DNA of 64,000 nt, taken from positions 338,347 to 402,346 of the forward strand of contig OZ244717.1 in the NCBI GenBank assembly GCA_965218975.1, written 5' to 3'. The stretch comes from Candidatus Oxydemutatoraceae bacterium. GTDB lineage: Bacteria > Pseudomonadota > Gammaproteobacteria > Poriferisulfidales > Oxydemutatoraceae. The translations under genes and the position numbers were made by a program. Below the pieces are notes generated by a model. It worked only from the letters and a program-made list of their open reading frames with translations, made no database searches and had not been told where the DNA came from. Positions 1 to 64,000 of this stretch are shown here, piece after piece; within the stretch, counting starts at the first letter, position 1, and each line of letters begins with the position of its first letter.

Positions 1-2
1 AT

Positions 3-1043
3 CAGGATAAAGCTAAGGCAGCTTATCCTGACGATCTGCTTGACTGCTTGCAGAAAGATACGACATGGGTGCGCTCTCACGGTTGGAATCGGCCGCCCGG
101 CAGTCGGCGTGTCTTCTATTGGCGACCATCCAATGCCATATCGGTTGGTGCCCCGAAGGCAAGAACAGCAGCTCGACGCCAGCCACGGGTTGAAGCCATG
201 CTTCTATCTCTCACGAATACCAGCCGCAACGACCACGCGTTGCCGCCGGTGACCAGAACTTTGCCACAGGCAGAATTGCTGCATCGCAATCTCGTCGGTA
301 TTGCAGCTAAGATGCTGAAAGCTCAGCAACAAGAAAAGCATGAGGAATTGCTATCACCTGAACTGACCGGGCGCGACGACAACCGCCGACCGCTTCGAGG
401 ACCGCATGAACACGCACACATCAATCCTCTTGATCTCGACGGCGACGGGCACCTGGACCACATTCTCGTCTGGGCGCCGGGGGGACTCGGTGCCGAAGCC
501 CAGGCGGCCATTCGCGCGGCACGGACAACTTACACCAAGGGCAGCGGCGAACCGCTGCGCCTGGCACCGGCCGTAACAGGTGACCTGCAAAATTTGGCTC
601 GGTTGCCTCTGGAATACGGACAACGTGTCATCCGTCTTGTTTCCCGTTCGGTTTCTTCGGATGGCGCGACGGTTTGGGAATCCCTGACGCCCTTCGTTCC
701 TCCAAGGTATCTCAAACTGCGTGGCAAAAACACATTGGAAGGACAAATACACGCCGAGCTTCAATCGAGAGGATATCCTGAACCAGCCTCGGTGCATCCA
801 TTCGCGCCAATGTTCCGGAATCAAAATGATGCCGTGTCGGCAGGTAGCGCTGCCGGCGAACGAAGCAAAACGACCTGGAGCCGTTTCCGCCATTTCAAGA
901 TCATGCGTCAACGCGGACCGACGCCACCGGTCGTATGCTGGTTTGGCATCCGGCTGGAGTTTGATCGTCCGGTCCGAGGTCCCATAGCGCTTGGATACGC
1001 CTCGCATTTTGGTCTAGGGCTGTTCACTGCTGTTGACCCATAA
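3..1043 (+). CDS. Csb2-family (type I-G/I-U Cas5-Cas6-like RAMP) protein, 5'-truncated by the window edge
   Basis: The frame is open from nt 3 to the stop at 1041-1043, with no stop upstream of the listed TTG at 48. The C-terminal half aligns by eye with the C-terminal half of the Csb2 at 5847-8036: HxH..DxDxDG..V.AP; VWES.[ST]P[FY].P.R; G[YL]P.P; RL.F....V.GPI.LG...H.G.GLF.AV. Confidence 0.6.
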   Translation, partial: QDKAKAAYPDDLLDCLQKDTTWVRSHGWNRPPGSRRVFYWRPSNAISVGAPKARTAARRQPRVEAMLLSLTNTSRNDHALPPVTRTLPQAELLHRNLVGIAAKMLKAQQQEKHEELLSPELTGRDDNRRPLRGPHEHAHINPLDLDGDGHLDHILVWAPGGLGAEAQAAIRAARTTYTKGSGEPLRLAPAVTGDLQNLARLPLEYGQRVIRLVSRSVSSDGATVWESLTPFVPPRYLKLRGKNTLEGQIHAELQSRGYPEPASVHPFAPMFRNQNDAVSAGSAAGERSKTTWSRFRHFKIMRQRGPTPPVVCWFGIRLEFDRPVRGPIALGYASHFGLGLFTAVDP

Positions 1044-1086
1044 ACAGCAGCGTTGAATAGCATTTGACGTATATACTTATCGGAAT

Positions 1087-3839
1087 ATGAAAGATAGTTT
1101 TGAGAAAGATTTCAAAGAGCTGACAGGATTTCCTCCGTTCAAATGGCAGAAACGCCTTTTCTATGAGCGTTTCGCCAAAGGTGATATTCCTTCTGCGCTC
1201 GACATCCCGACAGGTCTCGGCAAGACTTCGGTGATGGTAATCTGGTATTTGGCCCGGAAGGCCAAAGCTGCATTGCCCCGGCGTTTAGTTTATGTGGTTG
1301 ATAGACGGGCAGTCGTTGATCAGGCGACAACTGTGGCCGATGAAATTAAAAAGAAATCAAAGGACGATACATTGCGGGTGAGCACGCTGCGCGGTCAACA
1401 TGTGGATAATCGGGAATGGCTTGCGGACCCAGTTGCGCCGGCCATTATTGTCGGCACCGTTGATATGATCGGCTCACGGCTGTTGTTCTCGGGTTACGGC
1501 GTATCACGCAAGATGCGCCCCTATCATGCGGGTCTGCTCGGAGCGGATACGCTCGTCGTGCTTGACGAAGCGCATTTGGTTCCACCGTTTGAAAAACTTC
1601 TCGAAAAGATTGCGAAGATTGTGAACGGAGCCAACGTATTCGGTCCGCGCGAGCAAGAGGACCGAAGAATAACGCCGCCCCTCAAGTTGCTTTCGCTGTC
1701 GGCTACAGGACGTGAAAATGATCAAAGCAGAAAAGGAGGATTCTCGCTTCTTCGCGAAGACTGGGAAGATGAAGTTGTTAAGAAGCGTCTGGAAGCACGA
1801 AAACGACTTACGATCCAAGTGCTCAATGATGCAGAAAAGCTGGCACAGGAGCTGGCCGAGCGGGCATGGAAACTTGGAGAGAAGCCGGCACGTGTGCTCG
1901 TTTATTGCGATCGCAGAAAAGATGCTGTGGAAGTAAAGAATAAAATTGATAAGAAGTTTGAGAAAGGAACCCCCGAACCTGTTTCCGAACTTTTGGTCGG
2001 CGGGCGGCGTGTGTTTGAGCGGCAAACGCTTTCTGACTGGTTGAAAGAGTACGGTTTCTTTGGCGATGCCAAAGGATCGCCAAAGCAGCCGACTTTTCTG
2101 ATTGCGACCTCAGCCGGTGAAGTAGGCGTTGATCTTGATGCGGACCACATGGTGTGCGATTTGGTCGAGTGGGAGCGCATGGTGCAGCGCCTTGGCCGTG
2201 TGAATCGGCGCGGCAACGGGGATGCCCGTATTGAGGTCGTTGCCGCGCCCCGCACGGAAAAGCCCAGCAATCAAAAAAAGGCCAAAGAGTGGGAGAAACT
2301 CTTGGCCTGTTTCCGCAAGCCGCTGGACAGCCTGCGTTGTGTCGGCGTACAGGACGAACGGGACGCGAGCCCGGGTGCGCTCCTGGAACTCAAAGAACGC
2401 GCGGAAAATCATTCGGAACTACGAAACGCGATTGAAGCGGCAACAACACCGGTCCCGTTGCGGCCGGCATTGACTCGTGCCCTCGTTGATGCGTGGTCTA
2501 TGACCTCGTTGGACGAGCATACGGGGCGACCGGACGATATTCAGCCGTGGCTGCGCGGATGGGAGGAAGATCCACAACCGCAAACTACGGTTGTCTGGCG
2601 CAAGTATCTGCCGGTACGCGCAAATGGGACCGAGACGGAGGCAACGAAGAAAGAAATTGAAGCATTTTTTGAAGCAGCGCCTCCGCATACGAGCGAGAAA
2701 CTTGAAATCGAGACTGGTAAAATTGTTGGATGGTTTTCCGAACGTGCCGAGAAACAATTCCAAATAAAGAAAACCGTCGACTCGGCGGCAGAACCAAGCG
2801 AATCCGACGACAACTCCATCGCAGATATTCAACCGTTACTGAAGAAAGATATTTGTGCCTATGTCCTGTCGCCTGCTCACGATTTGCTCTCTATACTTAA
2901 AGGGCATGACTGCGATAATAATACGAAGGTTAAAGAATACATTCTTCCCGGTTCCACGCTCATAGTGGACGCGCGCTTTGGTGGTCTTTCAGAAGAAGGG
3001 ATGCTTGCAGAAGAGGGGATGCTTGATGAGAATGCTAGCGGTCCGCCGCGCACGATTGACGACGATGAAAATTGGCTGCCTGACGATGGAGAGGGCAAGC
3101 CAACCATAAGGTTCCGTGTGCGACACGTTACTGGCGTTACTGAAAGTGACAGCACCGAGTCAAAACCAGACTCAGGTTGGCGGGAGCGGCTGAGGTTTGA
3201 TCTTAAACGTAGCGAGGAAGGCGAAGCTACCAAGTGGCTGCTCGTTGAGAAATGGCGCGACGACTCCGAAACCGGGGACGACCGTTCCATAGGTAGGTTG
3301 CAAGAATTGTGTGAGCATCACGCCTGGACGGAAGCCAAGGCGCGTAAAATAGCCAACGCTTTAGATCTGCCTGACTCCCACATTGAATTGCTAGCCGTTG
3401 CGGCACGACTGCACGATAAAGGAAAGCAACACTCATTGTGGCAACGGGCTGCCAAGGCCCCGCAGGACGGTAAAATTTATGCAAAGACGGATAAACGGAT
3501 GAATGTTAATTTGCTGAATAAATATCGTCATGAATTCGGCTCGCTTCCGTTCGCTAAAGAAGATGCAGATTTTAAGGCTTTGCCTGCTGACTTGCAGGAA
3601 CTTTCTCTGCATTTGATCGCGACACATCACGGTTATGCGCGGCCTGTCATTTCTACTAGCGGTTGCGACGACCCTCCTTCTGTTCTTGAAAAACGCGCCC
3701 GCGATGTTGCACTACGATTCGCCCAAATGCAGAAGCGATGGGGGCCTTGGGGATTGGCCTGGTGGGAATCATTGTTGCGCGCCGCAGACCAACAAGCCTC
3801 ACGCGATAATGATGACCCCAATCGAAAGAAGGATAACTA

Positions 3840-3840
<1 letters not shown>
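1087..3840 (+). CDS. cas3: Cas3 helicase-nuclease, type I-G/I-U architecture (SF2 helicase N-terminal, HD nuclease C-terminal)
   Basis: Walker A DIPTGLGKTS and DEAH box VLDEAH lie in the N-terminal half. The C-terminal HD-domain signature is LHDKGK...RHEFGS...ATHHGYARP. The gene sits at the head of a cas operon, and its stop overlaps the next start by 1 nt. Confidence 0.9.
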
Positions 3841-5814
<1,974 letters not shown>

Positions 5815-5846
5815 CAAGAATCTCATTTAAGTTTCTTGAGTTAACT

Positions 5847-8036
5847 ATGAATCGGACACTTCTCCTCTCGGCTTATTTTCATGACGGTCGCTATCACGGT
5901 GAATGTGGGCATGGCAGCAGCGAGTGGCCTCCAGCACCGGCGAGACTATTTCAGGCGCTGGTTGCCGGTGCCGCAAGAGGTGCCGAATTAGCTGGCAGGG
6001 ACGAAACGGCGCTTGAATGGCTTGAGAAGCTTGGAGCACCGGTGATTGCCGCACCAACCGTTCGCCGGGGCCAACTCTACAAAATCTATGTGCCGAATAA
6101 CGATCTCGACGCGGTCGGCGGTGACCCGAGGAAAATCAACCAGATTCGAGTCGGGAAGTACGTACATCCACATATTTTCGATGCGAGAATACCACTACTC
6201 TTCGTCTGGACATTCAATAGCGGTGCATTCAGCGAAGATCATGCTCAAGCCGTCTGCCAAATCGCGGAGCAACTCTATCAATTGGGGCGAGGCATTGACA
6301 TGGCTTGGGCTTCGGCAGAGCTTCTGGACGCAGGCGAAGTTGAAACACGCCTCAATCGTCATGGCGGTGTTGTGTATCGGCCGAGCAAAGCTGGAGTCGG
6401 CAAGATGTTGTTGTTCTGTCCAAAGAAAGGATCATTTGCGAGCCTCAAAGAGCGATACGATGCGAACAGGAAACGCTTCACCTATATAAGAAAGGGTAGG
6501 GGGTTTCAGCAACTTTTCTCTCAGCCACCTAAGCCACGGTTTGCCAGGGTCGCGTATAACGCTCCACCTCAGCGTTTTCTATTTGAGCTACGTGCAGCTA
6601 CGCACAATGAATCTTTTGTGACATGGCCATCCGCTCGAACGGTTGAGCTCGTTGTAGCTTTGCGGGATAAAGCAGCTGATAAATTGAAAGACAAACTACC
6701 CGAAGAGGCTGGAAAGATTGACCGCGTATTTATAGGCTGTGAGGCAACGGAGGCAGACAAAGCTGCCCGGATACGGATTTTACCGCTTCCTTCTATTGGT
6801 CATATCCATGCGGATCGTGCGATTCGCCGGGTACTGGTTGAAGTACCGCCAAATTGCCCGCTACGCTCGGATGACGTAGCTTGGACATTTTCCGGCCTTC
6901 CTGAGGTTGACCGAACGACCAGAGAAATCCTATGGAATCTTGTGCAGACACAAGAACGGATGATGCTCAAACACTATGGAATTAATAGCAGTAAACAACA
7001 GAGCTTCCGTGTCTGGCATACGGTTACTCCCGCGGCTCTGCCGGTCATGCGGACAGGACGCAGAAATTCCGGAGCCAAACGTGTTGCAAGGGAAGCGAAA
7101 GTAACTCGCGCTGTTATGCAAGCGCTACGTCATGCCGGAGTGACAGAACCGGTAGAGTCTGTTCGCGTGCAACGCGAACCGTTTGATCGCAATGGTTCCC
7201 GGGCAGAAGAGTTTGCGATACCCGAGCGATTTGTCGCACGTGGTCTACATCACGTGGAGATTACTTTTGCGCGAGCCATACGCGGTCCTCTTATTATCGG
7301 GAACGGCCGCTATCTTGGGCTAGGGCTGATGGCGCCGCGAGAGATCGTCGTGCGTGACGCGCTGGCTTTTCCAATAACGCCAAATATCGCTGTCGCCGAT
7401 ACTGCGCTGTTGTTACGTTCGGTCAGGCGCGCATTGATGGCATTGTCGCGAGACGGTGCTAATGGGCATGTCCCTCGACTTTTCTCCGGGCATGAGCCCG
7501 ATGGCGCACCGGCAAAATCCGGTGGACATGATCATATTTTTCTTGCCGCGGATGACGTTGACAGAGACGGACTCATTGAGCGGTTGATTGTTGCTGCGCC
7601 ATGGGTTTGCGACCACACCACCAAGGAAACTCTTAAGGATCGCACTTGCTTTGATAGAGTATCCAGGCAGTTAACCAACGTTCGAGCCGGCAGACTCGGC
7701 ATTCTTACTATTGGTCCCGCACAGACTCTGACGGTCGGCGACCCACTTGTCGGGCCTGCCTGCGTATGGGAAAGTCGTAGCCCTTATCGCCCGACACGCC
7801 ATGCCGGGCGAGGCAAAGATTTAGATGCTGCTGTCGCACGCGACATAATCGCCGAATGCGAACGTCGCGGCTTGCCTAAGCCTGAAGTCGAATTGTTAGA
7901 GCTCAACGCCGGTCCAAACGGCGGCAATCTAACTGCTCGCGCACGTCTTCGTTTTGCTGTAGCAGTTACGAAACCGATCATGCTCGGATGTGACAGCCAC
8001 AGAGGCGGAGGCCTTTTTTCCGCCGTGAGCGGATAA
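5847..8036 (+). CDS. csb2: Csb2 (Cas5-Cas6 fusion RAMP of type I-G/I-U)
   Basis: The N-terminus MNRTLLLSAYFHDGRYHG....EWPPAPARLFQALVAGA matches my recollection of the Csb2 (GSU0054) family N-terminal signature. Glycine-rich RAMP loops are GNGRYLGLGLMAP and HRGGGLFSAV. The listed ORF starts at 5811. Confidence 0.8.
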   Translation: MNRTLLLSAYFHDGRYHGECGHGSSEWPPAPARLFQALVAGAARGAELAGRDETALEWLEKLGAPVIAAPTVRRGQLYKIYVPNNDLDAVGGDPRKINQIRVGKYVHPHIFDARIPLLFVWTFNSGAFSEDHAQAVCQIAEQLYQLGRGIDMAWASAELLDAGEVETRLNRHGGVVYRPSKAGVGKMLLFCPKKGSFASLKERYDANRKRFTYIRKGRGFQQLFSQPPKPRFARVAYNAPPQRFLFELRAATHNESFVTWPSARTVELVVALRDKAADKLKDKLPEEAGKIDRVFIGCEATEADKAARIRILPLPSIGHIHADRAIRRVLVEVPPNCPLRSDDVAWTFSGLPEVDRTTREILWNLVQTQERMMLKHYGINSSKQQSFRVWHTVTPAALPVMRTGRRNSGAKRVAREAKVTRAVMQALRHAGVTEPVESVRVQREPFDRNGSRAEEFAIPERFVARGLHHVEITFARAIRGPLIIGNGRYLGLGLMAPREIVVRDALAFPITPNIAVADTALLLRSVRRALMALSRDGANGHVPRLFSGHEPDGAPAKSGGHDHIFLAADDVDRDGLIERLIVAAPWVCDHTTKETLKDRTCFDRVSRQLTNVRAGRLGILTIGPAQTLTVGDPLVGPACVWESRSPYRPTRHAGRGKDLDAAVARDIIAECERRGLPKPEVELLELNAGPNGGNLTARARLRFAVAVTKPIMLGCDSHRGGGLFSAVSG

Positions 8037-8521
8037 GCGCATAGAACTGTTGCCGAGACGAGCGTGTGAACACCTGCTATGGTGGCGCCCTAATTTGATT
8101 TTCCCTTTACAGGTTCCAAAACCCCTTTTGGCTATAATAGATACTATTATTAACGTATTAACGGCATCCTCGCGAGGACGATTATGGTCGGAGCTATCAA
8201 GCTCGGATCAGTTGGTTATGGACGCAACCAAGTAAACCGGAGTGTTTTTGTCGTTTGCCACCGAAACAGACTGATCATTGGACAACAATCGGAAAATCTG
8301 GTGAAAAAATATTGATTTACCAACAGGATATTGTGAAATATATACTAATTAGATTAGAAGAGGGGAATTTCGGCAATTCTTATCTAGTATCGGCTCGGGC
8401 GAAAATGATTCAGAGCGATGTCTTTTACGGAGTAATGAAAAGCCTTGCGAGAAAGAAAAAAGGTTGCCGGTCACGCTATCGTGATTGGTCGAAATAAAAC
8501 CCGTCGATTGCGCTTAGCGCA

Positions 8522-10243
8522 ATGCTCATGCCAAGACAAGTGATCCAACAGGAATTACCCCTGCCTTTTCCAAAGCTTGGCGCAGACATGCCATTATTGC
8601 CGGCGCGTATGGTGAATGAGTACGAATATTGCCCGCGTCTCGCTTATCTGGAGTGGGTACAAAAAGAATGGGCAGATTCGTCGGATACCGTCGAGGGCAA
8701 GTATCGGCATCGTCGCGTCGATAGATTCGGGGGCAATTTGCCGGACCCGGAGCAGGTGGCGGCAGACGAAACATTTCACGCGCGTTCGATTACTTTGTCC
8801 TCGAATCAACTCGGGGTTATTGCAAAACTTGATTTGGTGGAAGGGGAAGGCAATGCCGTTATCCCTGTAGATTATAAAAAGGGGAAACGCCCCCATGTGG
8901 CACGAGGTGCATACGATCCCGAACGTGTTCAACTATGCCTGCAGGGCATGTTGTTGGAAGAGCACGGTTATGAATGTGCGGAGGGGATCTTGTATTACGC
9001 GGAATCGAAGGAACGGATACGTGTGATCTTTGATAAAGAATTGAAAAACAAAACCCTGTCCGCAGTCTCTAGCCTGCGCCTCATGGCTGCCGGCAAAAAA
9101 ATGCCGCCGCCTTTGGAAGACAGCCCTAAATGCCCGCGTTGTTCTTTGGTTGGCATCTGCCTTCCGGATGAAGTTAACTTTTTGAAGTATATGAAAACAC
9201 CGCCGAGACCTCTAAGTGTCGCGCAGGACGACAGCCTTCCGGTATATGTGCAGGCCAACCGCGCCTCTGTCAAAAAGGCAGGAGAGACTCTGGAAATCCT
9301 GGTTGAGGATAAGTTAGTCAAGAAAGCCCGTTTGCCGGAGGTTTCGCAAGTAGTCTTAATGGGCAATGTATATCTCACCACTCCCGCTTTGTGCGAACTC
9401 ATGCGCCGGGAAATTCCGATCACTTGGCATTCCTTTGGCGGCTGGTTTCTGGGGCATACCATTGGCACCGGACACAAAAATGTCGAGCTGCGCACGGCAC
9501 AGTTCAAGGCCAGTTTTGATGAACAGGTGTGTCTGACTTTGTCTAAAGGGTTCGTGCGCGCCAAGATTCAGAATTGTCGCATCATGATGCGGAGAAACTG
9601 GAAGCTGAAAGATAAGCCTGCCAGACTGTACCGTGCATTTCACCAAGATGCTAACCGGTCTGACCGTGTGTCTTCAATAACCGAATTATTGGGTGTGGAG
9701 GGTAATGCGGCAGCGCGATATTTCGGTGAATTTCAAAATTTGATCAAGCGGGAAAAGGACACGGATCAATTTATTTTTGAGTTTGAGAAGCGCAACCGTC
9801 GTCCGCCGGCAGACCCAGTCAATGCTTTATTGTCATACGCTTATAGCCTTTTAACACGTACCTGGACGGTTACCCTTACTGCGGTAGGGTTTGATGCATA
9901 CCGTGGATTTTTTCATCAGCCCCGCTATGGCCGTCCGGCGCTGGCGCTGGATATGATGGAACCCTTTCGTCCTTTGGTTGCCGATTCCACAGTGTTGATG
10001 GCAATTAACAACGGTGAAGTTCGTCCGGGCGATTTCATATCTGCGGCTGGTAGCTTCAATCTGACGCCTGCAGGAAGAAAACGGTTTATCGGAACATTTG
10101 AACGGCGACTGAGTCAGGAAATTATTCACCCGCTGTTCGGCTATAAAATCAGTTACCGCCGCCTGTTTGAGGTGCAAGCCAGACTGTTGGCTCGATTCCT
10201 TCTTGGCGAGTTGATTGAGTTTCCCCAATTTACCACGCGGTGA
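8522..10243 (+). CDS. cas4/cas1: Cas4-Cas1 fusion protein
   Basis: The N-terminal Cas4 part has EYCPRLAYLEW and the C-terminal cysteine cluster CPRCSLVGIC (RecB-like nuclease with an Fe-S cluster). The following ~340 aa are a Cas1-like integrase part (NALLSYAYSLL..., EPFRPLVAD). This fusion is typical of type I-U/I-G. Confidence 0.9.
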   Translation: MLMPRQVIQQELPLPFPKLGADMPLLPARMVNEYEYCPRLAYLEWVQKEWADSSDTVEGKYRHRRVDRFGGNLPDPEQVAADETFHARSITLSSNQLGVIAKLDLVEGEGNAVIPVDYKKGKRPHVARGAYDPERVQLCLQGMLLEEHGYECAEGILYYAESKERIRVIFDKELKNKTLSAVSSLRLMAAGKKMPPPLEDSPKCPRCSLVGICLPDEVNFLKYMKTPPRPLSVAQDDSLPVYVQANRASVKKAGETLEILVEDKLVKKARLPEVSQVVLMGNVYLTTPALCELMRREIPITWHSFGGWFLGHTIGTGHKNVELRTAQFKASFDEQVCLTLSKGFVRAKIQNCRIMMRRNWKLKDKPARLYRAFHQDANRSDRVSSITELLGVEGNAAARYFGEFQNLIKREKDTDQFIFEFEKRNRRPPADPVNALLSYAYSLLTRTWTVTLTAVGFDAYRGFFHQPRYGRPALALDMMEPFRPLVADSTVLMAINNGEVRPGDFISAAGSFNLTPAGRKRFIGTFERRLSQEIIHPLFGYKISYRRLFEVQARLLARFLLGELIEFPQFTTR

Positions 10244-10247
10244 GACA

Positions 10248-10538
10248 TTGGAAGAACATCTTTATGTCATTGCTTATGACATTTCCGATCAAGCAAGGGG
10301 GCGCCTGATATTCAAACTGCTGCATGGTTATGGGGAATGGTTGCAAATGTCTGTCTTTCAATGCCGGCTATCCCGTCGTCGTCATGCGGAATTGATTGCC
10401 ATGCTGGACGAAATTATCCACCACACGGAAGATCATGTTATGCTGATGGACCTGGGATTAGCGGATTCGGTTAAACCGAAAATTGTAAGTCTAGGCAAAG
10501 GTTTTCAACCGGTGGAAAGGGAACCGATTATTGTCTGA
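10248..10538 (+). CDS. cas2: Cas2
   Basis: LYVIAYDISD....R......L..YGEWLQMSVFQCRL is the Cas2 beta1/ferredoxin-fold signature. The likely TTG start at 10248 lies just after the cas1 stop (10241-10243); the listed ORF starts at 10215. Confidence 0.85.
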   Translation: MEEHLYVIAYDISDQARGRLIFKLLHGYGEWLQMSVFQCRLSRRRHAELIAMLDEIIHHTEDHVMLMDLGLADSVKPKIVSLGKGFQPVEREPIIV

Positions 10539-10749
10539 TGTTCTTCCGTTCTTCATAACTCCCGCGAGAGCCTAGGTGATGAACGTTTGTCCGGGCAGTG
10601 CTCGCATAAAAATGTTCTTTGACAATCAGTATCTTACAGGTGACATCTTGCAAAAAAAATACAAGAAACACGACAGTGTTATGATGCATTTAGACCTCTC
10701 GAAATGGCTTTCTATAATCTTTGCCAAACAATAGGTTATGGGATGTGCT
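10539..10749 (+). promoter_or_regulatory. CRISPR leader with a candidate promoter (TTAGAC 10690-10695, 17 nt spacer, TATAAT 10713-10718)
   Basis: An AT-rich 211 bp non-coding stretch lies between cas2 and the first repeat. A perfect -10 hexamer sits 32 bp upstream of repeat 1, with a weak -35 at 17 bp spacing. Confidence 0.5.
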
Positions 10750-13700
10750 GTATTCCGTAGCTATATGCTACGGCCTCATTGAAGCATCTCCATTTTATAC
10801 GCGGCAGAATTACCGCGTGATGTATTCCGTAGCTATATGCTACGGCCTCATTGAAGCGATATGGCCACATTCGGCGATGAGGACGATGACATCAGTATTC
10901 CGTAGCTATATGCTACGGCCTCATTGAAGCTAGAAGTAGTGGTTTTATACCTTGATAGAAGTTTTGTTGTATTCCGTAGCTATATGCTACGGCCTCATTG
11001 AAGCCGACACTGTATGTGATCGCGAGCTACTCTGTGACACGTATTCCGTAGCTATATGCTACGGCCTCATTGAAGCGAGAATAATGAAAAGTAAGATGAA
11101 AACACCTGCTTATGTATTCCGTAGCTATATGCTACGGCCTCATTGAAGCTTTTGCAGCAAGCTGCTAAAATTATGATAACAGATTGTATTCCGTAGCTAT
11201 ATGCTACGGCCTCATTGAAGCTTCTAAGTTCGGCTTCCATCATTTGTTGAGCACCTGGTATTCCGTAGCTATATGCTACGGCCTCATTGAAGCATCTACA
11301 AGTCGCTCGCATCTCCGCACGTCATCGGCGTATTCCGTAGCTATATGCTACGGCCTCATTGAAGCAGCACCGGTAGTTTCTGTTGAAGAACTTGCTATGA
11401 AGTATTCCGTAGCTATATGCTACGGCCTCATTGAAGCCAATGCCAAAGACCTAATGCACCATGTCATTAGATGTATTCCGTAGCTATATGCTACGGCCTC
11501 ATTGAAGCATCGACCAGCCGCTCGCATTTCTGCACGTCATCGGCGTATTCCGTAGCTATATGCTACGGCCTCATTGAAGCGAGATAACCGTCAGTAATTC
11601 CGCAAAGAATTTTGTGGTATTCCGTAGCTATATGCTACGGCCTCATTGAAGCGATTACTTGGGCACAAGAAACGAAAGCAGCATATCGTATTCCGTAGCT
11701 ATATGCTACGGCCTCATTGAAGCGAATTTTCAAGCGTTTGCGTGTACCAGATATGCCGGGTATTCCGTAGCTATATGCTACGGCCTCATTGAAGCCGTAC
11801 AGGCAGTCACGCATCGGAGATCGGCATCGCGGTATTCCGTAGCTATATGCTACGGCCTCATTGAAGCGAGAGGTTAGCTGCACCTGCCGACTGGAAAGAA
11901 TCAAGTATTCCGTAGCTATATGCTACGGCCTCATTGAAGCTCGAGTTATCTTCGCGTTAGTCGGGTCAAAAAATAGTATTCCGTAGCTATATGCTACGGC
12001 CTCATTGAAGCCTGCAATTCAACCTGCAAACCGTTTTTTACAATGCGGTATTCCGTAGCTATATGCTACGGCCTCATTGAAGCTGCCGCAAGTGTCGGGT
12101 TGCCGAAGTCGTTAAATGCGTATTCCGTAGCTATATGCTACGGCCTCATTGAAGCTTTACCCCGCTCCACAATGGCCATGATTGCTGCGTAGTATTCCGT
12201 AGCTATATGCTACGGCCTCATTGAAGCTGCGGGTCGCCGACGCAAGAAAAAAGGTTGCATTAGGTATTCCGTAGCTATATGCTACGGCCTCATTGAAGCT
12301 TGGCGGGACGCAACTAAGTCGACCGAAGGGTTAGGTATTCCGTAGCTATATGCTACGGCCTCATTGAAGCTGGGCTGTACCCTGACGACTCCTGCGAATT
12401 TGATGATGTATTCCGTAGCTATATGCTACGGCCTCATTGAAGCGCGGTAAACGCTAACTCCATGTTCAGCTAATCGGCTGCGTATTCCGTAGCTATATGC
12501 TACGGCCTCATTGAAGCCTCACTGCCTTCGTTTCCTTCCAGCATAATTACAGCGTATTCCGTAGCTATATGCTACGGCCTCATTGAAGCTATATTTTTTT
12601 TCTACATCTTCCATGTTTTATCTCCGTATTCCGTAGCTATATGCTACGGCCTCATTGAAGCCCACGATTATCTTTGTGTTGCGAATGATTGCCGAGGTAT
12701 TCCGTAGCTATATGCTACGGCCTCATTGAAGCCGGTGTAAAATCATCCATCAAAATAACGGTCTTGCTGTATTCCGTAGCTATATGCTACGGCCTCATTG
12801 AAGCAAGAAATTGAACATCGGCTACAGCTATGATACCTGACGTATTCCGTAGCTATATGCTACGGCCTCATTGAAGCTGTTTTGTAGTAGTGCATTGTTA
12901 GCAGTTCGTTTGTGTATTCCGTAGCTATATGCTACGGCCTCATTGAAGCTTCTCCAATAACTGTTGGGTCAGGCACAAGGCCTGCGTATTCCGTAGCTAT
13001 ATGCTACGGCCTCATTGAAGCTAGTAAGATCATTAGTTCTGCTGTTTTGAGATTCCGGTATTCCGTAGCTATATGCTACGGCCTCATTGAAGCTGCAAGA
13101 GCTAATTGAAGGTGGAAAAAATGGCAGGTGTATTCCGTAGCTATATGCTACGGCCTCATTGAAGCAACGTTACACAGAATTAGTTGTATAGACTTATTAG
13201 GGTATTCCGTAGCTATATGCTACGGCCTCATTGAAGCCCACGATTATCTTTGTGTTGCGAATGATTGCCGAGGTATTCCGTAGCTATATGCTACGGCCTC
13301 ATTGAAGCCGGTGTAAAATCATCCATCAAAATAACGGTCTTGCTGTATTCCGTAGCTATATGCTACGGCCTCATTGAAGCTCATTGACTCGGGATATGGA
13401 CGTCCTCGATTCTTTAGTATTCCGTAGCTATATGCTACGGCCTCATTGAAGCTATGCAAAAGATACCGAAGAATACAATAATTTGAAGTATTCCGTAGCT
13501 ATATGCTACGGCCTCATTGAAGCTTTGAAGATCAATATGTATTCAATCGTTAAGTTGGGGTATTCCGTAGCTATATGCTACGGCCTCATTGAAGCACATT
13601 GGATAGTGCTGCGATTGAGCCTTTTATGAGAGGTATTCCGTAGCTATATGCTACGGCCTCATTGAAGCCCATTCTCCAAAGCTGCCGCGAGAAACCCGTT

Positions 13701-15981
13701 CCCGCGTATTCCGTAGCTATATGCTACGGCCTCATTGAAGCTCTACGGTGATCTGACCGAGCACTTCCAACTCAGCGTATTCCGTAGCTATATGCTACGG
13801 CCTCATTGAAGCTACGCAGCGGTACGGCGTCTCGGAGCCGCACACTTGGGTATTCCGTAGCTATATGCTACGGCCTCATTGAAGCGAGGCAGCTTTGTCC
13901 ATTTGCTGGAGCCGCACGCGGTATTCCGTAGCTATATGCTACGGCCTCATTGAAGCCGGTGTAAAATCATCCATCAAAATAACGGTCTTGCTGTATTCCG
14001 TAGCTATATGCTACGGCCTCATTGAAGCTCATTGACTCGGGATATGGACGTCCTCGATTCTTTAGTATTCCGTAGCTATATGCTACGGCCTCATTGAAGC
14101 TATGCAAAAGATACCGAAGAATACAATAATTTGAAGTATTCCGTAGCTATATGCTACGGCCTCATTGAAGCTTTGAAGATCAATATGTATTCAATCGTTA
14201 AGTTGGGGTATTCCGTAGCTATATGCTACGGCCTCATTGAAGCACATTGGATAGTGCTGCGATTGAGCCTTTTATGAGAGGTATTCCGTAGCTATATGCT
14301 ACGGCCTCATTGAAGCCCATTCTCCAAAGCTGCCGCGAGAAACCCGTTCCCGCGTATTCCGTAGCTATATGCTACGGCCTCATTGAAGCCTCACTGCCTT
14401 CGTTTCCTTCCAGCATAATTACAGCGTATTCCGTAGCTATATGCTACGGCCTCATTGAAGCTATATTTTTTTTCTACATCTTCCATGTTTTATCTCCGTA
14501 TTCCGTAGCTATATGCTACGGCCTCATTGAAGCGCGGATGATAATTTGTGCAATTCCCTCATTTGCCTTAAGTATTCCGTAGCTATATGCTACGGCCTCA
14601 TTGAAGCCCGGAAGTTAAAGTCCCCATGTCCGCAGTTAAAGCGGAGTATTCCGTAGCTATATGCTACGGCCTCATTGAAGCGGCTCGGCAATTTCAGTCA
14701 TCAAATCTTTATAACTCGTATTCCGTAGCTATATGCTACGGCCTCATTGAAGCATGATGGTGTTTTAGCACCGTCATGAATGATGTTAAGTATTCCGTAG
14801 CTATATGCTACGGCCTCATTGAAGCTTGTTGCAGTATTTATTTTTATCTCGCTTGTCATGTTGTATTCCGTAGCTATATGCTACGGCCTCATTGAAGCTG
14901 GTAAGCACATTCGACTCAACCATGGCTTTCCTCACGTATTCCGTAGCTATATGCTACGGCCTCATTGAAGCTGTGTGGCGGAATGTCCCTTTTGGGTATA
15001 GTTTATCCGTATTCCGTAGCTATATGCTACGGCCTCATTGAAGCAGCGAAGAAGCCGATGAGGCAGGCGTATATATAGTGTATTCCGTAGCTATATGCTA
15101 CGGCCTCATTGAAGCGACCGCTGTAACTACGACCTGTCACATTACATAATGTATTCCGTAGCTATATGCTACGGCCTCATTGAAGCGGTGCTTTACTCAC
15201 GCATTCAAGGAATCCGGCGCATGTATTCCGTAGCTATATGCTACGGCCTCATTGAAGCAAATCTCCGTTGTTGTGGTGCCGGCAAGAGCGCCGGGTATTC
15301 CGTAGCTATATGCTACGGCCTCATTGAAGCAACCTTTGCATCTGGGGATAAAAAACAGTACTGGAATGTATTCCGTAGCTATATGCTACGGCCTTATTGA
15401 AGCATTGCAAATCATCCATATACGGATAAGGAAACAAAGTATTCCGTAGCTATATGCTACGGCCTCATTGAAGCTTTGGCTTCTATTGTTCTGCGCGGTT
15501 CGGGTACGCATGTATTCCGTAGCTATATGCTACGGCCTCATTGAAGCCCAACTATTTGGTCAACACCTATCAACCCAGAAATAAGTATTCCGTAGCTATA
15601 TGCTACGGCCTCATTGAAGCGACTCAACGCTAATGACGCATACGGCAAAGCCGGATGTATTCCGTAGCTATATGCTACGGCCTCATTGAAGCGGCGTTGG
15701 GTAAATCTCAGCTAGTGCGTAAAGTGCACGTATTCCGTAGCTATATGCTACGGCCTCATTGAAGCGATTTTCTAAGTCAGGAAGCTCCAACCCGCAACAT
15801 AGGTATTCCGTAGCTATATGCTACGGCCTCATTGAAGCAAGCCGCTGTTATATCGAGTGGTCAAGGAGTGAGTGGTATTCCGTAGCTATATGCTACGGCC
15901 TCATTGAAGCTTTTCGTTATTGGGACGCAAGTCATTCCAGGAGACGTATTCCGTAGCTATATGCTACGGCCTCATTGAAGC
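10750..15981 (+). CRISPR. CRISPR array: 73 copies of the 36 bp repeat GTATTCCGTAGCTATATGCTACGGCCTCATTGAAGC and 72 spacers of 35-38 bp
   Basis: I located every repeat start by hand: first at 10750, last at 15946, with periods of 71-74 bp. The repeat has an internal hairpin, CCGTAGC-TATAT-GCTACGG, and ends in ATTGAAGC. One variant repeat at 15368-15403 has C>T at 15395. The leader and cas2 lie at the 5' side. Confidence 0.97.
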
Positions 15982-16010
15982 GCGATTAAATGTTTTTCGT
16001 AAATTTATGC

Positions 16011-16901
16011 TCAACGTTCACCACTGAATAAAGCCTCTTGAATGTCGCCTTGAATACAATTCTTCACGCCATTCGCATTTCTTTGTTTTGTATTTTTAAC
16101 AGGTTTCCTAAGTGGTTGCCCATTATGTTCAAGATACCCAAGAACTCTCCGCAAGCCAATTTCAACATGCTTTTGTGATCTTTCAATACCGATGCTTTTT
16201 CTACCTAATGTTCGTGCAACTGCATTAGTAGTAAATGCTCCTGCAAACGGGTCAAGAATTATATCTTCTTTATTTGAACTTGCTTGAACAATTCTTTGAA
16301 GAAGCGTTTCAGGTTTTTGGGATGGATGATCTTCATATTCATCCATCTTGTAACGTACTCGAGGAAAATACCAAACATTTCCTGGAACTTTTTTCGTATT
16401 ATAAATCGTTGGAATCTTTTTTCTGTAGTCAATAAGTTTACGTTTAGCCCCCGTTTTAGCTTCTATAGCAATTGTGTCAGCGTTAAAAGTGTAATTATCA
16501 AGATCTTTCACACAGAAAAGAATCGGTTCATACATGGAACCATAATATTTTTTCGCTTGCACCCCCGAACTATCATATGACCAAATAATTCTGCTAAGTA
16601 TGTTTATTCTCTTTCTCAATATAATATCTATGTAGGGCATAGCTTGGGTGCTTGTCATCACATACATAGAGCCTTGAGATGAAAGTTTATCAATACAAAG
16701 AGTTAACCATTTCTCACACCATTCAGCATACGCTTCATCAGAAGGCCATTTGTCATCAAATCCATCAAAGCGTTTCCCAATGTTGTAAGGGGGATCAGCA
16801 AATATCAAATCAATTGAATTATTAGCAATTTTATCGCGTAATACTTCTATTGCATCGCCTTGGTAAATGGCATGATTTTTTATTTCGTATTTTTTAATCA
16901 T
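16011..16901 (-). CDS. DNA methyltransferase, beta-class N6-adenine/N4-cytosine type (DPPY)
   Basis: Motif IV, IFADPPYNIG, lies near the N-terminus. Motif I, LDPFAGAFTTNAVA, lies near the C-terminus, giving the beta-class order. The start is 4 nt downstream of the IS1595 transposase stop. Confidence 0.8.
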   Translation of the reverse strand: MIKKYEIKNHAIYQGDAIEVLRDKIANNSIDLIFADPPYNIGKRFDGFDDKWPSDEAYAEWCEKWLTLCIDKLSSQGSMYVMTSTQAMPYIDIILRKRINILSRIIWSYDSSGVQAKKYYGSMYEPILFCVKDLDNYTFNADTIAIEAKTGAKRKLIDYRKKIPTIYNTKKVPGNVWYFPRVRYKMDEYEDHPSQKPETLLQRIVQASSNKEDIILDPFAGAFTTNAVARTLGRKSIGIERSQKHVEIGLRRVLGYLEHNGQPLRKPVKNTKQRNANGVKNCIQGDIQEALFSGER

Positions 16902-16905
16902 TAAA

Positions 16906-17826
16906 TCAAGCTACCAATTGTTCATAAGTAATCGTCTTCCCAACCATGGCCTTAAAGAGATCATCAAGTCTGTCCTGTGTATCACGTTTCACATTGCCTT
17001 CATTAAGTCTGAATGTAAACTCATTTACATATTGTTGACAATGCTTCTTGCTCCAATTGTGGTAAACACCATTGAAGCCACGTTTAATCACTGACCATAC
17101 AGATTCAACTCCATTAGTATGCGCCATCCCGTTAACATATTCTCTTGCTGAATGTTTTACGCTTTCATGCTGATAATAGTCGCCTCCAATATCTTTATAA
17201 CCCTTGTGGTCATCCGTATAAATGGTGGTACCCACTTCAATGTTAGCAAGAACAGCACTATGAATAGTAGCCTTGTCTTCACCTTCAACTGGCATAGCTT
17301 TTACACGGCCTTCCCGTTCTCTCATACCCAGCACAGCCTGCTTTCCCACAGTACCGCGTCCGGCCTTGAGTTTCTTATGAGAGTGTTTATTCTTTTCAGC
17401 CCTACCAATATAGGTGGCGTCCATTTCCACTTCACCACTCAAGGCTTCAAGATTGTTGCCGCAAGCTAAACGTAGCCTATGCAGCATGTACCAGGCTGTC
17501 GGATAGCTAACGTCCAGTTCCTTGCTTAATTGCATGGCGGAAATACCTTTACGGGCGGTCATAAGCAGATACGCTGCAAATAGCCACATACGGGCATCAC
17601 GCACCCTGTTATGTTCAAGTGGGGTTTCTGTGAAAGCATTGAAATATCCGCGACAATCGCCGCACCAATAACCTTTCTTGTAGTTCTTTTGCTTGGTGAT
17701 TCTGCCGGTACAGCCGCATTTGACACATACAGGCTTAGTTCCCCATCTAAGCTGCTCAAGCTTCGGCAAAAATGTTTTCAAGGGCAATTTCATAATTGGA
17801 CTCTTTTGGCGATAGACCCCGTTCAA
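16906..17826 (-). mobile_element. IS1595-family transposase gene (intact)
   Basis: The N-terminal zinc ribbon is CVKCGC....WCGDCRGYF. The ISXO2-like DDE core is TIYTDDHKGYKDI...HESVKHSAREYVNGMAHTNGVESVWSVIKRG..GVYHNWSKKHCQQYVNEF.FR. The probable start is MKLPLKTF at 17793. I could not define terminal inverted repeats confidently. Confidence 0.8.
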
Positions 17827-18193
17827 TTGATTTATTGCGGGTCACGCCCCGTGCCTTTAGGCAGGCAACTTTTAGGAGCCACTCATCAACATCCGGAATC
17901 CATTGTTCCTTTGTATCCGAAGGCAGCAGAAAAAGTCTTTGCTTCCCACCTTCGAGAAAGGGACTTTGTAAATTGTCACGTATATTTTTTAAAAGTATAT
18001 CGCTTGCTACAGAATCATCATAAATTTTATGGCACCAATTCCAAATCGGACCAAGTTTATCGGCCTTATCAACCACTTCCCCTGTTTCATCAAGGAGGAT
18101 ACTAACAGGAATTAGCTTCTTGTCGAACGCCTTCTTAGGATCAACAAGAGATTTACCGATTTTGGAATTTCGGTAACGTAATTCTTCCTTCAT
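17756..18193 (-). CDS. Hypothetical protein (145 aa); its 3' end runs into the IS1595 upstream region and is possibly IS-truncated
   Basis: The ORF lies on the same strand as the upstream operon, 105 nt after the 300 aa gene. No recognisable motifs were seen. The last ~13-25 codons overlap the transposase start region. Confidence 0.4.
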   Translation of the reverse strand: MKEELRYRNSKIGKSLVDPKKAFDKKLIPVSILLDETGEVVDKADKLGPIWNWCHKIYDDSVASDILLKNIRDNLQSPFLEGGKQRLFLLPSDTKEQWIPDVDEWLLKVACLKARGVTRNKSIERGLSPKESNYEIALENIFAEA

Positions 18194-18298
18194 CTACCAA
18201 TTTAATCCAATCATGAATTGAGCGTTCTTTATAGATTGTTTCCATAGTCTGTTGTCCTCCTTATCGGAAATACAACCTCTGCATCGACAATTGCAGCT

Positions 18299-19201
18299 TC
18301 AATTCTTTCCATCTTCAGCGGCTTTGACTGCATCAACAACGTCATCAGCAAGTCGACGAAGTTCAACATATTCAAGCACTGCTAGTTCTCGAGAACCGCC
18401 GATAAAGCAAATCTCCCGGCATACATCTAGCACTTTGCCGGCAGGCGGCAGTTTGCCGCTACTTTCATTGTCGTCGGGAAGAAATCTTGTGAGACTCGCC
18501 GCCACGGCTTCTTGGACCGAAGCTATTCCAAAAACGGGATTCCTGGATACCATTGCAGATACAAACCATTCCCAGTGGGCTTTTGTTTGCCGAAGTATTT
18601 TTCCTATCCGGTCTTTCGCTATCCCGGATTGTATCTCGGCTCGCCGAACTAGCCGCTCCCGCCACCAAGCTCTCGCAAACGGACAATCAACAAGAACACT
18701 TTTGTTCCCCCGAACATGAGGCAATCCACCCAGTTGGCGTAGAACCGAACGCACGCAGTTGTCCGTTTGCTCTTTTCTTTTAGGGTTCTCGTTGGCCATT
18801 ATCCTGTCAATACGCTCTGCGCCTGTTTGTGATGCGATCCCATTACTTGCGAGGAAACTCGGTTCGATTCGACCTTCCCGAACGTGGCACATAGTGACAT
18901 GAGTCCAAAATAATGTGCTTGAGGCAATCGACAAAGAAAGGTTATTCCAGAGATCGTACATCTTGGATTCAGTGCTAGCTGGGGGATCCTTGAATTGCGC
19001 CTCGCTCATCTTGACCTGATACAGATCGGGATCAATCAAACCAGAAACCGGAATCTGCTCCATAGTTTTGATGAATGCTTCCCCGTCTCTGATCTCTTGA
19101 AGAAATGCCTCTTGTTTTTCGCTACCTTTCTCGCTAAGCAAATTCGCCCGGAATTTGGCCCACTCTTTGTCGTCAAGACATTTCCAATCAAGTTCACTCA
19201 T
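18299..19201 (-). CDS. Hypothetical protein (300 aa), operon partner of the sulfur-modification module
   Basis: An 8 nt overlap with the upstream gene indicates translational coupling. I cannot assign a family. The conserved-looking core is FWTHVTMCHVREGRI ... RQLGGLPHVRGNKSVLVDCPFARAWW. Confidence 0.6.
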   Translation of the reverse strand: MSELDWKCLDDKEWAKFRANLLSEKGSEKQEAFLQEIRDGEAFIKTMEQIPVSGLIDPDLYQVKMSEAQFKDPPASTESKMYDLWNNLSLSIASSTLFWTHVTMCHVREGRIEPSFLASNGIASQTGAERIDRIMANENPKRKEQTDNCVRSVLRQLGGLPHVRGNKSVLVDCPFARAWWRERLVRRAEIQSGIAKDRIGKILRQTKAHWEWFVSAMVSRNPVFGIASVQEAVAASLTRFLPDDNESSGKLPPAGKVLDVCREICFIGGSRELAVLEYVELRRLADDVVDAVKAAEDGKN

Positions 19202-20087
19202 CTTCGTGCCTCAATGGTGGGGGTACATCATGCGGATAAAGCAGCGTTGCAGCCTCCTCAGGTCTGAAATCCGGATCTTCCCAATTACAATTAGTGCAGC
19301 CTTTCGTTTCCAGATCATTGGCAAGCGATTCTAGAGCTTTGTAACTGCACCATCCTTCTTCACTATCTCCGTCGGAATCCTTGTATTTCCGTTGCAGTGC
19401 AGAAAAGCACGAAGTCACGACATGAGTCATAATGTCCTTGCGTTTATCCGAATAGTGCCCTTTGTCTTGAAGAAAAGTATAAAGAGCTGGACCACAATGT
19501 ACTACGAAGCGGAACGTGTCTCCATCAACAGCCTCTGTATAAAATTGGCCTTGCTTTAAGCTTTCGTCCGACCAAATAGAAATGAGTCCTTGAAGACCTG
19601 ATGCCCCAAGATTAAATACCGGCCCCTGCGCAAGCCAAGCACCCTTCGGAAATATTACTTCCAAACCATTCCAGTCGGGATGTACATCATCCTTTTCAGA
19701 ATCCAGAGTACAGAATATTTCCCGGATGCATACAATTACTGGAGTGAAGTACGGAGGCTCACCAAAGTTTGTGTTATTCCAAGCAATTTCCTGGGTCGGA
19801 TCTTGAGAACACTGAAGTTCCCGATACGCCGAGCGAGGCGCGGCCAAAGAACAAGCATACCGGGCATGTTTTTGCGCAATCAGTCGCTCGACCAGACGGG
19901 CACCCGTCACCGAATGCGTTAGCAAGAAGCGGCTTTTGTCGGAACTAAACCTATGTTGAACCTGACTATGTTGAACCTGATAATTGCCATTCGGGAAGGC
20001 ATCATTGCCTTCCTCAATTGCCGGATAATTACGCGCCAGAATCGCGTTCGCCCCGGGGGCGCTCTTGGCGTTGATGTCGGTATTCAT
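19194..20087 (-). CDS. Hypothetical protein (297 aa), operon partner of the sulfur-modification module
   Basis: There is a 4 nt start/stop overlap with the GHKL ATPase gene. No recognisable catalytic motif was seen. Confidence 0.6.
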   Translation of the reverse strand: MNTDINAKSAPGANAILARNYPAIEEGNDAFPNGNYQVQHSQVQHRFSSDKSRFLLTHSVTGARLVERLIAQKHARYACSLAAPRSAYRELQCSQDPTQEIAWNNTNFGEPPYFTPVIVCIREIFCTLDSEKDDVHPDWNGLEVIFPKGAWLAQGPVFNLGASGLQGLISIWSDESLKQGQFYTEAVDGDTFRFVVHCGPALYTFLQDKGHYSDKRKDIMTHVVTSCFSALQRKYKDSDGDSEEGWCSYKALESLANDLETKGCTNCNWEDPDFRPEEAATLLYPHDVPPPLRHEDE

Positions 20088-22051
20088 TCTGAAGTGCTTA
20101 TGGTGGGCTTAGTATCATCGGAGGGTCTCTTGCCAATCTCCACTCGGAGACTTGCTCCGGATTGGATAGGGACACCATCGGCTGCCAGTTTATATTCGGC
20201 CTCTACTTCGGTCGTAGTATTCTTTCCAAGATTGCCCAGCAAAATAGCAGGATAGGGTTTGGTAATTATTCTATCCGGCTGAATCGTTTTTCCATTGACC
20301 TTCGCCGCGGTGATTGCGGCAACACGATCAGTCCATATACGCTCAGTCGTTACATCCGAATGATCATCAACAACGAGACGGAGTTCCAGATCTTCACAAG
20401 GCTCAATGCAATGGATCCGGATTTTCCGGCGATTTGAAGCCGATGGAGTAACAACGATCTTAAAATATTGCGGCAAGGTCGGCCTTTCCCGAGAGCCGCT
20501 CCGGCTACTTTGCCGTCTTTTCCCGGTATTCTTGCTTCGGCCCTTGTTCCTGCCACCTGTCGTTCCCCCGGGCCCTGTTTCATGTGGTCGCCGTGAGGAT
20601 ATCCGTCTCTTAATCAGCGCGATTGTGCCCTGATATTCCCGACCGGCTTTTTTTCCTTGTCGGCTTCCGGCGGTGCTATCAGGGAAGACCAAGAAGTCGT
20701 CAGGGCTATACTCGTCAGAAGTAAGTTTTGGTATTACCTCTTCGATTTTCTTTTTAATCACATTAAATGCCTGACGTAGCTGCTTCCAGTCCTCGTTGCT
20801 GATAGCCTTCTTATCAAGCCGATTGTGTAGAGGCCCCTCAGCTTTTCCAATAAGATCGTGGAACCGGCGGGGCGCGCTCTTTGCGGAAACCAGAACCAAA
20901 CCTTCAAAGGCCTCATAGTCTGCAAAGTTAAAACCGGGAATGTTGCCGGTAATCCACATACCGTTCCTGCAAAGATTTACTCGCGTTCGCCCTGAAGGCG
21001 CCGGATGCTGAACGAAAAGTCTTACCGAGCCATCCAGGACCTCAACTTCATGGCGATAACCTCCTCGGTAGGCTTGATAGGCAAAAAATGCCTGTTCGCC
21101 CGGGAGATAGTCCTTTTTCCGTTTTTGTTCCCGATATTTCTCCAGAACAGTCTGCAACTGCTCACTCGTAAGTTCCCGCTGGGGCTTATTGCCCTCGCCT
21201 TCAATAACCACCTCGAGCTGCCCATCAGCTATTGCGACAAAAAAACTACAGGCAATAGCCTCCGGTACGGTATCAGATAGAAAATCCTTATCCTTACTAC
21301 GAAAACGGTTGAATGCAGGAACGATAACGGCAGTCCCATGTCCGGAATCCTTCTCAATATCCGCCAAAGCGTTTTTAATCAATATCGGAAGGTCATTTCC
21401 CCACGGGTATATGTATTCTCTTTTTTTGCGATCAACCAAGTAATAACCGTTAGCGCTCCGCCCTGTGTCGTCGCTCTGGTTAGCATAATGGGATGCGAGA
21501 ATTGCGTGGCCGCTTGCAATCCGTTTCCCGTTGCAAATACCACCGTAGAGTACATACCTGAGATCTGAGGCGGGAAATAACGAAAAATGCCCAACGCCGA
21601 AGGTACCGGACGCTCCACTTTCCTTGCGACTTCTGCCGTCCGACAATAATGCCGTCATTCTGTCTTTGTCGAGGCCAATACCATTGTCCGAAACAATAAG
21701 TGCCTGCTGCCAATCTTGTGATAGCGCTTCAGAGATTCTGTCAGCCACAATTTGCTCCTGATCATTGAGCGAACCGTTGTTTTCCTCCTCACGCCTTTTC
21801 ACTGCTTTCTTAAAAGCGGATTTATAACTCTCAATTCCAGGTATATCTTCGGTTTTTACCTCCGTAGTAGAAAAACGTACTATAGCCCTAGCCTCACGAA
21901 CCCCAGTGTAATGGAGGGCGGCGGCGGCATCCAGAGAATTTTGGATCAGCTCGCGCACAATTGCGAACGAACTCATCTCTCGGAAGCTGCTAATGCTAGC
22001 AGCCGTAAATCCGTAAGAGTCACTCGATTTGAAAAAATAAAGATCTGTCAT
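20084..22051 (-). CDS. GHKL-superfamily (sacsin/Hsp90-like, HATPase_c_3-type) ATPase with a basic low-complexity linker
   Basis: Bergerat-fold motifs are present: N-box FAIVRELIQNSLDA, G1 box VSDNGIGL and G2 box GASGTFGVGHFS. The C-terminal third contains an R/K/S/G-rich stretch (RNKGRSKNTGKRRQSSRSGSRER). A 4 nt overlap with the desulfurase gene stop indicates coupling. Confidence 0.75.
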   Translation of the reverse strand: MTDLYFFKSSDSYGFTAASISSFREMSSFAIVRELIQNSLDAAAALHYTGVREARAIVRFSTTEVKTEDIPGIESYKSAFKKAVKRREEENNGSLNDQEQIVADRISEALSQDWQQALIVSDNGIGLDKDRMTALLSDGRSRKESGASGTFGVGHFSLFPASDLRYVLYGGICNGKRIASGHAILASHYANQSDDTGRSANGYYLVDRKKREYIYPWGNDLPILIKNALADIEKDSGHGTAVIVPAFNRFRSKDKDFLSDTVPEAIACSFFVAIADGQLEVVIEGEGNKPQRELTSEQLQTVLEKYREQKRKKDYLPGEQAFFAYQAYRGGYRHEVEVLDGSVRLFVQHPAPSGRTRVNLCRNGMWITGNIPGFNFADYEAFEGLVLVSAKSAPRRFHDLIGKAEGPLHNRLDKKAISNEDWKQLRQAFNVIKKKIEEVIPKLTSDEYSPDDFLVFPDSTAGSRQGKKAGREYQGTIALIKRRISSRRPHETGPGGTTGGRNKGRSKNTGKRRQSSRSGSRERPTLPQYFKIVVTPSASNRRKIRIHCIEPCEDLELRLVVDDHSDVTTERIWTDRVAAITAAKVNGKTIQPDRIITKPYPAILLGNLGKNTTTEVEAEYKLAADGVPIQSGASLRVEIGKRPSDDTKPTISTSE

Positions 22052-23202
22052 GCTACTGCTACTCCTTCACCAAACTGCCGTTCAAACGCAAGAGCGGCAA
22101 GCATAATATCCTCCTCTGTGGTAAACCGGCCTAGGCTAATACGGACCGCCTGAAGCGCCGACAAAGGCGGTTGTCCGAGGGCCGTTAAAACATGAGACGG
22201 TTCAACCCCTCGTGACGAACAGGCAGAACCCGTTGAAATCGCCACGCTCCCTTCAAGCCCGGCAATTACTTCATCTCCGGATATCCCCGGAAACGACACA
22301 TTTAAACTTCCCGGTACACGTTGATATTTGTGCCCGTTCAGTTGAAGCCCTGGCGCGCTTTTCTGCAGTAACTGCCATAGCCGGGAAGTCAGTTTCCTGA
22401 TACGTAACGAATCCTTTTCTGTCTCATTCAACGCAATTTCACATGCCGCACCAAAGCCAACAACGAGATGTACGGGCAAGGTGCCGGGACGTAAGCCGCG
22501 CTCCTGACCACCTCCTGTAGCAACCGGCCCGATGCGATCAAAAGTATCGTTGTGGACATAGAGGACCCCAATCCCCATCGGGCCATATACTTTGTGCGAG
22601 GATAACGACAACAGGTCGATTCCAAGCGAATCGACATCAATTCCTATTTTTCCGGCGGCTTGGGTTGCATCCGTATGCATTAACGCACCATGCTCATGGG
22701 CAATCGACGCAATCTCGGCAACCGGATGAACAACTCCAATTTCGTTATTAACCAGCATAGCGGATACTATCGCAGTCTTATCGCTGATCGCATCTTGCAT
22801 TTCGTCCATATCCATAATGCCGTCCGGATTCACCCCGATCTTGCGGATAGGAACTCCATCCAAACCCAATGCTCGAACTGTTTCCAAAACTGCCGGGTGC
22901 TCGGTAGCTACAGTAATAATCTCGTTACGGCCAGTGCTTCTCTTGATCGTGCCTCGAAGCGCAATGTTGCAGGATTCCGTTGCGCCGGAAGCAAAAATAA
23001 TTTCTTGGTCGTCTGCGCCTAACAGGGCAGCTACCTGAGCACGACCTTCAGCTACGGCCCGCGCCGCATTCCATCCATAGGCATGATGGATTGCATGGGG
23101 ATTCCCAAAACGCTCTTGCAGAAAAGGCTGCATGGCATCTCGAACCCGGGGGTCAAGCGGAGTGGTGGCCTGGTAGTCCAGATACACCGGTGCAGAAGCC
23201 AT
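22048..23202 (-). CDS. Cysteine desulfurase (NifS/IscS/DndA class, PLP-dependent)
   Basis: VYLDYQATTPLDPRV is at the N-terminus. The PLP-lysine motif is SSHKVYGPMGIGVLYV and the active-site cysteine loop is STGSACSS. The probable start is the ATG at 23202 (MASAPVYLDY), 4 nt after the upstream stop; the listed ORF extends to 23274. Confidence 0.9.
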   Translation of the reverse strand: MASAPVYLDYQATTPLDPRVRDAMQPFLQERFGNPHAIHHAYGWNAARAVAEGRAQVAALLGADDQEIIFASGATESCNIALRGTIKRSTGRNEIITVATEHPAVLETVRALGLDGVPIRKIGVNPDGIMDMDEMQDAISDKTAIVSAMLVNNEIGVVHPVAEIASIAHEHGALMHTDATQAAGKIGIDVDSLGIDLLSLSSHKVYGPMGIGVLYVHNDTFDRIGPVATGGGQERGLRPGTLPVHLVVGFGAACEIALNETEKDSLRIRKLTSRLWQLLQKSAPGLQLNGHKYQRVPGSLNVSFPGISGDEVIAGLEGSVAISTGSACSSRGVEPSHVLTALGQPPLSALQAVRISLGRFTTEEDIMLAALAFERQFGEGVAVA

Positions 23203-23206
23203 ATGT

Positions 23207-24568
23207 TTAGTCAGTGCAATCACATGGCAACATGGCCTTGGTTTCAGTGAGCGCTTGGACTCCGCGGTCCGCAATGTTTCGGTAAGTCATCTTGCTGTTC
23301 GTTCCAAAGAAACCGACTGTACCGTCAATGCCTCGTTGTTCTGCTGTCAAATCCCGAGTGTAGGTATCCTCTATACGAGCCCACCAAGCGACATCCATCG
23401 GTGTGTTCTGCTGACTGTTAGGTAAATCTGCCTCGCATTCCGAATGAATACTCTCATAAACCTTAGTCAGGTTTGATGTTCCCTTGAGAAAACAGTAAAC
23501 ACAATTGGACAGATGCCCGGTCGCGGGGAGTTTCAATTCAAAATCCTTGTTTTTCCGCCAGAATGCCTTAACGTCTTCTTTTTTTACACACATGTCTGAA
23601 AGCGGCATATAGACATGTTCTCCTTCATACTCCCGAACCTCAGAACTGCCCGAGATTCTCGCTTCGACACGTTGCACACGTGCCTCTTCATCTCCCCTCA
23701 ACCCGATAAAAGCGACATATTGCACTCCACCCTCGCCAAATACAGCATTCCCCCCATACGCTTTCCCATCCAAGAGCTTACTGTCCATGGCGTCTGATGC
23801 TGTCGAAAAATCCTTATAACGTTGCTCCGGACGACATACCGGCTGTGACATCACAAATTTCTTCTTGGCCAGAAAAATATCTCTTGGGACCCCGCCATTA
23901 TTGCGACGGTGGCGTTGATAAAGCGTTTCCTCATCAACCTGGGGCTTATTCTCCCAATGGCCAAGACGAGGAATGATTTTTTTGCAGGCCAGCCAGTCGC
24001 GCAGAAACATTCGTGTTGTCTCAAGTTTCAGAGTTGCTGTGCAGGTCCGGCGGAACTGGTTGGGAACATACCCTGACCACGACAACATCTCCTCAAAGAC
24101 CTCGCCCCTCCAGCAGTAACCATCCGGGTTATTTTCCGAACGAGGCTTGGCATTCACTAGCCGATAGGAAGGCAAACGAGTCCAGTCGCCGTTGCGCACA
24201 TCTTCATAGGTTTGATACTCGATCAGAAAAAATGGAATTCCGTAGCAAGATTCTGCTCGTTTCTTGCATTGGGCTACAAAGTCATAGGTGGCCGGATGTT
24301 CGGCAGCAGTATTGTTAAAGAGTATGACATCACCGCGCTCGGCCTTTAGTACACGGTTTTCCAGCAGAGTAAACAAAAGCATTCCGCTGGATCGACCGCC
24401 GGAGAATTTGACAACGTGAGGAAAATTCTCGTGCCTTTTAGACCGATATCGAAACTGATACTCGAACTCCGGATCGTATTTTTTTGGTTTGCGAAGGCGT
24501 TTCGAAACTACTAGCTTGGGAATTCCTTTTACAGAATGTTTAACAAGATTTTCTACAACGGTCTGCAT
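23207..24568 (-). CDS. PAPS-reductase-fold PP-loop ATP pyrophosphatase (DndC/SspD-like class)
   Basis: The PP-loop is VVKFSGGRSSGMLLF, followed by LFNNTAAEHPATYDF, the CysH/PAPS_reduct pattern SGGxxS...NT..E.P.T..F. C-terminal cysteines are NCVYCFLKG and a terminal LPCDCTD. The gene sits directly upstream of a cysteine desulfurase. Confidence 0.75.
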   Translation of the reverse strand: MQTVVENLVKHSVKGIPKLVVSKRLRKPKKYDPEFEYQFRYRSKRHENFPHVVKFSGGRSSGMLLFTLLENRVLKAERGDVILFNNTAAEHPATYDFVAQCKKRAESCYGIPFFLIEYQTYEDVRNGDWTRLPSYRLVNAKPRSENNPDGYCWRGEVFEEMLSWSGYVPNQFRRTCTATLKLETTRMFLRDWLACKKIIPRLGHWENKPQVDEETLYQRHRRNNGGVPRDIFLAKKKFVMSQPVCRPEQRYKDFSTASDAMDSKLLDGKAYGGNAVFGEGGVQYVAFIGLRGDEEARVQRVEARISGSSEVREYEGEHVYMPLSDMCVKKEDVKAFWRKNKDFELKLPATGHLSNCVYCFLKGTSNLTKVYESIHSECEADLPNSQQNTPMDVAWWARIEDTYTRDLTAEQRGIDGTVGFFGTNSKMTYRNIADRGVQALTETKAMLPCDCTD

Positions 24569-24623
24569 TACGGCCTGCCTCCAAAAATCCGGGAATTATT
24601 AAGATTCGTTGACAAGGACTGAC

Positions 24624-24968
24624 TTATTCAACCTCTTCCATGATTGGTTTTCCCTTGCGACCTACCCGCATTCTAAACTTTCTTTGCAAGTCTTTCTTGA
24701 AAACATAGGTTCGATTAAGAGGGTAAAACTCGTTCATCATCGAAAGTTTAGACATGACAAAAGAGTCTTTATCGTAATTTTCATCAAAATCGCAACCCCA
24801 TCCAAAGCAAACAAACGGCGTCAGAGCCTCATGGTTCATCGCTGCCCTGATGCCTATCAGATTCTTGCCAAGTCGTTCTATAGCGTTTCCTTGTGCCTGT
24901 TTTTTCTTTCCTTCCTGTTCACGTTCCCTATTCGTTCCCTGTTTCTTTATTTCTGAAACAACAATCAA
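24624..24968 (-). CDS. Hypothetical small protein (up to 114 aa)
   Basis: The ORF is on the operon strand between the NPPF methyltransferase and the PP-loop gene. It has a lysine/glutamate-rich N-terminus and no motif. An equally long ORF exists on the opposite strand, so coding status is uncertain. Confidence 0.3.
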   Translation of the reverse strand: MIVVSEIKKQGTNREREQEGKKKQAQGNAIERLGKNLIGIRAAMNHEALTPFVCFGWGCDFDENYDKDSFVMSKLSMMNEFYPLNRTYVFKKDLQRKFRMRVGRKGKPIMEEVE

Positions 24969-25031
24969 TTTGCGGTAGTTGGCATCATTTTCCTTTCTCA
25001 GCCAGATTACCCCGCCATCGGGTATTATTGT

Positions 25032-25781
25032 TCAATCAGTAAACACCAAATCAAACTCATGTCTCTGGCCGGCCCCTTTGATTATAGATGGCTTTGTCGC
25101 TCCGTTTGGAGTCTTTATTCTTGACCTTGTGTTGCGCCGTGTTTTGGCGCAGATCCTCTGCTCTAGCCACTGTAGAAATAATGCCCCTTTTAGCCCATGA
25201 ATATTGAAAATCAAAACTTCACTATGGAATAGAACATCGTTGTATATGTCTTTCGGCAAGGCCACTATAGACGTGATTTCAGGGTAGGTTCCATCTACAA
25301 AACGCATCCAACGCTTGCTATTCAGAGTCTGGTTAAGACGTAACCCATAAGGCGCAAACAAAACAATCGGGATGTTTTTACCAAATAACTCTATCGTTTT
25401 ACGCAACCAGACTTCAAGTAAAAGCGGACGTCTGCCGAATGTTTCCGATACCAACTGTTTTGTTTTTTCTTCAATATTAAAAGGCGGGTTCGCAATGACA
25501 AGTGCGGGTTTTTCCACTTCACCTCTTGAAAGGGAAATAAAATCCCTGACAATCGTGTCGGGAAATCCTTGATCCTCTATGTCAACCCCTTTTGTTTTGA
25601 ACCCCGCTTGCTTAAAAGGGATAAGAAGCGAACCCTTACCTACACACGGGTCAAATACGATTCTGTCGGATTTGATTTTCTTATGAACAATACTAAACAG
25701 GAATTGGCTTAATTCCGGCGGGGTGTAGACTGTGGAGTTCTTTTGCTCCTTGTAAAAGTCGTTGCGGTCAACGCGATACAT
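25032..25781 (-). CDS. N6-adenine DNA methyltransferase, gamma-class (NPPF), compact form
   Basis: Motif I is VFDPCVGKGSLL. About 55 aa later comes motif IV, VIANPPFN. The ATG abuts the stop of the decayed IS1595 transposase (TGAATG). Confidence 0.7.
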   Translation of the reverse strand: MYRVDRNDFYKEQKNSTVYTPPELSQFLFSIVHKKIKSDRIVFDPCVGKGSLLIPFKQAGFKTKGVDIEDQGFPDTIVRDFISLSRGEVEKPALVIANPPFNIEEKTKQLVSETFGRRPLLLEVWLRKTIELFGKNIPIVLFAPYGLRLNQTLNSKRWMRFVDGTYPEITSIVALPKDIYNDVLFHSEVLIFNIHGLKGALFLQWLEQRICAKTRRNTRSRIKTPNGATKPSIIKGAGQRHEFDLVFTD

Positions 25782-26275
25782 TCATGCTACCAGTTTCTCA
25801 AACGTTACGGTCTTCCCAACCATGGCCTTAAACAGGTCATCCGGTTTGTCTTGTGTATCACGAGCAACATTGTCTTCATTCAGGCGAAAGGTGAACTCGT
25901 TGACGTACTGCCGGCAATGCTTCTTGCTCCAATTGTGGTAAACACCATTGAAGCTGCGTTTGATGAGCAACCATACAGACTCGACCCCGTTTGGTATGAG
26001 CCGTCCCGTTCACATACTCTCTGGCCGAATGGTTGACCTTTGCCTTTATACCCCCTGTAATCATCGGTGTAAGGAGTAGAGCCAAGCTCAATGTGCTCGC
26101 GGAATGGCATTGCTGGTCGTTTCATGGTCCTCGGCCCGTATCGGCATGGCCTTTATATGGCCGCCACGCTCCTGCATCCCCAGCACGGCCCGTTCGTCTA
26201 CCGATCCTCGTCCAGCTTTCAGCTTCTTGTCCATGTGCTTGTTCTTTCATTTACGGGCATCCATGAGCTTGTTGT
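25782..26275 (-). pseudogene. IS1595-family transposase remnant (5'-truncated, multiple frameshifts)
   Basis: Pieces in three frames match the C-terminal ~160 aa of the transposase at 16906-17826. Examples are KKLKAGRGS..AVLGM, PYTDDYRGYKG, HSAREYVNG and SFNGVYHNWSKKHCRQYVNEFTFRLNEDNV....DDLFKAMVGKT.T.E.LVA. The DNA is clearly diverged from the intact copy. Confidence 0.8.
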
Positions 26276-26560
26276 GCTCAAAAAGACTTAGCGTTTTAGC
26301 GTGTTTTCTAGACATCTTTCTTGTTCCTACAGAATATGAATTAATGCCTTTGAAGCCCCGCAACTTTGAAGAATATGGGCTAGTGATTATACACGCTTCG
26401 CTTCTGCTCTCCCGCTTCTCTCCTTACCTTTCTGCACAGGAGGCATGTCAACAGATGAGCCAACGACATGCCCTTCAAACTACCTCAATCGGTCGCAAGG
26501 CAGTGCCTTATTGGTCGTTCCCCCGTTCGCGGGTGCATAAGCTCAGAAACATTTGAAACC

Positions 26561-27040
26561 GTTTTGTGTTTGGTGGCAGATTGTCGGCGGATTGTGCCGG
26601 ATTATTGGTGGATTGTTGGTAGGTTGTGCCGGATTATTAGCAAAGTGCATGTCGTCCATGACGCGACTGGGTTCTGTCAACAAGCCCCAGCCCCGACATC
26701 CTTGTCGGGTCGTTCGCCGCTGAAAACCGTTCGGTTTTCCGGGCGCGGCTTACCCATGACGCGACTGGGTTCTGTCAACAAGCCCCAGCCCCGACATCCT
26801 TGTCGGGTCGTTCGCCGCTGAAAACCGATCGGTTTTCCGGGCGCGGCTTACCCATGACGAGACTGGGTTCTGTCAACAAGCCCCAGCCCCGACATCCCTG
26901 TCGGGTCGTTCGCCGCTGAAAACCGTTCGGTTTTCCGGGCGCGTCTCACCCGACAACGGACAGAAAGCACCGATCCGAATGTTGCTGCCGAATGCTTCCC
27001 CGGAAGCCCTTCAAGAATCCCATTTAGGGTGGCATCGTAC
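26561..27040 (+). repeat. Mosaic intergenic repeat cluster, copy 1: G/T-rich head, three ~97 bp units, conserved tail
   Basis: The head (26561-26657) has GGATTGT/GGATTAT motifs every 9-12 bp. Units start at 26658, 26755 and 26853. Each contains the hairpins CCCGACA-TCCT-TGTCGGG and GAAAACCG-TT-CGGTTTTC. The tail AAAGCACCGATCCGAATGTT...CCCATTTAGGGTGGCATCGTAC runs 26964-27040. Confidence 0.9.
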
Positions 27041-27166
27041 ATTCTTGACAAGCCCGCCGCTTTCCCCTAACCTGAGCTTAAGTTACGAGGCGCAGGCCTT
27101 ATTCTTTACTCGCCCGCGGGGAGGATCCTCGCGGGGACCTTCCAGCGGTAACAACAGGAGACTATT

Positions 27167-27376
27167 ATGGAAATTACTGCTGAGAAATTTGAGCAGGAGC
27201 TTCAAAAGCTTGAACAGAGGCTTGAGCGAAAGTTTGATACGAAGCTTGATACGAAGTTTGATAAGCTCGAAGCCAAACTCGACTCGGTGAAGACTTGGTT
27301 TGTCGGTTTAATGGTCACTACCGTTTTAGTCGTGACCGCGTTGATGACAACATTCGTCAACATTAACATGAACTAA
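27167..27376 (+). CDS. Small coiled-coil protein with a C-terminal transmembrane anchor (69 aa; DUF1640-like pattern by recollection)
   Basis: An AGGAG RBS lies 7-8 nt upstream. A heptad-like region, EQELQKLEQRLERKFDTKLDTKFDKLEAKLDS, is followed by the hydrophobic helix WFVGLMVTTVLVVTALMTTFV. The gene is flanked on both sides by the mosaic repeat clusters. Confidence 0.6.
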   Translation: MEITAEKFEQELQKLEQRLERKFDTKLDTKFDKLEAKLDSVKTWFVGLMVTTVLVVTALMTTFVNINMN

Positions 27377-27487
27377 CCCGGGCATCACCGCCTATTCTTA
27401 AAACTTGGTTTCGCGTCTGCTCGCGAAATCCTACTCTAAATTGATGATACAAACCATGGGTTTTTATCCTTAGCCTGCCTATCAGCA

Positions 27488-27851
27488 TCGTTCGCCGCTG
27501 AAAACCGTTCGGTTTTCCGGGCGCGGCTCACCTGTTTTGTGTTTGGTGGTAGATTGTCGGCGGATTGTGCCGGGTTGTTGGTGGATTGTTGGTAGGTTGT
27601 GCCGGATTATTAGCAAAGTGCATGTCGTCCATGACGAGACTTCGTGCTGTTAATGAACCCCAGCCCCGACATCCTTGTCGGGTCGTTCGCCGCCCGCTAA
27701 AAAAGGTGGCACCGTTCGGTTTTCCGGGGCGCGGCTCACCCATGACGAGACTTGGTTCTGTCAATGAGCCCCAGCCCCGACATCCCTGTCGGGTCGTTCG
27801 CCGCTGAAAACCCCGCTGAAAACCGTTCAGTTTTCCGGGCGCAGCTCACCC
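27488..27851 (+). repeat. Mosaic intergenic repeat cluster, copy 2: partial unit, head, two units, no tail
   Basis: The family and orientation match 26561-27040. The head sequence TGTTTTGTGTTTGGTGGTAGATTGTCGGCGGATTGTGCCGGGTTGTTGG... is followed by CATGACGAGACTT...CCCCGACATCCTTGTCGGG...TTCGGTTTTCCGGG units. Confidence 0.9.
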
Positions 27852-28044
27852 TGCGGCGTCAGGGTGGGCCTTATCCGCACGTAGCGGTCAACCGTATATA
27901 GCGTCAGGCATGCGAGCCGAAATCGGACAGCGCCGGCAACCGATATATCCTCGCATCCCGGTAACATTGCCTGCGCGGACCGCGCAGCTCATTGGGTTAC
28001 AATACCCCGTAGCTAAAAATAAAAAAGGTCTGACTGACAACTAC

Positions 28045-29661
28045 ATGTTTTACCTAGATACGACAACGCCTTTATTTCAAGACAAAGAGAATCAAGACCT
28101 GATTACCATATATCAGGCGAGTGTTTGGATATCAAAGCACCTAAACAAAGAAGTAACCTCCTCCAATATCTCGTATCTAATCCAATACGGAAGGATTGCC
28201 AAATATTCGGAGAACGGGACAACCGCGGTCAGTAAAAACGAGCTGGTCAATTACTATAAAGGCTTTCTTCAGGACCGGGAAAGTGTTTGGAAGAATAAGC
28301 TCGGGGACGACCTAAACTGGAATCTTTCATTCGACTTCCTCAGAGAGAAAGACACAACGAAGCATGTGCATCGATTTCATCCCTACAAGGGGAAGTTTAT
28401 CCCTCAATTAGTTGAGTATTTCTTGGATGGCCACACGGATGAGTTTAAAAAAGAGGCCTTTTTCCAAACCGGGGATATTGTTTTAGACCCGTTCTGCGGC
28501 AGCGGAACAACGCTGGTGCAAGCAAACGAACTCGGAATGCACGCCGTCGGCGTTGACATTTCAGCTTTCAATACTTTGATTGCCAACGTAAAAATAGCGA
28601 AGTATGACCTCAACGAGCTGCGCAACGAACTGAGATGCATAGGCCTTTTACTTCGGCGGAAAACATACGATTCTCCGAATATTGAGTTTGAAAGAGAATT
28701 GTCGGAAGCGTTAAACGTCTTTAATAAAAACAACTTTCCGACACCGGATTTCAAAAGAAAGCTTCGGGTAAAGGAAATAGATGAAAAAACTTATGCCTGC
28801 GAAAAAGAGAAGGAATTTATGCCTGCTTATGACAAATTGGTTAAGAGGCATCGTATTCAAATTAAGCAGACTAAAACCGGCCGTTTTACGGACAAGTGGT
28901 TTTTGAGGCCCGTAAAGGATGAGATAGAGTTGTTGCTCAAACAAATCAGGGAAGTCAAGAATGAGCGCATCAGAAAAATCTTGGAAATCGTTTTAAGCAG
29001 AACCGTTCGGTCGTGCCGAGCTACGACCCATGCCGACCTGGCCACCTTGAAAGAGCCCGTAACAAAACCGTATTACTGCAAAAAACACGGCAAGATTTGC
29101 AAGCCCTTGTTTTCTGTCCGGTCGTGGTGGAAGAGATACGGTGAGGACACTTTAATCAGGATTCAGGCATTTAATACTCTGCGCACTGAAACCAAACAAA
29201 TCTGCCTGCAGGGAGATTCGAGAACAATAAACTTGATTGATCGCCTGCCGGGGAAAGAGAAGCGCCTTGCGGGACTTATAAAAAGCAAAGGAATAAACGG
29301 CATATTTACCAGTCCTCCTTATGTCGGACTGATTGACTACCACGAACAGCACGCCTACGCATACGACCTATTTGGCTACAAAAGAAACGACCGGCTTGAA
29401 ATAGGCCCCCTGTCCGAAGGGCAAGGCGCTATAGCAAGACAAACTTACTCGGAGTCAATTGCCGAAGTGCTACGAAATTGCAGAAAATACCTTGCGAAGG
29501 ACTTTAATGTTTTTCTTGTCGCGAATGATAAATACAACTTGTATCCATCAATCGCCAAACTTGCCGATATGCGCATAGCGAATACGTATAAGCGACCGGT
29601 TCTTAACCGAACGGAAAGGGATAAAGGGGCTTATTCGGAGATGATATTTCACTTGAAATAA
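28045..29661 (+). CDS. DNA methyltransferase, N4-cytosine/N6-adenine type (SPPY), alpha-class motif order
   Basis: Motif I, LDPFCGSGTTLVQA, lies ~270 aa upstream of motif IV, FTSPPYVGLIDY. The probable start is the ATG at 28045 (MFYLDTTTPLF); the listed ORF starts at 27910 in GC-rich repeat-flanking sequence. The gene is AT-rich. Confidence 0.8.
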   Translation: MFYLDTTTPLFQDKENQDLITIYQASVWISKHLNKEVTSSNISYLIQYGRIAKYSENGTTAVSKNELVNYYKGFLQDRESVWKNKLGDDLNWNLSFDFLREKDTTKHVHRFHPYKGKFIPQLVEYFLDGHTDEFKKEAFFQTGDIVLDPFCGSGTTLVQANELGMHAVGVDISAFNTLIANVKIAKYDLNELRNELRCIGLLLRRKTYDSPNIEFERELSEALNVFNKNNFPTPDFKRKLRVKEIDEKTYACEKEKEFMPAYDKLVKRHRIQIKQTKTGRFTDKWFLRPVKDEIELLLKQIREVKNERIRKILEIVLSRTVRSCRATTHADLATLKEPVTKPYYCKKHGKICKPLFSVRSWWKRYGEDTLIRIQAFNTLRTETKQICLQGDSRTINLIDRLPGKEKRLAGLIKSKGINGIFTSPPYVGLIDYHEQHAYAYDLFGYKRNDRLEIGPLSEGQGAIARQTYSESIAEVLRNCRKYLAKDFNVFLVANDKYNLYPSIAKLADMRIANTYKRPVLNRTERDKGAYSEMIFHLK

Positions 29662-29669
29662 AAAACAGA

Positions 29670-30455
29670 ATGGCACTTGATGAACGACAAATAACAGGAA
29701 TCGGGGGCACTATAAGGGAAAGCCTAAGGAATAAGCTCAGCAATTATAAACCCGAGACAAACCACATGCCCTTTCACTACAGATTGATCGGTAAAGACAG
29801 AATGGCGTTGTTTTCTTTTATTCACTCTCTGAATACAACCTTCGGAACTTCTATCTTTGAACCTGCGGCAGAAGCTTTGGCGAAACCGAACTTCCGGTCC
29901 GTAAACAAACAATACGAAGTCGGCAATAAAATCAGCAAACGGTCCCAGTCCGAAATTCAGAGCATTATCAATGATCTTACAACCGGAAAAGACCCGGATA
30001 AAAAAGCAGAGAGCGAAAGAATAAGAAAAGTATGTAACAGCGGCAGTATGGAAGAACTACAAACTGTAAAAGTAGATTTATACGCTCAAAGTTTTGACGG
30101 AGTAGTCCATTTGTTCAACCTGAAACCCGCCAAACCGAACATTAGCGACTTCAAAGACTTTAAAAGAACCCTGTTAGAGTGGACTGCAATTTTTCTGGCC
30201 AACAATCCACAAGCAAGAGTAAATTCATATATTGCCATCCCCTACAATCCTTATGAACCGAAACCTTACGAGAGATGGACCTTAAAAGGAATGCTAGACT
30301 TGGAAAATGAACTGAAGGTTGCGGAAGAGTTCTGGGATTTTTTAGGCAGCGAAGGCACTTACGAGGACTTGCTCGGATGCTTTGAAAAAGTGGGAGTCGG
30401 AATGAAGGAAGAGATAAGCGATTATTTCCAGAGATTTAATCAGGTTTTAATATGA
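29670..30455 (+). CDS. Probable type II restriction endonuclease partner (TdeIII-like by recollection)
   Basis: A 261 aa ORF starts 9 nt after the methyltransferase stop and has the same AT-rich composition. It has an acidic/lysine pattern (VKVDLY...FNLKPAKPN). The family call rests on memory of TdeIII-family annotations and was not verified. Confidence 0.5.
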   Translation: MALDERQITGIGGTIRESLRNKLSNYKPETNHMPFHYRLIGKDRMALFSFIHSLNTTFGTSIFEPAAEALAKPNFRSVNKQYEVGNKISKRSQSEIQSIINDLTTGKDPDKKAESERIRKVCNSGSMEELQTVKVDLYAQSFDGVVHLFNLKPAKPNISDFKDFKRTLLEWTAIFLANNPQARVNSYIAIPYNPYEPKPYERWTLKGMLDLENELKVAEEFWDFLGSEGTYEDLLGCFEKVGVGMKEEISDYFQRFNQVLI

Positions 30456-30701
30456 AAAGGCCAAACCAAAGCGGCCTTGCGGGTAGCCGCCGAAGAATAT
30501 CCCGCATACCCGGGATACACCGCCGCTTAGTCCATCATGCTAGGAAAGTGCGCATAAGGCAAAAATTGCCATTCAAAGATTGCATGGGGCTGTCATAATT
30601 TACACACTTGATGTCGCGCGGGTGTCCTCCGCGGGATTGATCCGACCGCGAGGCAAAGTCAGGCTCCTGCGGGAGCTTCAAAGCAGCCGAGACACAACGG
30701 A

Positions 30702-31295
30702 TCAGCAATTCTTAAAGTTCTTCTTAATACATTCGCGAGCAAGGTCTTGCGCTTTAGAGATATCGGCAGAGGTCATTTTTTTTGCCATCGTCTCTCTTAA
30801 TTTTCTTCCGTCCTCAGCCCCGTTTGCGGAAGCGATGTTCGCCCACATATGGGCATAAACATTATCCTTTATTAACCCCCGACCTAAAGCATACATCAAA
30901 CCCAGATTATTTTGCGCGGACGCATGTCTCTGTCCGGCGGCGAGCCTGTACCATTTCACTGCCTCGCGATAATCTTGAGGAACACCGTCTCCGTTGCGAT
31001 ACATCACACCCAGACTGTGCTGCGCGTCCGCATGTCCCTGTTCGGCGGCGAGCCTGTACCATTTCACTGCTTGCCGACCGTCTTGAGGAACACCGTGTCC
31101 GTTGTCATACATCACACCCAGATTGTACTGCGCGGACGCATGTCCCTGTTCGGCGAGAGGCATCCACTTTTGCAGGGCGGTCGCAAAGTCTCGTTTTAGA
31201 GCGACATCCAACCCTTTCTGAAAATCAGCAGAATAGGCAAACGACCCGAATAAGAGTGCGAACAGTAAAATAGAAATGATAGACAGAGTTCTCAT
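30702..31295 (-). CDS. Sel1-repeat (TPR-like) protein with signal peptide
   Basis: The N-terminal hydrophobic leader is MRTLSIISILLFALLFGSFAYSA. It is followed by Sel1 units of the form AQ.NLG.MY.NG.GVPQD...AVKWYRLAAEQGHA.AQ. Confidence 0.85.
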   Translation of the reverse strand: MRTLSIISILLFALLFGSFAYSADFQKGLDVALKRDFATALQKWMPLAEQGHASAQYNLGVMYDNGHGVPQDGRQAVKWYRLAAEQGHADAQHSLGVMYRNGDGVPQDYREAVKWYRLAAGQRHASAQNNLGLMYALGRGLIKDNVYAHMWANIASANGAEDGRKLRETMAKKMTSADISKAQDLARECIKKNFKNC

Positions 31296-31456
31296 CCTTG
31301 GATTGTAATCCGAATAATGTTAACGGCGAAAAGATTGTATGGAGCCGCTGTAGTTTACACACTCGGTGTTGCGCGGGTGTCCTCTGCGGGATTGACCCGC
31401 CCGCGAGGCAAAGTCAGGCTCCTGCGGGAGCTTCAAAGCAGCCGAGACACAACGGG

Positions 31457-32374
31457 TCAACAATTCTCAAAGTTCTTTACGATGCATTCGCGAGCAAGGT
31501 CTTGCGCTTTGGAGATATCGGCAGGGATCATTTGTTCCGCCATTATCTCTTTTAATTTTTCGCCGCTTTCATCGCCGTTGATGGAGCCGATGCTTCCCCA
31601 CATATAAGCATAAATATTATCTTTTGATAACCCTTTACCCAGAGCGTACATCAGGCCAAGTTTGGTCTGTGCTCTCGCATCCCCCTGTTCGGCAGCGAGT
31701 TGGTACCACTTTACCGCTTGCCGATTATCTTGGGGAATGCCGTCTCCGTTATAGTACATTGATGCAATATTGTACTGTGCCTTTGCATGCCCCTGTTCGG
31801 CGGCAAGTTGGTACCACTTTGCTGCTTGCCGACTGTCTTGAGAAATGCCGTCGCCGTTGTGATACATCACTGCCAGATTGGTCTGTGCGGTAACTCGTCC
31901 CTGTTCGGCGGCTAACCTGTACCATTTCACTGCTTGTCGACTGTCTTGAGGAATGCCGTCGCCGTTGTCGTACATCAACGCCAGATTAGTCTGTGCTAGC
32001 CCTTCTCCTTGTTCAGCAGCTCGCTCGTACCACCTCATCGCCTCGCGATAATCTTGAGGAACACCGTCGCCGTTGTAGTACATCCATGCCAGATTGGTCT
32101 GCGCTTTTACGTCTCCTTGTTCGGCGGCGAGCCTGTACCATTTCACTGCTTGCCGATCGTCTTGAGGAACGCCGTCGCCGTTGTCGTACATCACGCCCAG
32201 ATTGCACTGAGCCCTTGCATCTCCCTGCTCGGCGAGAGGCATCCACTCTTGCAGGGCGGTCGCAAAGTCTCGTTTTAGAGCGGCATCCAACCCTTTCTGA
32301 AAATCAGCGGAGTAAGCGGACACACCAAACAGGAGCGTATGCAGTAAAACAGAAACGACAAACAGAGATTTCAT
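31457..32374 (-). CDS. Sel1-repeat (TPR-like) protein with signal peptide, longer paralog
   Basis: The leader and Sel1 unit consensus match 30702-31295, with about seven units. The N-terminal 40 aa are nearly identical to the neighbouring paralog. Confidence 0.85.
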   Translation of the reverse strand: MKSLFVVSVLLHTLLFGVSAYSADFQKGLDAALKRDFATALQEWMPLAEQGDARAQCNLGVMYDNGDGVPQDDRQAVKWYRLAAEQGDVKAQTNLAWMYYNGDGVPQDYREAMRWYERAAEQGEGLAQTNLALMYDNGDGIPQDSRQAVKWYRLAAEQGRVTAQTNLAVMYHNGDGISQDSRQAAKWYQLAAEQGHAKAQYNIASMYYNGDGIPQDNRQAVKWYQLAAEQGDARAQTKLGLMYALGKGLSKDNIYAYMWGSIGSINGDESGEKLKEIMAEQMIPADISKAQDLARECIVKNFENC

Positions 32375-32725
32375 ACTCGCATTGTAATCAAATAATTTTT
32401 GAACTGTAAAGAAATTGTATAGGCCCGCTATATATCACGCTTAAGTGAATTTTTTTTATCAATGACACGATATGAATTTGAATTTATACACCTTTTTCTA
32501 ATAATACGGCCTTTTTCATATAAAAATGATTGACATCAGGAATAGCGGCTTCCGGAAAAATGAGTCGCTTTCATCGCCAACATGAGCCGTCTAAGAAAGC
32601 CGGAACTTGAACGACGTCAGAGCGGCGACGCCCTTACAAACACCGAAGAGTTTGTAGACTTGATATATAGCAATTCCATCAAACAGATCGTTAAATTTCG
32701 TTGATAAGCGACCTGGTTTCTATAA

Positions 32726-35700
32726 TCACCTTTCCCCGATACGCAATAAACAGGGTAACAGCACTAGCGTAAATAAAGTGCTCAGCAGCAATCCGCCCAC
32801 AATCACCGTCGCTAACCCGCGATAGAGTTCGGCGCCGGCGCCGAATGCCATCAGCAATGGGAGCATGCCGAATAAACTGGTCAATGTGCTCATTAGAATA
32901 GGGCGCAGACGCAAACGAATCGCCTGCCGTACCGCATCGCAACGATTGCAACCGCCGCGTTCCGCCTGACGTGTTTGATGCACTAGCAAAATGGCATTAT
33001 TCACAACCAAACCCAACAGGATGATAAGACCGATCATCGTCAACAAATCCATCGGCTGAAATGTGATGAAATTGACAATTCTTAACAAAATCACACCGCC
33101 GACAGTTGCCAGCGGTAAAACAATCACTACGAATAAGCTATCGCGGAAAGAACGGAATAACACCGCCATCAGCAAATACAGAATTAAGACCGCCAGTGCA
33201 AATGCTTGCGACATACCGGATAGGGCCACTTTTAATTTATCTGCGCTTCCGGTATATGTAATTTCCCCGTCCTCAGGCAATTGTTCGCGCAGAATCGGCT
33301 CGACTCTTTCGCGCAACAATTTCGCCGTTACTTCAAGCGGTAAAAACGGCGGCGAAATCACTTCCAATGTAACGGTGCGACGTCGGTCAAGGCGACGAAT
33401 GCGATTGGGGCCTGCGGTTCGGCTGATTGTAACCAGCTCGCCAAGCGGTACGGTCCCGGCATTTGGCGTCGCCAACGGAACTGCTGCCAATTCCTCAGGA
33501 GTTTTCCAACCGCTGATTCTACCGATAACATCAATCTTCTTGTCGCCGTCAAAGTAATCGGTAATAAACAAACCGTCGCCGATCATACGAGTGAGCAGTC
33601 CCATTGTCGTATAATCCCACCCCACCTCGACAATCCGCTCTTCGCGGGGAAGCAGCGAAATCTGAGATTCCGCCAGTTCGAGTCCCGGTTTCGGGTTGAC
33701 TCTTGCACCGGGGACCTCGCGCATGATTAGACCATAACCGGTATATGCGGCTTGCAATAAACTCTCAATATCGCGCGTTTGTAAGTTCACCTCAACGCTA
33801 CGAGTGTTCCCTTGACTGAATAAAGATGCGATTCGCGCAAATGAGAATGTGTCAGGGAAATCACGAAATACATTCCCGATAATTGATGATAGTTGTTTCA
33901 CTTGACTCGGTATTCGCGCGACCGCGCCCATGAATGCCCCATTGGCAAAGGCGACAAAAAAATAATGTCGTATCGCGGGTTGTTTGTCGCCGATAACATG
34001 CGGCTGTAATTGTTGCGTAACAACCTCCCCCATTTCTTTTTCCAGCGTTGCAAGATTCATCCCCGGTGGCGTCAGTAGAAATGCAAAAACCAAATTGCGA
34101 TTACCCGCGGGCAAATAATCAGCTTTAGGCAGCAATAACCCCGTCAGAACGACCGGCATTAGAAATAACCCGGCAATTAAAATATGTCTGTGTGTCTTCG
34201 CCGCGGTCAAGCGCATCAAGTGTTCCGTAATTCGGTCCCAAACTTTTGCGAATAAATCCGTATTGCACTCTTTATGCAACCACTCCTTGCTCATCGCCGG
34301 AACTAAAATCAGTGCAGCAACCATTGAAGCGGTGACCGCTGCCGACAGCCCGACGGCAAGATCGGCAAACAATTGCCCGGCCTCGTCCTCCAACAAAATA
34401 ATCGGCAGAAAAACCGCCACAGTGGTAATGGTTGATGCGATCAACGCAACCTTGATTTGATCGCTGCCTTCAACCGCCGCTTCGCGCAAGCCACGCCCCG
34501 CTTCACGCAAACGCAAAATATTTTCAATCGCAATAATTGACGCATCCAGCACCATGCCGACTGCTAACGCCAATGCCGCCAGCGAAATCACATTGAGCGT
34601 GCGTCCGGTAATTTGTAATACAATCAATGCGGCAAATAGCGAGATAGGAATGCTAACGGCAACGATCAAAACCGTACGCACACGGCGGGTGAACCACCAC
34701 AATATCGCACCGGCGAGCACAATGCCAAGCAACAAGTTCGTCAATAACACTTCAATCGACTTCTCGATATAAATCGTCTCGTCGTACACTTGCTCCATTT
34801 CGAGTCCGACACGTTTGAGCGGGCCTTCTGCCAATGCGTTTGCCACCTCCCGCAAACGCGCCATCACCTCGATGACATTCACACCGACTTCACGGTACGC
34901 ATTGACCGCTAACGACCCCTCGCCATTGTTGATTACAAATGATTGACGGTCTTCATAATCCGGACGAATATCGGCTATATCGCGTAAACGTACGGGTCTT
35001 CCGTCGCGCCATTCCAGAATCATTTCCGATAAACCGACGATATCAAACGCGCCTTCAAAGCGAATCGTATAACTCCGCCTGCCGATATCTTCCGTTCCGC
35101 CGGAAATATTTTCTTGTCCGGTAATCATCCGTGCCGCCCGCGGTAGGTCTATACCCAAACCGGCCGCTTTATAAGGGTCCACGGAGATTCGAATTTCCTG
35201 CTCCAAACCGCCGCGCACTTCAGATTGCGAAATTCCCCATACCCGTTCAAACCGAGATTGCACCACTTCTTCGACAAATCGTTTGTACTCCGCAATGTTT
35301 TTGTCGTTACCGTGTATCGGCTTGATAATAAACCAAGCGATCGGACGTGCCGCTTCGCCGACAGTGCTTAATATCGGTTCGTCGGCATCAACCGGATAGT
35401 CCGCCACTCGATTCAAGCGATTGAGCACTTCAATCAACGCACGTTCGATGCTGTAACCTAAATCAAATGTCAAAGTAACAGAACCTTGACCACGGCTTGC
35501 TTCCGAAAGCATCGATACGACTCCCGGCAGTCCTTTTAACGCATCTTCTTGCGGCTCAATAATTTCAGACTCGATTTCTTCAGGCGCCGCCGCGCGCCAA
35601 GTCGTTGTAATAGTAATCTCAGGCTTAATAATTTCCGGAGTGAGCTGAATCGGTAATTTAAGCAACATTACAATCCCAAAGGTCATCACTAACAAGAGGA

Positions 35701-35749
35701 TGACATATCCCATAATCGGATTGTCTATTACCGTACGCGTCAGCTTCAT
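32726..35749 (-). CDS. RND efflux transporter, inner-membrane permease subunit (AcrB/CzcA superfamily)
   Basis: The 1007 aa protein has a 12-TM-type organisation with two large periplasmic loops. Typical segments are present (VLDASIIAIENI, LGLVVNNAILLV). A 4 nt overlap links it to the adaptor gene. Confidence 0.85.
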   Translation of the reverse strand: MKLTRTVIDNPIMGYVILLLVMTFGIVMLLKLPIQLTPEIIKPEITITTTWRAAAPEEIESEIIEPQEDALKGLPGVVSMLSEASRGQGSVTLTFDLGYSIERALIEVLNRLNRVADYPVDADEPILSTVGEAARPIAWFIIKPIHGNDKNIAEYKRFVEEVVQSRFERVWGISQSEVRGGLEQEIRISVDPYKAAGLGIDLPRAARMITGQENISGGTEDIGRRSYTIRFEGAFDIVGLSEMILEWRDGRPVRLRDIADIRPDYEDRQSFVINNGEGSLAVNAYREVGVNVIEVMARLREVANALAEGPLKRVGLEMEQVYDETIYIEKSIEVLLTNLLLGIVLAGAILWWFTRRVRTVLIVAVSIPISLFAALIVLQITGRTLNVISLAALALAVGMVLDASIIAIENILRLREAGRGLREAAVEGSDQIKVALIASTITTVAVFLPIILLEDEAGQLFADLAVGLSAAVTASMVAALILVPAMSKEWLHKECNTDLFAKVWDRITEHLMRLTAAKTHRHILIAGLFLMPVVLTGLLLPKADYLPAGNRNLVFAFLLTPPGMNLATLEKEMGEVVTQQLQPHVIGDKQPAIRHYFFVAFANGAFMGAVARIPSQVKQLSSIIGNVFRDFPDTFSFARIASLFSQGNTRSVEVNLQTRDIESLLQAAYTGYGLIMREVPGARVNPKPGLELAESQISLLPREERIVEVGWDYTTMGLLTRMIGDGLFITDYFDGDKKIDVIGRISGWKTPEELAAVPLATPNAGTVPLGELVTISRTAGPNRIRRLDRRRTVTLEVISPPFLPLEVTAKLLRERVEPILREQLPEDGEITYTGSADKLKVALSGMSQAFALAVLILYLLMAVLFRSFRDSLFVVIVLPLATVGGVILLRIVNFITFQPMDLLTMIGLIILLGLVVNNAILLVHQTRQAERGGCNRCDAVRQAIRLRLRPILMSTLTSLFGMLPLLMAFGAGAELYRGLATVIVGGLLLSTLFTLVLLPCLLRIGER

Positions 35750-36882
35750 TGACGTGACTTCAAAGATGGCTGGGAATCGCCTTGCGGCGCATGAAGCGGC
35801 CGTACCGACATCCCTTCGCGTACCCGCTCGGCGCCGCGAATAATCACTTGGTCGCCGATTTTTAATGTGCTGTTGCGCACTTCAATCAAACCATCGCTGG
35901 TGGATACTCCGACTTGTACCGGCACACGTTGCGCCATCTGATCACGAGTCACTCTCATCACGCTCATCCCGGTGTTGCGAATAACCAATGCATCTTCCGG
36001 TACTACCAAACTATTGCGCGGCGATGAAATCGGTACTGCAACGCGCACCAACTGCCGAGCATAACCCGTCGGTATTATCCAATCCAAACGCAACTCAAAC
36101 AGCCGCGATACGCTGTCGGCAACCGGCACAACGGTGCGCAGATTTGCTTGTTGAGCTTGCCCGTTGACCTCGATTATCAACAGGTCGCCTACGGCAACTT
36201 GCGATAGGATGTAGGCAGGGACCGATGTTGTAATTTCCAAACTCTGCGGGTCTGTCAATGCGACAATTTCATCTCCCGCCGACACCCATTCGCCTTCTTC
36301 CGCGTGCCTTTCGTTAATCACTCCGTCAAACGGCGCAACAATGCTCATCCGGCGAAGTAATTCATCCGTCCGTGCCACTCTTGCTTGGTTTGCCGCATAC
36401 ATTGCTCTAGTCGCATCCAAATCGGCCTGCATCTGTTCAAGCCGGCTTAAAGCCGCATTGTTATTTTTCGCAAGTTCGTTAAGACGCCCAACTTCCCTAT
36501 TCAGAAATCCGATGCTTGCTTGCAGGCTAACACTTTCCGCTTTCTGCGCGATCAATTCTTGTTGCAACAATGCATCGTCAAGCCGCACGATGACTTCACC
36601 GCGCTTAAAGTAATCGCCAACTTCCGGTACCGCGATAATCCGCCCGGCATTTTCAGCAGCGATGTCAGCGTGATTGCGACTTATCACACTGCCGCTAAAC
36701 CATAATTGTTCGCGTAATTCCTGCTGTTGCACCGGAGCAAGAATTACCGGCATTGAGGGGACTGCCCCGCCGGGCGGTCCTCCCGGCAGTTGCGCGACAC
36801 TCGACGCTACCGTAAACAACAGCGCCACACAAATCATGCCTGCTGCCGACACACTCAACTTTACTTTTAATATTATTGACAA
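35746..36882 (-). CDS. RND efflux periplasmic adaptor (membrane fusion protein, HlyD family)
   Basis: It has an N-terminal anchor, a coiled-coil hairpin region (LQASIGFLNREVGRLNELAKNNNAALSRLEQMQADLDATRA) and beta-barrel segments. It lies directly upstream of the RND permease. Confidence 0.8.
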   Translation of the reverse strand: MSIILKVKLSVSAAGMICVALLFTVASSVAQLPGGPPGGAVPSMPVILAPVQQQELREQLWFSGSVISRNHADIAAENAGRIIAVPEVGDYFKRGEVIVRLDDALLQQELIAQKAESVSLQASIGFLNREVGRLNELAKNNNAALSRLEQMQADLDATRAMYAANQARVARTDELLRRMSIVAPFDGVINERHAEEGEWVSAGDEIVALTDPQSLEITTSVPAYILSQVAVGDLLIIEVNGQAQQANLRTVVPVADSVSRLFELRLDWIIPTGYARQLVRVAVPISSPRNSLVVPEDALVIRNTGMSVMRVTRDQMAQRVPVQVGVSTSDGLIEVRNSTLKIGDQVIIRGAERVREGMSVRPLHAPQGDSQPSLKSRQ

Positions 36883-37001
36883 CTTACCCTTTGCGTTATT
36901 TGCTTATAGTTTAAACCAAGATCGGACTGTACTCGTTCCTTAGCGGAAGAATAAAATTTTCGACTTAGAATCGGGGCGCTGCCGCCGCAATCCGCGCACT
37001 T

Positions 37002-37751
37002 TTACCAGTAAGCTTCAACCGTGATGTGTCCTGGCGTGCGTCGCCGATTTCTCTCTAACCCCTTCTTGCGCAGAACAGTCATGGTGTCTTTTACCATATC
37101 CGGATTGCCGCAAAGCATCACCTGCGAATCTGCCGTATTGAACCGGCAGCCGGTTCCCGCTTCCAGCGAACCATTCCGAATCGCCGCGGGGATTCTTCCC
37201 GGCAAAGCGAAGTCGCTTTGTTCACGACTAACAAAATGTACCAATGTGAACTGATTCGGGTGTTGCGCGGCAAACTGCCGAAGAATGTCGCGGTAAGAGG
37301 CTTCTTTAATCATTCTTACCGCATGGATAAGAATCACTTTCTCAAACCTTTGCCATGGCGTTGCAGTTTTGAGTATGGATAAAAATGGCCCTATTCCCGT
37401 GCCGGTCGAAATTAACCAAAGATGCTTGCCGTGCGGAATTTCATCAAGAACTAAAAAACCGACGGGCGATTTCGCGACCAAGACCGAATCGCCGGATTGT
37501 AATTCGGCAAGCTTTGAAGACAAGCGGCCGGCGGAAACGACAATGGAATAAAACTCTTTGATCGGATCGCCCGGTGCATTGACATATGAATAGGGGCGAG
37601 CCACCTGCTCTCCGTCAATCATCAACGCCAATTTGCCGAACTGTCCCGCTTGGAACAGATCGGTTTCCACATCCACACGCAGCGAATACAACCGATTTGT
37701 CCAGTGTTTATTCTCGACAACTGTTCCTTCCGCATACTTTGCATTGACCAT
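37002..37751 (-). CDS. fpr: Ferredoxin-NADP+ reductase (Fpr type)
   Basis: The FAD-binding motif is RPYSYVNAP and the NADP-binding motif is WLISTGTGIGPFLSIL. The C-terminal ...HITVEAYW ending and the ~249 aa size fit bacterial Fpr. Confidence 0.85.
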   Translation of the reverse strand: MVNAKYAEGTVVENKHWTNRLYSLRVDVETDLFQAGQFGKLALMIDGEQVARPYSYVNAPGDPIKEFYSIVVSAGRLSSKLAELQSGDSVLVAKSPVGFLVLDEIPHGKHLWLISTGTGIGPFLSILKTATPWQRFEKVILIHAVRMIKEASYRDILRQFAAQHPNQFTLVHFVSREQSDFALPGRIPAAIRNGSLEAGTGCRFNTADSQVMLCGNPDMVKDTMTVLRKKGLERNRRRTPGHITVEAYW

Positions 37752-38136
37752 TTCTTTGTACCGATATTTTTTAAAAACGCATTGTAGTGCAGAATAAATT
37801 ACCTGTCTTTATTACTTAAGGATGAACATACGTTATAGATCAATCGGGTGGATACGGCGTTAGTTGCCGAGCATAATAATCATTGATTGACGTAGAGATT
37901 TTTTCTATAGTACCCGTTACGATTACAATTGTTTGCAAAGGAGAAACGAATGGATATCTATCGCATCACCGCTATTATCGTTGGTCTGTTTATAATGGGC
38001 CTTGCGGTGTATATGGGCATGCACTAAACGCCGCGCTTAATCAATCGCAACCCAATCGCGACCGCTGGTTACCTGCTTCGCAACCGTTTATCGGTTGAGC
38101 TGCCGTCTGTTCCGCCATCTCTGGTAAAACACCCGA

Positions 38137-38673
38137 ATGATGGCATGGCGGCACGCAACACTTGGCTTCACTCTGGTAGAACTATTAATTACATTGACTC
38201 TGATCGCAATTGCATTAAACGGTGCGGTATACGGCTACCGTGACTGGCAGAAACGCACTTTGATTAGCGAACACTTAAACTTGTGGGTCAAGACTTTGCG
38301 CTTTGCTCGCAATTATGCGTTAATTTCAGGTAACGCAACGGTTCTTTGTCCGAGCTCAAGCATTGTCGGATGTAATGGGAACGATTATGCAAAAGGCTGG
38401 TTGGTCTTTGCAGAAAATTCTCATGGCGACGCGGGACGCTACGACAGCGAAGATCGCATCATTGCTCGCTCGGATGCTTGGCATTCCTCGCTAACATTAC
38501 ATAGCAATTTTAAAACGCCGGTGCGGTTTAACTCTTCGGGCAGAACCAATGCCAACGGGCGGTTTGTCCTCTGCATTGATCATGACCCCGGATTAATGCG
38601 CGGAATCTTTTTGATTCGTTCCGGACGGCTGCGTTTGACACGAAGCGGCGAACTCAACGAGTGTTTATCGTGA
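38137..38673 (+). CDS. fimT: Type IV pilus minor pilin, FimT/GspH family
   Basis: The prepilin N-terminus is GFTLVELLITLTLIAIAL. It is the first gene of a minor-pilin operon. ~178 aa. Confidence 0.7.
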   Translation: MMAWRHATLGFTLVELLITLTLIAIALNGAVYGYRDWQKRTLISEHLNLWVKTLRFARNYALISGNATVLCPSSSIVGCNGNDYAKGWLVFAENSHGDAGRYDSEDRIIARSDAWHSSLTLHSNFKTPVRFNSSGRTNANGRFVLCIDHDPGLMRGIFLIRSGRLRLTRSGELNECLS

Positions 38674-39176
38674 CGAACACGGCAAACCGCTTGCAGAAAT
38701 CAACATGCGGATTTGCTTTAGTGGAATTGCTGATCACTATTTTACTGCTAACGGTCGGTGTACTCGGCACTTTACATTTGCAACAATACGCCGCCATGAT
38801 AGAGCGTGATCTGCAATATCGCATTCGCGCAAGCGCCTTAATCGAAGACATCGTCCGCAAGATGGATGCGGCAGAACATCATGCCGATAATTTTTTAACC
38901 GGTTTCGGCGCACCGCCCGCAACTACTAATTGCTGGCAAACAAACTGCGGAGAAACTCAACGTCACCGCTTTCATCTCGCTCATTGGAAATGCCGCTTAG
39001 GGAGATGGCAAAATACAAGCGTTTGCCGCACCCGACTTCGCACTCGCGGATTACTGCCTTACGGTGACGGTGAAATTCAACGCGGCCATCAAACCTTGCG
39101 CATTGCCGTGCGCTGGCATGACAGTCGCCAACAGATACAAACACTGACCCACCATTATGTTCCGTTACATCCTTAG
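38661..39176 (+). CDS. pilV: Type IV pilus minor pilin PilV
   Basis: The prepilin N-terminus is GFALVELLITILLLTVGVLG. It lies between fimT and the pilW-like gene, with overlapping gene boundaries. Confidence 0.7.
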   Translation: MFIVTNTANRLQKSTCGFALVELLITILLLTVGVLGTLHLQQYAAMIERDLQYRIRASALIEDIVRKMDAAEHHADNFLTGFGAPPATTNCWQTNCGETQRHRFHLAHWKCRLGRWQNTSVCRTRLRTRGLLPYGDGEIQRGHQTLRIAVRWHDSRQQIQTLTHHYVPLHP

Positions 39177-40179
39177 CGCCAACAATCCTAAATTCTTAAG
39201 CATTGCGGGCACAGCTCTTCTCGAATGGATACTTGCCTCATTACTCGGGATTTTTCTGATAGTCGCATTAGAACGATTGTTTCAGACGATCGCTACCGAT
39301 CATAGCTTTAGGGAGGCACAATCCGCCGCGATAATAACGTTGGCAGTAACCGAGCAAACCGTCAGTAAACGCTTGCACCTTAGTACCGCGCTTCCTTGCG
39401 GTAACACCCCGGGACAAATCAACCTTGTGAACGACGGAAGCGCTCTCTATTGGCTTGACCTGTTTGCAAGTGCAAAACAAATACATCCCTACGATAGCGA
39501 GGAAGCATCAGCGATTCGTCGCCTCGGCACTGCTGCGGGCGAACGCGCCGCCGGCAGCGATGTATTAGTGATTCTCGCCGCACAACAACCGATTCGGGTT
39601 GTCACACACAATGTTGAAGAGGGCATATTAGTTTTAGCCGAAGCTTCCTTATTGCGGCCCGGTGAATTTGCGATCGTCTGCGACCCGCAAGTAACCGCGT
39701 TATTCCAAATCACCCGGCAATTTGATCAAGGGCAGCGATTGGCATATCGTGGTGGCGGCGTGTCGCCGGGCAATTGTGCAAACGATTTTGATATAAATCG
39801 GCCGTGTGCCCCGAACACTGCTTACATATTTTCCGACCACGCCTTGCTCACGGTGTTTGAACCGGCTGTTCTGTTTGTCGGGCAATCGCATCATCCCGGT
39901 CGTCGTTCACTTTATCGCGAACGGCTCAGTCTGACTCAATCCGGCGATGGCAACATTCGTGCCGGCATGCGCCGCGAGGAAATTATTGAAGGTGTTGAAA
40001 TTCTGCGTGCCCGCTCGCTAAGCGATAACGTGGTTGATTTTGGAATTGTCGCCGCCGCTCCATTACCGGTTGCCGACCTAACGCCCGCTTCCGTTCATTT
40101 GCTTGGCAGGGATGTTACATCATGGCTATCCGACCACGGAAGCTTATATGACGTAACGGAGTTCAGCGTTGCACTATAA
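39157..40179 (+). CDS. pilW: Type IV pilus assembly protein PilW-like
   Basis: The 340 aa protein has an N-terminal hydrophobic segment (TALLEWILASLLGIFLIVAL). The call rests on its position and size in the pilV-pilW-pilX order. Confidence 0.55.
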   Translation: MFRYILSANNPKFLSIAGTALLEWILASLLGIFLIVALERLFQTIATDHSFREAQSAAIITLAVTEQTVSKRLHLSTALPCGNTPGQINLVNDGSALYWLDLFASAKQIHPYDSEEASAIRRLGTAAGERAAGSDVLVILAAQQPIRVVTHNVEEGILVLAEASLLRPGEFAIVCDPQVTALFQITRQFDQGQRLAYRGGGVSPGNCANDFDINRPCAPNTAYIFSDHALLTVFEPAVLFVGQSHHPGRRSLYRERLSLTQSGDGNIRAGMRREEIIEGVEILRARSLSDNVVDFGIVAAAPLPVADLTPASVHLLGRDVTSWLSDHGSLYDVTEFSVAL

Positions 40180-40591
40180 ATATTTCATTGACCAATGTTT
40201 GGCGTATCCTCATTCGAAAACTCGTGGCAGTAGCCTGATTATTACTTTAGCATTACTGTTGATTTTGACACCTTTAGCGCTCGGCAGCATGTACCGATTG
40301 CAATATCAGTCTCAAACCTTATATGCGCTAGACAACAAACGCCGCCTGCAAACCGAAGTCAGGCAGCAACTCGTTCTAGCCGCCGCAATTGCGCAGACGC
40401 TGCCGGCAAATATCTCAGTAGCCAATTCAAATTGGCAAATCACCGCCTTAGCCAATACCGCCTCAACTCAAACCATCAGTTATTTTCAGCTCAGCGGGCA
40501 AGTTGAAAATGCTTCCGGTCGCGTTACCGCTCACGCCCTGTACCGACGCGGCATTGATCCGGCAATACGGATGTTTCAGTTTGCTCAATAG
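40169..40591 (+). CDS. PilX-like minor pilin (by position)
   Basis: The 140 aa protein has an N-terminal hydrophobic helix (SSLIITLALLLILTPLALG). It overlaps the pilW stop. Confidence 0.45.
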   Translation: MHYKYFIDQCLAYPHSKTRGSSLIITLALLLILTPLALGSMYRLQYQSQTLYALDNKRRLQTEVRQQLVLAAAIAQTLPANISVANSNWQITALANTASTQTISYFQLSGQVENASGRVTAHALYRRGIDPAIRMFQFAQ

Positions 40592-41006
40592 CTCGAATAA
40601 CGCGAAATACGGTTGCCGTATTGCAGCCTTCTCTTTGCTTGAACTGCTGTTTGCAATGGTCATCAGCGCCATTATTTTATCGTTGGCGATCAACACTTAT
40701 GATCGTTATCAAATAAAAATTCAATATTTAGACGGGCGCAATAAACTGCTTGAAATCATGCAGAAACAGCATCACCATTTTGCCGAACATTTAACTTTCA
40801 CCGACCAACTCGAATCTCTAGGGTTTTCCTCGATTGATCATGCCGTCTTATCCGATCACCAACATTTTCGCATCCGTGCCGCACCTTGCCAAACCGTGAT
40901 TGCTCAATGTGTCCGCTTAACCGCAACTGCAACCGATCCCACAAACGATGTTGACACTTTAACTTTGGACTCCATGGGGCGCCGAACTCCAGCAGATATC
41001 TGGTAG
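40581..41006 (+). CDS. Minor pilin, PilE/FimU-like
   Basis: The prepilin-like N-terminus is AAFSLLELLFAMVISAIILSLAI. The likely TTG start at 40581 is in frame with the listed ORF 40503-41006. Confidence 0.55.
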   Translation: MLNSSNNAKYGCRIAAFSLLELLFAMVISAIILSLAINTYDRYQIKIQYLDGRNKLLEIMQKQHHHFAEHLTFTDQLESLGFSSIDHAVLSDHQHFRIRAAPCQTVIAQCVRLTATATDPTNDVDTLTLDSMGRRTPADIW

Positions 41007-41070
41007 ATTGAACAAGTGAAAACAGGATTTATTAGTTTAAGGTAATTGCTTAATTTTTTATATATTTTGC

Positions 41071-41144
41071 ACGATGCCACCCTAAATGGGATTCTTGAAT
41101 AGCTTCGGGGGAAGCGTTCGGCAGAAAGCACCGATCCGAATGTT
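41071..41144 (+). repeat. Solo fragment of the mosaic-repeat tail: the arm is inverted relative to loci 26964-27040 and 52470-52546, and the core is in the same orientation
   Basis: ACGATGCCACCCTAAATGGGATTCTTGAA..GCTTCGGGGGAAGCGTTCGGCAG is the reverse complement of the tail arm. It is followed by the shared core AAAGCACCGATCCGAATGTT. Confidence 0.85.
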
Positions 41145-41162
41145 ATGGTCCTATACATATTG

Positions 41163-41191
41163 TTGACATGCTGTTGTAAAGTCAATATACT
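41163..41191 (+). promoter_or_regulatory. Sigma70-type promoter (TTGACA, 17 nt spacer, TATACT) upstream of the lipoprotein gene
   Basis: A perfect -35 lies at 41163-41168 and a near-consensus -10 at 41186-41191 with exactly 17 nt between them. The element is 85 nt upstream of the ATG at 41277. Confidence 0.6.
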
Positions 41192-41276
41192 TTGACGCAA
41201 ACCAAACAAGATGGCGCAACGCTTAGTGGCGTTACGGCGTTTAATAAAATACCCCGAATTCGAAGGAATGTAAGAT

Positions 41277-42803
41277 ATGAAAGAAATAACCCCGCGTCGT
41301 TTCCAGCGTGCCAGATTAACCGCCTTTCTCCTAATCAGCGGCTTTGCGTTAAGCGGTTGTTTTGATTCGGGCGGAAGCGGTTCAAGCGGCGCTTCGGTTG
41401 AGCGGTTTTTATACACGAGTAGCAATAGCAGTAGCGGGAATGAAATTATACGGATGGGTATTGCTTCCGACGGCACACTCAGTAGTAGCACCGTAACTCG
41501 AATACCGACCCATGGTTTTGGCGATGCCGACGATGACGACTTTGACGGGCAACATTCGTTGCATATCGTGCATAATTATCTGCTTGCCGTCAATGCCGGG
41601 GAAGATCCTGCATTTTCGGACATGAAATTTAATGGCGAGTTTGCCGCTCGCACCAGCGGCAACGGAACTATATCGGTATTTCGTTTTGAAGATGACGCTT
41701 TAACCCAAGTGCCGCAGGGAGAGGATTCTGCAAGCAGTAATGTGGAGTCGCACGGAATCAGACCGGTGAGTCTGACATCGGCAATAATCGACGATGTAAC
41801 ATGGGTATTAGTCGCAAACCAATACGACAATCCATTTTGTAAGTGGTTTGACGGCAAGGAGCCGCAATGTCCTGCTATTCCGTCGCCGCGTGAGGATGAC
41901 AAACCGAGTATTGATGCGTTTAAATTCAATCCCGAGGACGGACAATTGACTTATTCCGGCGAAATGGACCTTTTTAATTTCGGCGACAACGGCGGGCCGT
42001 CACAAGTTTCTTTTAGTCCGGACCGGAGCAAAGTTGCGGCAACGATGTGGGGAATACCGTTTCTAAGTTCCACAGGAGTGGAAACGATAGATATATTGCG
42101 GAGTACAACTGTCAATACTTTCCGTGAAGGTGGGGTGTTCGTATGGGATGTGGAAGTACAGGATTCCACTCAGGGTTCCAATTTGATGCTTATCAAGCGC
42201 CGCTTTTGGTTTGAACCGGGGGTTTCGGGTAGTATCGGGTTTGTTTGGAGTCCGGATAGCCGGTATCTTTATGTAACAAACTTCAATGTCCCGATCAACG
42301 GGGATAGGAACTTCAGCGTAGTTTCGTTGGAAGATACGTCTTCGGAACTGACTCCTGTCGATCAGTCGGGAACACGCGACAATGACGGCGCGATGCAGGT
42401 GCGACATGCCGATGAGGCCTGTTGGGCATGGCTTGAACCCGACGGGAGCAGGCTTTATACGGCAAGTTTTAGCGGAAACATCGTGTCGTTCTTTGACGTG
42501 ACACCCGAGACCGGCATGATTGATCACAATTCGTATTATCCTCGTCGTGACCAAGCGCTCCCATTTCCGATCGCTCCTTCTTTAAGAATATCCGAAGCTC
42601 CGGATACAAAGGATATTTACGTTTTATCGAACGGAACATTTCTCTATGTTTCCGGCGCATTAAATTCGCACACGATTTCAATTTATGCGGTGAACAGCAA
42701 GGGAACTTTAGTGGAAATAAATTCCTCGCCGTTTAGCGTCCCGTTTCCGGATGCAAGGACGGATAAGCGCGAAGAAGCATTTTTGGGTCTTGTCGGCTAC
42801 TAA
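41277..42803 (+). CDS. Lipoprotein with a beta-propeller (lactonase-like 7-bladed) repeat pattern
   Basis: The lipobox is LISGFALSGC. Recurrent blade-like segments are present (TISVFRFEDD, VSFSPDRSKV, VWSPDSRYLYVTNF, DGSRLYTASFSGNIVSFFDV, FLYVSGALNSHTISIYAV). Confidence 0.65.
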   Translation: MKEITPRRFQRARLTAFLLISGFALSGCFDSGGSGSSGASVERFLYTSSNSSSGNEIIRMGIASDGTLSSSTVTRIPTHGFGDADDDDFDGQHSLHIVHNYLLAVNAGEDPAFSDMKFNGEFAARTSGNGTISVFRFEDDALTQVPQGEDSASSNVESHGIRPVSLTSAIIDDVTWVLVANQYDNPFCKWFDGKEPQCPAIPSPREDDKPSIDAFKFNPEDGQLTYSGEMDLFNFGDNGGPSQVSFSPDRSKVAATMWGIPFLSSTGVETIDILRSTTVNTFREGGVFVWDVEVQDSTQGSNLMLIKRRFWFEPGVSGSIGFVWSPDSRYLYVTNFNVPINGDRNFSVVSLEDTSSELTPVDQSGTRDNDGAMQVRHADEACWAWLEPDGSRLYTASFSGNIVSFFDVTPETGMIDHNSYYPRRDQALPFPIAPSLRISEAPDTKDIYVLSNGTFLYVSGALNSHTISIYAVNSKGTLVEINSSPFSVPFPDARTDKREEAFLGLVGY

Positions 42804-42844
42804 AAGTGAGTCTTTTCGGAAGAAAAGATATAACTTAATAGGCA

Positions 42845-43585
42845 ATGCGCAACGCATTATTTTTGCTCGGTGTGGTACTGATGCTCGCGTTCGTTTGGAA
42901 TCGGATGCTACCCTCCGCATCTGAAAGTGGTGCGGAGAAAAACGGGCACAACCACGCGACAGCAAAAATGTCCGCTCCCACTATGATTCTTACGGCATCG
43001 GATGAAAAAGTGTCCGATTTGTCCGATGCAAAAGCGGTTCCGTCGCGGCAACTATTCCCTCGTTCAATGATTGAAGCTGAATGGCAAATTTCCGAGGAGA
43101 TTATTCCTTGGCTTGGCACTTTCGGCCCTTTCTCCAGAGAAGAACTCCGACAGTTTGCTTCAAACCCAAGCTTTATTCCGCGTTTTCTCGAGATTGGGCT
43201 TTCGGACAAGGAGGTACGCCCTGCAGATATCGGTCAAGGAGCAGAACAAAGAAGAAAAGTTCATTTTCGACACAACGCTTTACCGCAGTCTCGGGACGCT
43301 GCGATACCGCCTGATTTTCCAATCGATCAAAAAAGAATTTATGCTCACTTTACATATCACAACCTCCCGCATGATCAGGTGCTGGTCAAATGGAGCGAGT
43401 CGGCGGAAAATGGGGAAGTGTTGTTGTTTAAGCGATATCCGCTGATTACTTCAAATCAGCATCATTATGTTTGGTTTGATAAAGACGCTCCATGGGACCC
43501 GGGCGTTTATCGCGTTGAGATATTTTCCGCAGATGCCGACCTAACGGCGCTTGCGGCAGGAACTTATACGGTAAACGTTAATTAG
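42845..43585 (+). CDS. Hypothetical membrane-anchored protein
   Basis: It has an N-terminal TM helix (ALFLLGVVLMLAFVW). No recognisable motifs were seen. Confidence 0.5.
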   Translation: MRNALFLLGVVLMLAFVWNRMLPSASESGAEKNGHNHATAKMSAPTMILTASDEKVSDLSDAKAVPSRQLFPRSMIEAEWQISEEIIPWLGTFGPFSREELRQFASNPSFIPRFLEIGLSDKEVRPADIGQGAEQRRKVHFRHNALPQSRDAAIPPDFPIDQKRIYAHFTYHNLPHDQVLVKWSESAENGEVLLFKRYPLITSNQHHYVWFDKDAPWDPGVYRVEIFSADADLTALAAGTYTVNVN

Positions 43586-43682
43586 TTAATTGCATAGATC
43601 ACTTATCCTGTCGGACCCCATGAAGAAACCTGCATACTAGTGAAAAACTTTACATCGCTATAGAATGCTTGTCGGAGGCACC

Positions 43683-44420
43683 ATGAAACGTACGCTCATA
43701 CTCTTATTTATATTGCTTGTTTCGTCCGTCGCTTACGCGAAGGGAAGCGCCGTGCTTTACAAGGTTAACGGACAGTCTTATGAAGGCTATTTCGTGATGC
43801 CGTCTCCCGGCGCGCCGCTGGTGTTGCTCATCCACGATTGGGACGGTTTGACCGATTATGAAATCCGTCGTGCCGAGATGCTTGCCGGGATGGGGTATGC
43901 AGTGTTTGCAGCCGACCTGTTCGGGGCAGGAGTACGACCGTCCGAACTTGCCGATAAACGCCGGCACACCGGCGAGTTGTACGCAGACCGCAAGAAAATG
44001 CGTGCTGTACTACAAGGCGCGCTCAACACCGCCCAAGCGAAAGGCGCCAGCGTTCGCAACGCTGTGGCAATAGGCTACTGTTTCGGCGGGGCTGCCGTGC
44101 TTGAGCTGGCAAGATCAGGCGCGGCGCTCAAGGGATTTGTTACTTTCCACGGCGGCTTGAGCACCCCGCCTGGGCAAGGGTATGCCGACACTAAGGGAAA
44201 GCTGCTGATCCTGCACGGCACAGCAGATACTATCATCACGATGGATCAGTTTGCCGCACTCGGTAGCGAGCTGGAAAAAGCGAACGTTGACCACGAAATG
44301 ATCACGTACGGCGGCGCGCCGCATGGGTTTACTGTATTCGGCTCAAATAACTATCGGGAAGACGCCGATAGAAAGTCATGGCGACGGTTTTCGAAGTTTT
44401 TGGTTGATACGCTGGGATGA
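43683..44420 (+). CDS. Dienelactone hydrolase family protein (secreted)
   Basis: A signal peptide is followed by LLIHDWDGLTDY, the nucleophile motif GYCFGG, and a late HG..D / APHGF pattern. A GGAGG RBS precedes the ATG at 43683; the listed ORF starts at 43665. Confidence 0.8.
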   Translation: MKRTLILLFILLVSSVAYAKGSAVLYKVNGQSYEGYFVMPSPGAPLVLLIHDWDGLTDYEIRRAEMLAGMGYAVFAADLFGAGVRPSELADKRRHTGELYADRKKMRAVLQGALNTAQAKGASVRNAVAIGYCFGGAAVLELARSGAALKGFVTFHGGLSTPPGQGYADTKGKLLILHGTADTIITMDQFAALGSELEKANVDHEMITYGGAPHGFTVFGSNNYREDADRKSWRRFSKFLVDTLG

Positions 44421-44844
44421 CGAACGTACTAGATATTTAAAAATATACACCGAGAGAATCTAAAATATATTAAATGGCGTCGTGCCGGTTCCGTCCGAAG
44501 AAATAACGGATGCCAATCTCGGTTATTCACCGTCTTTGGACTTCGTTTTTATCCCACGGCACATCGGAGAGGAAATAACGGATGCCAAGCTCGGTGATTC
44601 ACCGGGAATACGGTAATGATAGATTGGCTTACATTAGAGTCACCACAGAGTCACCACTAACTCATGGAGGGGCATTTTCCTTGTCGCAGGCTGCACAATT
44701 CACTAAGAATGCCGTCGCCGGATTGTGGCTGATCTTCTCCCACAAATTGAACACTATGCGAAGGGAAGCTCGGTGCAAAATAGCTCCGGAGGAAACGAAC
44801 CTCCCGAATAATCGGCCGTGTCTCCTTGAAGTTCAAATCAGAAA

Positions 44845-47433
44845 ATGCCGCACCTTTTTGAAGCATTAGAACATTCTGCTGCCAGCTGGCGTAAGAAGGG
44901 TTATCCTTGTGACGCCTATCCGCTCATAGGCGAAATTCTTGCTTACCAAACGGAAAAGCAGGAGGACAGGTCAACCCCGAAGTTTCTGCGCGAACCCCAA
45001 TTCCTTGCCTTGGAGGTTTACTGGTATATCCGCCTTATACGGGAAACCCCTCATATCATAGACCTTTACAAGCATTATCACGGCAGCAATAAAGAAGATT
45101 TTTTTGATGCGCTTGGAATCTCAGTATCAAGAGATGCTTTGGAGTTTGCAGAAATAGACGGAATGATTGAAAAAATTAAAAGGGATGAGGGTTTTGTCAA
45201 AGACAAAAGAATTCAAGCGTTGCACGAAGCCGTCAAATTAGACTATCCGAGCTACATTTTTGCTTTGGCTATGGGTGCGGGCAAAACCGTTCTGATAGGG
45301 ACGATTATCGCAACCGAGTTTGCAATGTCGCTGCGTTATCCCAAAGATAGATTTATGAAAAATGCCCTCGTTTTTGCTCCGGGCACGACAATCATAGAAA
45401 GTTTGCGCGAACTCAGCGATATATCTTATGAGCAGATTTTGCCGCCCGGCCTTAACCGCGATTTCCTTGCTAATTTGAAGATTGAATTTCCGGGCAAGGA
45501 AAAAGACATACAGGCGCAGAGAAACAGCAGTTATAACTTGATTGTTACCAATGTTGAAAAAATCAACCTGCGTGCCAGGCAGCGGGAGAATCAAACACAA
45601 TTATCTTTTGAACACGAAGAAGCACAGGCGAATCTACGGCTTCAAAAGATCGCAAGCCTGCCCGGCCTCGGGGTTTTTTCAGATGAAGCGCACCACACAT
45701 ACGGAAACACCTTTGACAAACTCAAACGCGTGAGGGAAACCATCAACTACATACACGAGCAGACTGAAATAGTGGCGGTGATCAACACCACCGGAACGCC
45801 TTACTATAAAAAGCAACCCTTAAAGGAGGTGGTTGTCTGGTACGGGCTTGGCGACGGCATCAAAGATAATATCCTCAAAGGCCTCAATAACGGCATTCAT
45901 CTATACGATATCGGAGAGCAGCCGGAGGAAGAGGTTTTTAGGGACATCATTCGAGAATTTTGGGAGGGCTACGGAAATGTTTCTCTTCCCAACGGCGCAC
46001 CGGCAAAGATTGCCTTTTATTTCAAAACGCAACAGCATCTGGTAAGTTCAAAACAACAAATAGAGAAGGCGATGACGGAAATCGGGCAACCTGTTTCCCA
46101 TATATTAGTTAATACACAACAATCCGATGCAGCGCAGATCGACGAGTTTAAGCGTCTCAATAATCCCGAAACCCAGAAGCGAGTTATTCTGTTGATCGGC
46201 AAAGGGGTTGAAGGTTGGAACTGCCCCAGCCTGTTTTCCTGCGCACTGATAAAGGAGCAGACGAGTAAGAATTACGTTTTGCAAGCATCAACGAGATGTT
46301 TGCGGCAGGTTCCGGGCAATAGCCTTCCGGCGAAGATATTTCTAGATTCCGTCAACGCAACGATTCTAGACAAAGAATTACAAAATAACTTCGGCACCGA
46401 TCTTGATAGACTTAGCGGGGAAACGGGAGACAAAGAAACCATCACTCTGCGTATTCTTAAAACAGAACTGCCGAAACTGGAAATCACCCGCACTGTTAAA
46501 AGAGCTATAAGAAAAGGGGAAATAAACAGAAATATACGTTTGGAGAAACCGAAGGCGCAAAAACTGCCCGTTGTATTGCGCAGCATTTGCACCCCTGATT
46601 TCAGCGGTCCAAAGGAAATATTAATGCCGACAGGACAAACGAAGGAGCTACCGGCGGGAAGACGTGTTACCGGTTGCCATACTGCCGCTTGGAGAATCGC
46701 TTCACGATACCATGTACCGGTTCTACCGATCTTGAAAAAACTCAAAAGCTTTTATCCGAAAGGAGTAATGCCGGATAGTCATTTATACGGGCTTTTTCAG
46801 CAGGTTGAACGGCAACAAACAAGTTACACAACGGTTGAAGAAAAAGTAACCGAGGCGATGGCGTTGATCCGAGTTCAGGATGAGAACGGAGAAGGCATCT
46901 TTGATAAGGATGAAAAGGGGGTTTTTGTTCACCGTTTGCGGTTGCTTAAAAGGACTGTTGAACGTATGGAAGAAGGCGGATTGTTTGCAGAGAGGGAAAA
47001 TTATGAGGACCAGCACGAGTTGAGTTTTCACTATACCCCCTACAACTTTGACAGCAAACCGGAACGTTCCCTGTTCCGAAGGATTTTATCCATGTTGAAT
47101 ACAGAACCTTATGACGTGGAAGTGTTTCTGTTCACCGGTGGGCTAACAGACCCGAAGAAAACTGATTTCCATTTTGAATATCTGGGCGAAGACAAGCGGT
47201 ATCATCGCTACTTTCCGGATTTTGTGATTGCCAAAAAGACCGGTGAGTTTTATATTGTCGAGGTGAAAGAAGATAAGCGCGAGGATAAAACTGTGGAGGC
47301 CAAGAAAAAGGCAGTTGAGAAACTGCAGAATTTGCCAACGAACAAGTTCGGATACCATATTATCTATGCTTCTACAGCGACGCTAGGCGTGAGAGAAACC
47401 ACGCCGATTCAGAATTGGATACAAAAAAACTAA
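44845..47433 (+). CDS. Type III restriction enzyme Res-like subunit (SF2 DEAH helicase plus C-terminal PD-(D/E)xK nuclease)
   Basis: Walker A is ALAMGAGKTVLIG and the DEAH box is VFSDEAHHTYG. The helicase C-terminal part includes QASTRCLR. The C-terminal nuclease motif is YFPDFVIAKKTGEFYIVEVKEDK. Confidence 0.8.
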   Translation: MPHLFEALEHSAASWRKKGYPCDAYPLIGEILAYQTEKQEDRSTPKFLREPQFLALEVYWYIRLIRETPHIIDLYKHYHGSNKEDFFDALGISVSRDALEFAEIDGMIEKIKRDEGFVKDKRIQALHEAVKLDYPSYIFALAMGAGKTVLIGTIIATEFAMSLRYPKDRFMKNALVFAPGTTIIESLRELSDISYEQILPPGLNRDFLANLKIEFPGKEKDIQAQRNSSYNLIVTNVEKINLRARQRENQTQLSFEHEEAQANLRLQKIASLPGLGVFSDEAHHTYGNTFDKLKRVRETINYIHEQTEIVAVINTTGTPYYKKQPLKEVVVWYGLGDGIKDNILKGLNNGIHLYDIGEQPEEEVFRDIIREFWEGYGNVSLPNGAPAKIAFYFKTQQHLVSSKQQIEKAMTEIGQPVSHILVNTQQSDAAQIDEFKRLNNPETQKRVILLIGKGVEGWNCPSLFSCALIKEQTSKNYVLQASTRCLRQVPGNSLPAKIFLDSVNATILDKELQNNFGTDLDRLSGETGDKETITLRILKTELPKLEITRTVKRAIRKGEINRNIRLEKPKAQKLPVVLRSICTPDFSGPKEILMPTGQTKELPAGRRVTGCHTAAWRIASRYHVPVLPILKKLKSFYPKGVMPDSHLYGLFQQVERQQTSYTTVEEKVTEAMALIRVQDENGEGIFDKDEKGVFVHRLRLLKRTVERMEEGGLFAERENYEDQHELSFHYTPYNFDSKPERSLFRRILSMLNTEPYDVEVFLFTGGLTDPKKTDFHFEYLGEDKRYHRYFPDFVIAKKTGEFYIVEVKEDKREDKTVEAKKKAVEKLQNLPTNKFGYHIIYASTATLGVRETTPIQNWIQKN

Positions 47434-48389
47434 TGGAACGCCACTCATTCTCGCCCGACAACCGAACAGGCCGGAAAGTTTTCCATGGACTGTATTACCG
47501 CAGGCGCATCCTGCTTGCCATTCTGGCGCAAAGAAAGAGGCGCATAGAGAAACTGCGTTTGCAGAAGCTGCTCTTCCTTTTCACTCAACAGCAAGAAAAG
47601 CCGGCATACTATTTTCTTCCTTATAAATATGGAAGCTACTCATTTCAGGCCTCCGAAGACGCAAGAATACTCGCTTGCCATTACGGTTTGATAATAAATA
47701 GCCGGGACGACTCTTATTCCTTGAACAAAAAAAACGTTAAAGAAGAATATTTTGCACTAAAAGACACGGACCACGATCGGCTGGCACATGTATATAAGCA
47801 ATACGGACCTCTCTCAACAAAGGAGTTAATTTACCAAGTTTACAAACAGTATCCGTACTATGCGGTCAGAAGTGAAATAATTGGTGAGCAGCGCTTCAAG
47901 GCGTTACATAAGAGCATAAAGAAAGAGCAGCTACAATTCCAAACAAGCAACGGTCGCCGTTGTCTCTACACAATCGGTTATGAAGGCATAAGCATAGAGC
48001 AATATATTTCCCGCCTGATGAGAAACGGCATATCCGCTCTGGTGGATGTCAGACGCAACCCCTTCAGCATGAAGTACGGATTTTCCAAAACTCAGTTACG
48101 GCGTATCACTAAAAAATTTGACATAGAGTATTACCACATACCTGAGCTCGGGGTCGAAAGCGACCGTCGCGTGAACTTGACGACCCGCGCCGACTATAAT
48201 CAACTCTTCAGAATGTATCGTAGATCATTGCGGCAAGAGGAGGAAAGTCTGCAATGTATTCAAACTATTTTGCGTGAACATTTGCGTACGGCGCTGACGT
48301 GCTTTGAAAAAAAACACGAGTGGTACCATAGAGGAATTTTATCCGAAGCAATTCATGCTCAATGCGGTATAACCGTAAAGCACTTTTGA
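47415..48389 (+). CDS. DUF488-domain protein with an uncharacterised ~170 aa N-terminal extension
   Basis: The C-terminal half is YTIGYEGISIEQYISRLMRNGISALVDVRRNPFS.KYGFSK..L........IEYYHIPELG ... ALTCFEKKHEWYHRGIL, the DUF488 pattern with W-Y-HR in place of the usual C-HR. The N-terminal part (LQKLLFLF...PYKYGSYS) is unassigned. The gene overlaps the res stop. Confidence 0.65.
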   Translation: MDTKKLMERHSFSPDNRTGRKVFHGLYYRRRILLAILAQRKRRIEKLRLQKLLFLFTQQQEKPAYYFLPYKYGSYSFQASEDARILACHYGLIINSRDDSYSLNKKNVKEEYFALKDTDHDRLAHVYKQYGPLSTKELIYQVYKQYPYYAVRSEIIGEQRFKALHKSIKKEQLQFQTSNGRRCLYTIGYEGISIEQYISRLMRNGISALVDVRRNPFSMKYGFSKTQLRRITKKFDIEYYHIPELGVESDRRVNLTTRADYNQLFRMYRRSLRQEEESLQCIQTILREHLRTALTCFEKKHEWYHRGILSEAIHAQCGITVKHF

Positions 48390-49007
48390 AAGGCGTGGGA
48401 ATCCAAAAAATAAAGGCAAAACAGTTTACAGATTTTTCTCATGCGCCTATTCCAAACCCGGAACGTCAAAAATACCAAGCAAAGAGAGAGAACATTCTGA
48501 ATAGTCGGAAGCAGGGGTCGCTGATAGATGATGGCCTGAGAGATGCCGAGCTGGTATCTGCCCCCGACTATCGTTTCTACTATCACTTTGACGATCTAAA
48601 CGGCAAAAACAGTAAAATGATGATAGCAGATTGGGAAATACAAGCGTTATACAGAAATTGTTTGCGAGGGAAAAATAAGCAACAAGCGCTTGAGGATGTG
48701 CGCAAAAAATACTCTGGCGGGCCGACAGACTCGAACAAAACCGATTTCCATTTTTGAATATCTAGGCGAAGACAAGCAGGATCATCGCTACTTTCCGGAT
48801 TTTGTGATTGTCAAAAAGACCGGCGAGTTTTATATTGTCGAGGTGAAATCGAAAGATGAGCGCGGGGATGAAACCGTAGAAGCAAAGAAGAAAGCGGTGG
48901 AAAAGTTACAAAATCTACAAGCTGATAAGGTTAAATATAATATCATTTACACAAAGACGAACACAATAGGGGTTGAGGACATTGACATCAATACGATTGT
49001 GGATTAG
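48362..49007 (+). pseudogene. Frameshifted gene whose 3' part duplicates the Res C-terminal PD-(D/E)xK domain
   Basis: ORFs 48362-48757 and 48690-49007 join if one T of the T5 run at 48751-48755 is removed. The paralogous site at ~47170 has T4. The joined product ...GGPTDSNKTDFHFEYLGEDKQDHRYFPDFVIVKKTGEFYIVEVK...VEAKKKAVEKLQNL parallels Res ...GGLTDPKKTDFHFEYLGEDKRYHRYFPDFVIAKKTGEFYIVEVK...VEAKKKAVEKLQNL. Confidence 0.7.
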
Positions 49008-49022
49008 GTAGGAGTCGGATGA

Positions 49023-49893
49023 ATGCGACCACTTGATGAGTATATCAAATCTCACCTGAATGATTACATTAAAGAAATCGGTGAGGCATTGGGAGGGGTT
49101 GACACAATGTCAATAGTTAGCCCGATTATTCCCGGTGTTGATCAAAAAGTTAGAAATGTTATTGATATGAAGCAAGAGAAAAAATCCGCAATCGCTGTGG
49201 TTCTACAGACTCCTGGTGGCGTAGTTGAAATTGTTGAAAGGATGGTTGAAGTAATCAGAAATTTTTATACTGAAGTAAGTAGTAGTGATAGTACCAGACC
49301 GGGCAATGTCTGCCGGAACTGTTTTTACGTTGAGTGCAGACAGAATAATGATGGACTATTTTTCTCGATTGGGTCCGATTGACCCACAAATTGTTAAAGA
49401 CGAAAAACTTGTACCCGCTCTCTCTTACTTGAATCAGTATGAAATTTTGAATAAAAAAGCTAAACAGGGCCAACTCACCACGGCAGAGTATGCCATGCTT
49501 GACAAACTTGATTTGGGTGAATTGTATCGATTTGAGCAAGCCCGCGAACTCTCCATAGAACTTCTCAAGAAGTGGCTTTTTACATACAAATTTAAAGATT
49601 GGAGAAAGACAGAGAGTAGAAAACAGGCGGTTACAGAAGAAATGAAAGAGGAGCGTGCCGAAGAGATTGCTCAAAAATTAAATGATACAAACAGATGGCA
49701 TTCGCACGGACGAGGAATAGATATTTTCACTTTAAGGGAAGAATTAAATTTGAGAATTGAAGACTATTCGGAAAACAAAAAATTAAGCAAATATATACAG
49801 AATTACTATAATCTTCTAATTGATTATTTGGAACGAGAGAGGGTGGGTTCTTTCGTTCACACGGAGGAATATTTCTCGGAGGGATATTTTTAG
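49023..49893 (+). pseudogene. ClpP/SppA-fold serine protease (SDH_sah-like), split by a 1 nt frameshift
   Basis: ORF 49023-49382 (..VLQTPGGVVEIVERMVEVIRNFYTEV) and ORF 49285-49893 (VVIVPDRAMSAGTVFTLSADRIMMDYFSRLGPIDPQI..) join if one A at 49277-49278 (GAAGTAAGTAGTAGTG) is deleted. The MSAGT...LGPIDPQ pattern fits that family by recollection. Confidence 0.6.
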
Positions 49894-50088
49894 ACATGGG
49901 GGAAAAATAAATCGACTGGAGAAAATTCCATTTAGTCAGTTGTCCAAAAACAATCCGAAAATATCAACATCTGTTGTTACCCAACATCGTGAGTTGGAGG
50001 AAAAATTGAAAAACATAGGTGTGCGTAAAAAAGCTCGCTACACGCTTTCTCCCCCACTTGGCGAGACCATTAATCTATCAAAAATAGT

Positions 50089-51810
50089 TTGAAGTCTCTA
50101 AAAATCACCCCAGTTAAAGGTCGCCCGATGCTACACTGGATCGGTAAGAAGCCGCTGGATGTTGTCCGCCATTTTCCGGCGCAGTTATGCGAGAGTATCG
50201 GCATTGAAAACCCGCCTGTTGAGCCGTCGCACAAGAAATTTATTAAAAGCGATTACAACCTGCTCTTTCACGGCGACAACAAAGAAGTTCTTTCCTCTCT
50301 TTTGATTGCCGGGTTTCGGGGCAAGATAGATCTGATTTACATTGACCCGCCGTTTGATTCCGGCGCGGATTATGTCCGCAAGGTGACGTTGCGCGGGCAG
50401 TCTGCGAAACTTGCGGGTGAGGGGCATACTTTTATTGAGCAGGTGCAATACGAAGACATTTGGGCCAATGATAACTATTTGCAGTTTATGTATGAACGAC
50501 TGATTCTGATGCGCGAGTTGTTGAGTGATAAGGGAAGTATTTATCTGCATTGCGATTGGCACAAAAGCCACCATCTGCGGTTTTTATTGGATGAAGTATT
50601 TGGTGCGGAAAACTTTATAAATGAGATTGTTTGGTATTACAAAGATGCATCGGGAATTCTTAAGAAAGGTTTTAGAAAAAAGCACGACGGCATTTTTATT
50701 TATTCTAAGAGTACAGATTTTTATTTTGACGTAGATTCTGTTCGTCAGGAGTATGGAGATTCAACGAAAAAAGCGGCAGAAACAGGAACATTTTCTTTTG
50801 GCAGACCTACAAGGATTAATCCTTTGGGGAAGTATCCCGATGATGTTTGGGAAATAGCTATAATTAACAGTCAAGCAAAAGAAAGACTCAATTTCCCCAC
50901 CCAAAAACCCGAAGCACTTTTAGAGCGTATTATCAAAGCCTCCAGCAACGAAGGTTCCATCGTCTTGGACTGCTTTTGCGGCAGCGGCACAACCGCCGCA
51001 GTCGCCGAAAAGCTGGGACGGCGCTGGATTATGGCGGACTTGAACAAAGGCGCGATTCAAACGACCATCAAGCGATTGCAAAGTGTTATCAAAGAAAAGA
51101 ATGGCGACCTTGCGGAAAAAAACGGACGCGGGTTGATTCATTATCGGGTCAACAACTACGATTTCGCAAAGCAGGCCGAACTCAAGAAAATCATCGTCTC
51201 TAAATACGGTATTCAAACAGACCACAAGGATTTGTTCTTTGACGGAACGGCCGACGGCCGGTTGGCAAAGATTACCGATTTGGACAAGCCGCTGACGCGG
51301 TTGGATATTCAGATTATCAAAGACGAAATTGCCGATAACCGGCCGGACGAAACACGACACATCATCGTTTTCTGTAATGGTTCCGAGTTGGAATTGATCA
51401 AAGAGCTTAACGAAGAAATAAGACCGATCAATAAAATTAGCATCTGCGATATCCGGCAGGACGGAATGATTACCGATCAGCTGGCGCAAGCGGAGATTAA
51501 AATTACGAAAAGAGGCAAAAAGGCGATTATCAAAATTGAAGATTACATCAGCCCTACGATACTTGCCCGACTGGAGATTGACCGCAGTTTGTTTAATGAG
51601 CAGGTCGAAGATTTCCGATCGCAAATAGATTGCGTATTGATTGATACCAATTACAACGGCAAGGATTTCAGAATAACGGAAAGCGACTTGCCTGAGAAAA
51701 AGACCGGTCTCATCAGAGGGGAATACACACTGAACTTGCCCCGAGCAGGCGTCAAAGTGGCGGTAAAAATCGTGGATATGCTCGGAGAGGAAGTTTTGGC
51801 GATTAAGTAG
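50089..51810 (+). CDS. Adenine-specific DNA methyltransferase, beta-class (type III Mod-like)
   Basis: Motif [16 protein letters not shown], precedes motif [38 protein letters not shown] lies between them. The 573 aa protein has a C-terminal extension. Confidence 0.8.
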
Positions 51811-51911
51811 AAGGGTTATATACCTGACTTCGCGTACCGCCGGCGTCGGCGGATCTGGCCGCAGGCGATCCGCCATAGAATCAAACGCCTGCGTCGGGTG
51901 AATCTCGGTAG

Positions 51912-52546
51912 CTTTGTGTTCGGTGTGGGGTTGTCGGTGGATTGTGCCGGATTGTCGGCGGATTGTTGGCGGATTGTTGGCAAAGTGCCTGTCGTCCATG
52001 ACGCGACTTAGTTCTGTCAACAAGCCCCAGCCCCGACGTCCTTGTCGGGTCGTTCGCCGCTGAAAACCGTTCGGTTTTCCGGGCGCGTCTCACCCTGTCG
52101 TCCATGGCGAGACTTGGTTCTGTCAATGAACCCCAGCCCCGACGTCCTTGTCGGGTCGTTCGCCGCTGAAAACCGTTCGGTTTTCCGGGCGCGTCTCACC
52201 CGTTTTGTGTTTGGTAGCAGATTATTGGCAAAGTGCTTGGTGCAGGTTTGTCGGCGGATTGTGCCGGGTTGTTGGCAAAGTGCCTGTCGTCCATGACGAA
52301 ACTTAGTTCTGTCAATAAACTCCAGCCCCGACATCCTTGTCGAGTCGTTCGCCGCTGAAAACCAGTAGGTTTTCCGGGCGCGGCTCACCCAGCCCCGACA
52401 TCCTTGTCGGGTCGTTCGCCGCTGAAAACCGATCGGTTTTCCGGGCACGTCTCACCCGGCAACGGACAGAAAGCACCGATCCGAATGCTACTGCCGCACG
52501 CTTCCCCAGAAGCTCTTCAAAAATCCCATTTAGGGTGGCATCGTAC
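51912..52546 (+). repeat. Mosaic intergenic repeat cluster, copy 3: head, two units, second head, full and truncated units, tail
   Basis: The family and orientation match 26561-27040. The tail AAAGCACCGATCCGAATGCT...CCCATTTAGGGTGGCATCGTAC runs 52470-52546. It is followed by TTGGCA (52553-52558), a 17 nt spacer and TATATT (52576-52581). Confidence 0.9.
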
Positions 52547-52745
52547 ACGGTGTTGGCAAGTGTTGTCGTTTAATGTATATTAGCAACCTGCTACAGCACT
52601 ACGTGTCCGCCCTGTCGGGCGGCCCGTGAATATAAAACCGTTCGAAAATAAGCGGGAATACTTCTTTACGTAGTGTTTGTAGCAATCGCCTGACTCCTTA
52701 AGTCAGGCGATTAAGCAGATTTAATTTAATCTATGGAGAAATATA

Positions 52746-54761
52746 ATGAAACTATTAATTCGAACGGCTACTCTTTTAATGGCCTTTGCTTTTATTCTCA
52801 CCTCGACAACGCAAGCGCAAAACGCCCCGGCGGATCAAGCGGAGTTCGAGAGGCTGGTTGCAGGTATGCAGATAGAGGCTGCTGTTGGTAGCACCATGAC
52901 CACACTGCAATTCCCGAATCCAGGGCGTATCCTAGAAATTAGTGAAGAAGGAAACTTCCTTGGTAATTATCAGTACACAAATACCGGCGACAATACGGGA
53001 ATGCTCACTTACACCTACGACGCGAGCGGTAACAATGCGGCTATGGAGCAAACCGAGGGTACACTCACGTTCACTTCGGCGACAATGGGAACATTCGAGA
53101 GTACCTATTTCTATGTCACAGCGAGCGAACCCCGTGTGATGAGCAGTGGCACATTTGAAATCGTCGACGCCGAACCTCCAGCTGTGTTTGCCCCACTGGA
53201 TCAAGCGGAGTTCGAGAGGCTGGTTGCAGGTATGCAGATAGAGGGGATTGATGCTCGCGGCAGCATGGGCACACTGCAATTCCCGAATCCAGGGCGTATC
53301 CTGGAAATTGTGGAAGAAGGAAACTTCTTTGGTGATTATCAGTACACAAATACCGGCGACAATACGGGAATGCTCACTTACACCTACGACGCGAGCGGTA
53401 ACAATGCGGCTATGGAGCAAACCGAGGGTACACTCACGTTCACTTCGGCGACAATGGGAACATTCGAGAGTACCTATTTCTATGTCACAGCGAGCGAACC
53501 CCGTGTGATGAGCAGTGGCACATTTGAAATCGTCGACGCCGAACCTCCAGCTGTGTTTGCCCCACTGGATCAAGCGGAGTTCGAGAGGCTGGTTGCAGGT
53601 ATGCAGATAGAGGCTGCTGTTGGTAGCACCATGACCACACTGCGATTCCCGGACTCGGGCCGTATCCTAGAAATTAGTGAAGAAGGAAACTTCCTTGGTA
53701 ATTATCAGTACACAAATACCGGCGACAATACGGGAATGCTCACTTACACCTACGACGCGAGCGGTAACAATGCGGCTATGGAGCAAACCGAGGGTACACT
53801 CACGTTCACTTCGGCGACAATGGGAACATTCGAGAGTACCTATTTCTATGTCACAGCGAGCGAACCCCGTGTGATGAGCAGTGGCACATTTGAAATCGTC
53901 GACGCCGAACCTCCAGCTGGGTTCGCCCCGCAGGATCAAGCGGAGTTCGAGAGGCTGGTTGCAGGTATGCAGATAGAGGGGATTGATGCTCGCGGCAGCA
54001 TGGGCACACTGCAATTCCCGAATCCAGGGCGTATCCTGGAAATTGAAGAAGAAGGAATCTTCCTTGGTAATTATCAGTACACAAATACCGGCGGCAATAC
54101 GGGAATGCTCACTTACACCTACGACGCGACCGGTAACAATGCGGCTATGGAGCAAACCGAGACTATACTCACGTTCACTTCGGCGACAATGGGAACATTC
54201 GAGAGTACCTATTTCTATGTTGAAGCAAGCGAAACCCCCGAGGTGAACACAGGTACATTTGAAATCGTTGCTGCTCCGGTCGCCCCGGCGACTCAAGCGG
54301 AGTTCGAGAGGCTGGTTACAGGTATGCAGATAGAGGCTGCTGTTGGTAGCACCATGACCACACTGCGATTCCCGGACTCGGGCCGTATCCTAGAAATTAG
54401 TGAAGAAGGAAACTTCCTTGGTAATTATCAGTACACAAATACTACCGCCGTTTCCACCAGTGTAGGAAGCCTCACTTACACCTACGACGCGAGCGGTAAC
54501 GATCCGGCTATGGAGTACGTCACGGTCAACCTCGTGTTCACTTCGGCGACAATGGGAGCATTCGAGAGTACCTATTTCTATGTTGAAGCAAGCGAACCCC
54601 GTGTGATGAGCAGTGGCACATTTGAAATCGTCCCTATTCCTGGTAGCAGCGGTGGCGGTGGCGGCAGCGGCAGCGCGGGTTTGTGGCTGTTATTGCTACT
54701 GCTTGCATCAGTTGTCGGCAATCGCTGTGCTCCTGTCATTTTTCGGACCGGATCATCCTAG
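52746..54761 (+). CDS. Secreted tandem-repeat protein (five ~122 aa repeats) with a glycine-rich plus hydrophobic C-terminal sorting-like tail
   Basis: The signal peptide is MKLLIRTATLLMAFAFILTSTTQA. Repeat starts (DQAEFERLVAGMQIE) lie at nt 52833, 53199, 53568, 53934 and 54291. The C-terminus is GSSGGGGGSGSAGLWLLLLLLASVVGNR..., which looks GlyGly-CTERM-like. Confidence 0.85.
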   Translation: MKLLIRTATLLMAFAFILTSTTQAQNAPADQAEFERLVAGMQIEAAVGSTMTTLQFPNPGRILEISEEGNFLGNYQYTNTGDNTGMLTYTYDASGNNAAMEQTEGTLTFTSATMGTFESTYFYVTASEPRVMSSGTFEIVDAEPPAVFAPLDQAEFERLVAGMQIEGIDARGSMGTLQFPNPGRILEIVEEGNFFGDYQYTNTGDNTGMLTYTYDASGNNAAMEQTEGTLTFTSATMGTFESTYFYVTASEPRVMSSGTFEIVDAEPPAVFAPLDQAEFERLVAGMQIEAAVGSTMTTLRFPDSGRILEISEEGNFLGNYQYTNTGDNTGMLTYTYDASGNNAAMEQTEGTLTFTSATMGTFESTYFYVTASEPRVMSSGTFEIVDAEPPAGFAPQDQAEFERLVAGMQIEGIDARGSMGTLQFPNPGRILEIEEEGIFLGNYQYTNTGGNTGMLTYTYDATGNNAAMEQTETILTFTSATMGTFESTYFYVEASETPEVNTGTFEIVAAPVAPATQAEFERLVTGMQIEAAVGSTMTTLRFPDSGRILEISEEGNFLGNYQYTNTTAVSTSVGSLTYTYDASGNDPAMEYVTVNLVFTSATMGAFESTYFYVEASEPRVMSSGTFEIVPIPGSSGGGGGSGSAGLWLLLLLLASVVGNRCAPVIFRTGSS

Positions 54762-54786
54762 AAGGTTGAGATATAGCGCATAAAAT

Positions 54787-54824
54787 CCGTATTGTCGCCT
54801 AGAAATAGGCGGCAATACGGTTTA
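54787..54824 (+). terminator. Rho-independent terminator candidate after the repeat-protein gene
   Basis: The hairpin CCGTATTGTCGCC-TAGAAATA-GGCGGCAATACGG is followed by TTTA, 26 nt after the stop codon. Confidence 0.6.
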
Positions 54825-54860
54825 TCAGTGTATGCTGCTTTAAGAGAGACCTGCGCAAGT

Positions 54861-55119
54861 GTTTTTGTGTGGGTCACTCTCGGCCGGAGGCAAAGTGCTT
54901 AGTCCAGGTTTGTCGGCGGGTTGTGCCGGGTTGTTGGCAAAGTACATGTCGTCCTTGACGAGACTTGGTGCTGTCAATGAACTCCAGCCCCGACGTCCTT
55001 GTCGAGTCGTTCGCCGCTGAAAACCAGTAGGTTTTCCGGGCGCGTCTCACCCAGCCCCGACGTCCTTGTCGAGTCGTTCGCCGCTGAAAACCAGTAGGTT
55101 TTCCGGGCGCGTCTCACCC
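54861..55119 (+). repeat. Mosaic intergenic repeat cluster, copy 4: head, one full and one truncated unit, no tail
   Basis: The family and orientation are the same. The CAGCCCCGACGTCCTTGTCGAGTCGTTCGCCGCTGAAAACCAGTAGGTTTTCCGGGCGCGTCTCACCC sequence is present twice. Confidence 0.9.
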
Positions 55120-55180
55120 TTACAAAATTTTGCGAGTCGGGTATGATTAGCATATTGTTAAACTCGTTAGGTGAAATATT

Positions 55181-55948
55181 GTGATTGCCGTTATTTCTCC
55201 CGCAAAAACTTTAGACTTTAAAACACCTCCTTCAACCAAGATATATTCGGAACCGATCTTTTTGGATGATAGCGCCAAGCTGATACGGAGGTTGAAAAAA
55301 ATGACTGTGGAAGACTTATCCGGTTTGATGGATGTAAGCGAACGAATCGCGCAGTTGAATTATGCGCGGTATCGATCATGGAACAAGCCTTTCACACCGA
55401 ATAATGCAAAGCAGGCAATCCTTGCTTTCAAAGGCGACGTTTATGCCGGGCTTGATGCTGAAAGTTTCACCAATGCCGATTTCAAGTTTGCGCAAAAACA
55501 CTTGTGTATCTTGTCGGGCCTTTACGGCATTTTGCGCTCATTGGATTTAATTCAGCCGTACCGTTTGGAAATGGGAACACGTTTGGATGTCGACGGTAAT
55601 AGGAATTTGTATCAATTTTGGGACAATCGTGCTACCGATTGGCTGAACGGTCTTCTGCATGTCGAGAGAAGCCCGGCGCTGATTAATCTTGCTTCCAATG
55701 AATACTTCAAATCAATTAAACTTGATAGAATCAACGCAAGAGTTGTGACTCCGGTGTTTAAGGAGCGTAGGAAAGGAGTATTCAAGGTGATTAGCTTTTC
55801 TGCGAAAAAAGCGCGCGGGATGATGAGCCGCTATATCATCAGAAATCGGCTCCGCAACATTACCGCGATTAAACAATTCTGTGAAGCAGGTTATTGCTAT
55901 CACAAAAATTTATCCGGTCATGATACATGGGTATTTGCTCGCGGTTAA
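55181..55948 (+). CDS. yaaA: Peroxide stress protein YaaA (UPF0246/DUF328)
   Basis: It has a GTG start with an AGGTGA RBS. The N-terminus IAVISPAKTLDF and the ~255 aa size are typical of YaaA. Confidence 0.85.
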   Translation: MIAVISPAKTLDFKTPPSTKIYSEPIFLDDSAKLIRRLKKMTVEDLSGLMDVSERIAQLNYARYRSWNKPFTPNNAKQAILAFKGDVYAGLDAESFTNADFKFAQKHLCILSGLYGILRSLDLIQPYRLEMGTRLDVDGNRNLYQFWDNRATDWLNGLLHVERSPALINLASNEYFKSIKLDRINARVVTPVFKERRKGVFKVISFSAKKARGMMSRYIIRNRLRNITAIKQFCEAGYCYHKNLSGHDTWVFARG

Positions 55949-56002
55949 TTGATCGGAGCTTGCTAATTAGCTAATCGTAACTTTTGGGCGTCAAGCACGC
56001 AT

Positions 56003-57377
56003 GTGAAAATTTATCTGGCAGGTATTTGCGGTGCTTTTATGGCAGGGCTTGCGCGTCTAGGGCAAGAGATGGGACATATTGTCGGAGGTTGCGATGTTGC
56101 CGCTTGGCCGCCGATGAGCACCCAACTTGAGCAAATCGGTATTATTCCCGATCAAGGTTGGGATCAGGTGGAACCGGAGCAAGGTTTGGGACTGCATCAT
56201 TATAGGAAATGCGTTACCGCGCGGCAATCCTTTGGTTGAAAAAGTCCTAACCGAACGTTTGCCTTTTACTTCGGGCCCGCAATGGCTGCGCGATGAAGTT
56301 CTTACCCAACGCGAAGTTATCGCTATTTCCGGCACTCACGGCAAGACAACGACAACCGGCATGTTAGCGTGGATTTTAGAAAACGCAGCGCTATTTCCAG
56401 GATTTTTACTCGGCGGACTAGCAAAAAAATTTTCAGCCTCGGCACGATTCGGTAAAACATCGGCGCCTTTTGTAATTGAGGCCGATGAATACGACACAGC
56501 TTTTTTCGATAAACGGCCGAAGTTTATTCATTACTACCCGCGTGTTGCGGTTTTGAATAATCTTGAGTTTGATCATGCTGATATCTACCCGGATATTCGG
56601 GCAGTTCAGCGTCAATTTCATTATTTTTTGCGTACCGTGCCGAGTGACGGGATGATACTATATCGTGCGGCTGATTCGGTTTTGCAAGAAGTTATTAATG
56701 AAGGTGTATGGACACCGATAGAAACCTTTGGTATTGATGGCGGCGGTCTGCGGGCGGATTGGACGGCACGTTTGATCCCCGATAAAGATAGTAACCGATT
56801 CGCTGTGTTTTATCGCGGGAAGGAGCAGGGAGTCTGTCGAATGAACGCTGTCGGAAAACACAATGTTGAAAATGCGCTGGCGGCAATTGCAGCGGCCTAT
56901 CACGCGCAAGTTGACGTTGCGTGTGCAATAAATGCGCTTGAGTTTTTTACCGGTGTCAGTCGCAGACTCGAAGTCGAGGCGGAAGTTTCCGGGGTCACCG
57001 TGTATAATGATTTTGCTCATCATCCGACAGCAATTGCGGCAAGTTTGCAGGCGTTAAAACAGTATGCGGCGAAAGGTCGTTTGCTTGCGGTGTTTGAACC
57101 GCGTTCCAATTCAATGAGAGCAGGTGCGCATCGTAAAGGATTAGTAACGGCGTTTGTCGATGCGGACCAGGTGTTTATGTATCAATCCGGGCGGTTAGAT
57201 TGGTCGCCGGCAGAGGTATTGCCTGCGGCGCAATGCTTCACCGATACCAAAATGCTATTGGAAAGCGTTTGCGCCGAAGCACGTGACGGAGATTGCATTA
57301 TTGTCATGTCAAATGGTGCTTTTGATAATTTGCCGACTCGTATCAGCGAGCGCTTATCGGCGCGAATGCCGCATTGA
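56003..57377 (+). CDS. mpl: UDP-N-acetylmuramate:L-alanyl-gamma-D-glutamyl-meso-DAP ligase (Mpl), interrupted by a 1 nt frameshift
   Basis: The N-terminal piece (56003-) is MKIYLAGICGAFMAGLA....GH.V.G.D....PPMSTQLE. The remainder (frame of 56127-57377) is DCIIIGNALPRGNP...SGPQWL...ISGTHGKTTT. Removing one G from the GGG run at 56187-56189 restores ..EQGLDCIIIGN.., colinear with E. coli Mpl as I recall it. Confidence 0.85.
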
Positions 57378-57394
57378 AAGGCGGAGACGCAAGC

Positions 57395-58324
57395 ATGTCT
57401 AAAATGTTTGGCGTATGGCTTTGGAAAAAGATTGCAAACTGGTTGTCTCAGATCACCATTGATGAGTTTTTATCGCCGAATGACATGAACTGTGTCATGC
57501 GGGAAATACGTGCGGGCGATGTGCTGTTGGTTGAAGGGCGCACGCGTATCGGTAACGTTATTAAAATTATTACACGCAGTTCGTGGAGTCATGCGGCAAT
57601 ATGTATCGGGCGACTCGAAGAAATAAAAGATGAGAAAACTCGCGCATTGATTTTACAGCATTATGACGGGGATACCTCAGTGCCGCTGATTATTGAAGCT
57701 GAGCTGAATAAAGGAACAGTGGTTGAACCGGTTACTTTTTATCTTTACCATCATGTGCGAATTTGCCGTCCGGCAGGGCTCTTAAAAGAAGATGCCGACA
57801 AAATTGTCGCCTATGTTGCATCGTATCTCGGCAGTCATTACGATGTTCAACAATTGTTTGACTTGGCGAGGTTTCTAATTCCGTGGTGGGTTGTTATTCC
57901 GCACCGTTGGCATTCGACGTTATTTGAACACAATGCCGGTATTCCGACGCGTACTGTCTGTTCAACGATGATTGCCAGCGCATTCCGGCATGTTGATTTT
58001 CCTATATTGCCGCTAATTGAGCGATGTCCCGACGGCGGATTTAGAATGCGCCGGCGTAACCCAAAAATTTTCACGCCGCGTGATTTTGACTATTCACCAT
58101 TTTTTCGTACGATCAAATGCCCGTTGTTGATAGATATGCATCACGGTTATTATCGTAAGTTACCATGGAACGATGAACAGAAAATGCATGATAAGATCAG
58201 CGATTATCTGGATTCGGCGGACGTTATTCATGTAAAAAGCGCTACCGATCCGAACGATGAAAAATTTGGGCGACAAGATCACTCCGCCGATACGGTGCAA
58301 TCCGATGAGAAACCAATCCGATGA
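57395..58324 (+). CDS. YiiX/YaeF-like permuted papain-fold (C92) hydrolase, putative
   Basis: AGDVLLVEGRTRIGNVIKIITRSSWSHAAICIG is followed later by a cysteine segment, TVCSTMIASAF. This is the permuted His-then-Cys order of that family by recollection. The listed ORF starts at 57374 (TTG). Confidence 0.5.
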   Translation: MSKMFGVWLWKKIANWLSQITIDEFLSPNDMNCVMREIRAGDVLLVEGRTRIGNVIKIITRSSWSHAAICIGRLEEIKDEKTRALILQHYDGDTSVPLIIEAELNKGTVVEPVTFYLYHHVRICRPAGLLKEDADKIVAYVASYLGSHYDVQQLFDLARFLIPWWVVIPHRWHSTLFEHNAGIPTRTVCSTMIASAFRHVDFPILPLIERCPDGGFRMRRRNPKIFTPRDFDYSPFFRTIKCPLLIDMHHGYYRKLPWNDEQKMHDKISDYLDSADVIHVKSATDPNDEKFGRQDHSADTVQSDEKPIR

Positions 58325-60783
58325 TATTTGATATCGTTTCCGAACTGATTCTACTTGTGCTGCTTGGTATTGCTTTGCTCGGAATCATTTATCTCAAAGC
58401 AAGGCTCCCGGTTGCAGTCGCTCTGACGGTTGTTACGGTAATCGCATATAAGGCTTATTCGATACTGCCGCTGTGGTTGCATCTGATATTGTGGTTATTG
58501 ATTATCGCCGGAATAACTCTATTCAACGTTCCGTTTTTGCGCCGCCAATGGGTTAGTCGATTTGTGCGTTTATATATGCAACGCAGACTCCCGCATATTT
58601 CAACCACTGAGCGTGAAGCGCTTGAGGCCGGCACGACTTGGTGGGATGCCGAACTGTTTTCGGGCAAACCGGATTGGAATATATTTCTTGCAGGACGGAA
58701 GCCTGAGTTAAACGATGAGGAGAAATTTTTTCTGGAAGAGACAACGCAGACTTTGTGTTCCATGATTGATGACTGGAAAGTAACGACAGAGCACTATGAT
58801 TTGTCGGAACCGGTGTGGGATTTTATAAAGCGGAATAAATTTTTTGGAATGGTTATACCCAAACAATACGGCGGACTTGGGTTTTCGGCTTATGCACATT
58901 CTTGTGTAGTGCAAAAAATCGCCAGCCGTTCGGTTACCGCTGCCGTAACCGTGATGGTGCCTAATTCTTTGGGACCCGGTATGCTGCTGCTGGAGTACGG
59001 CACCGACGAGCAGAAAAATCACTATCTACCACGTCTCGCGAGTGGTGAGGAGATACCATGTTTTGCATTAACAAGTGCACAATCAGGTTCGGATGCGGCA
59101 AGTATGATTGATACCGGGGTTGTATGTCGCGGAACATTTGTCGGTGAGGAGATGATCGGTATTCGTTTGAACTGGAGCAAACGGTACATCACACTGGCGC
59201 CGATTGCGACAGTGCTTGGAATTGCATTTCATTTGTACGACCCCGACGGTCTGTTGAGCGATCAGCAAGATGTCGGTATCACGTTGGCGTTGGTCCCGTC
59301 CGGAACTCCCGGTGTTGAGGTTGGTGATCGTCATATGCCGCTAAATACACCATTTATGAACGGACCGATACGTGGTAAGGATGTATTCATTCCGGTGGAT
59401 TGGCTCATCGGCGGAAAGAAATACGCAGGACAAGGATGGCGTATGTTAATGGAATGCTTGGCCGAAGGACGCGGTATTTCATTACCTGCCTTGGCCGCCG
59501 CCGCGGCAAAGTTTGCTTGCTTTAATACGGGCGCTTATGCGCGCGTACGGAATCAATTTAAGCTCCCGATTAGCGAATTTGAGGGGGTTGCCGAACCATT
59601 ATCACGAATTGCCGGAAATGCTTATTTGATGGAAGCGGTACGTAGTGTGACTGCGGCGGCGATTGATACGGGCGAGAAGCCGGCGGTTATTTCTGCAATT
59701 GCAAAATATCATTTGACCGAACGGATGCGTTCGGTTATCAACGATGCGATGGATGTCCATGGAGGCGCCGGCATCTGTATAGGGCCGCGTAACCATATTG
59801 CACGGCTTTATCAATCTGTTCCCATTGCAATTACCGTCGAAGGGGCAAACATTCTTACACGTAGTATGATTATCTTCGGGCAAGGTGCGGCACGTTGTCA
59901 TCCGTGGTTGAGTAAGGAAATGGCAGCCGCTTCGGATACCGAGAACTACACACTCGAAGATTTTGATGAAGTACTCTACGGACACATCCAAAGTATTTTA
60001 CGCAATACCGCAAGATGTTTGTTCTTAGCGCTTACGAATGGGCGTTTGGCAAAATACATTCCCTCGCATGTTCAGCTCAAAAATCATTTTCGGCAAATTT
60101 CCAGAATGTCGGCAGCGTTTGCTTTAGTATCCGACTATACCCTACTTAGGTTAAAAGGAGGTTTTAAGCGCAAGGAACATTTATCGGCTCTACTCGGCGA
60201 TATGTTGAGCGCCATGTACTTGGCATCATCAACACTTAAATATTTTCACGACAATAACTGCCTGAGCGAACAAATCGTGTTTGTTGATTGGGCAATGAAA
60301 GAATGCCGGAATTGTTTTCATGCCGCATTACTGAATTTGCTTGAAAATCTTCCTGGCGGATTGCTTAAAATAAAACTACGCTGGCTGATTTATCCGTATG
60401 GCAAGCCGAACATAACGCAGAATGAGCAGATGATCGCGCGAGTCGCCGACACAGTGAGCGAAGCATCGCCGGCACGTAAACATTTGATTAAGGGAATGTT
60501 TGTTCCGCAATCTGCCGACGAACCGCTGGCAAAATTAGAGGATGCTTTCTATAAAGTGCTTGCCGCCGAGCTGCCGGAGAAAAAATTGCGCCGAGTCCAA
60601 CGTGAGAAAAATATCAAAAGCCTCAATTATGAACATTTGCTGGATATTGCCGAGACACAAAATATTTTAACCGGTGAGGAGTTGAAGATTGTGCGTCAGG
60701 CACATCGAGCACGACTGGAAGTAATCGCGGTGGATCAATTCAATCCGGCTTACTGGCAACGTTCTTATTCGGTCAACGAATAA
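58321..60783 (+). CDS. fadE: Long-form acyl-CoA dehydrogenase FadE
   Basis: The 820 aa protein has N-terminal TM helices followed by an ACAD core (FGMVIPKQYGGLGFS, FALTSAQSGSDAAS, EGANILTRSMIIFGQGA) and a C-terminal extension. It lies upstream of fadIJ. Confidence 0.9.
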   Translation: MIFDIVSELILLVLLGIALLGIIYLKARLPVAVALTVVTVIAYKAYSILPLWLHLILWLLIIAGITLFNVPFLRRQWVSRFVRLYMQRRLPHISTTEREALEAGTTWWDAELFSGKPDWNIFLAGRKPELNDEEKFFLEETTQTLCSMIDDWKVTTEHYDLSEPVWDFIKRNKFFGMVIPKQYGGLGFSAYAHSCVVQKIASRSVTAAVTVMVPNSLGPGMLLLEYGTDEQKNHYLPRLASGEEIPCFALTSAQSGSDAASMIDTGVVCRGTFVGEEMIGIRLNWSKRYITLAPIATVLGIAFHLYDPDGLLSDQQDVGITLALVPSGTPGVEVGDRHMPLNTPFMNGPIRGKDVFIPVDWLIGGKKYAGQGWRMLMECLAEGRGISLPALAAAAAKFACFNTGAYARVRNQFKLPISEFEGVAEPLSRIAGNAYLMEAVRSVTAAAIDTGEKPAVISAIAKYHLTERMRSVINDAMDVHGGAGICIGPRNHIARLYQSVPIAITVEGANILTRSMIIFGQGAARCHPWLSKEMAAASDTENYTLEDFDEVLYGHIQSILRNTARCLFLALTNGRLAKYIPSHVQLKNHFRQISRMSAAFALVSDYTLLRLKGGFKRKEHLSALLGDMLSAMYLASSTLKYFHDNNCLSEQIVFVDWAMKECRNCFHAALLNLLENLPGGLLKIKLRWLIYPYGKPNITQNEQMIARVADTVSEASPARKHLIKGMFVPQSADEPLAKLEDAFYKVLAAELPEKKLRRVQREKNIKSLNYEHLLDIAETQNILTGEELKIVRQAHRARLEVIAVDQFNPAYWQRSYSVNE

Positions 60784-62084
60784 TGTCGCAAGATGAAACG
60801 CGCAGTGTCTATATCGTTGACGGCACTCGAACCCCGATACGAAAATTCCGCGGCAAACCGGGGGGTCTGACTGCGACAAACCTTGCGGTTTCAGCCGGTA
60901 ATGCATTATTGATTCGTCAAACTTTTGACATGAATGCGATTGATGAAGTAATTCTCGGGTGTGTGATGCCTTTACCTAAGGAGGCGAATATTGCCAGAGT
61001 CGCGGCATTGCGGCTGGGTTTGCCGGTGCATATTCCGGCATGGACGGTACAACGTAATTGCGCTTCGGGAATGCAAGCTTTAGATAGCGCAGCGGCTCGC
61101 ATCACACTCGGAGCATCGAATATCGTGCTTGCCGGCGGGGTGGAAGCGATGAGCCATGCGCCGTTGTTATTTGATTCTATGGCAGTGGCTTGGCTAGGGG
61201 AATGGCGCAACGCCCGCTCCGTTCGGCAGAAAATTCGGGCTCTTACTAAACTGCGCTTGCGATATTTCAAACCGGTTGTTTCATTATTGCGCGGACTCAC
61301 CGATCCTACGGTTAATTTGTCGATGGGGCAAACTGCAGAAAACATTGTGCACCGCTTTGGCATCACTCGCGAAGCGATGGACTTGTTTGCGTACGAGAGT
61401 CATAGTCGTTTGGCACGTGCTCAGGATGAAGATGTGTTTAGTGAGGAAATCAGTCCGATCTATGATGATCAAGGGAATGTGTTTATACATGATGATGGTT
61501 TGCGTCGTGATACCGATGCGGAAAAGTTATCTGCGTTACCGGCAGTGTTTGATCGTCGATTCGGTAACGTTACCGCCGGCAATAGCGCACAAATTAGCGA
61601 CGGTGCCGCTTGGTTAATCTTAGCTTCGCATGAAGCAGTGCGCAAGCATCGTCTGCCGGTGTTGGGGAAATTGTGCGCGACTCGTTGGGCGGGATTAGAT
61701 CCGGCACAGATGGGTTTGGGGCCGGCTTTTGCCGTTGCGGCATTATTGTGCGAACGGAAACTTTCACTGCAGGAAATTGACTACTGGGAGATTAATGAAG
61801 CATTTGCGGGGCAGGTGCTTGCCTGTCTTGCCGCTTGGGAAGACGAACGCTTTTGCTGCGAGCAGCTGCGGCTAACCTGCGCGCTAGGGCGATTGAATCG
61901 CACCCGCTTGAATGTTGACGGAGGAGCAATTGCCTGCGGTCATCCGGTGGGCATGAGCGGAGCGCGAATCGTTCTGCATCTACTGCATGTATTGCGTAGA
62001 AATCAGGTAAGGCAAGGCATTGCGACAATGTGCATCGGTGGCGGACAAGGCGGTGCAATGCTAATTGAGCAACCAAATGATTGA
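60783..62084 (+). CDS. fadI: 3-ketoacyl-CoA thiolase (FadI type)
   Basis: Thiolase motifs are VQRNCASGMQALDSAA (active-site Cys), NVDGGAIACGHPVGMSGARI and CIGGGQGGAMLIE. The 433 aa gene is followed by a FadJ-like gene (fadIJ order). The start overlaps the fadE stop by 1 nt. Confidence 0.85.
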   Translation: MSQDETRSVYIVDGTRTPIRKFRGKPGGLTATNLAVSAGNALLIRQTFDMNAIDEVILGCVMPLPKEANIARVAALRLGLPVHIPAWTVQRNCASGMQALDSAAARITLGASNIVLAGGVEAMSHAPLLFDSMAVAWLGEWRNARSVRQKIRALTKLRLRYFKPVVSLLRGLTDPTVNLSMGQTAENIVHRFGITREAMDLFAYESHSRLARAQDEDVFSEEISPIYDDQGNVFIHDDGLRRDTDAEKLSALPAVFDRRFGNVTAGNSAQISDGAAWLILASHEAVRKHRLPVLGKLCATRWAGLDPAQMGLGPAFAVAALLCERKLSLQEIDYWEINEAFAGQVLACLAAWEDERFCCEQLRLTCALGRLNRTRLNVDGGAIACGHPVGMSGARIVLHLLHVLRRNQVRQGIATMCIGGGQGGAMLIEQPND

Positions 62085-64000
62085 GCATGGTCGACAAAGT
62101 CATCGCCATTGGTCGCTTAATTACAATGCGGACGGGATCGGTCGTTTAACTTTGGATTATGCCGATGGCGCGGTAAATGTATTAAATGCCGCAGTGTTGG
62201 AAGAATTAGAAGCGGCATTAACGGACATTATGCAATCTGCTCCTCACGGCCTGATTATTGCGTCGGCAAAGCTTCGGGGATTTCTTGCCGGCGCCGATAT
62301 CGCCGAATTTATTAAATTGGAAAGTCGCCGGCAGGCGTTGGAAAAATTGCGTTACGGACAAGTATTATTTGAACGTATTACACAGCTGAAATGTCCGTCG
62401 GTCGCGATAATTCACGGTTATTGCCTCGGCGGCGGGTTGGAATTGGCGCTTGCTTGTGATTGGCGTGTTGCCGAAGATGCGTCGTCATGCCGTCTCGGCT
62501 TTCCCGAAGTGCGTTTGGGAATCCATCCGGGTTACGGCGGCACTGTTCGCTTACCGGAGTTAGTCGGTGATTTGCCGGCGATGTCTTTAATGTTGCGCGG
62601 ATGCCTAGTCCCTGCACGGCAGGCGCAAGCAATGGGGCTTGTTGACTATGTCGAACCGTTTAGACAATTGGATACTGCCGCAAATCAGCTTGCGGTCAAA
62701 ATATCGCAACGAAAGAAGCCCCGATTTCATGCAATCACACGGCTTTTTCCGGTGCGTCAGACGCTTGCAAAGATTATGCGTCATCAAATCGGGCGGCATG
62801 TACGCCGCGATCATTACCCGGCGCCATATCAGTTGATTAAGCATTGGCAAAGCGCACCTAAAAAAAGAGCGCTGCAACTTGAAGCGGAAGCGCAATCGGT
62901 CGCAACATTGTTTTTATCTCAAACCGCAAGAAATCTTGTACGAGTATTCTTTTTGCGTGAACAGCTTAAAGAGCAAGGAAAGAAACGCACGTTCGAGGCG
63001 CGTCATGTGCATGTGATCGGTGCCGGTGTTATGGGTGGCGACATCGCCGCATGGTGTGCGCTACAGGGGCTTAGGGTTACATTACAAGATCGTGAACCGC
63101 GATTGATTGCCCCGGCAATTGCTCGTGCATACGGCCTATTTCAAAAGAAACTCAAACAGCCGCATCGGCGAATTGCCGCTCGCGACCGTTTGATACCGGA
63201 CCCGAATGCGTGCGGACTTCGGCAAGCGGATGTGATTATTGAAGCGGTATCTGAAAATCTTGAGATTAAACGTGAGATTTTTGCCGCAATTGAACCGCAA
63301 ATTAAAGCGGATGCGATATTAGCGACGAACACTTCAAGTATACCGCTAAAACAGCTGGCGCAAGGGTTGAATCATCCCGAACGTATAGTGGGCTTACACT
63401 TCTTTAATCCGGTCGCTAAAATGGAATTGGTTGAAGTAGTGTACGATACGGCAACCGCTTCCACGCTTGTCGAACAAGCAGCGGCATTTGTTTCGGCAAT
63501 TCGTCGGCTGCCGTTATCGGTGCGGTCGGCGCCGGGGTTCGTCATCAATCGTATTCTGATGCCCTATCTGTCGGAAGCGATTTTATTGGTCGAAGAAGGT
63601 GTGCCGCCAGCTGCAATTGATCATGCGGCTGAGAGTTTCGGGATGCCGATGGGCCCAATTGCCTTAGCAGATACTGTCGGTTTGGATGTGTGTTTGTCGG
63701 TTGCGCAAGTGCTCGGGCAGGCATTTGATCGAATCATACCGGATTCTTTGATACGGCATGTAAACGCACAACGCTTAGGACGCAAAACCGGTCGCGGCTT
63801 TTATGTTTGGAAGAACGGCAAACCGAAACGTGCTCGTTTGCGGCGTTCGCGTCGGTTCGAATTTGATGTCACCGAGCGATTGACAATGACGTTGCTGAAG
63901 GAGTCTATGGCATGTTTAAGCGAGCGGTTAGTCGCTTCATCCGATTTGCTTGACGCCGGTATGATTTTCGGCACCGGTTTTGCGCCGTTTCGCGGCGGGC
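62077..64000 (+). CDS. fadJ: Enoyl-CoA hydratase/3-hydroxyacyl-CoA dehydrogenase FadJ, 3'-truncated by the window edge
   Basis: My own translation from the ATG at 62077 gives MIEHGRQSHRHWSLNYNADGIGRLTLDY.... The crotonase part is FLAGADI..., HGYCLGGGLELALACDWR and FPEVRLGIHPGYGGT. The 3HCDH part is IGAGVMGGDIAAW, ATNTSSIPL and GLHFFNPV. The frame is open to nt 64000. Confidence 0.85.
   Translation, partial: MIEHGRQSHRHWSLNYNADGIGRLTLDYADGAVNVLNAAVLEELEAALTDIMQSAPHGLIIASAKLRGFLAGADIAEFIKLESRRQALEKLRYGQVLFERITQLKCPSVAIIHGYCLGGGLELALACDWRVAEDASSCRLGFPEVRLGIHPGYGGTVRLPELVGDLPAMSLMLRGCLVPARQAQAMGLVDYVEPFRQLDTAANQLAVKISQRKKPRFHAITRLFPVRQTLAKIMRHQIGRHVRRDHYPAPYQLIKHWQSAPKKRALQLEAEAQSVATLFLSQTARNLVRVFFLREQLKEQGKKRTFEARHVHVIGAGVMGGDIAAWCALQGLRVTLQDREPRLIAPAIARAYGLFQKKLKQPHRRIAARDRLIPDPNACGLRQADVIIEAVSENLEIKREIFAAIEPQIKADAILATNTSSIPLKQLAQGLNHPERIVGLHFFNPVAKMELVEVVYDTATASTLVEQAAAFVSAIRRLPLSVRSAPGFVINRILMPYLSEAILLVEEGVPPAAIDHAAESFGMPMGPIALADTVGLDVCLSVAQVLGQAFDRIIPDSLIRHVNAQRLGRKTGRGFYVWKNGKPKRARLRRSRRFEFDVTERLTMTLLKESMACLSERLVASSDLLDAGMIFGTGFAPFRGG

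Follow-up and report, generated by a model that had tools for sequence, protein, structure and literature searches.

On its + strand the window, by which we mean the whole 64-kb (64,000-nucleotide) stretch of DNA analysed, contains an open reading frame that runs from an ATG start to a TAG stop and is preceded by a GGAG ribosome-binding site at 52735-52738, with the ATG 7 nt further 3'. In the 671-aa product a Sec signal peptide is followed by five ~120-aa modules in tandem; beyond these lie a Gly/Ser run, a helix rich in Leu and a short tail that contains Arg. The features of the locus are as follows.

51988..52457, + strand: REP-like elements of 67/106 nt, clustered upstream in direct orientation (repeat finding, 20-mer core scan).
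52553..52581, + strand: sigma-70-like promoter candidate, TTGGCA, 17-nt spacer, TATATT, 10/12 matches (weak; consensus scan only).
52684..52712, + strand: hairpin with a 12-bp stem in the 5' leader, the start codon lying ~35 nt downstream (RNA fold).
52746..54761, + strand: coding sequence, 671 aa, TAG stop included (ORF; identical protein, P0001, in a public protein collection; homologues down to E=9e-49).
52746..52817, + strand: Sec-type signal peptide, aa 1-24, MKLLIRTATLLMAFAFILTSTTQA followed by QN, with no lipobox Cys (by inspection).
52824..53189, + strand: module 1, aa 27-148, type A loop, predicted N-terminal helix and 8-strand barrel (hmmsearch envelopes; AF2 model m180764b8a8fb).
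52875..52904, + strand: hypervariable beta1-beta2 loop of module 1, EAAVGSTMTT, type A.
53241-53273 (B), 53610-53639 (A), 53976-54008 (B) and 54333-54362 (A), + strand: equivalent beta1-beta2 loops of the following modules.
53190..53558, + strand: module 2, aa 149-271, type B loop (hmmsearch envelopes; two-module AF2 model mdab222ea68da, pLDDT 85).
53559..53924, + strand: module 3, aa 272-393, type A loop (hmmsearch envelopes, repeat alignment).
53925..54281, + strand: module 4, aa 394-512, type B loop, with the 3' part and linker diverged (hmmsearch envelopes, repeat alignment).
54282..54632, + strand: module 5, aa 513-629, type A loop, the most diverged (hmmsearch envelopes, repeat alignment).
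54633..54680, + strand: Pro- and Gly/Ser-rich spacer PIPGSSGGGGGSGSAG, a GlyGly-like motif (sequence).
54681..54719, + strand: hydrophobic helix LWLLLLLLASVVG, rich in Leu (7 of its 13 residues; sequence).
54720..54758, + strand: C-terminal tail NRCAPVIFRTGSS, which contains two Arg and the protein's single Cys (sequence).
54787..54820, + strand: hairpin with a 15-bp stem, -26 kcal/mol, and TTTAT after it, probably an intrinsic terminator (RNA fold; missed by a simple scanner).
54984..55119, + strand: downstream cluster, in which the 67-nt element recurs as two 100% identical copies, oriented as in the upstream cluster.

Homologues and a confident fold are found on the + strand, so this ORF is taken to be the true gene; two ORFs on the opposite strand (52932-53573 and 53667-54296) were set aside as mere mirror images of the repeats. 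Across the 64-kb window the 20-mer core of the REP-like element is confined to three clusters, all on the + strand, and two of the three flank the gene, as had been described when the sequence alone was read. The signal peptide proposed in that sequence-only reading is, by inspection, of the Sec type. Genes in the neighbourhood include YaaA, Mpl, FadE and type IV minor pilins, which suggests a proteobacterial and therefore diderm host. Horizontal transfer of the gene was considered and set aside, its GC3 of 0.545, compared with 0.45-0.53 in other window genes, being no convincing anomaly.

The repeats form a single array according to Tandem Repeats Finder (52832-54632; period 369, 4.9 copies, 88% matches, score 2707). 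In-register units beginning at 52833, 53199, 53568, 53934 and 54291 measure 366, 369, 366, 357 and 342 nt, and the five near-identical repeats of an exported protein described in the sequence-only reading are thereby recovered with exactly the same starts. Nucleotide identity was 97.3% between repeats 1 and 3, 95.1% between 1 and 2, 92.4% between 2 and 3 and 88.1% between 2 and 4; repeat 5 shared 75-81% with the others. Exactly identical stretches reached 279 nt (at an offset of 369), 259 nt (735), 219 nt (366) and 124 nt (723), far above chance expectation. Repeats 1, 3 and 5 carry ..IEAAVGSTMTTL(Q/R)FP.. and repeats 2 and 4 carry ..IEGIDARGSMGTLQFP.., and the A-B-A-B-A pattern claimed from the sequence is therefore real, although the A/B difference is restricted to ~40 alignment columns corresponding to one loop. 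Columns 121-360 (240 nt) are 100% identical across repeats 1, 2 and 3, repeat 1 is an A/B hybrid in columns 81-120, and linker 1 is the same as linker 2, unlike linker 3. The array is a gene-conversion mosaic, in which the 369-nt register is no weaker than the 735-nt register. Recent expansion or ongoing gene conversion, as previously suggested, is supported, whereas the proposal that a ~735-nt double repeat was the unit of duplication is weakly supported, since the array outside the loop is a gene-conversion patchwork.

Two metagenome scans, one with protein patterns and the other with a 21-mer shared by all five repeats, yielded no relatives; the sole 21-mer match (L018) was a chance one, within an unrelated membrane-protein gene. 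A diversity-generating retroelement was considered as a source of the A/B loops; among the NCBIfam-scanned neighbours there was no reverse-transcriptase match.

Modelled singly with AF2 (m180764b8a8fb; pLDDT 90, pTM 0.81), the module is predicted to consist of a helix (5-12) and eight strands arranged as an antiparallel up-and-down beta-barrel, the arrangement that marks the calycin/lipocalin-like fold. Of the beta-sandwich and lipocalin-like folds earlier put forward as candidates for the repeat, the prediction points to the latter. The pTM of the two-module model is 0.58, which together with its pLDDT indicates confident barrels whose mutual orientation is undefined. A Foldseek search with the module model matched Tp0751 at E 1e-3 (TM 0.6). 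Sequence comparison placed the module in no lipocalin family: no lipocalin model was among the Pfam matches at E<=10 for the whole protein and 17 modules, and a profile compared with PDB sequences gave only non-significant matches to unrelated proteins (7jlz, E 0.043; another, E 1.1). The mature protein is strongly acidic (net charge about -62), with six Met per module and no Lys; the module is without Trp, and the one Cys of the entire protein lies in the C-terminal tail, after the helix.

The module recurs widely in other proteins. A homologue search gave 19 matches, and a search of 1.84 billion proteins, using a profile derived from homologous modules found in other proteins, recovered 616 cluster representatives at E<=1e-3, of which 313 reached E<=1e-10; the window protein ranked top, all five of its repeats matching over their full length. 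The ~115-aa module follows the motif AP.DQAAF..GNY.Y.NTG.NTG.LTYTYD..LTFTSAT.GTF..G.FE.V, and the family-invariant P2, G14, F30, R35, G47, Y49, Y51, D66 and G89 are all present in the window modules; module 5 has a 3-aa insertion within the NTGxNTG turn, which is conserved in the others. No credible Pfam or NCBIfam model covers the module in scans of the whole protein, the tail and 17 modules, nor does any known adhesin or repeat domain family match, in agreement with the earlier impression that the repeat belongs to no recognised family. Among the scores rejected were SfsA_N (27.5 bits summed from five weak 18-residue matches, none significant singly), ComGD (39.7 bits against a cut-off of 70) and RHS/YD models (sub-threshold or additive artefacts). 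By sequence comparison, the module is an unannotated domain family, neither an orphan nor unique to the window gene.

Family proteins carry one to six copies of the module, and their genomes, where recovered, are MAGs of Acidobacteriota, Verrucomicrobiota, Latescibacterota and Binatia. Partner domains include CARDB (12/85), Big_9, LRR, fn3, He_PIG, Big_2, dockerin, PPC, PKD and cadherin-like domains, catalytic domains being nearly absent. A scan of GTDB species representatives gave 17 homologous loci, which share no conserved neighbour gene; the only recurrent cluster consisted of other ORFs resembling module-bearing proteins, often adjacent. Homogenised modules are found elsewhere in the family too: 11 of the 77 multi-copy proteins had a pair at least 87% identical (median 39%). 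One family member, P0085, is laid out like the window protein, with a signal peptide, modules in tandem, a TM segment and an Arg tail, but its tail motif differs. Over 230 family modules, entropy peaked at positions 17-29, the beta1-beta2 loop, which also held nearly all insertions. This loop is a putative specificity site, both because it is the most variable and indel-prone part of the module across the family and because, within the window protein, the A/B differences are confined to it and the next 240 nt do not vary in repeats 1-3.

We consider it probable that the gene encodes an exported, acidic and tethered string of five lipocalin/avidin-like barrels, acting in the envelope or at the surface as a multivalent binder. 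The gene, its repeats and their mosaic, the family membership, the predicted fold and the partner domains come directly from the analysis, whereas export, topology, surface display and binding function are what we infer, the surface site solely from the domains that accompany the module in homologues of other phyla. The protein would be exported by Sec, with its signal peptide cleaved after TQA, and the C-terminal helix would tether it to the membrane so that the five barrels lie beyond the cytoplasm. The tail may be a plain anchor, or a tripartite sorting signal that is cleaved, the protein then being passed to the cell surface like VesB-type GlyGly-CTERM proteins. Five independently folded, eight-stranded calycin-type beta-barrels, with short Pro-rich linkers between them, would serve as multivalent binding modules whose specificity would depend chiefly on the hypervariable beta1-beta2 loop, versions A and B alternating along the chain; unequal recombination and short-tract gene conversion would maintain the near-identity of the array. 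A bolder form of this reading, which we regard as distinctly improbable, has the modules as an undescribed extracellular ligand-binding barrel family with specificity set by the loop, the A and B versions being kept distinct and strictly alternating by selection despite 100% identical flanks, the tail representing a new, unmodelled class of sorting signal, and the module having been acquired by a proteobacterium from soil phyla. If the two loops were indeed held by selection, the protein would be a bi-specific, multivalent binder.

GlyGly-CTERM proteins are defined by a Gly-containing, Cys-free motif, a Leu-rich helix and a basic cluster with 0-5 residues to the end, in a protein with a signal peptide and no other TM segment (PMC3237569), and the route has been shown for Vibrio cholerae VesB (PMC6219818). 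Were the window protein a true member, rhombosortase would cleave the tail, the new C-terminus would be lipid-modified, and type II secretion would lead to retention at the outer surface, as for VesB, whose C-terminus is reported to carry a glycerophosphoethanolamine-type modification; we think this unlikely. The C-terminus reads PIPGSSGGGGGSGSAG-LWLLLLLLASVVG-NRCAPVIFRTGSS, and the tripartite architecture that had suggested a GlyGly-CTERM-like tail stands: GGGGGSGSAG, a five-Gly run flanked by Ser, precedes LWLLLLLLASVVG, a Leu-rich helix with an early Trp, followed by a basic residue, and the neighbourhood suggests a host from the group in which the system is commonest. The end of the protein does not conform, since the Arg after the helix is isolated and is followed by 11 residues (CAPVIFRTGSS, including the Cys) as against 0-5, the second tail Arg lying five residues from the end. 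TIGR03501 gave no match at E<=10 to the whole protein, the 48-aa tail or the tail cut after the first Arg, although this general HMM misses divergent members according to its authors (PMC3237569). No rhombosortase, exosortase or second protein with such a tail was present among the scanned ORFs of the window. Other sorting signals fared no better: MYXO-CTERM (TIGR03901), whose motif requires an invariant Cys, scored 13.9-15.7 bits against a cut-off of 20, there being no Cys before the helix, and the IPTL-CTERM and PEP-CTERM HMMs did not match. Tail conservation among homologues, earlier set as a test of the sorting-signal idea, was not observed: the window protein is alone among 170 family proteins in its Gly/Ser-rich tail, the others having IPTL-CTERM-like tails (P0009, 20.7 bits against a 20.5 cut-off; 3/85 at E<=0.01), dockerins or other domains.

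The failure of curated sorting signals to match would suit a plain C-tail-anchored periplasmic protein with its helix in the inner membrane and its five acidic barrels in the periplasm, never reaching the surface and serving, for instance, as a spacer, as a buffer for cations or metals, or as a carrier for small hydrophobic molecules. A signal peptide with a C-terminal TM segment would by default give this topology in a diderm, small-ligand carriers typically have the calycin fold, and the Met content, lack of Lys and acidity are compatible with metal or cation binding. We nevertheless give this reading a low probability, as what accompanies the module in the family is overwhelmingly extracellular (adhesion or Ig-like modules, dockerins, exosortase-type tails), and a hydrophobic core of 13-15 residues is short for a stable anchor. 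It is more improbable still that the assembly misleads, either through collapse or expansion of repeats 1-3, which share exact stretches of 219-279 nt, or through an indel near 54720 that hides a longer helix and an RRLR cluster. The +1 frame from 54720, after ..ASVVG, reads IAVLLSFFGPDHPRRLRYSA*, a more canonical TM segment and basic cluster, and the protein's cluster has a single member, no close relative having been found for comparison. However, the 2.08-Mb contig suggests long reads spanning the 1.8 kb, each repeat has distinguishing sites, the frame is open throughout with modules that AF2 folds confidently, and the putative indel site is without a homopolymer.

The most likely product is a binding protein of the cell envelope or surface, of a familiar kind though with unusual details. 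The addition is incremental and does not overturn current understanding. Some 600 sequence clusters make up a compact, confidently foldable domain family without a Pfam or NCBIfam model, found again and again in large surface proteins from soil phyla that have been little studied (Acidobacteriota, Latescibacterota, Verrucomicrobiota, Binatia). The window protein, consisting of five modules only, is its cleanest representative and hence a good start for structural and ligand work and for a new domain entry. Two loop variants alternating in a homogenised array offer a small natural experiment in selection versus gene conversion and, if the tail is a processed sorting signal, the catalogue of such signals would be extended.

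With VesB-type GlyGly-CTERM substrates (PMC3237569, PMC6219818) the protein shares a signal peptide, a Gly/Ser-rich motif, a Leu-rich helix, basic residue(s) and an unrelated passenger; its tail differs in being longer after the helix, in having isolated Arg only, in leaving TIGR03501 unmatched and in the absence of a rhombosortase from the window. Aeromonas AimA (PMC6219842) is secreted and has tandem calycin-like domains, as here, a likeness of description rather than of sequence or structure comparison; its two domains are diverged and it has no C-terminal anchor. Treponema pallidum Tp0751 (pallilysin; PDB 5jk2; PMC5040251) is a lipocalin-fold adhesin with 13-14% identity and no detectable sequence homology, a single-domain lipoprotein in contrast to the tandem array, and its surface exposure is disputed (PMC7521688). 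An uncharacterised Burkholderia protein (5hal) and a MoaF-like protein (4q51) share 11-12% identity and are neither repeat proteins nor anchored; fold matches to natural proteins lie at 9-16% identity overall and therefore say nothing firm about the ligand. Surface proteins such as those of the Rib/alpha-C, Aap/SasG and Bap families, like the window protein, combine head-to-tail near-identical repeats homogenised by recombination with a signal peptide and a C-terminal anchor. Those proteins are from Gram-positive bacteria, with Ig-like or G5/E folds and LPXTG anchors, whereas the window protein pairs a predicted calycin-like barrel with a gene neighbourhood that suggests a proteobacterial, diderm host.

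The five-repeat open reading frame can be held with high confidence to be a real gene, encoding an exported protein in which five tandem calycin-like barrels of an unannotated family precede a C-terminal hydrophobic anchor. A GGAG lies 7 nt 5′ of its ATG, and the gene and the elements around it are as follows.

52746–54761, + strand: coding sequence, 671 aa, ORF confirmed
54787–54820: hairpin with a 15-bp stem, then TTTAT, directly 3′ of the stop codon
51988–52457 and 54984–55119, + strand: REP-like elements of 67/106 nt, on both sides of the gene

The gene is bracketed by repeat clusters, as a sequence-only reading of this DNA had described: the REP-like elements (20-mer core GTCGTTCGCCGCTGAAAACC) form just three clusters within the window (26709–27812, 51988–52457 and 54984–55119), all on the + strand. 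Being direct repeats, the two around the gene could mediate its deletion or excision. A perfect hairpin with a 12-bp stem (AATCGCCTGACT...AGTCAGGCGATT, 52684–52712), some 35 nt 5′ of the start codon, could be the terminator of an upstream unit or a leader structure. Inspection of the N-terminus agrees with the signal peptide proposed earlier, reading as a Sec signal (TQA|QN cleavage site) without a lipobox. The mature protein has a net charge of about −62, no Lys, 30 Met (6 per module) and a single Cys, located in the tail; homologues mostly have K or T at the Met sites.

Tandem Repeats Finder returned one array (52832–54632; period 369, 4.9 copies, 88% matches), and the repeat starts proposed from sequence cut it into five in-register units, r1–r5, of 366, 369, 366, 357 and 342 nt. 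Nucleotide identity between units ranged from 97.3% (r1–r3) to approximately 75% (r5 versus r2 and r4), and the long DNA-level identity reported earlier was evident in exact repeated stretches of 279 nt (offset 369), 259 nt (offset 735), 219 nt (offset 366) and 124 nt (offset 723). Two versions of the β1–β2 loop, A (EAAVGSTMTT) and B (EGIDARGSMGT), alternate along the chain as claimed, in the order A-B-A-B-A.

This alternation had been attributed to duplication of a ~735-nt double repeat. A recent A-B duplication of that size predicts that r1 matches r3, and r2 matches r4, throughout, linkers included, but column-by-column comparison of the five aligned units gave a different pattern. The A/B difference was restricted to columns ~41–80, where r2 equals r4, r3 equals r5, and r1 is one base from r3. 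In columns 81–120 r3 and r5 were identical (RFPDSG), while r1 had QFPNPG there, as do r2 and r4, and is hence a hybrid. Across columns 121–360, r1, r2 and r3 were 100% identical, with r4 and r5 diverging, and the linker following r1 equalled that following r2 and differed from that following r3. The array is a patchwork of conversion tracts with a 369-nt register, some tracts covering just ~25 nt, and the alternating loop is the only part to have escaped homogenisation. An A-B double unit may once have been present, although the present sequence is explicable without one; that the array is undergoing homogenisation by recombination is held with high confidence.

Consistent with the earlier failure to recognise the repeat, neither the whole protein nor 17 modules (the ~115–120-aa protein unit) gave a credible Pfam or NCBIfam match. 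SfsA_N reached 27.5 bits by adding up five weak matches of 18 residues, each non-significant by itself, and ComGD reached 39.7 bits, far under its cut-off of 70. A first search nevertheless recovered 18 other proteins (E down to 9e-49, 34–52% identity over single or double modules), and, of 1.84 billion cluster representatives, 616 matched a profile of the 17 modules at E≤1e-3, 313 of them at E≤1e-10 and 62 at E≤1e-30. The module is thus no orphan but a member of a real family, albeit one without annotation. Among 170 family proteins, 93 had one copy, 48 two, 26 three, two five and one six. The window protein was top-scoring and, at 90% module coverage, the sole near-all-module protein among those with >3 copies. 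Of 230 family modules, about two-thirds take a shorter form marked by a conserved Cys pair; those of the window protein are the longer, Cys-free form. The only metagenome contig with a 21-mer common to all five repeats (Ga0179593_1005875, 840–860) matches by chance, within an unrelated membrane-protein gene on the opposite strand.

Module-bearing species-representative genomes were MAGs of Opitutales, Latescibacterota, Terriglobia, Vicinamibacterales, Bryobacterales and Binatia, whereas the gene's neighbours in the window (YaaA, Mpl, FadE, thiolase, type IV minor pilins) point to a proteobacterium, so the gene may have been acquired horizontally. Its GC3 showed no clear anomaly, and no neighbouring gene was conserved among 17 homologous loci. 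Directly upstream lies a restriction-modification-like block (44845–51810; GC 41–45%, below that of the gene), which pairs a 573-aa adenine-specific DNA methyltransferase with an 862-aa ORF weakly similar to BPTD_3080-family restriction endonucleases. The window also holds a minor pilin gene cluster, type IV pilus or T2SS-like (38137–42803; GspH/FimT-like, PilV-like and ComGE-like N-termini), and a large CRISPR array (10750–15981, + strand; 73 copies of a 36-nt repeat, Rfam RF01330, CRISPR-DR16, period ~72 nt), upstream of which long ORFs (48–10243) may be cas genes.

An AlphaFold2 model of module 1 (17-sequence alignment; pLDDT 90, pTM 0.81) has a helix at 5–12, then eight β-strands. Foldseek agreed with the barrel, and the lipocalin-like fold put forward earlier for testing thus takes the form, as modelled, of a calycin-type up-and-down barrel. 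In a two-module model, pLDDT of 85 with pTM of only 0.58 indicates two confident barrels of undefined mutual orientation, like beads strung on a short, Pro-rich linker.

Among 85 family members, the partner domains were CARDB (12), Big_9 (7), LRR (6), fn3 (6) and He_PIG (4), with Big_2, dockerin, PPC, PKD, NHL and cadherin-like domains besides; catalytic domains were nearly absent. Some members close with IPTL-CTERM-like tails (3/85 at E≤0.01; homologue P0009, 20.7 bits against a cut-off of 20.5), and homologue P0085 shares the window protein's plan of signal peptide, tandem modules and helix-plus-Arg tail, with VPTLP as its motif instead. With such partners and tails, the module behaves like a ‘choice-of-anchor’ unit of extracellular proteins, serving in binding or as a structural element. 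Over 230 modules, positions 17–29 (end of strand 1, loop, strand 2) had the highest entropy (~3.3 bits) and nearly all insertions; the A/B variants differ exactly there, from which we infer that the β1–β2 loop would be a specificity determinant. With moderate confidence, we read the window protein as a multivalent binding protein tethered to the envelope or the cell surface. Three more unannotated C-terminal domains recur beside the module in homologues: ..GEYRLVAEITI.G..G.Y.S.N.., ..GSRFNQYLITFVANRR.DGSWEI.. and the Cys-rich ..RGARYFS...CQ..CVLN...NIQ.CVW.CE (P0007, P0029, P0035, P0062, P0080 and others; P0011–P0016; P0032, P0067, P0075 and others).

The C-terminus, PIPGSSGGGGGSGSAG / LWLLLLLLASVVG / NRCAPVIFRTGSS, had been likened to GlyGly-CTERM sorting signals. 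MYXO-CTERM reached 13.9–15.7 bits, short of its cut-off of 20, and the invariant Cys of that family is missing from the tail. Reading on in the +1 frame from ..ASVVG (54720–54783) gives IAVLLSFFGPDHPRRLRYSA*, in which a longer transmembrane helix would precede a basic RRLR cluster; this may reflect a single-base assembly error or coincidence. TIGR03501 gave no match at E≤10, even with the tail truncated after its first Arg, and the 64-kb window held neither a rhombosortase nor a paralogous tail. By definition, 0–5 residues follow the basic part of GlyGly-CTERM to the end (PMC3237569), whereas the window tail has single Arg residues only and 11 residues after the first; on these grounds the protein is not filed as GlyGly-CTERM. 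Much of the published description nonetheless applied: Ser on either side of a Gly run, a motif free of Cys, a Leu-rich core (7/13 residues, versus 34% Leu reported for the family), one or more basic residues, a signal peptide and no other transmembrane segment (PMC3237569), and the protein may still work like a GlyGly-CTERM one. The window protein is a familiar kind of protein in a new form, and the most useful result is that a new domain family can be defined, with a clean model protein for it.
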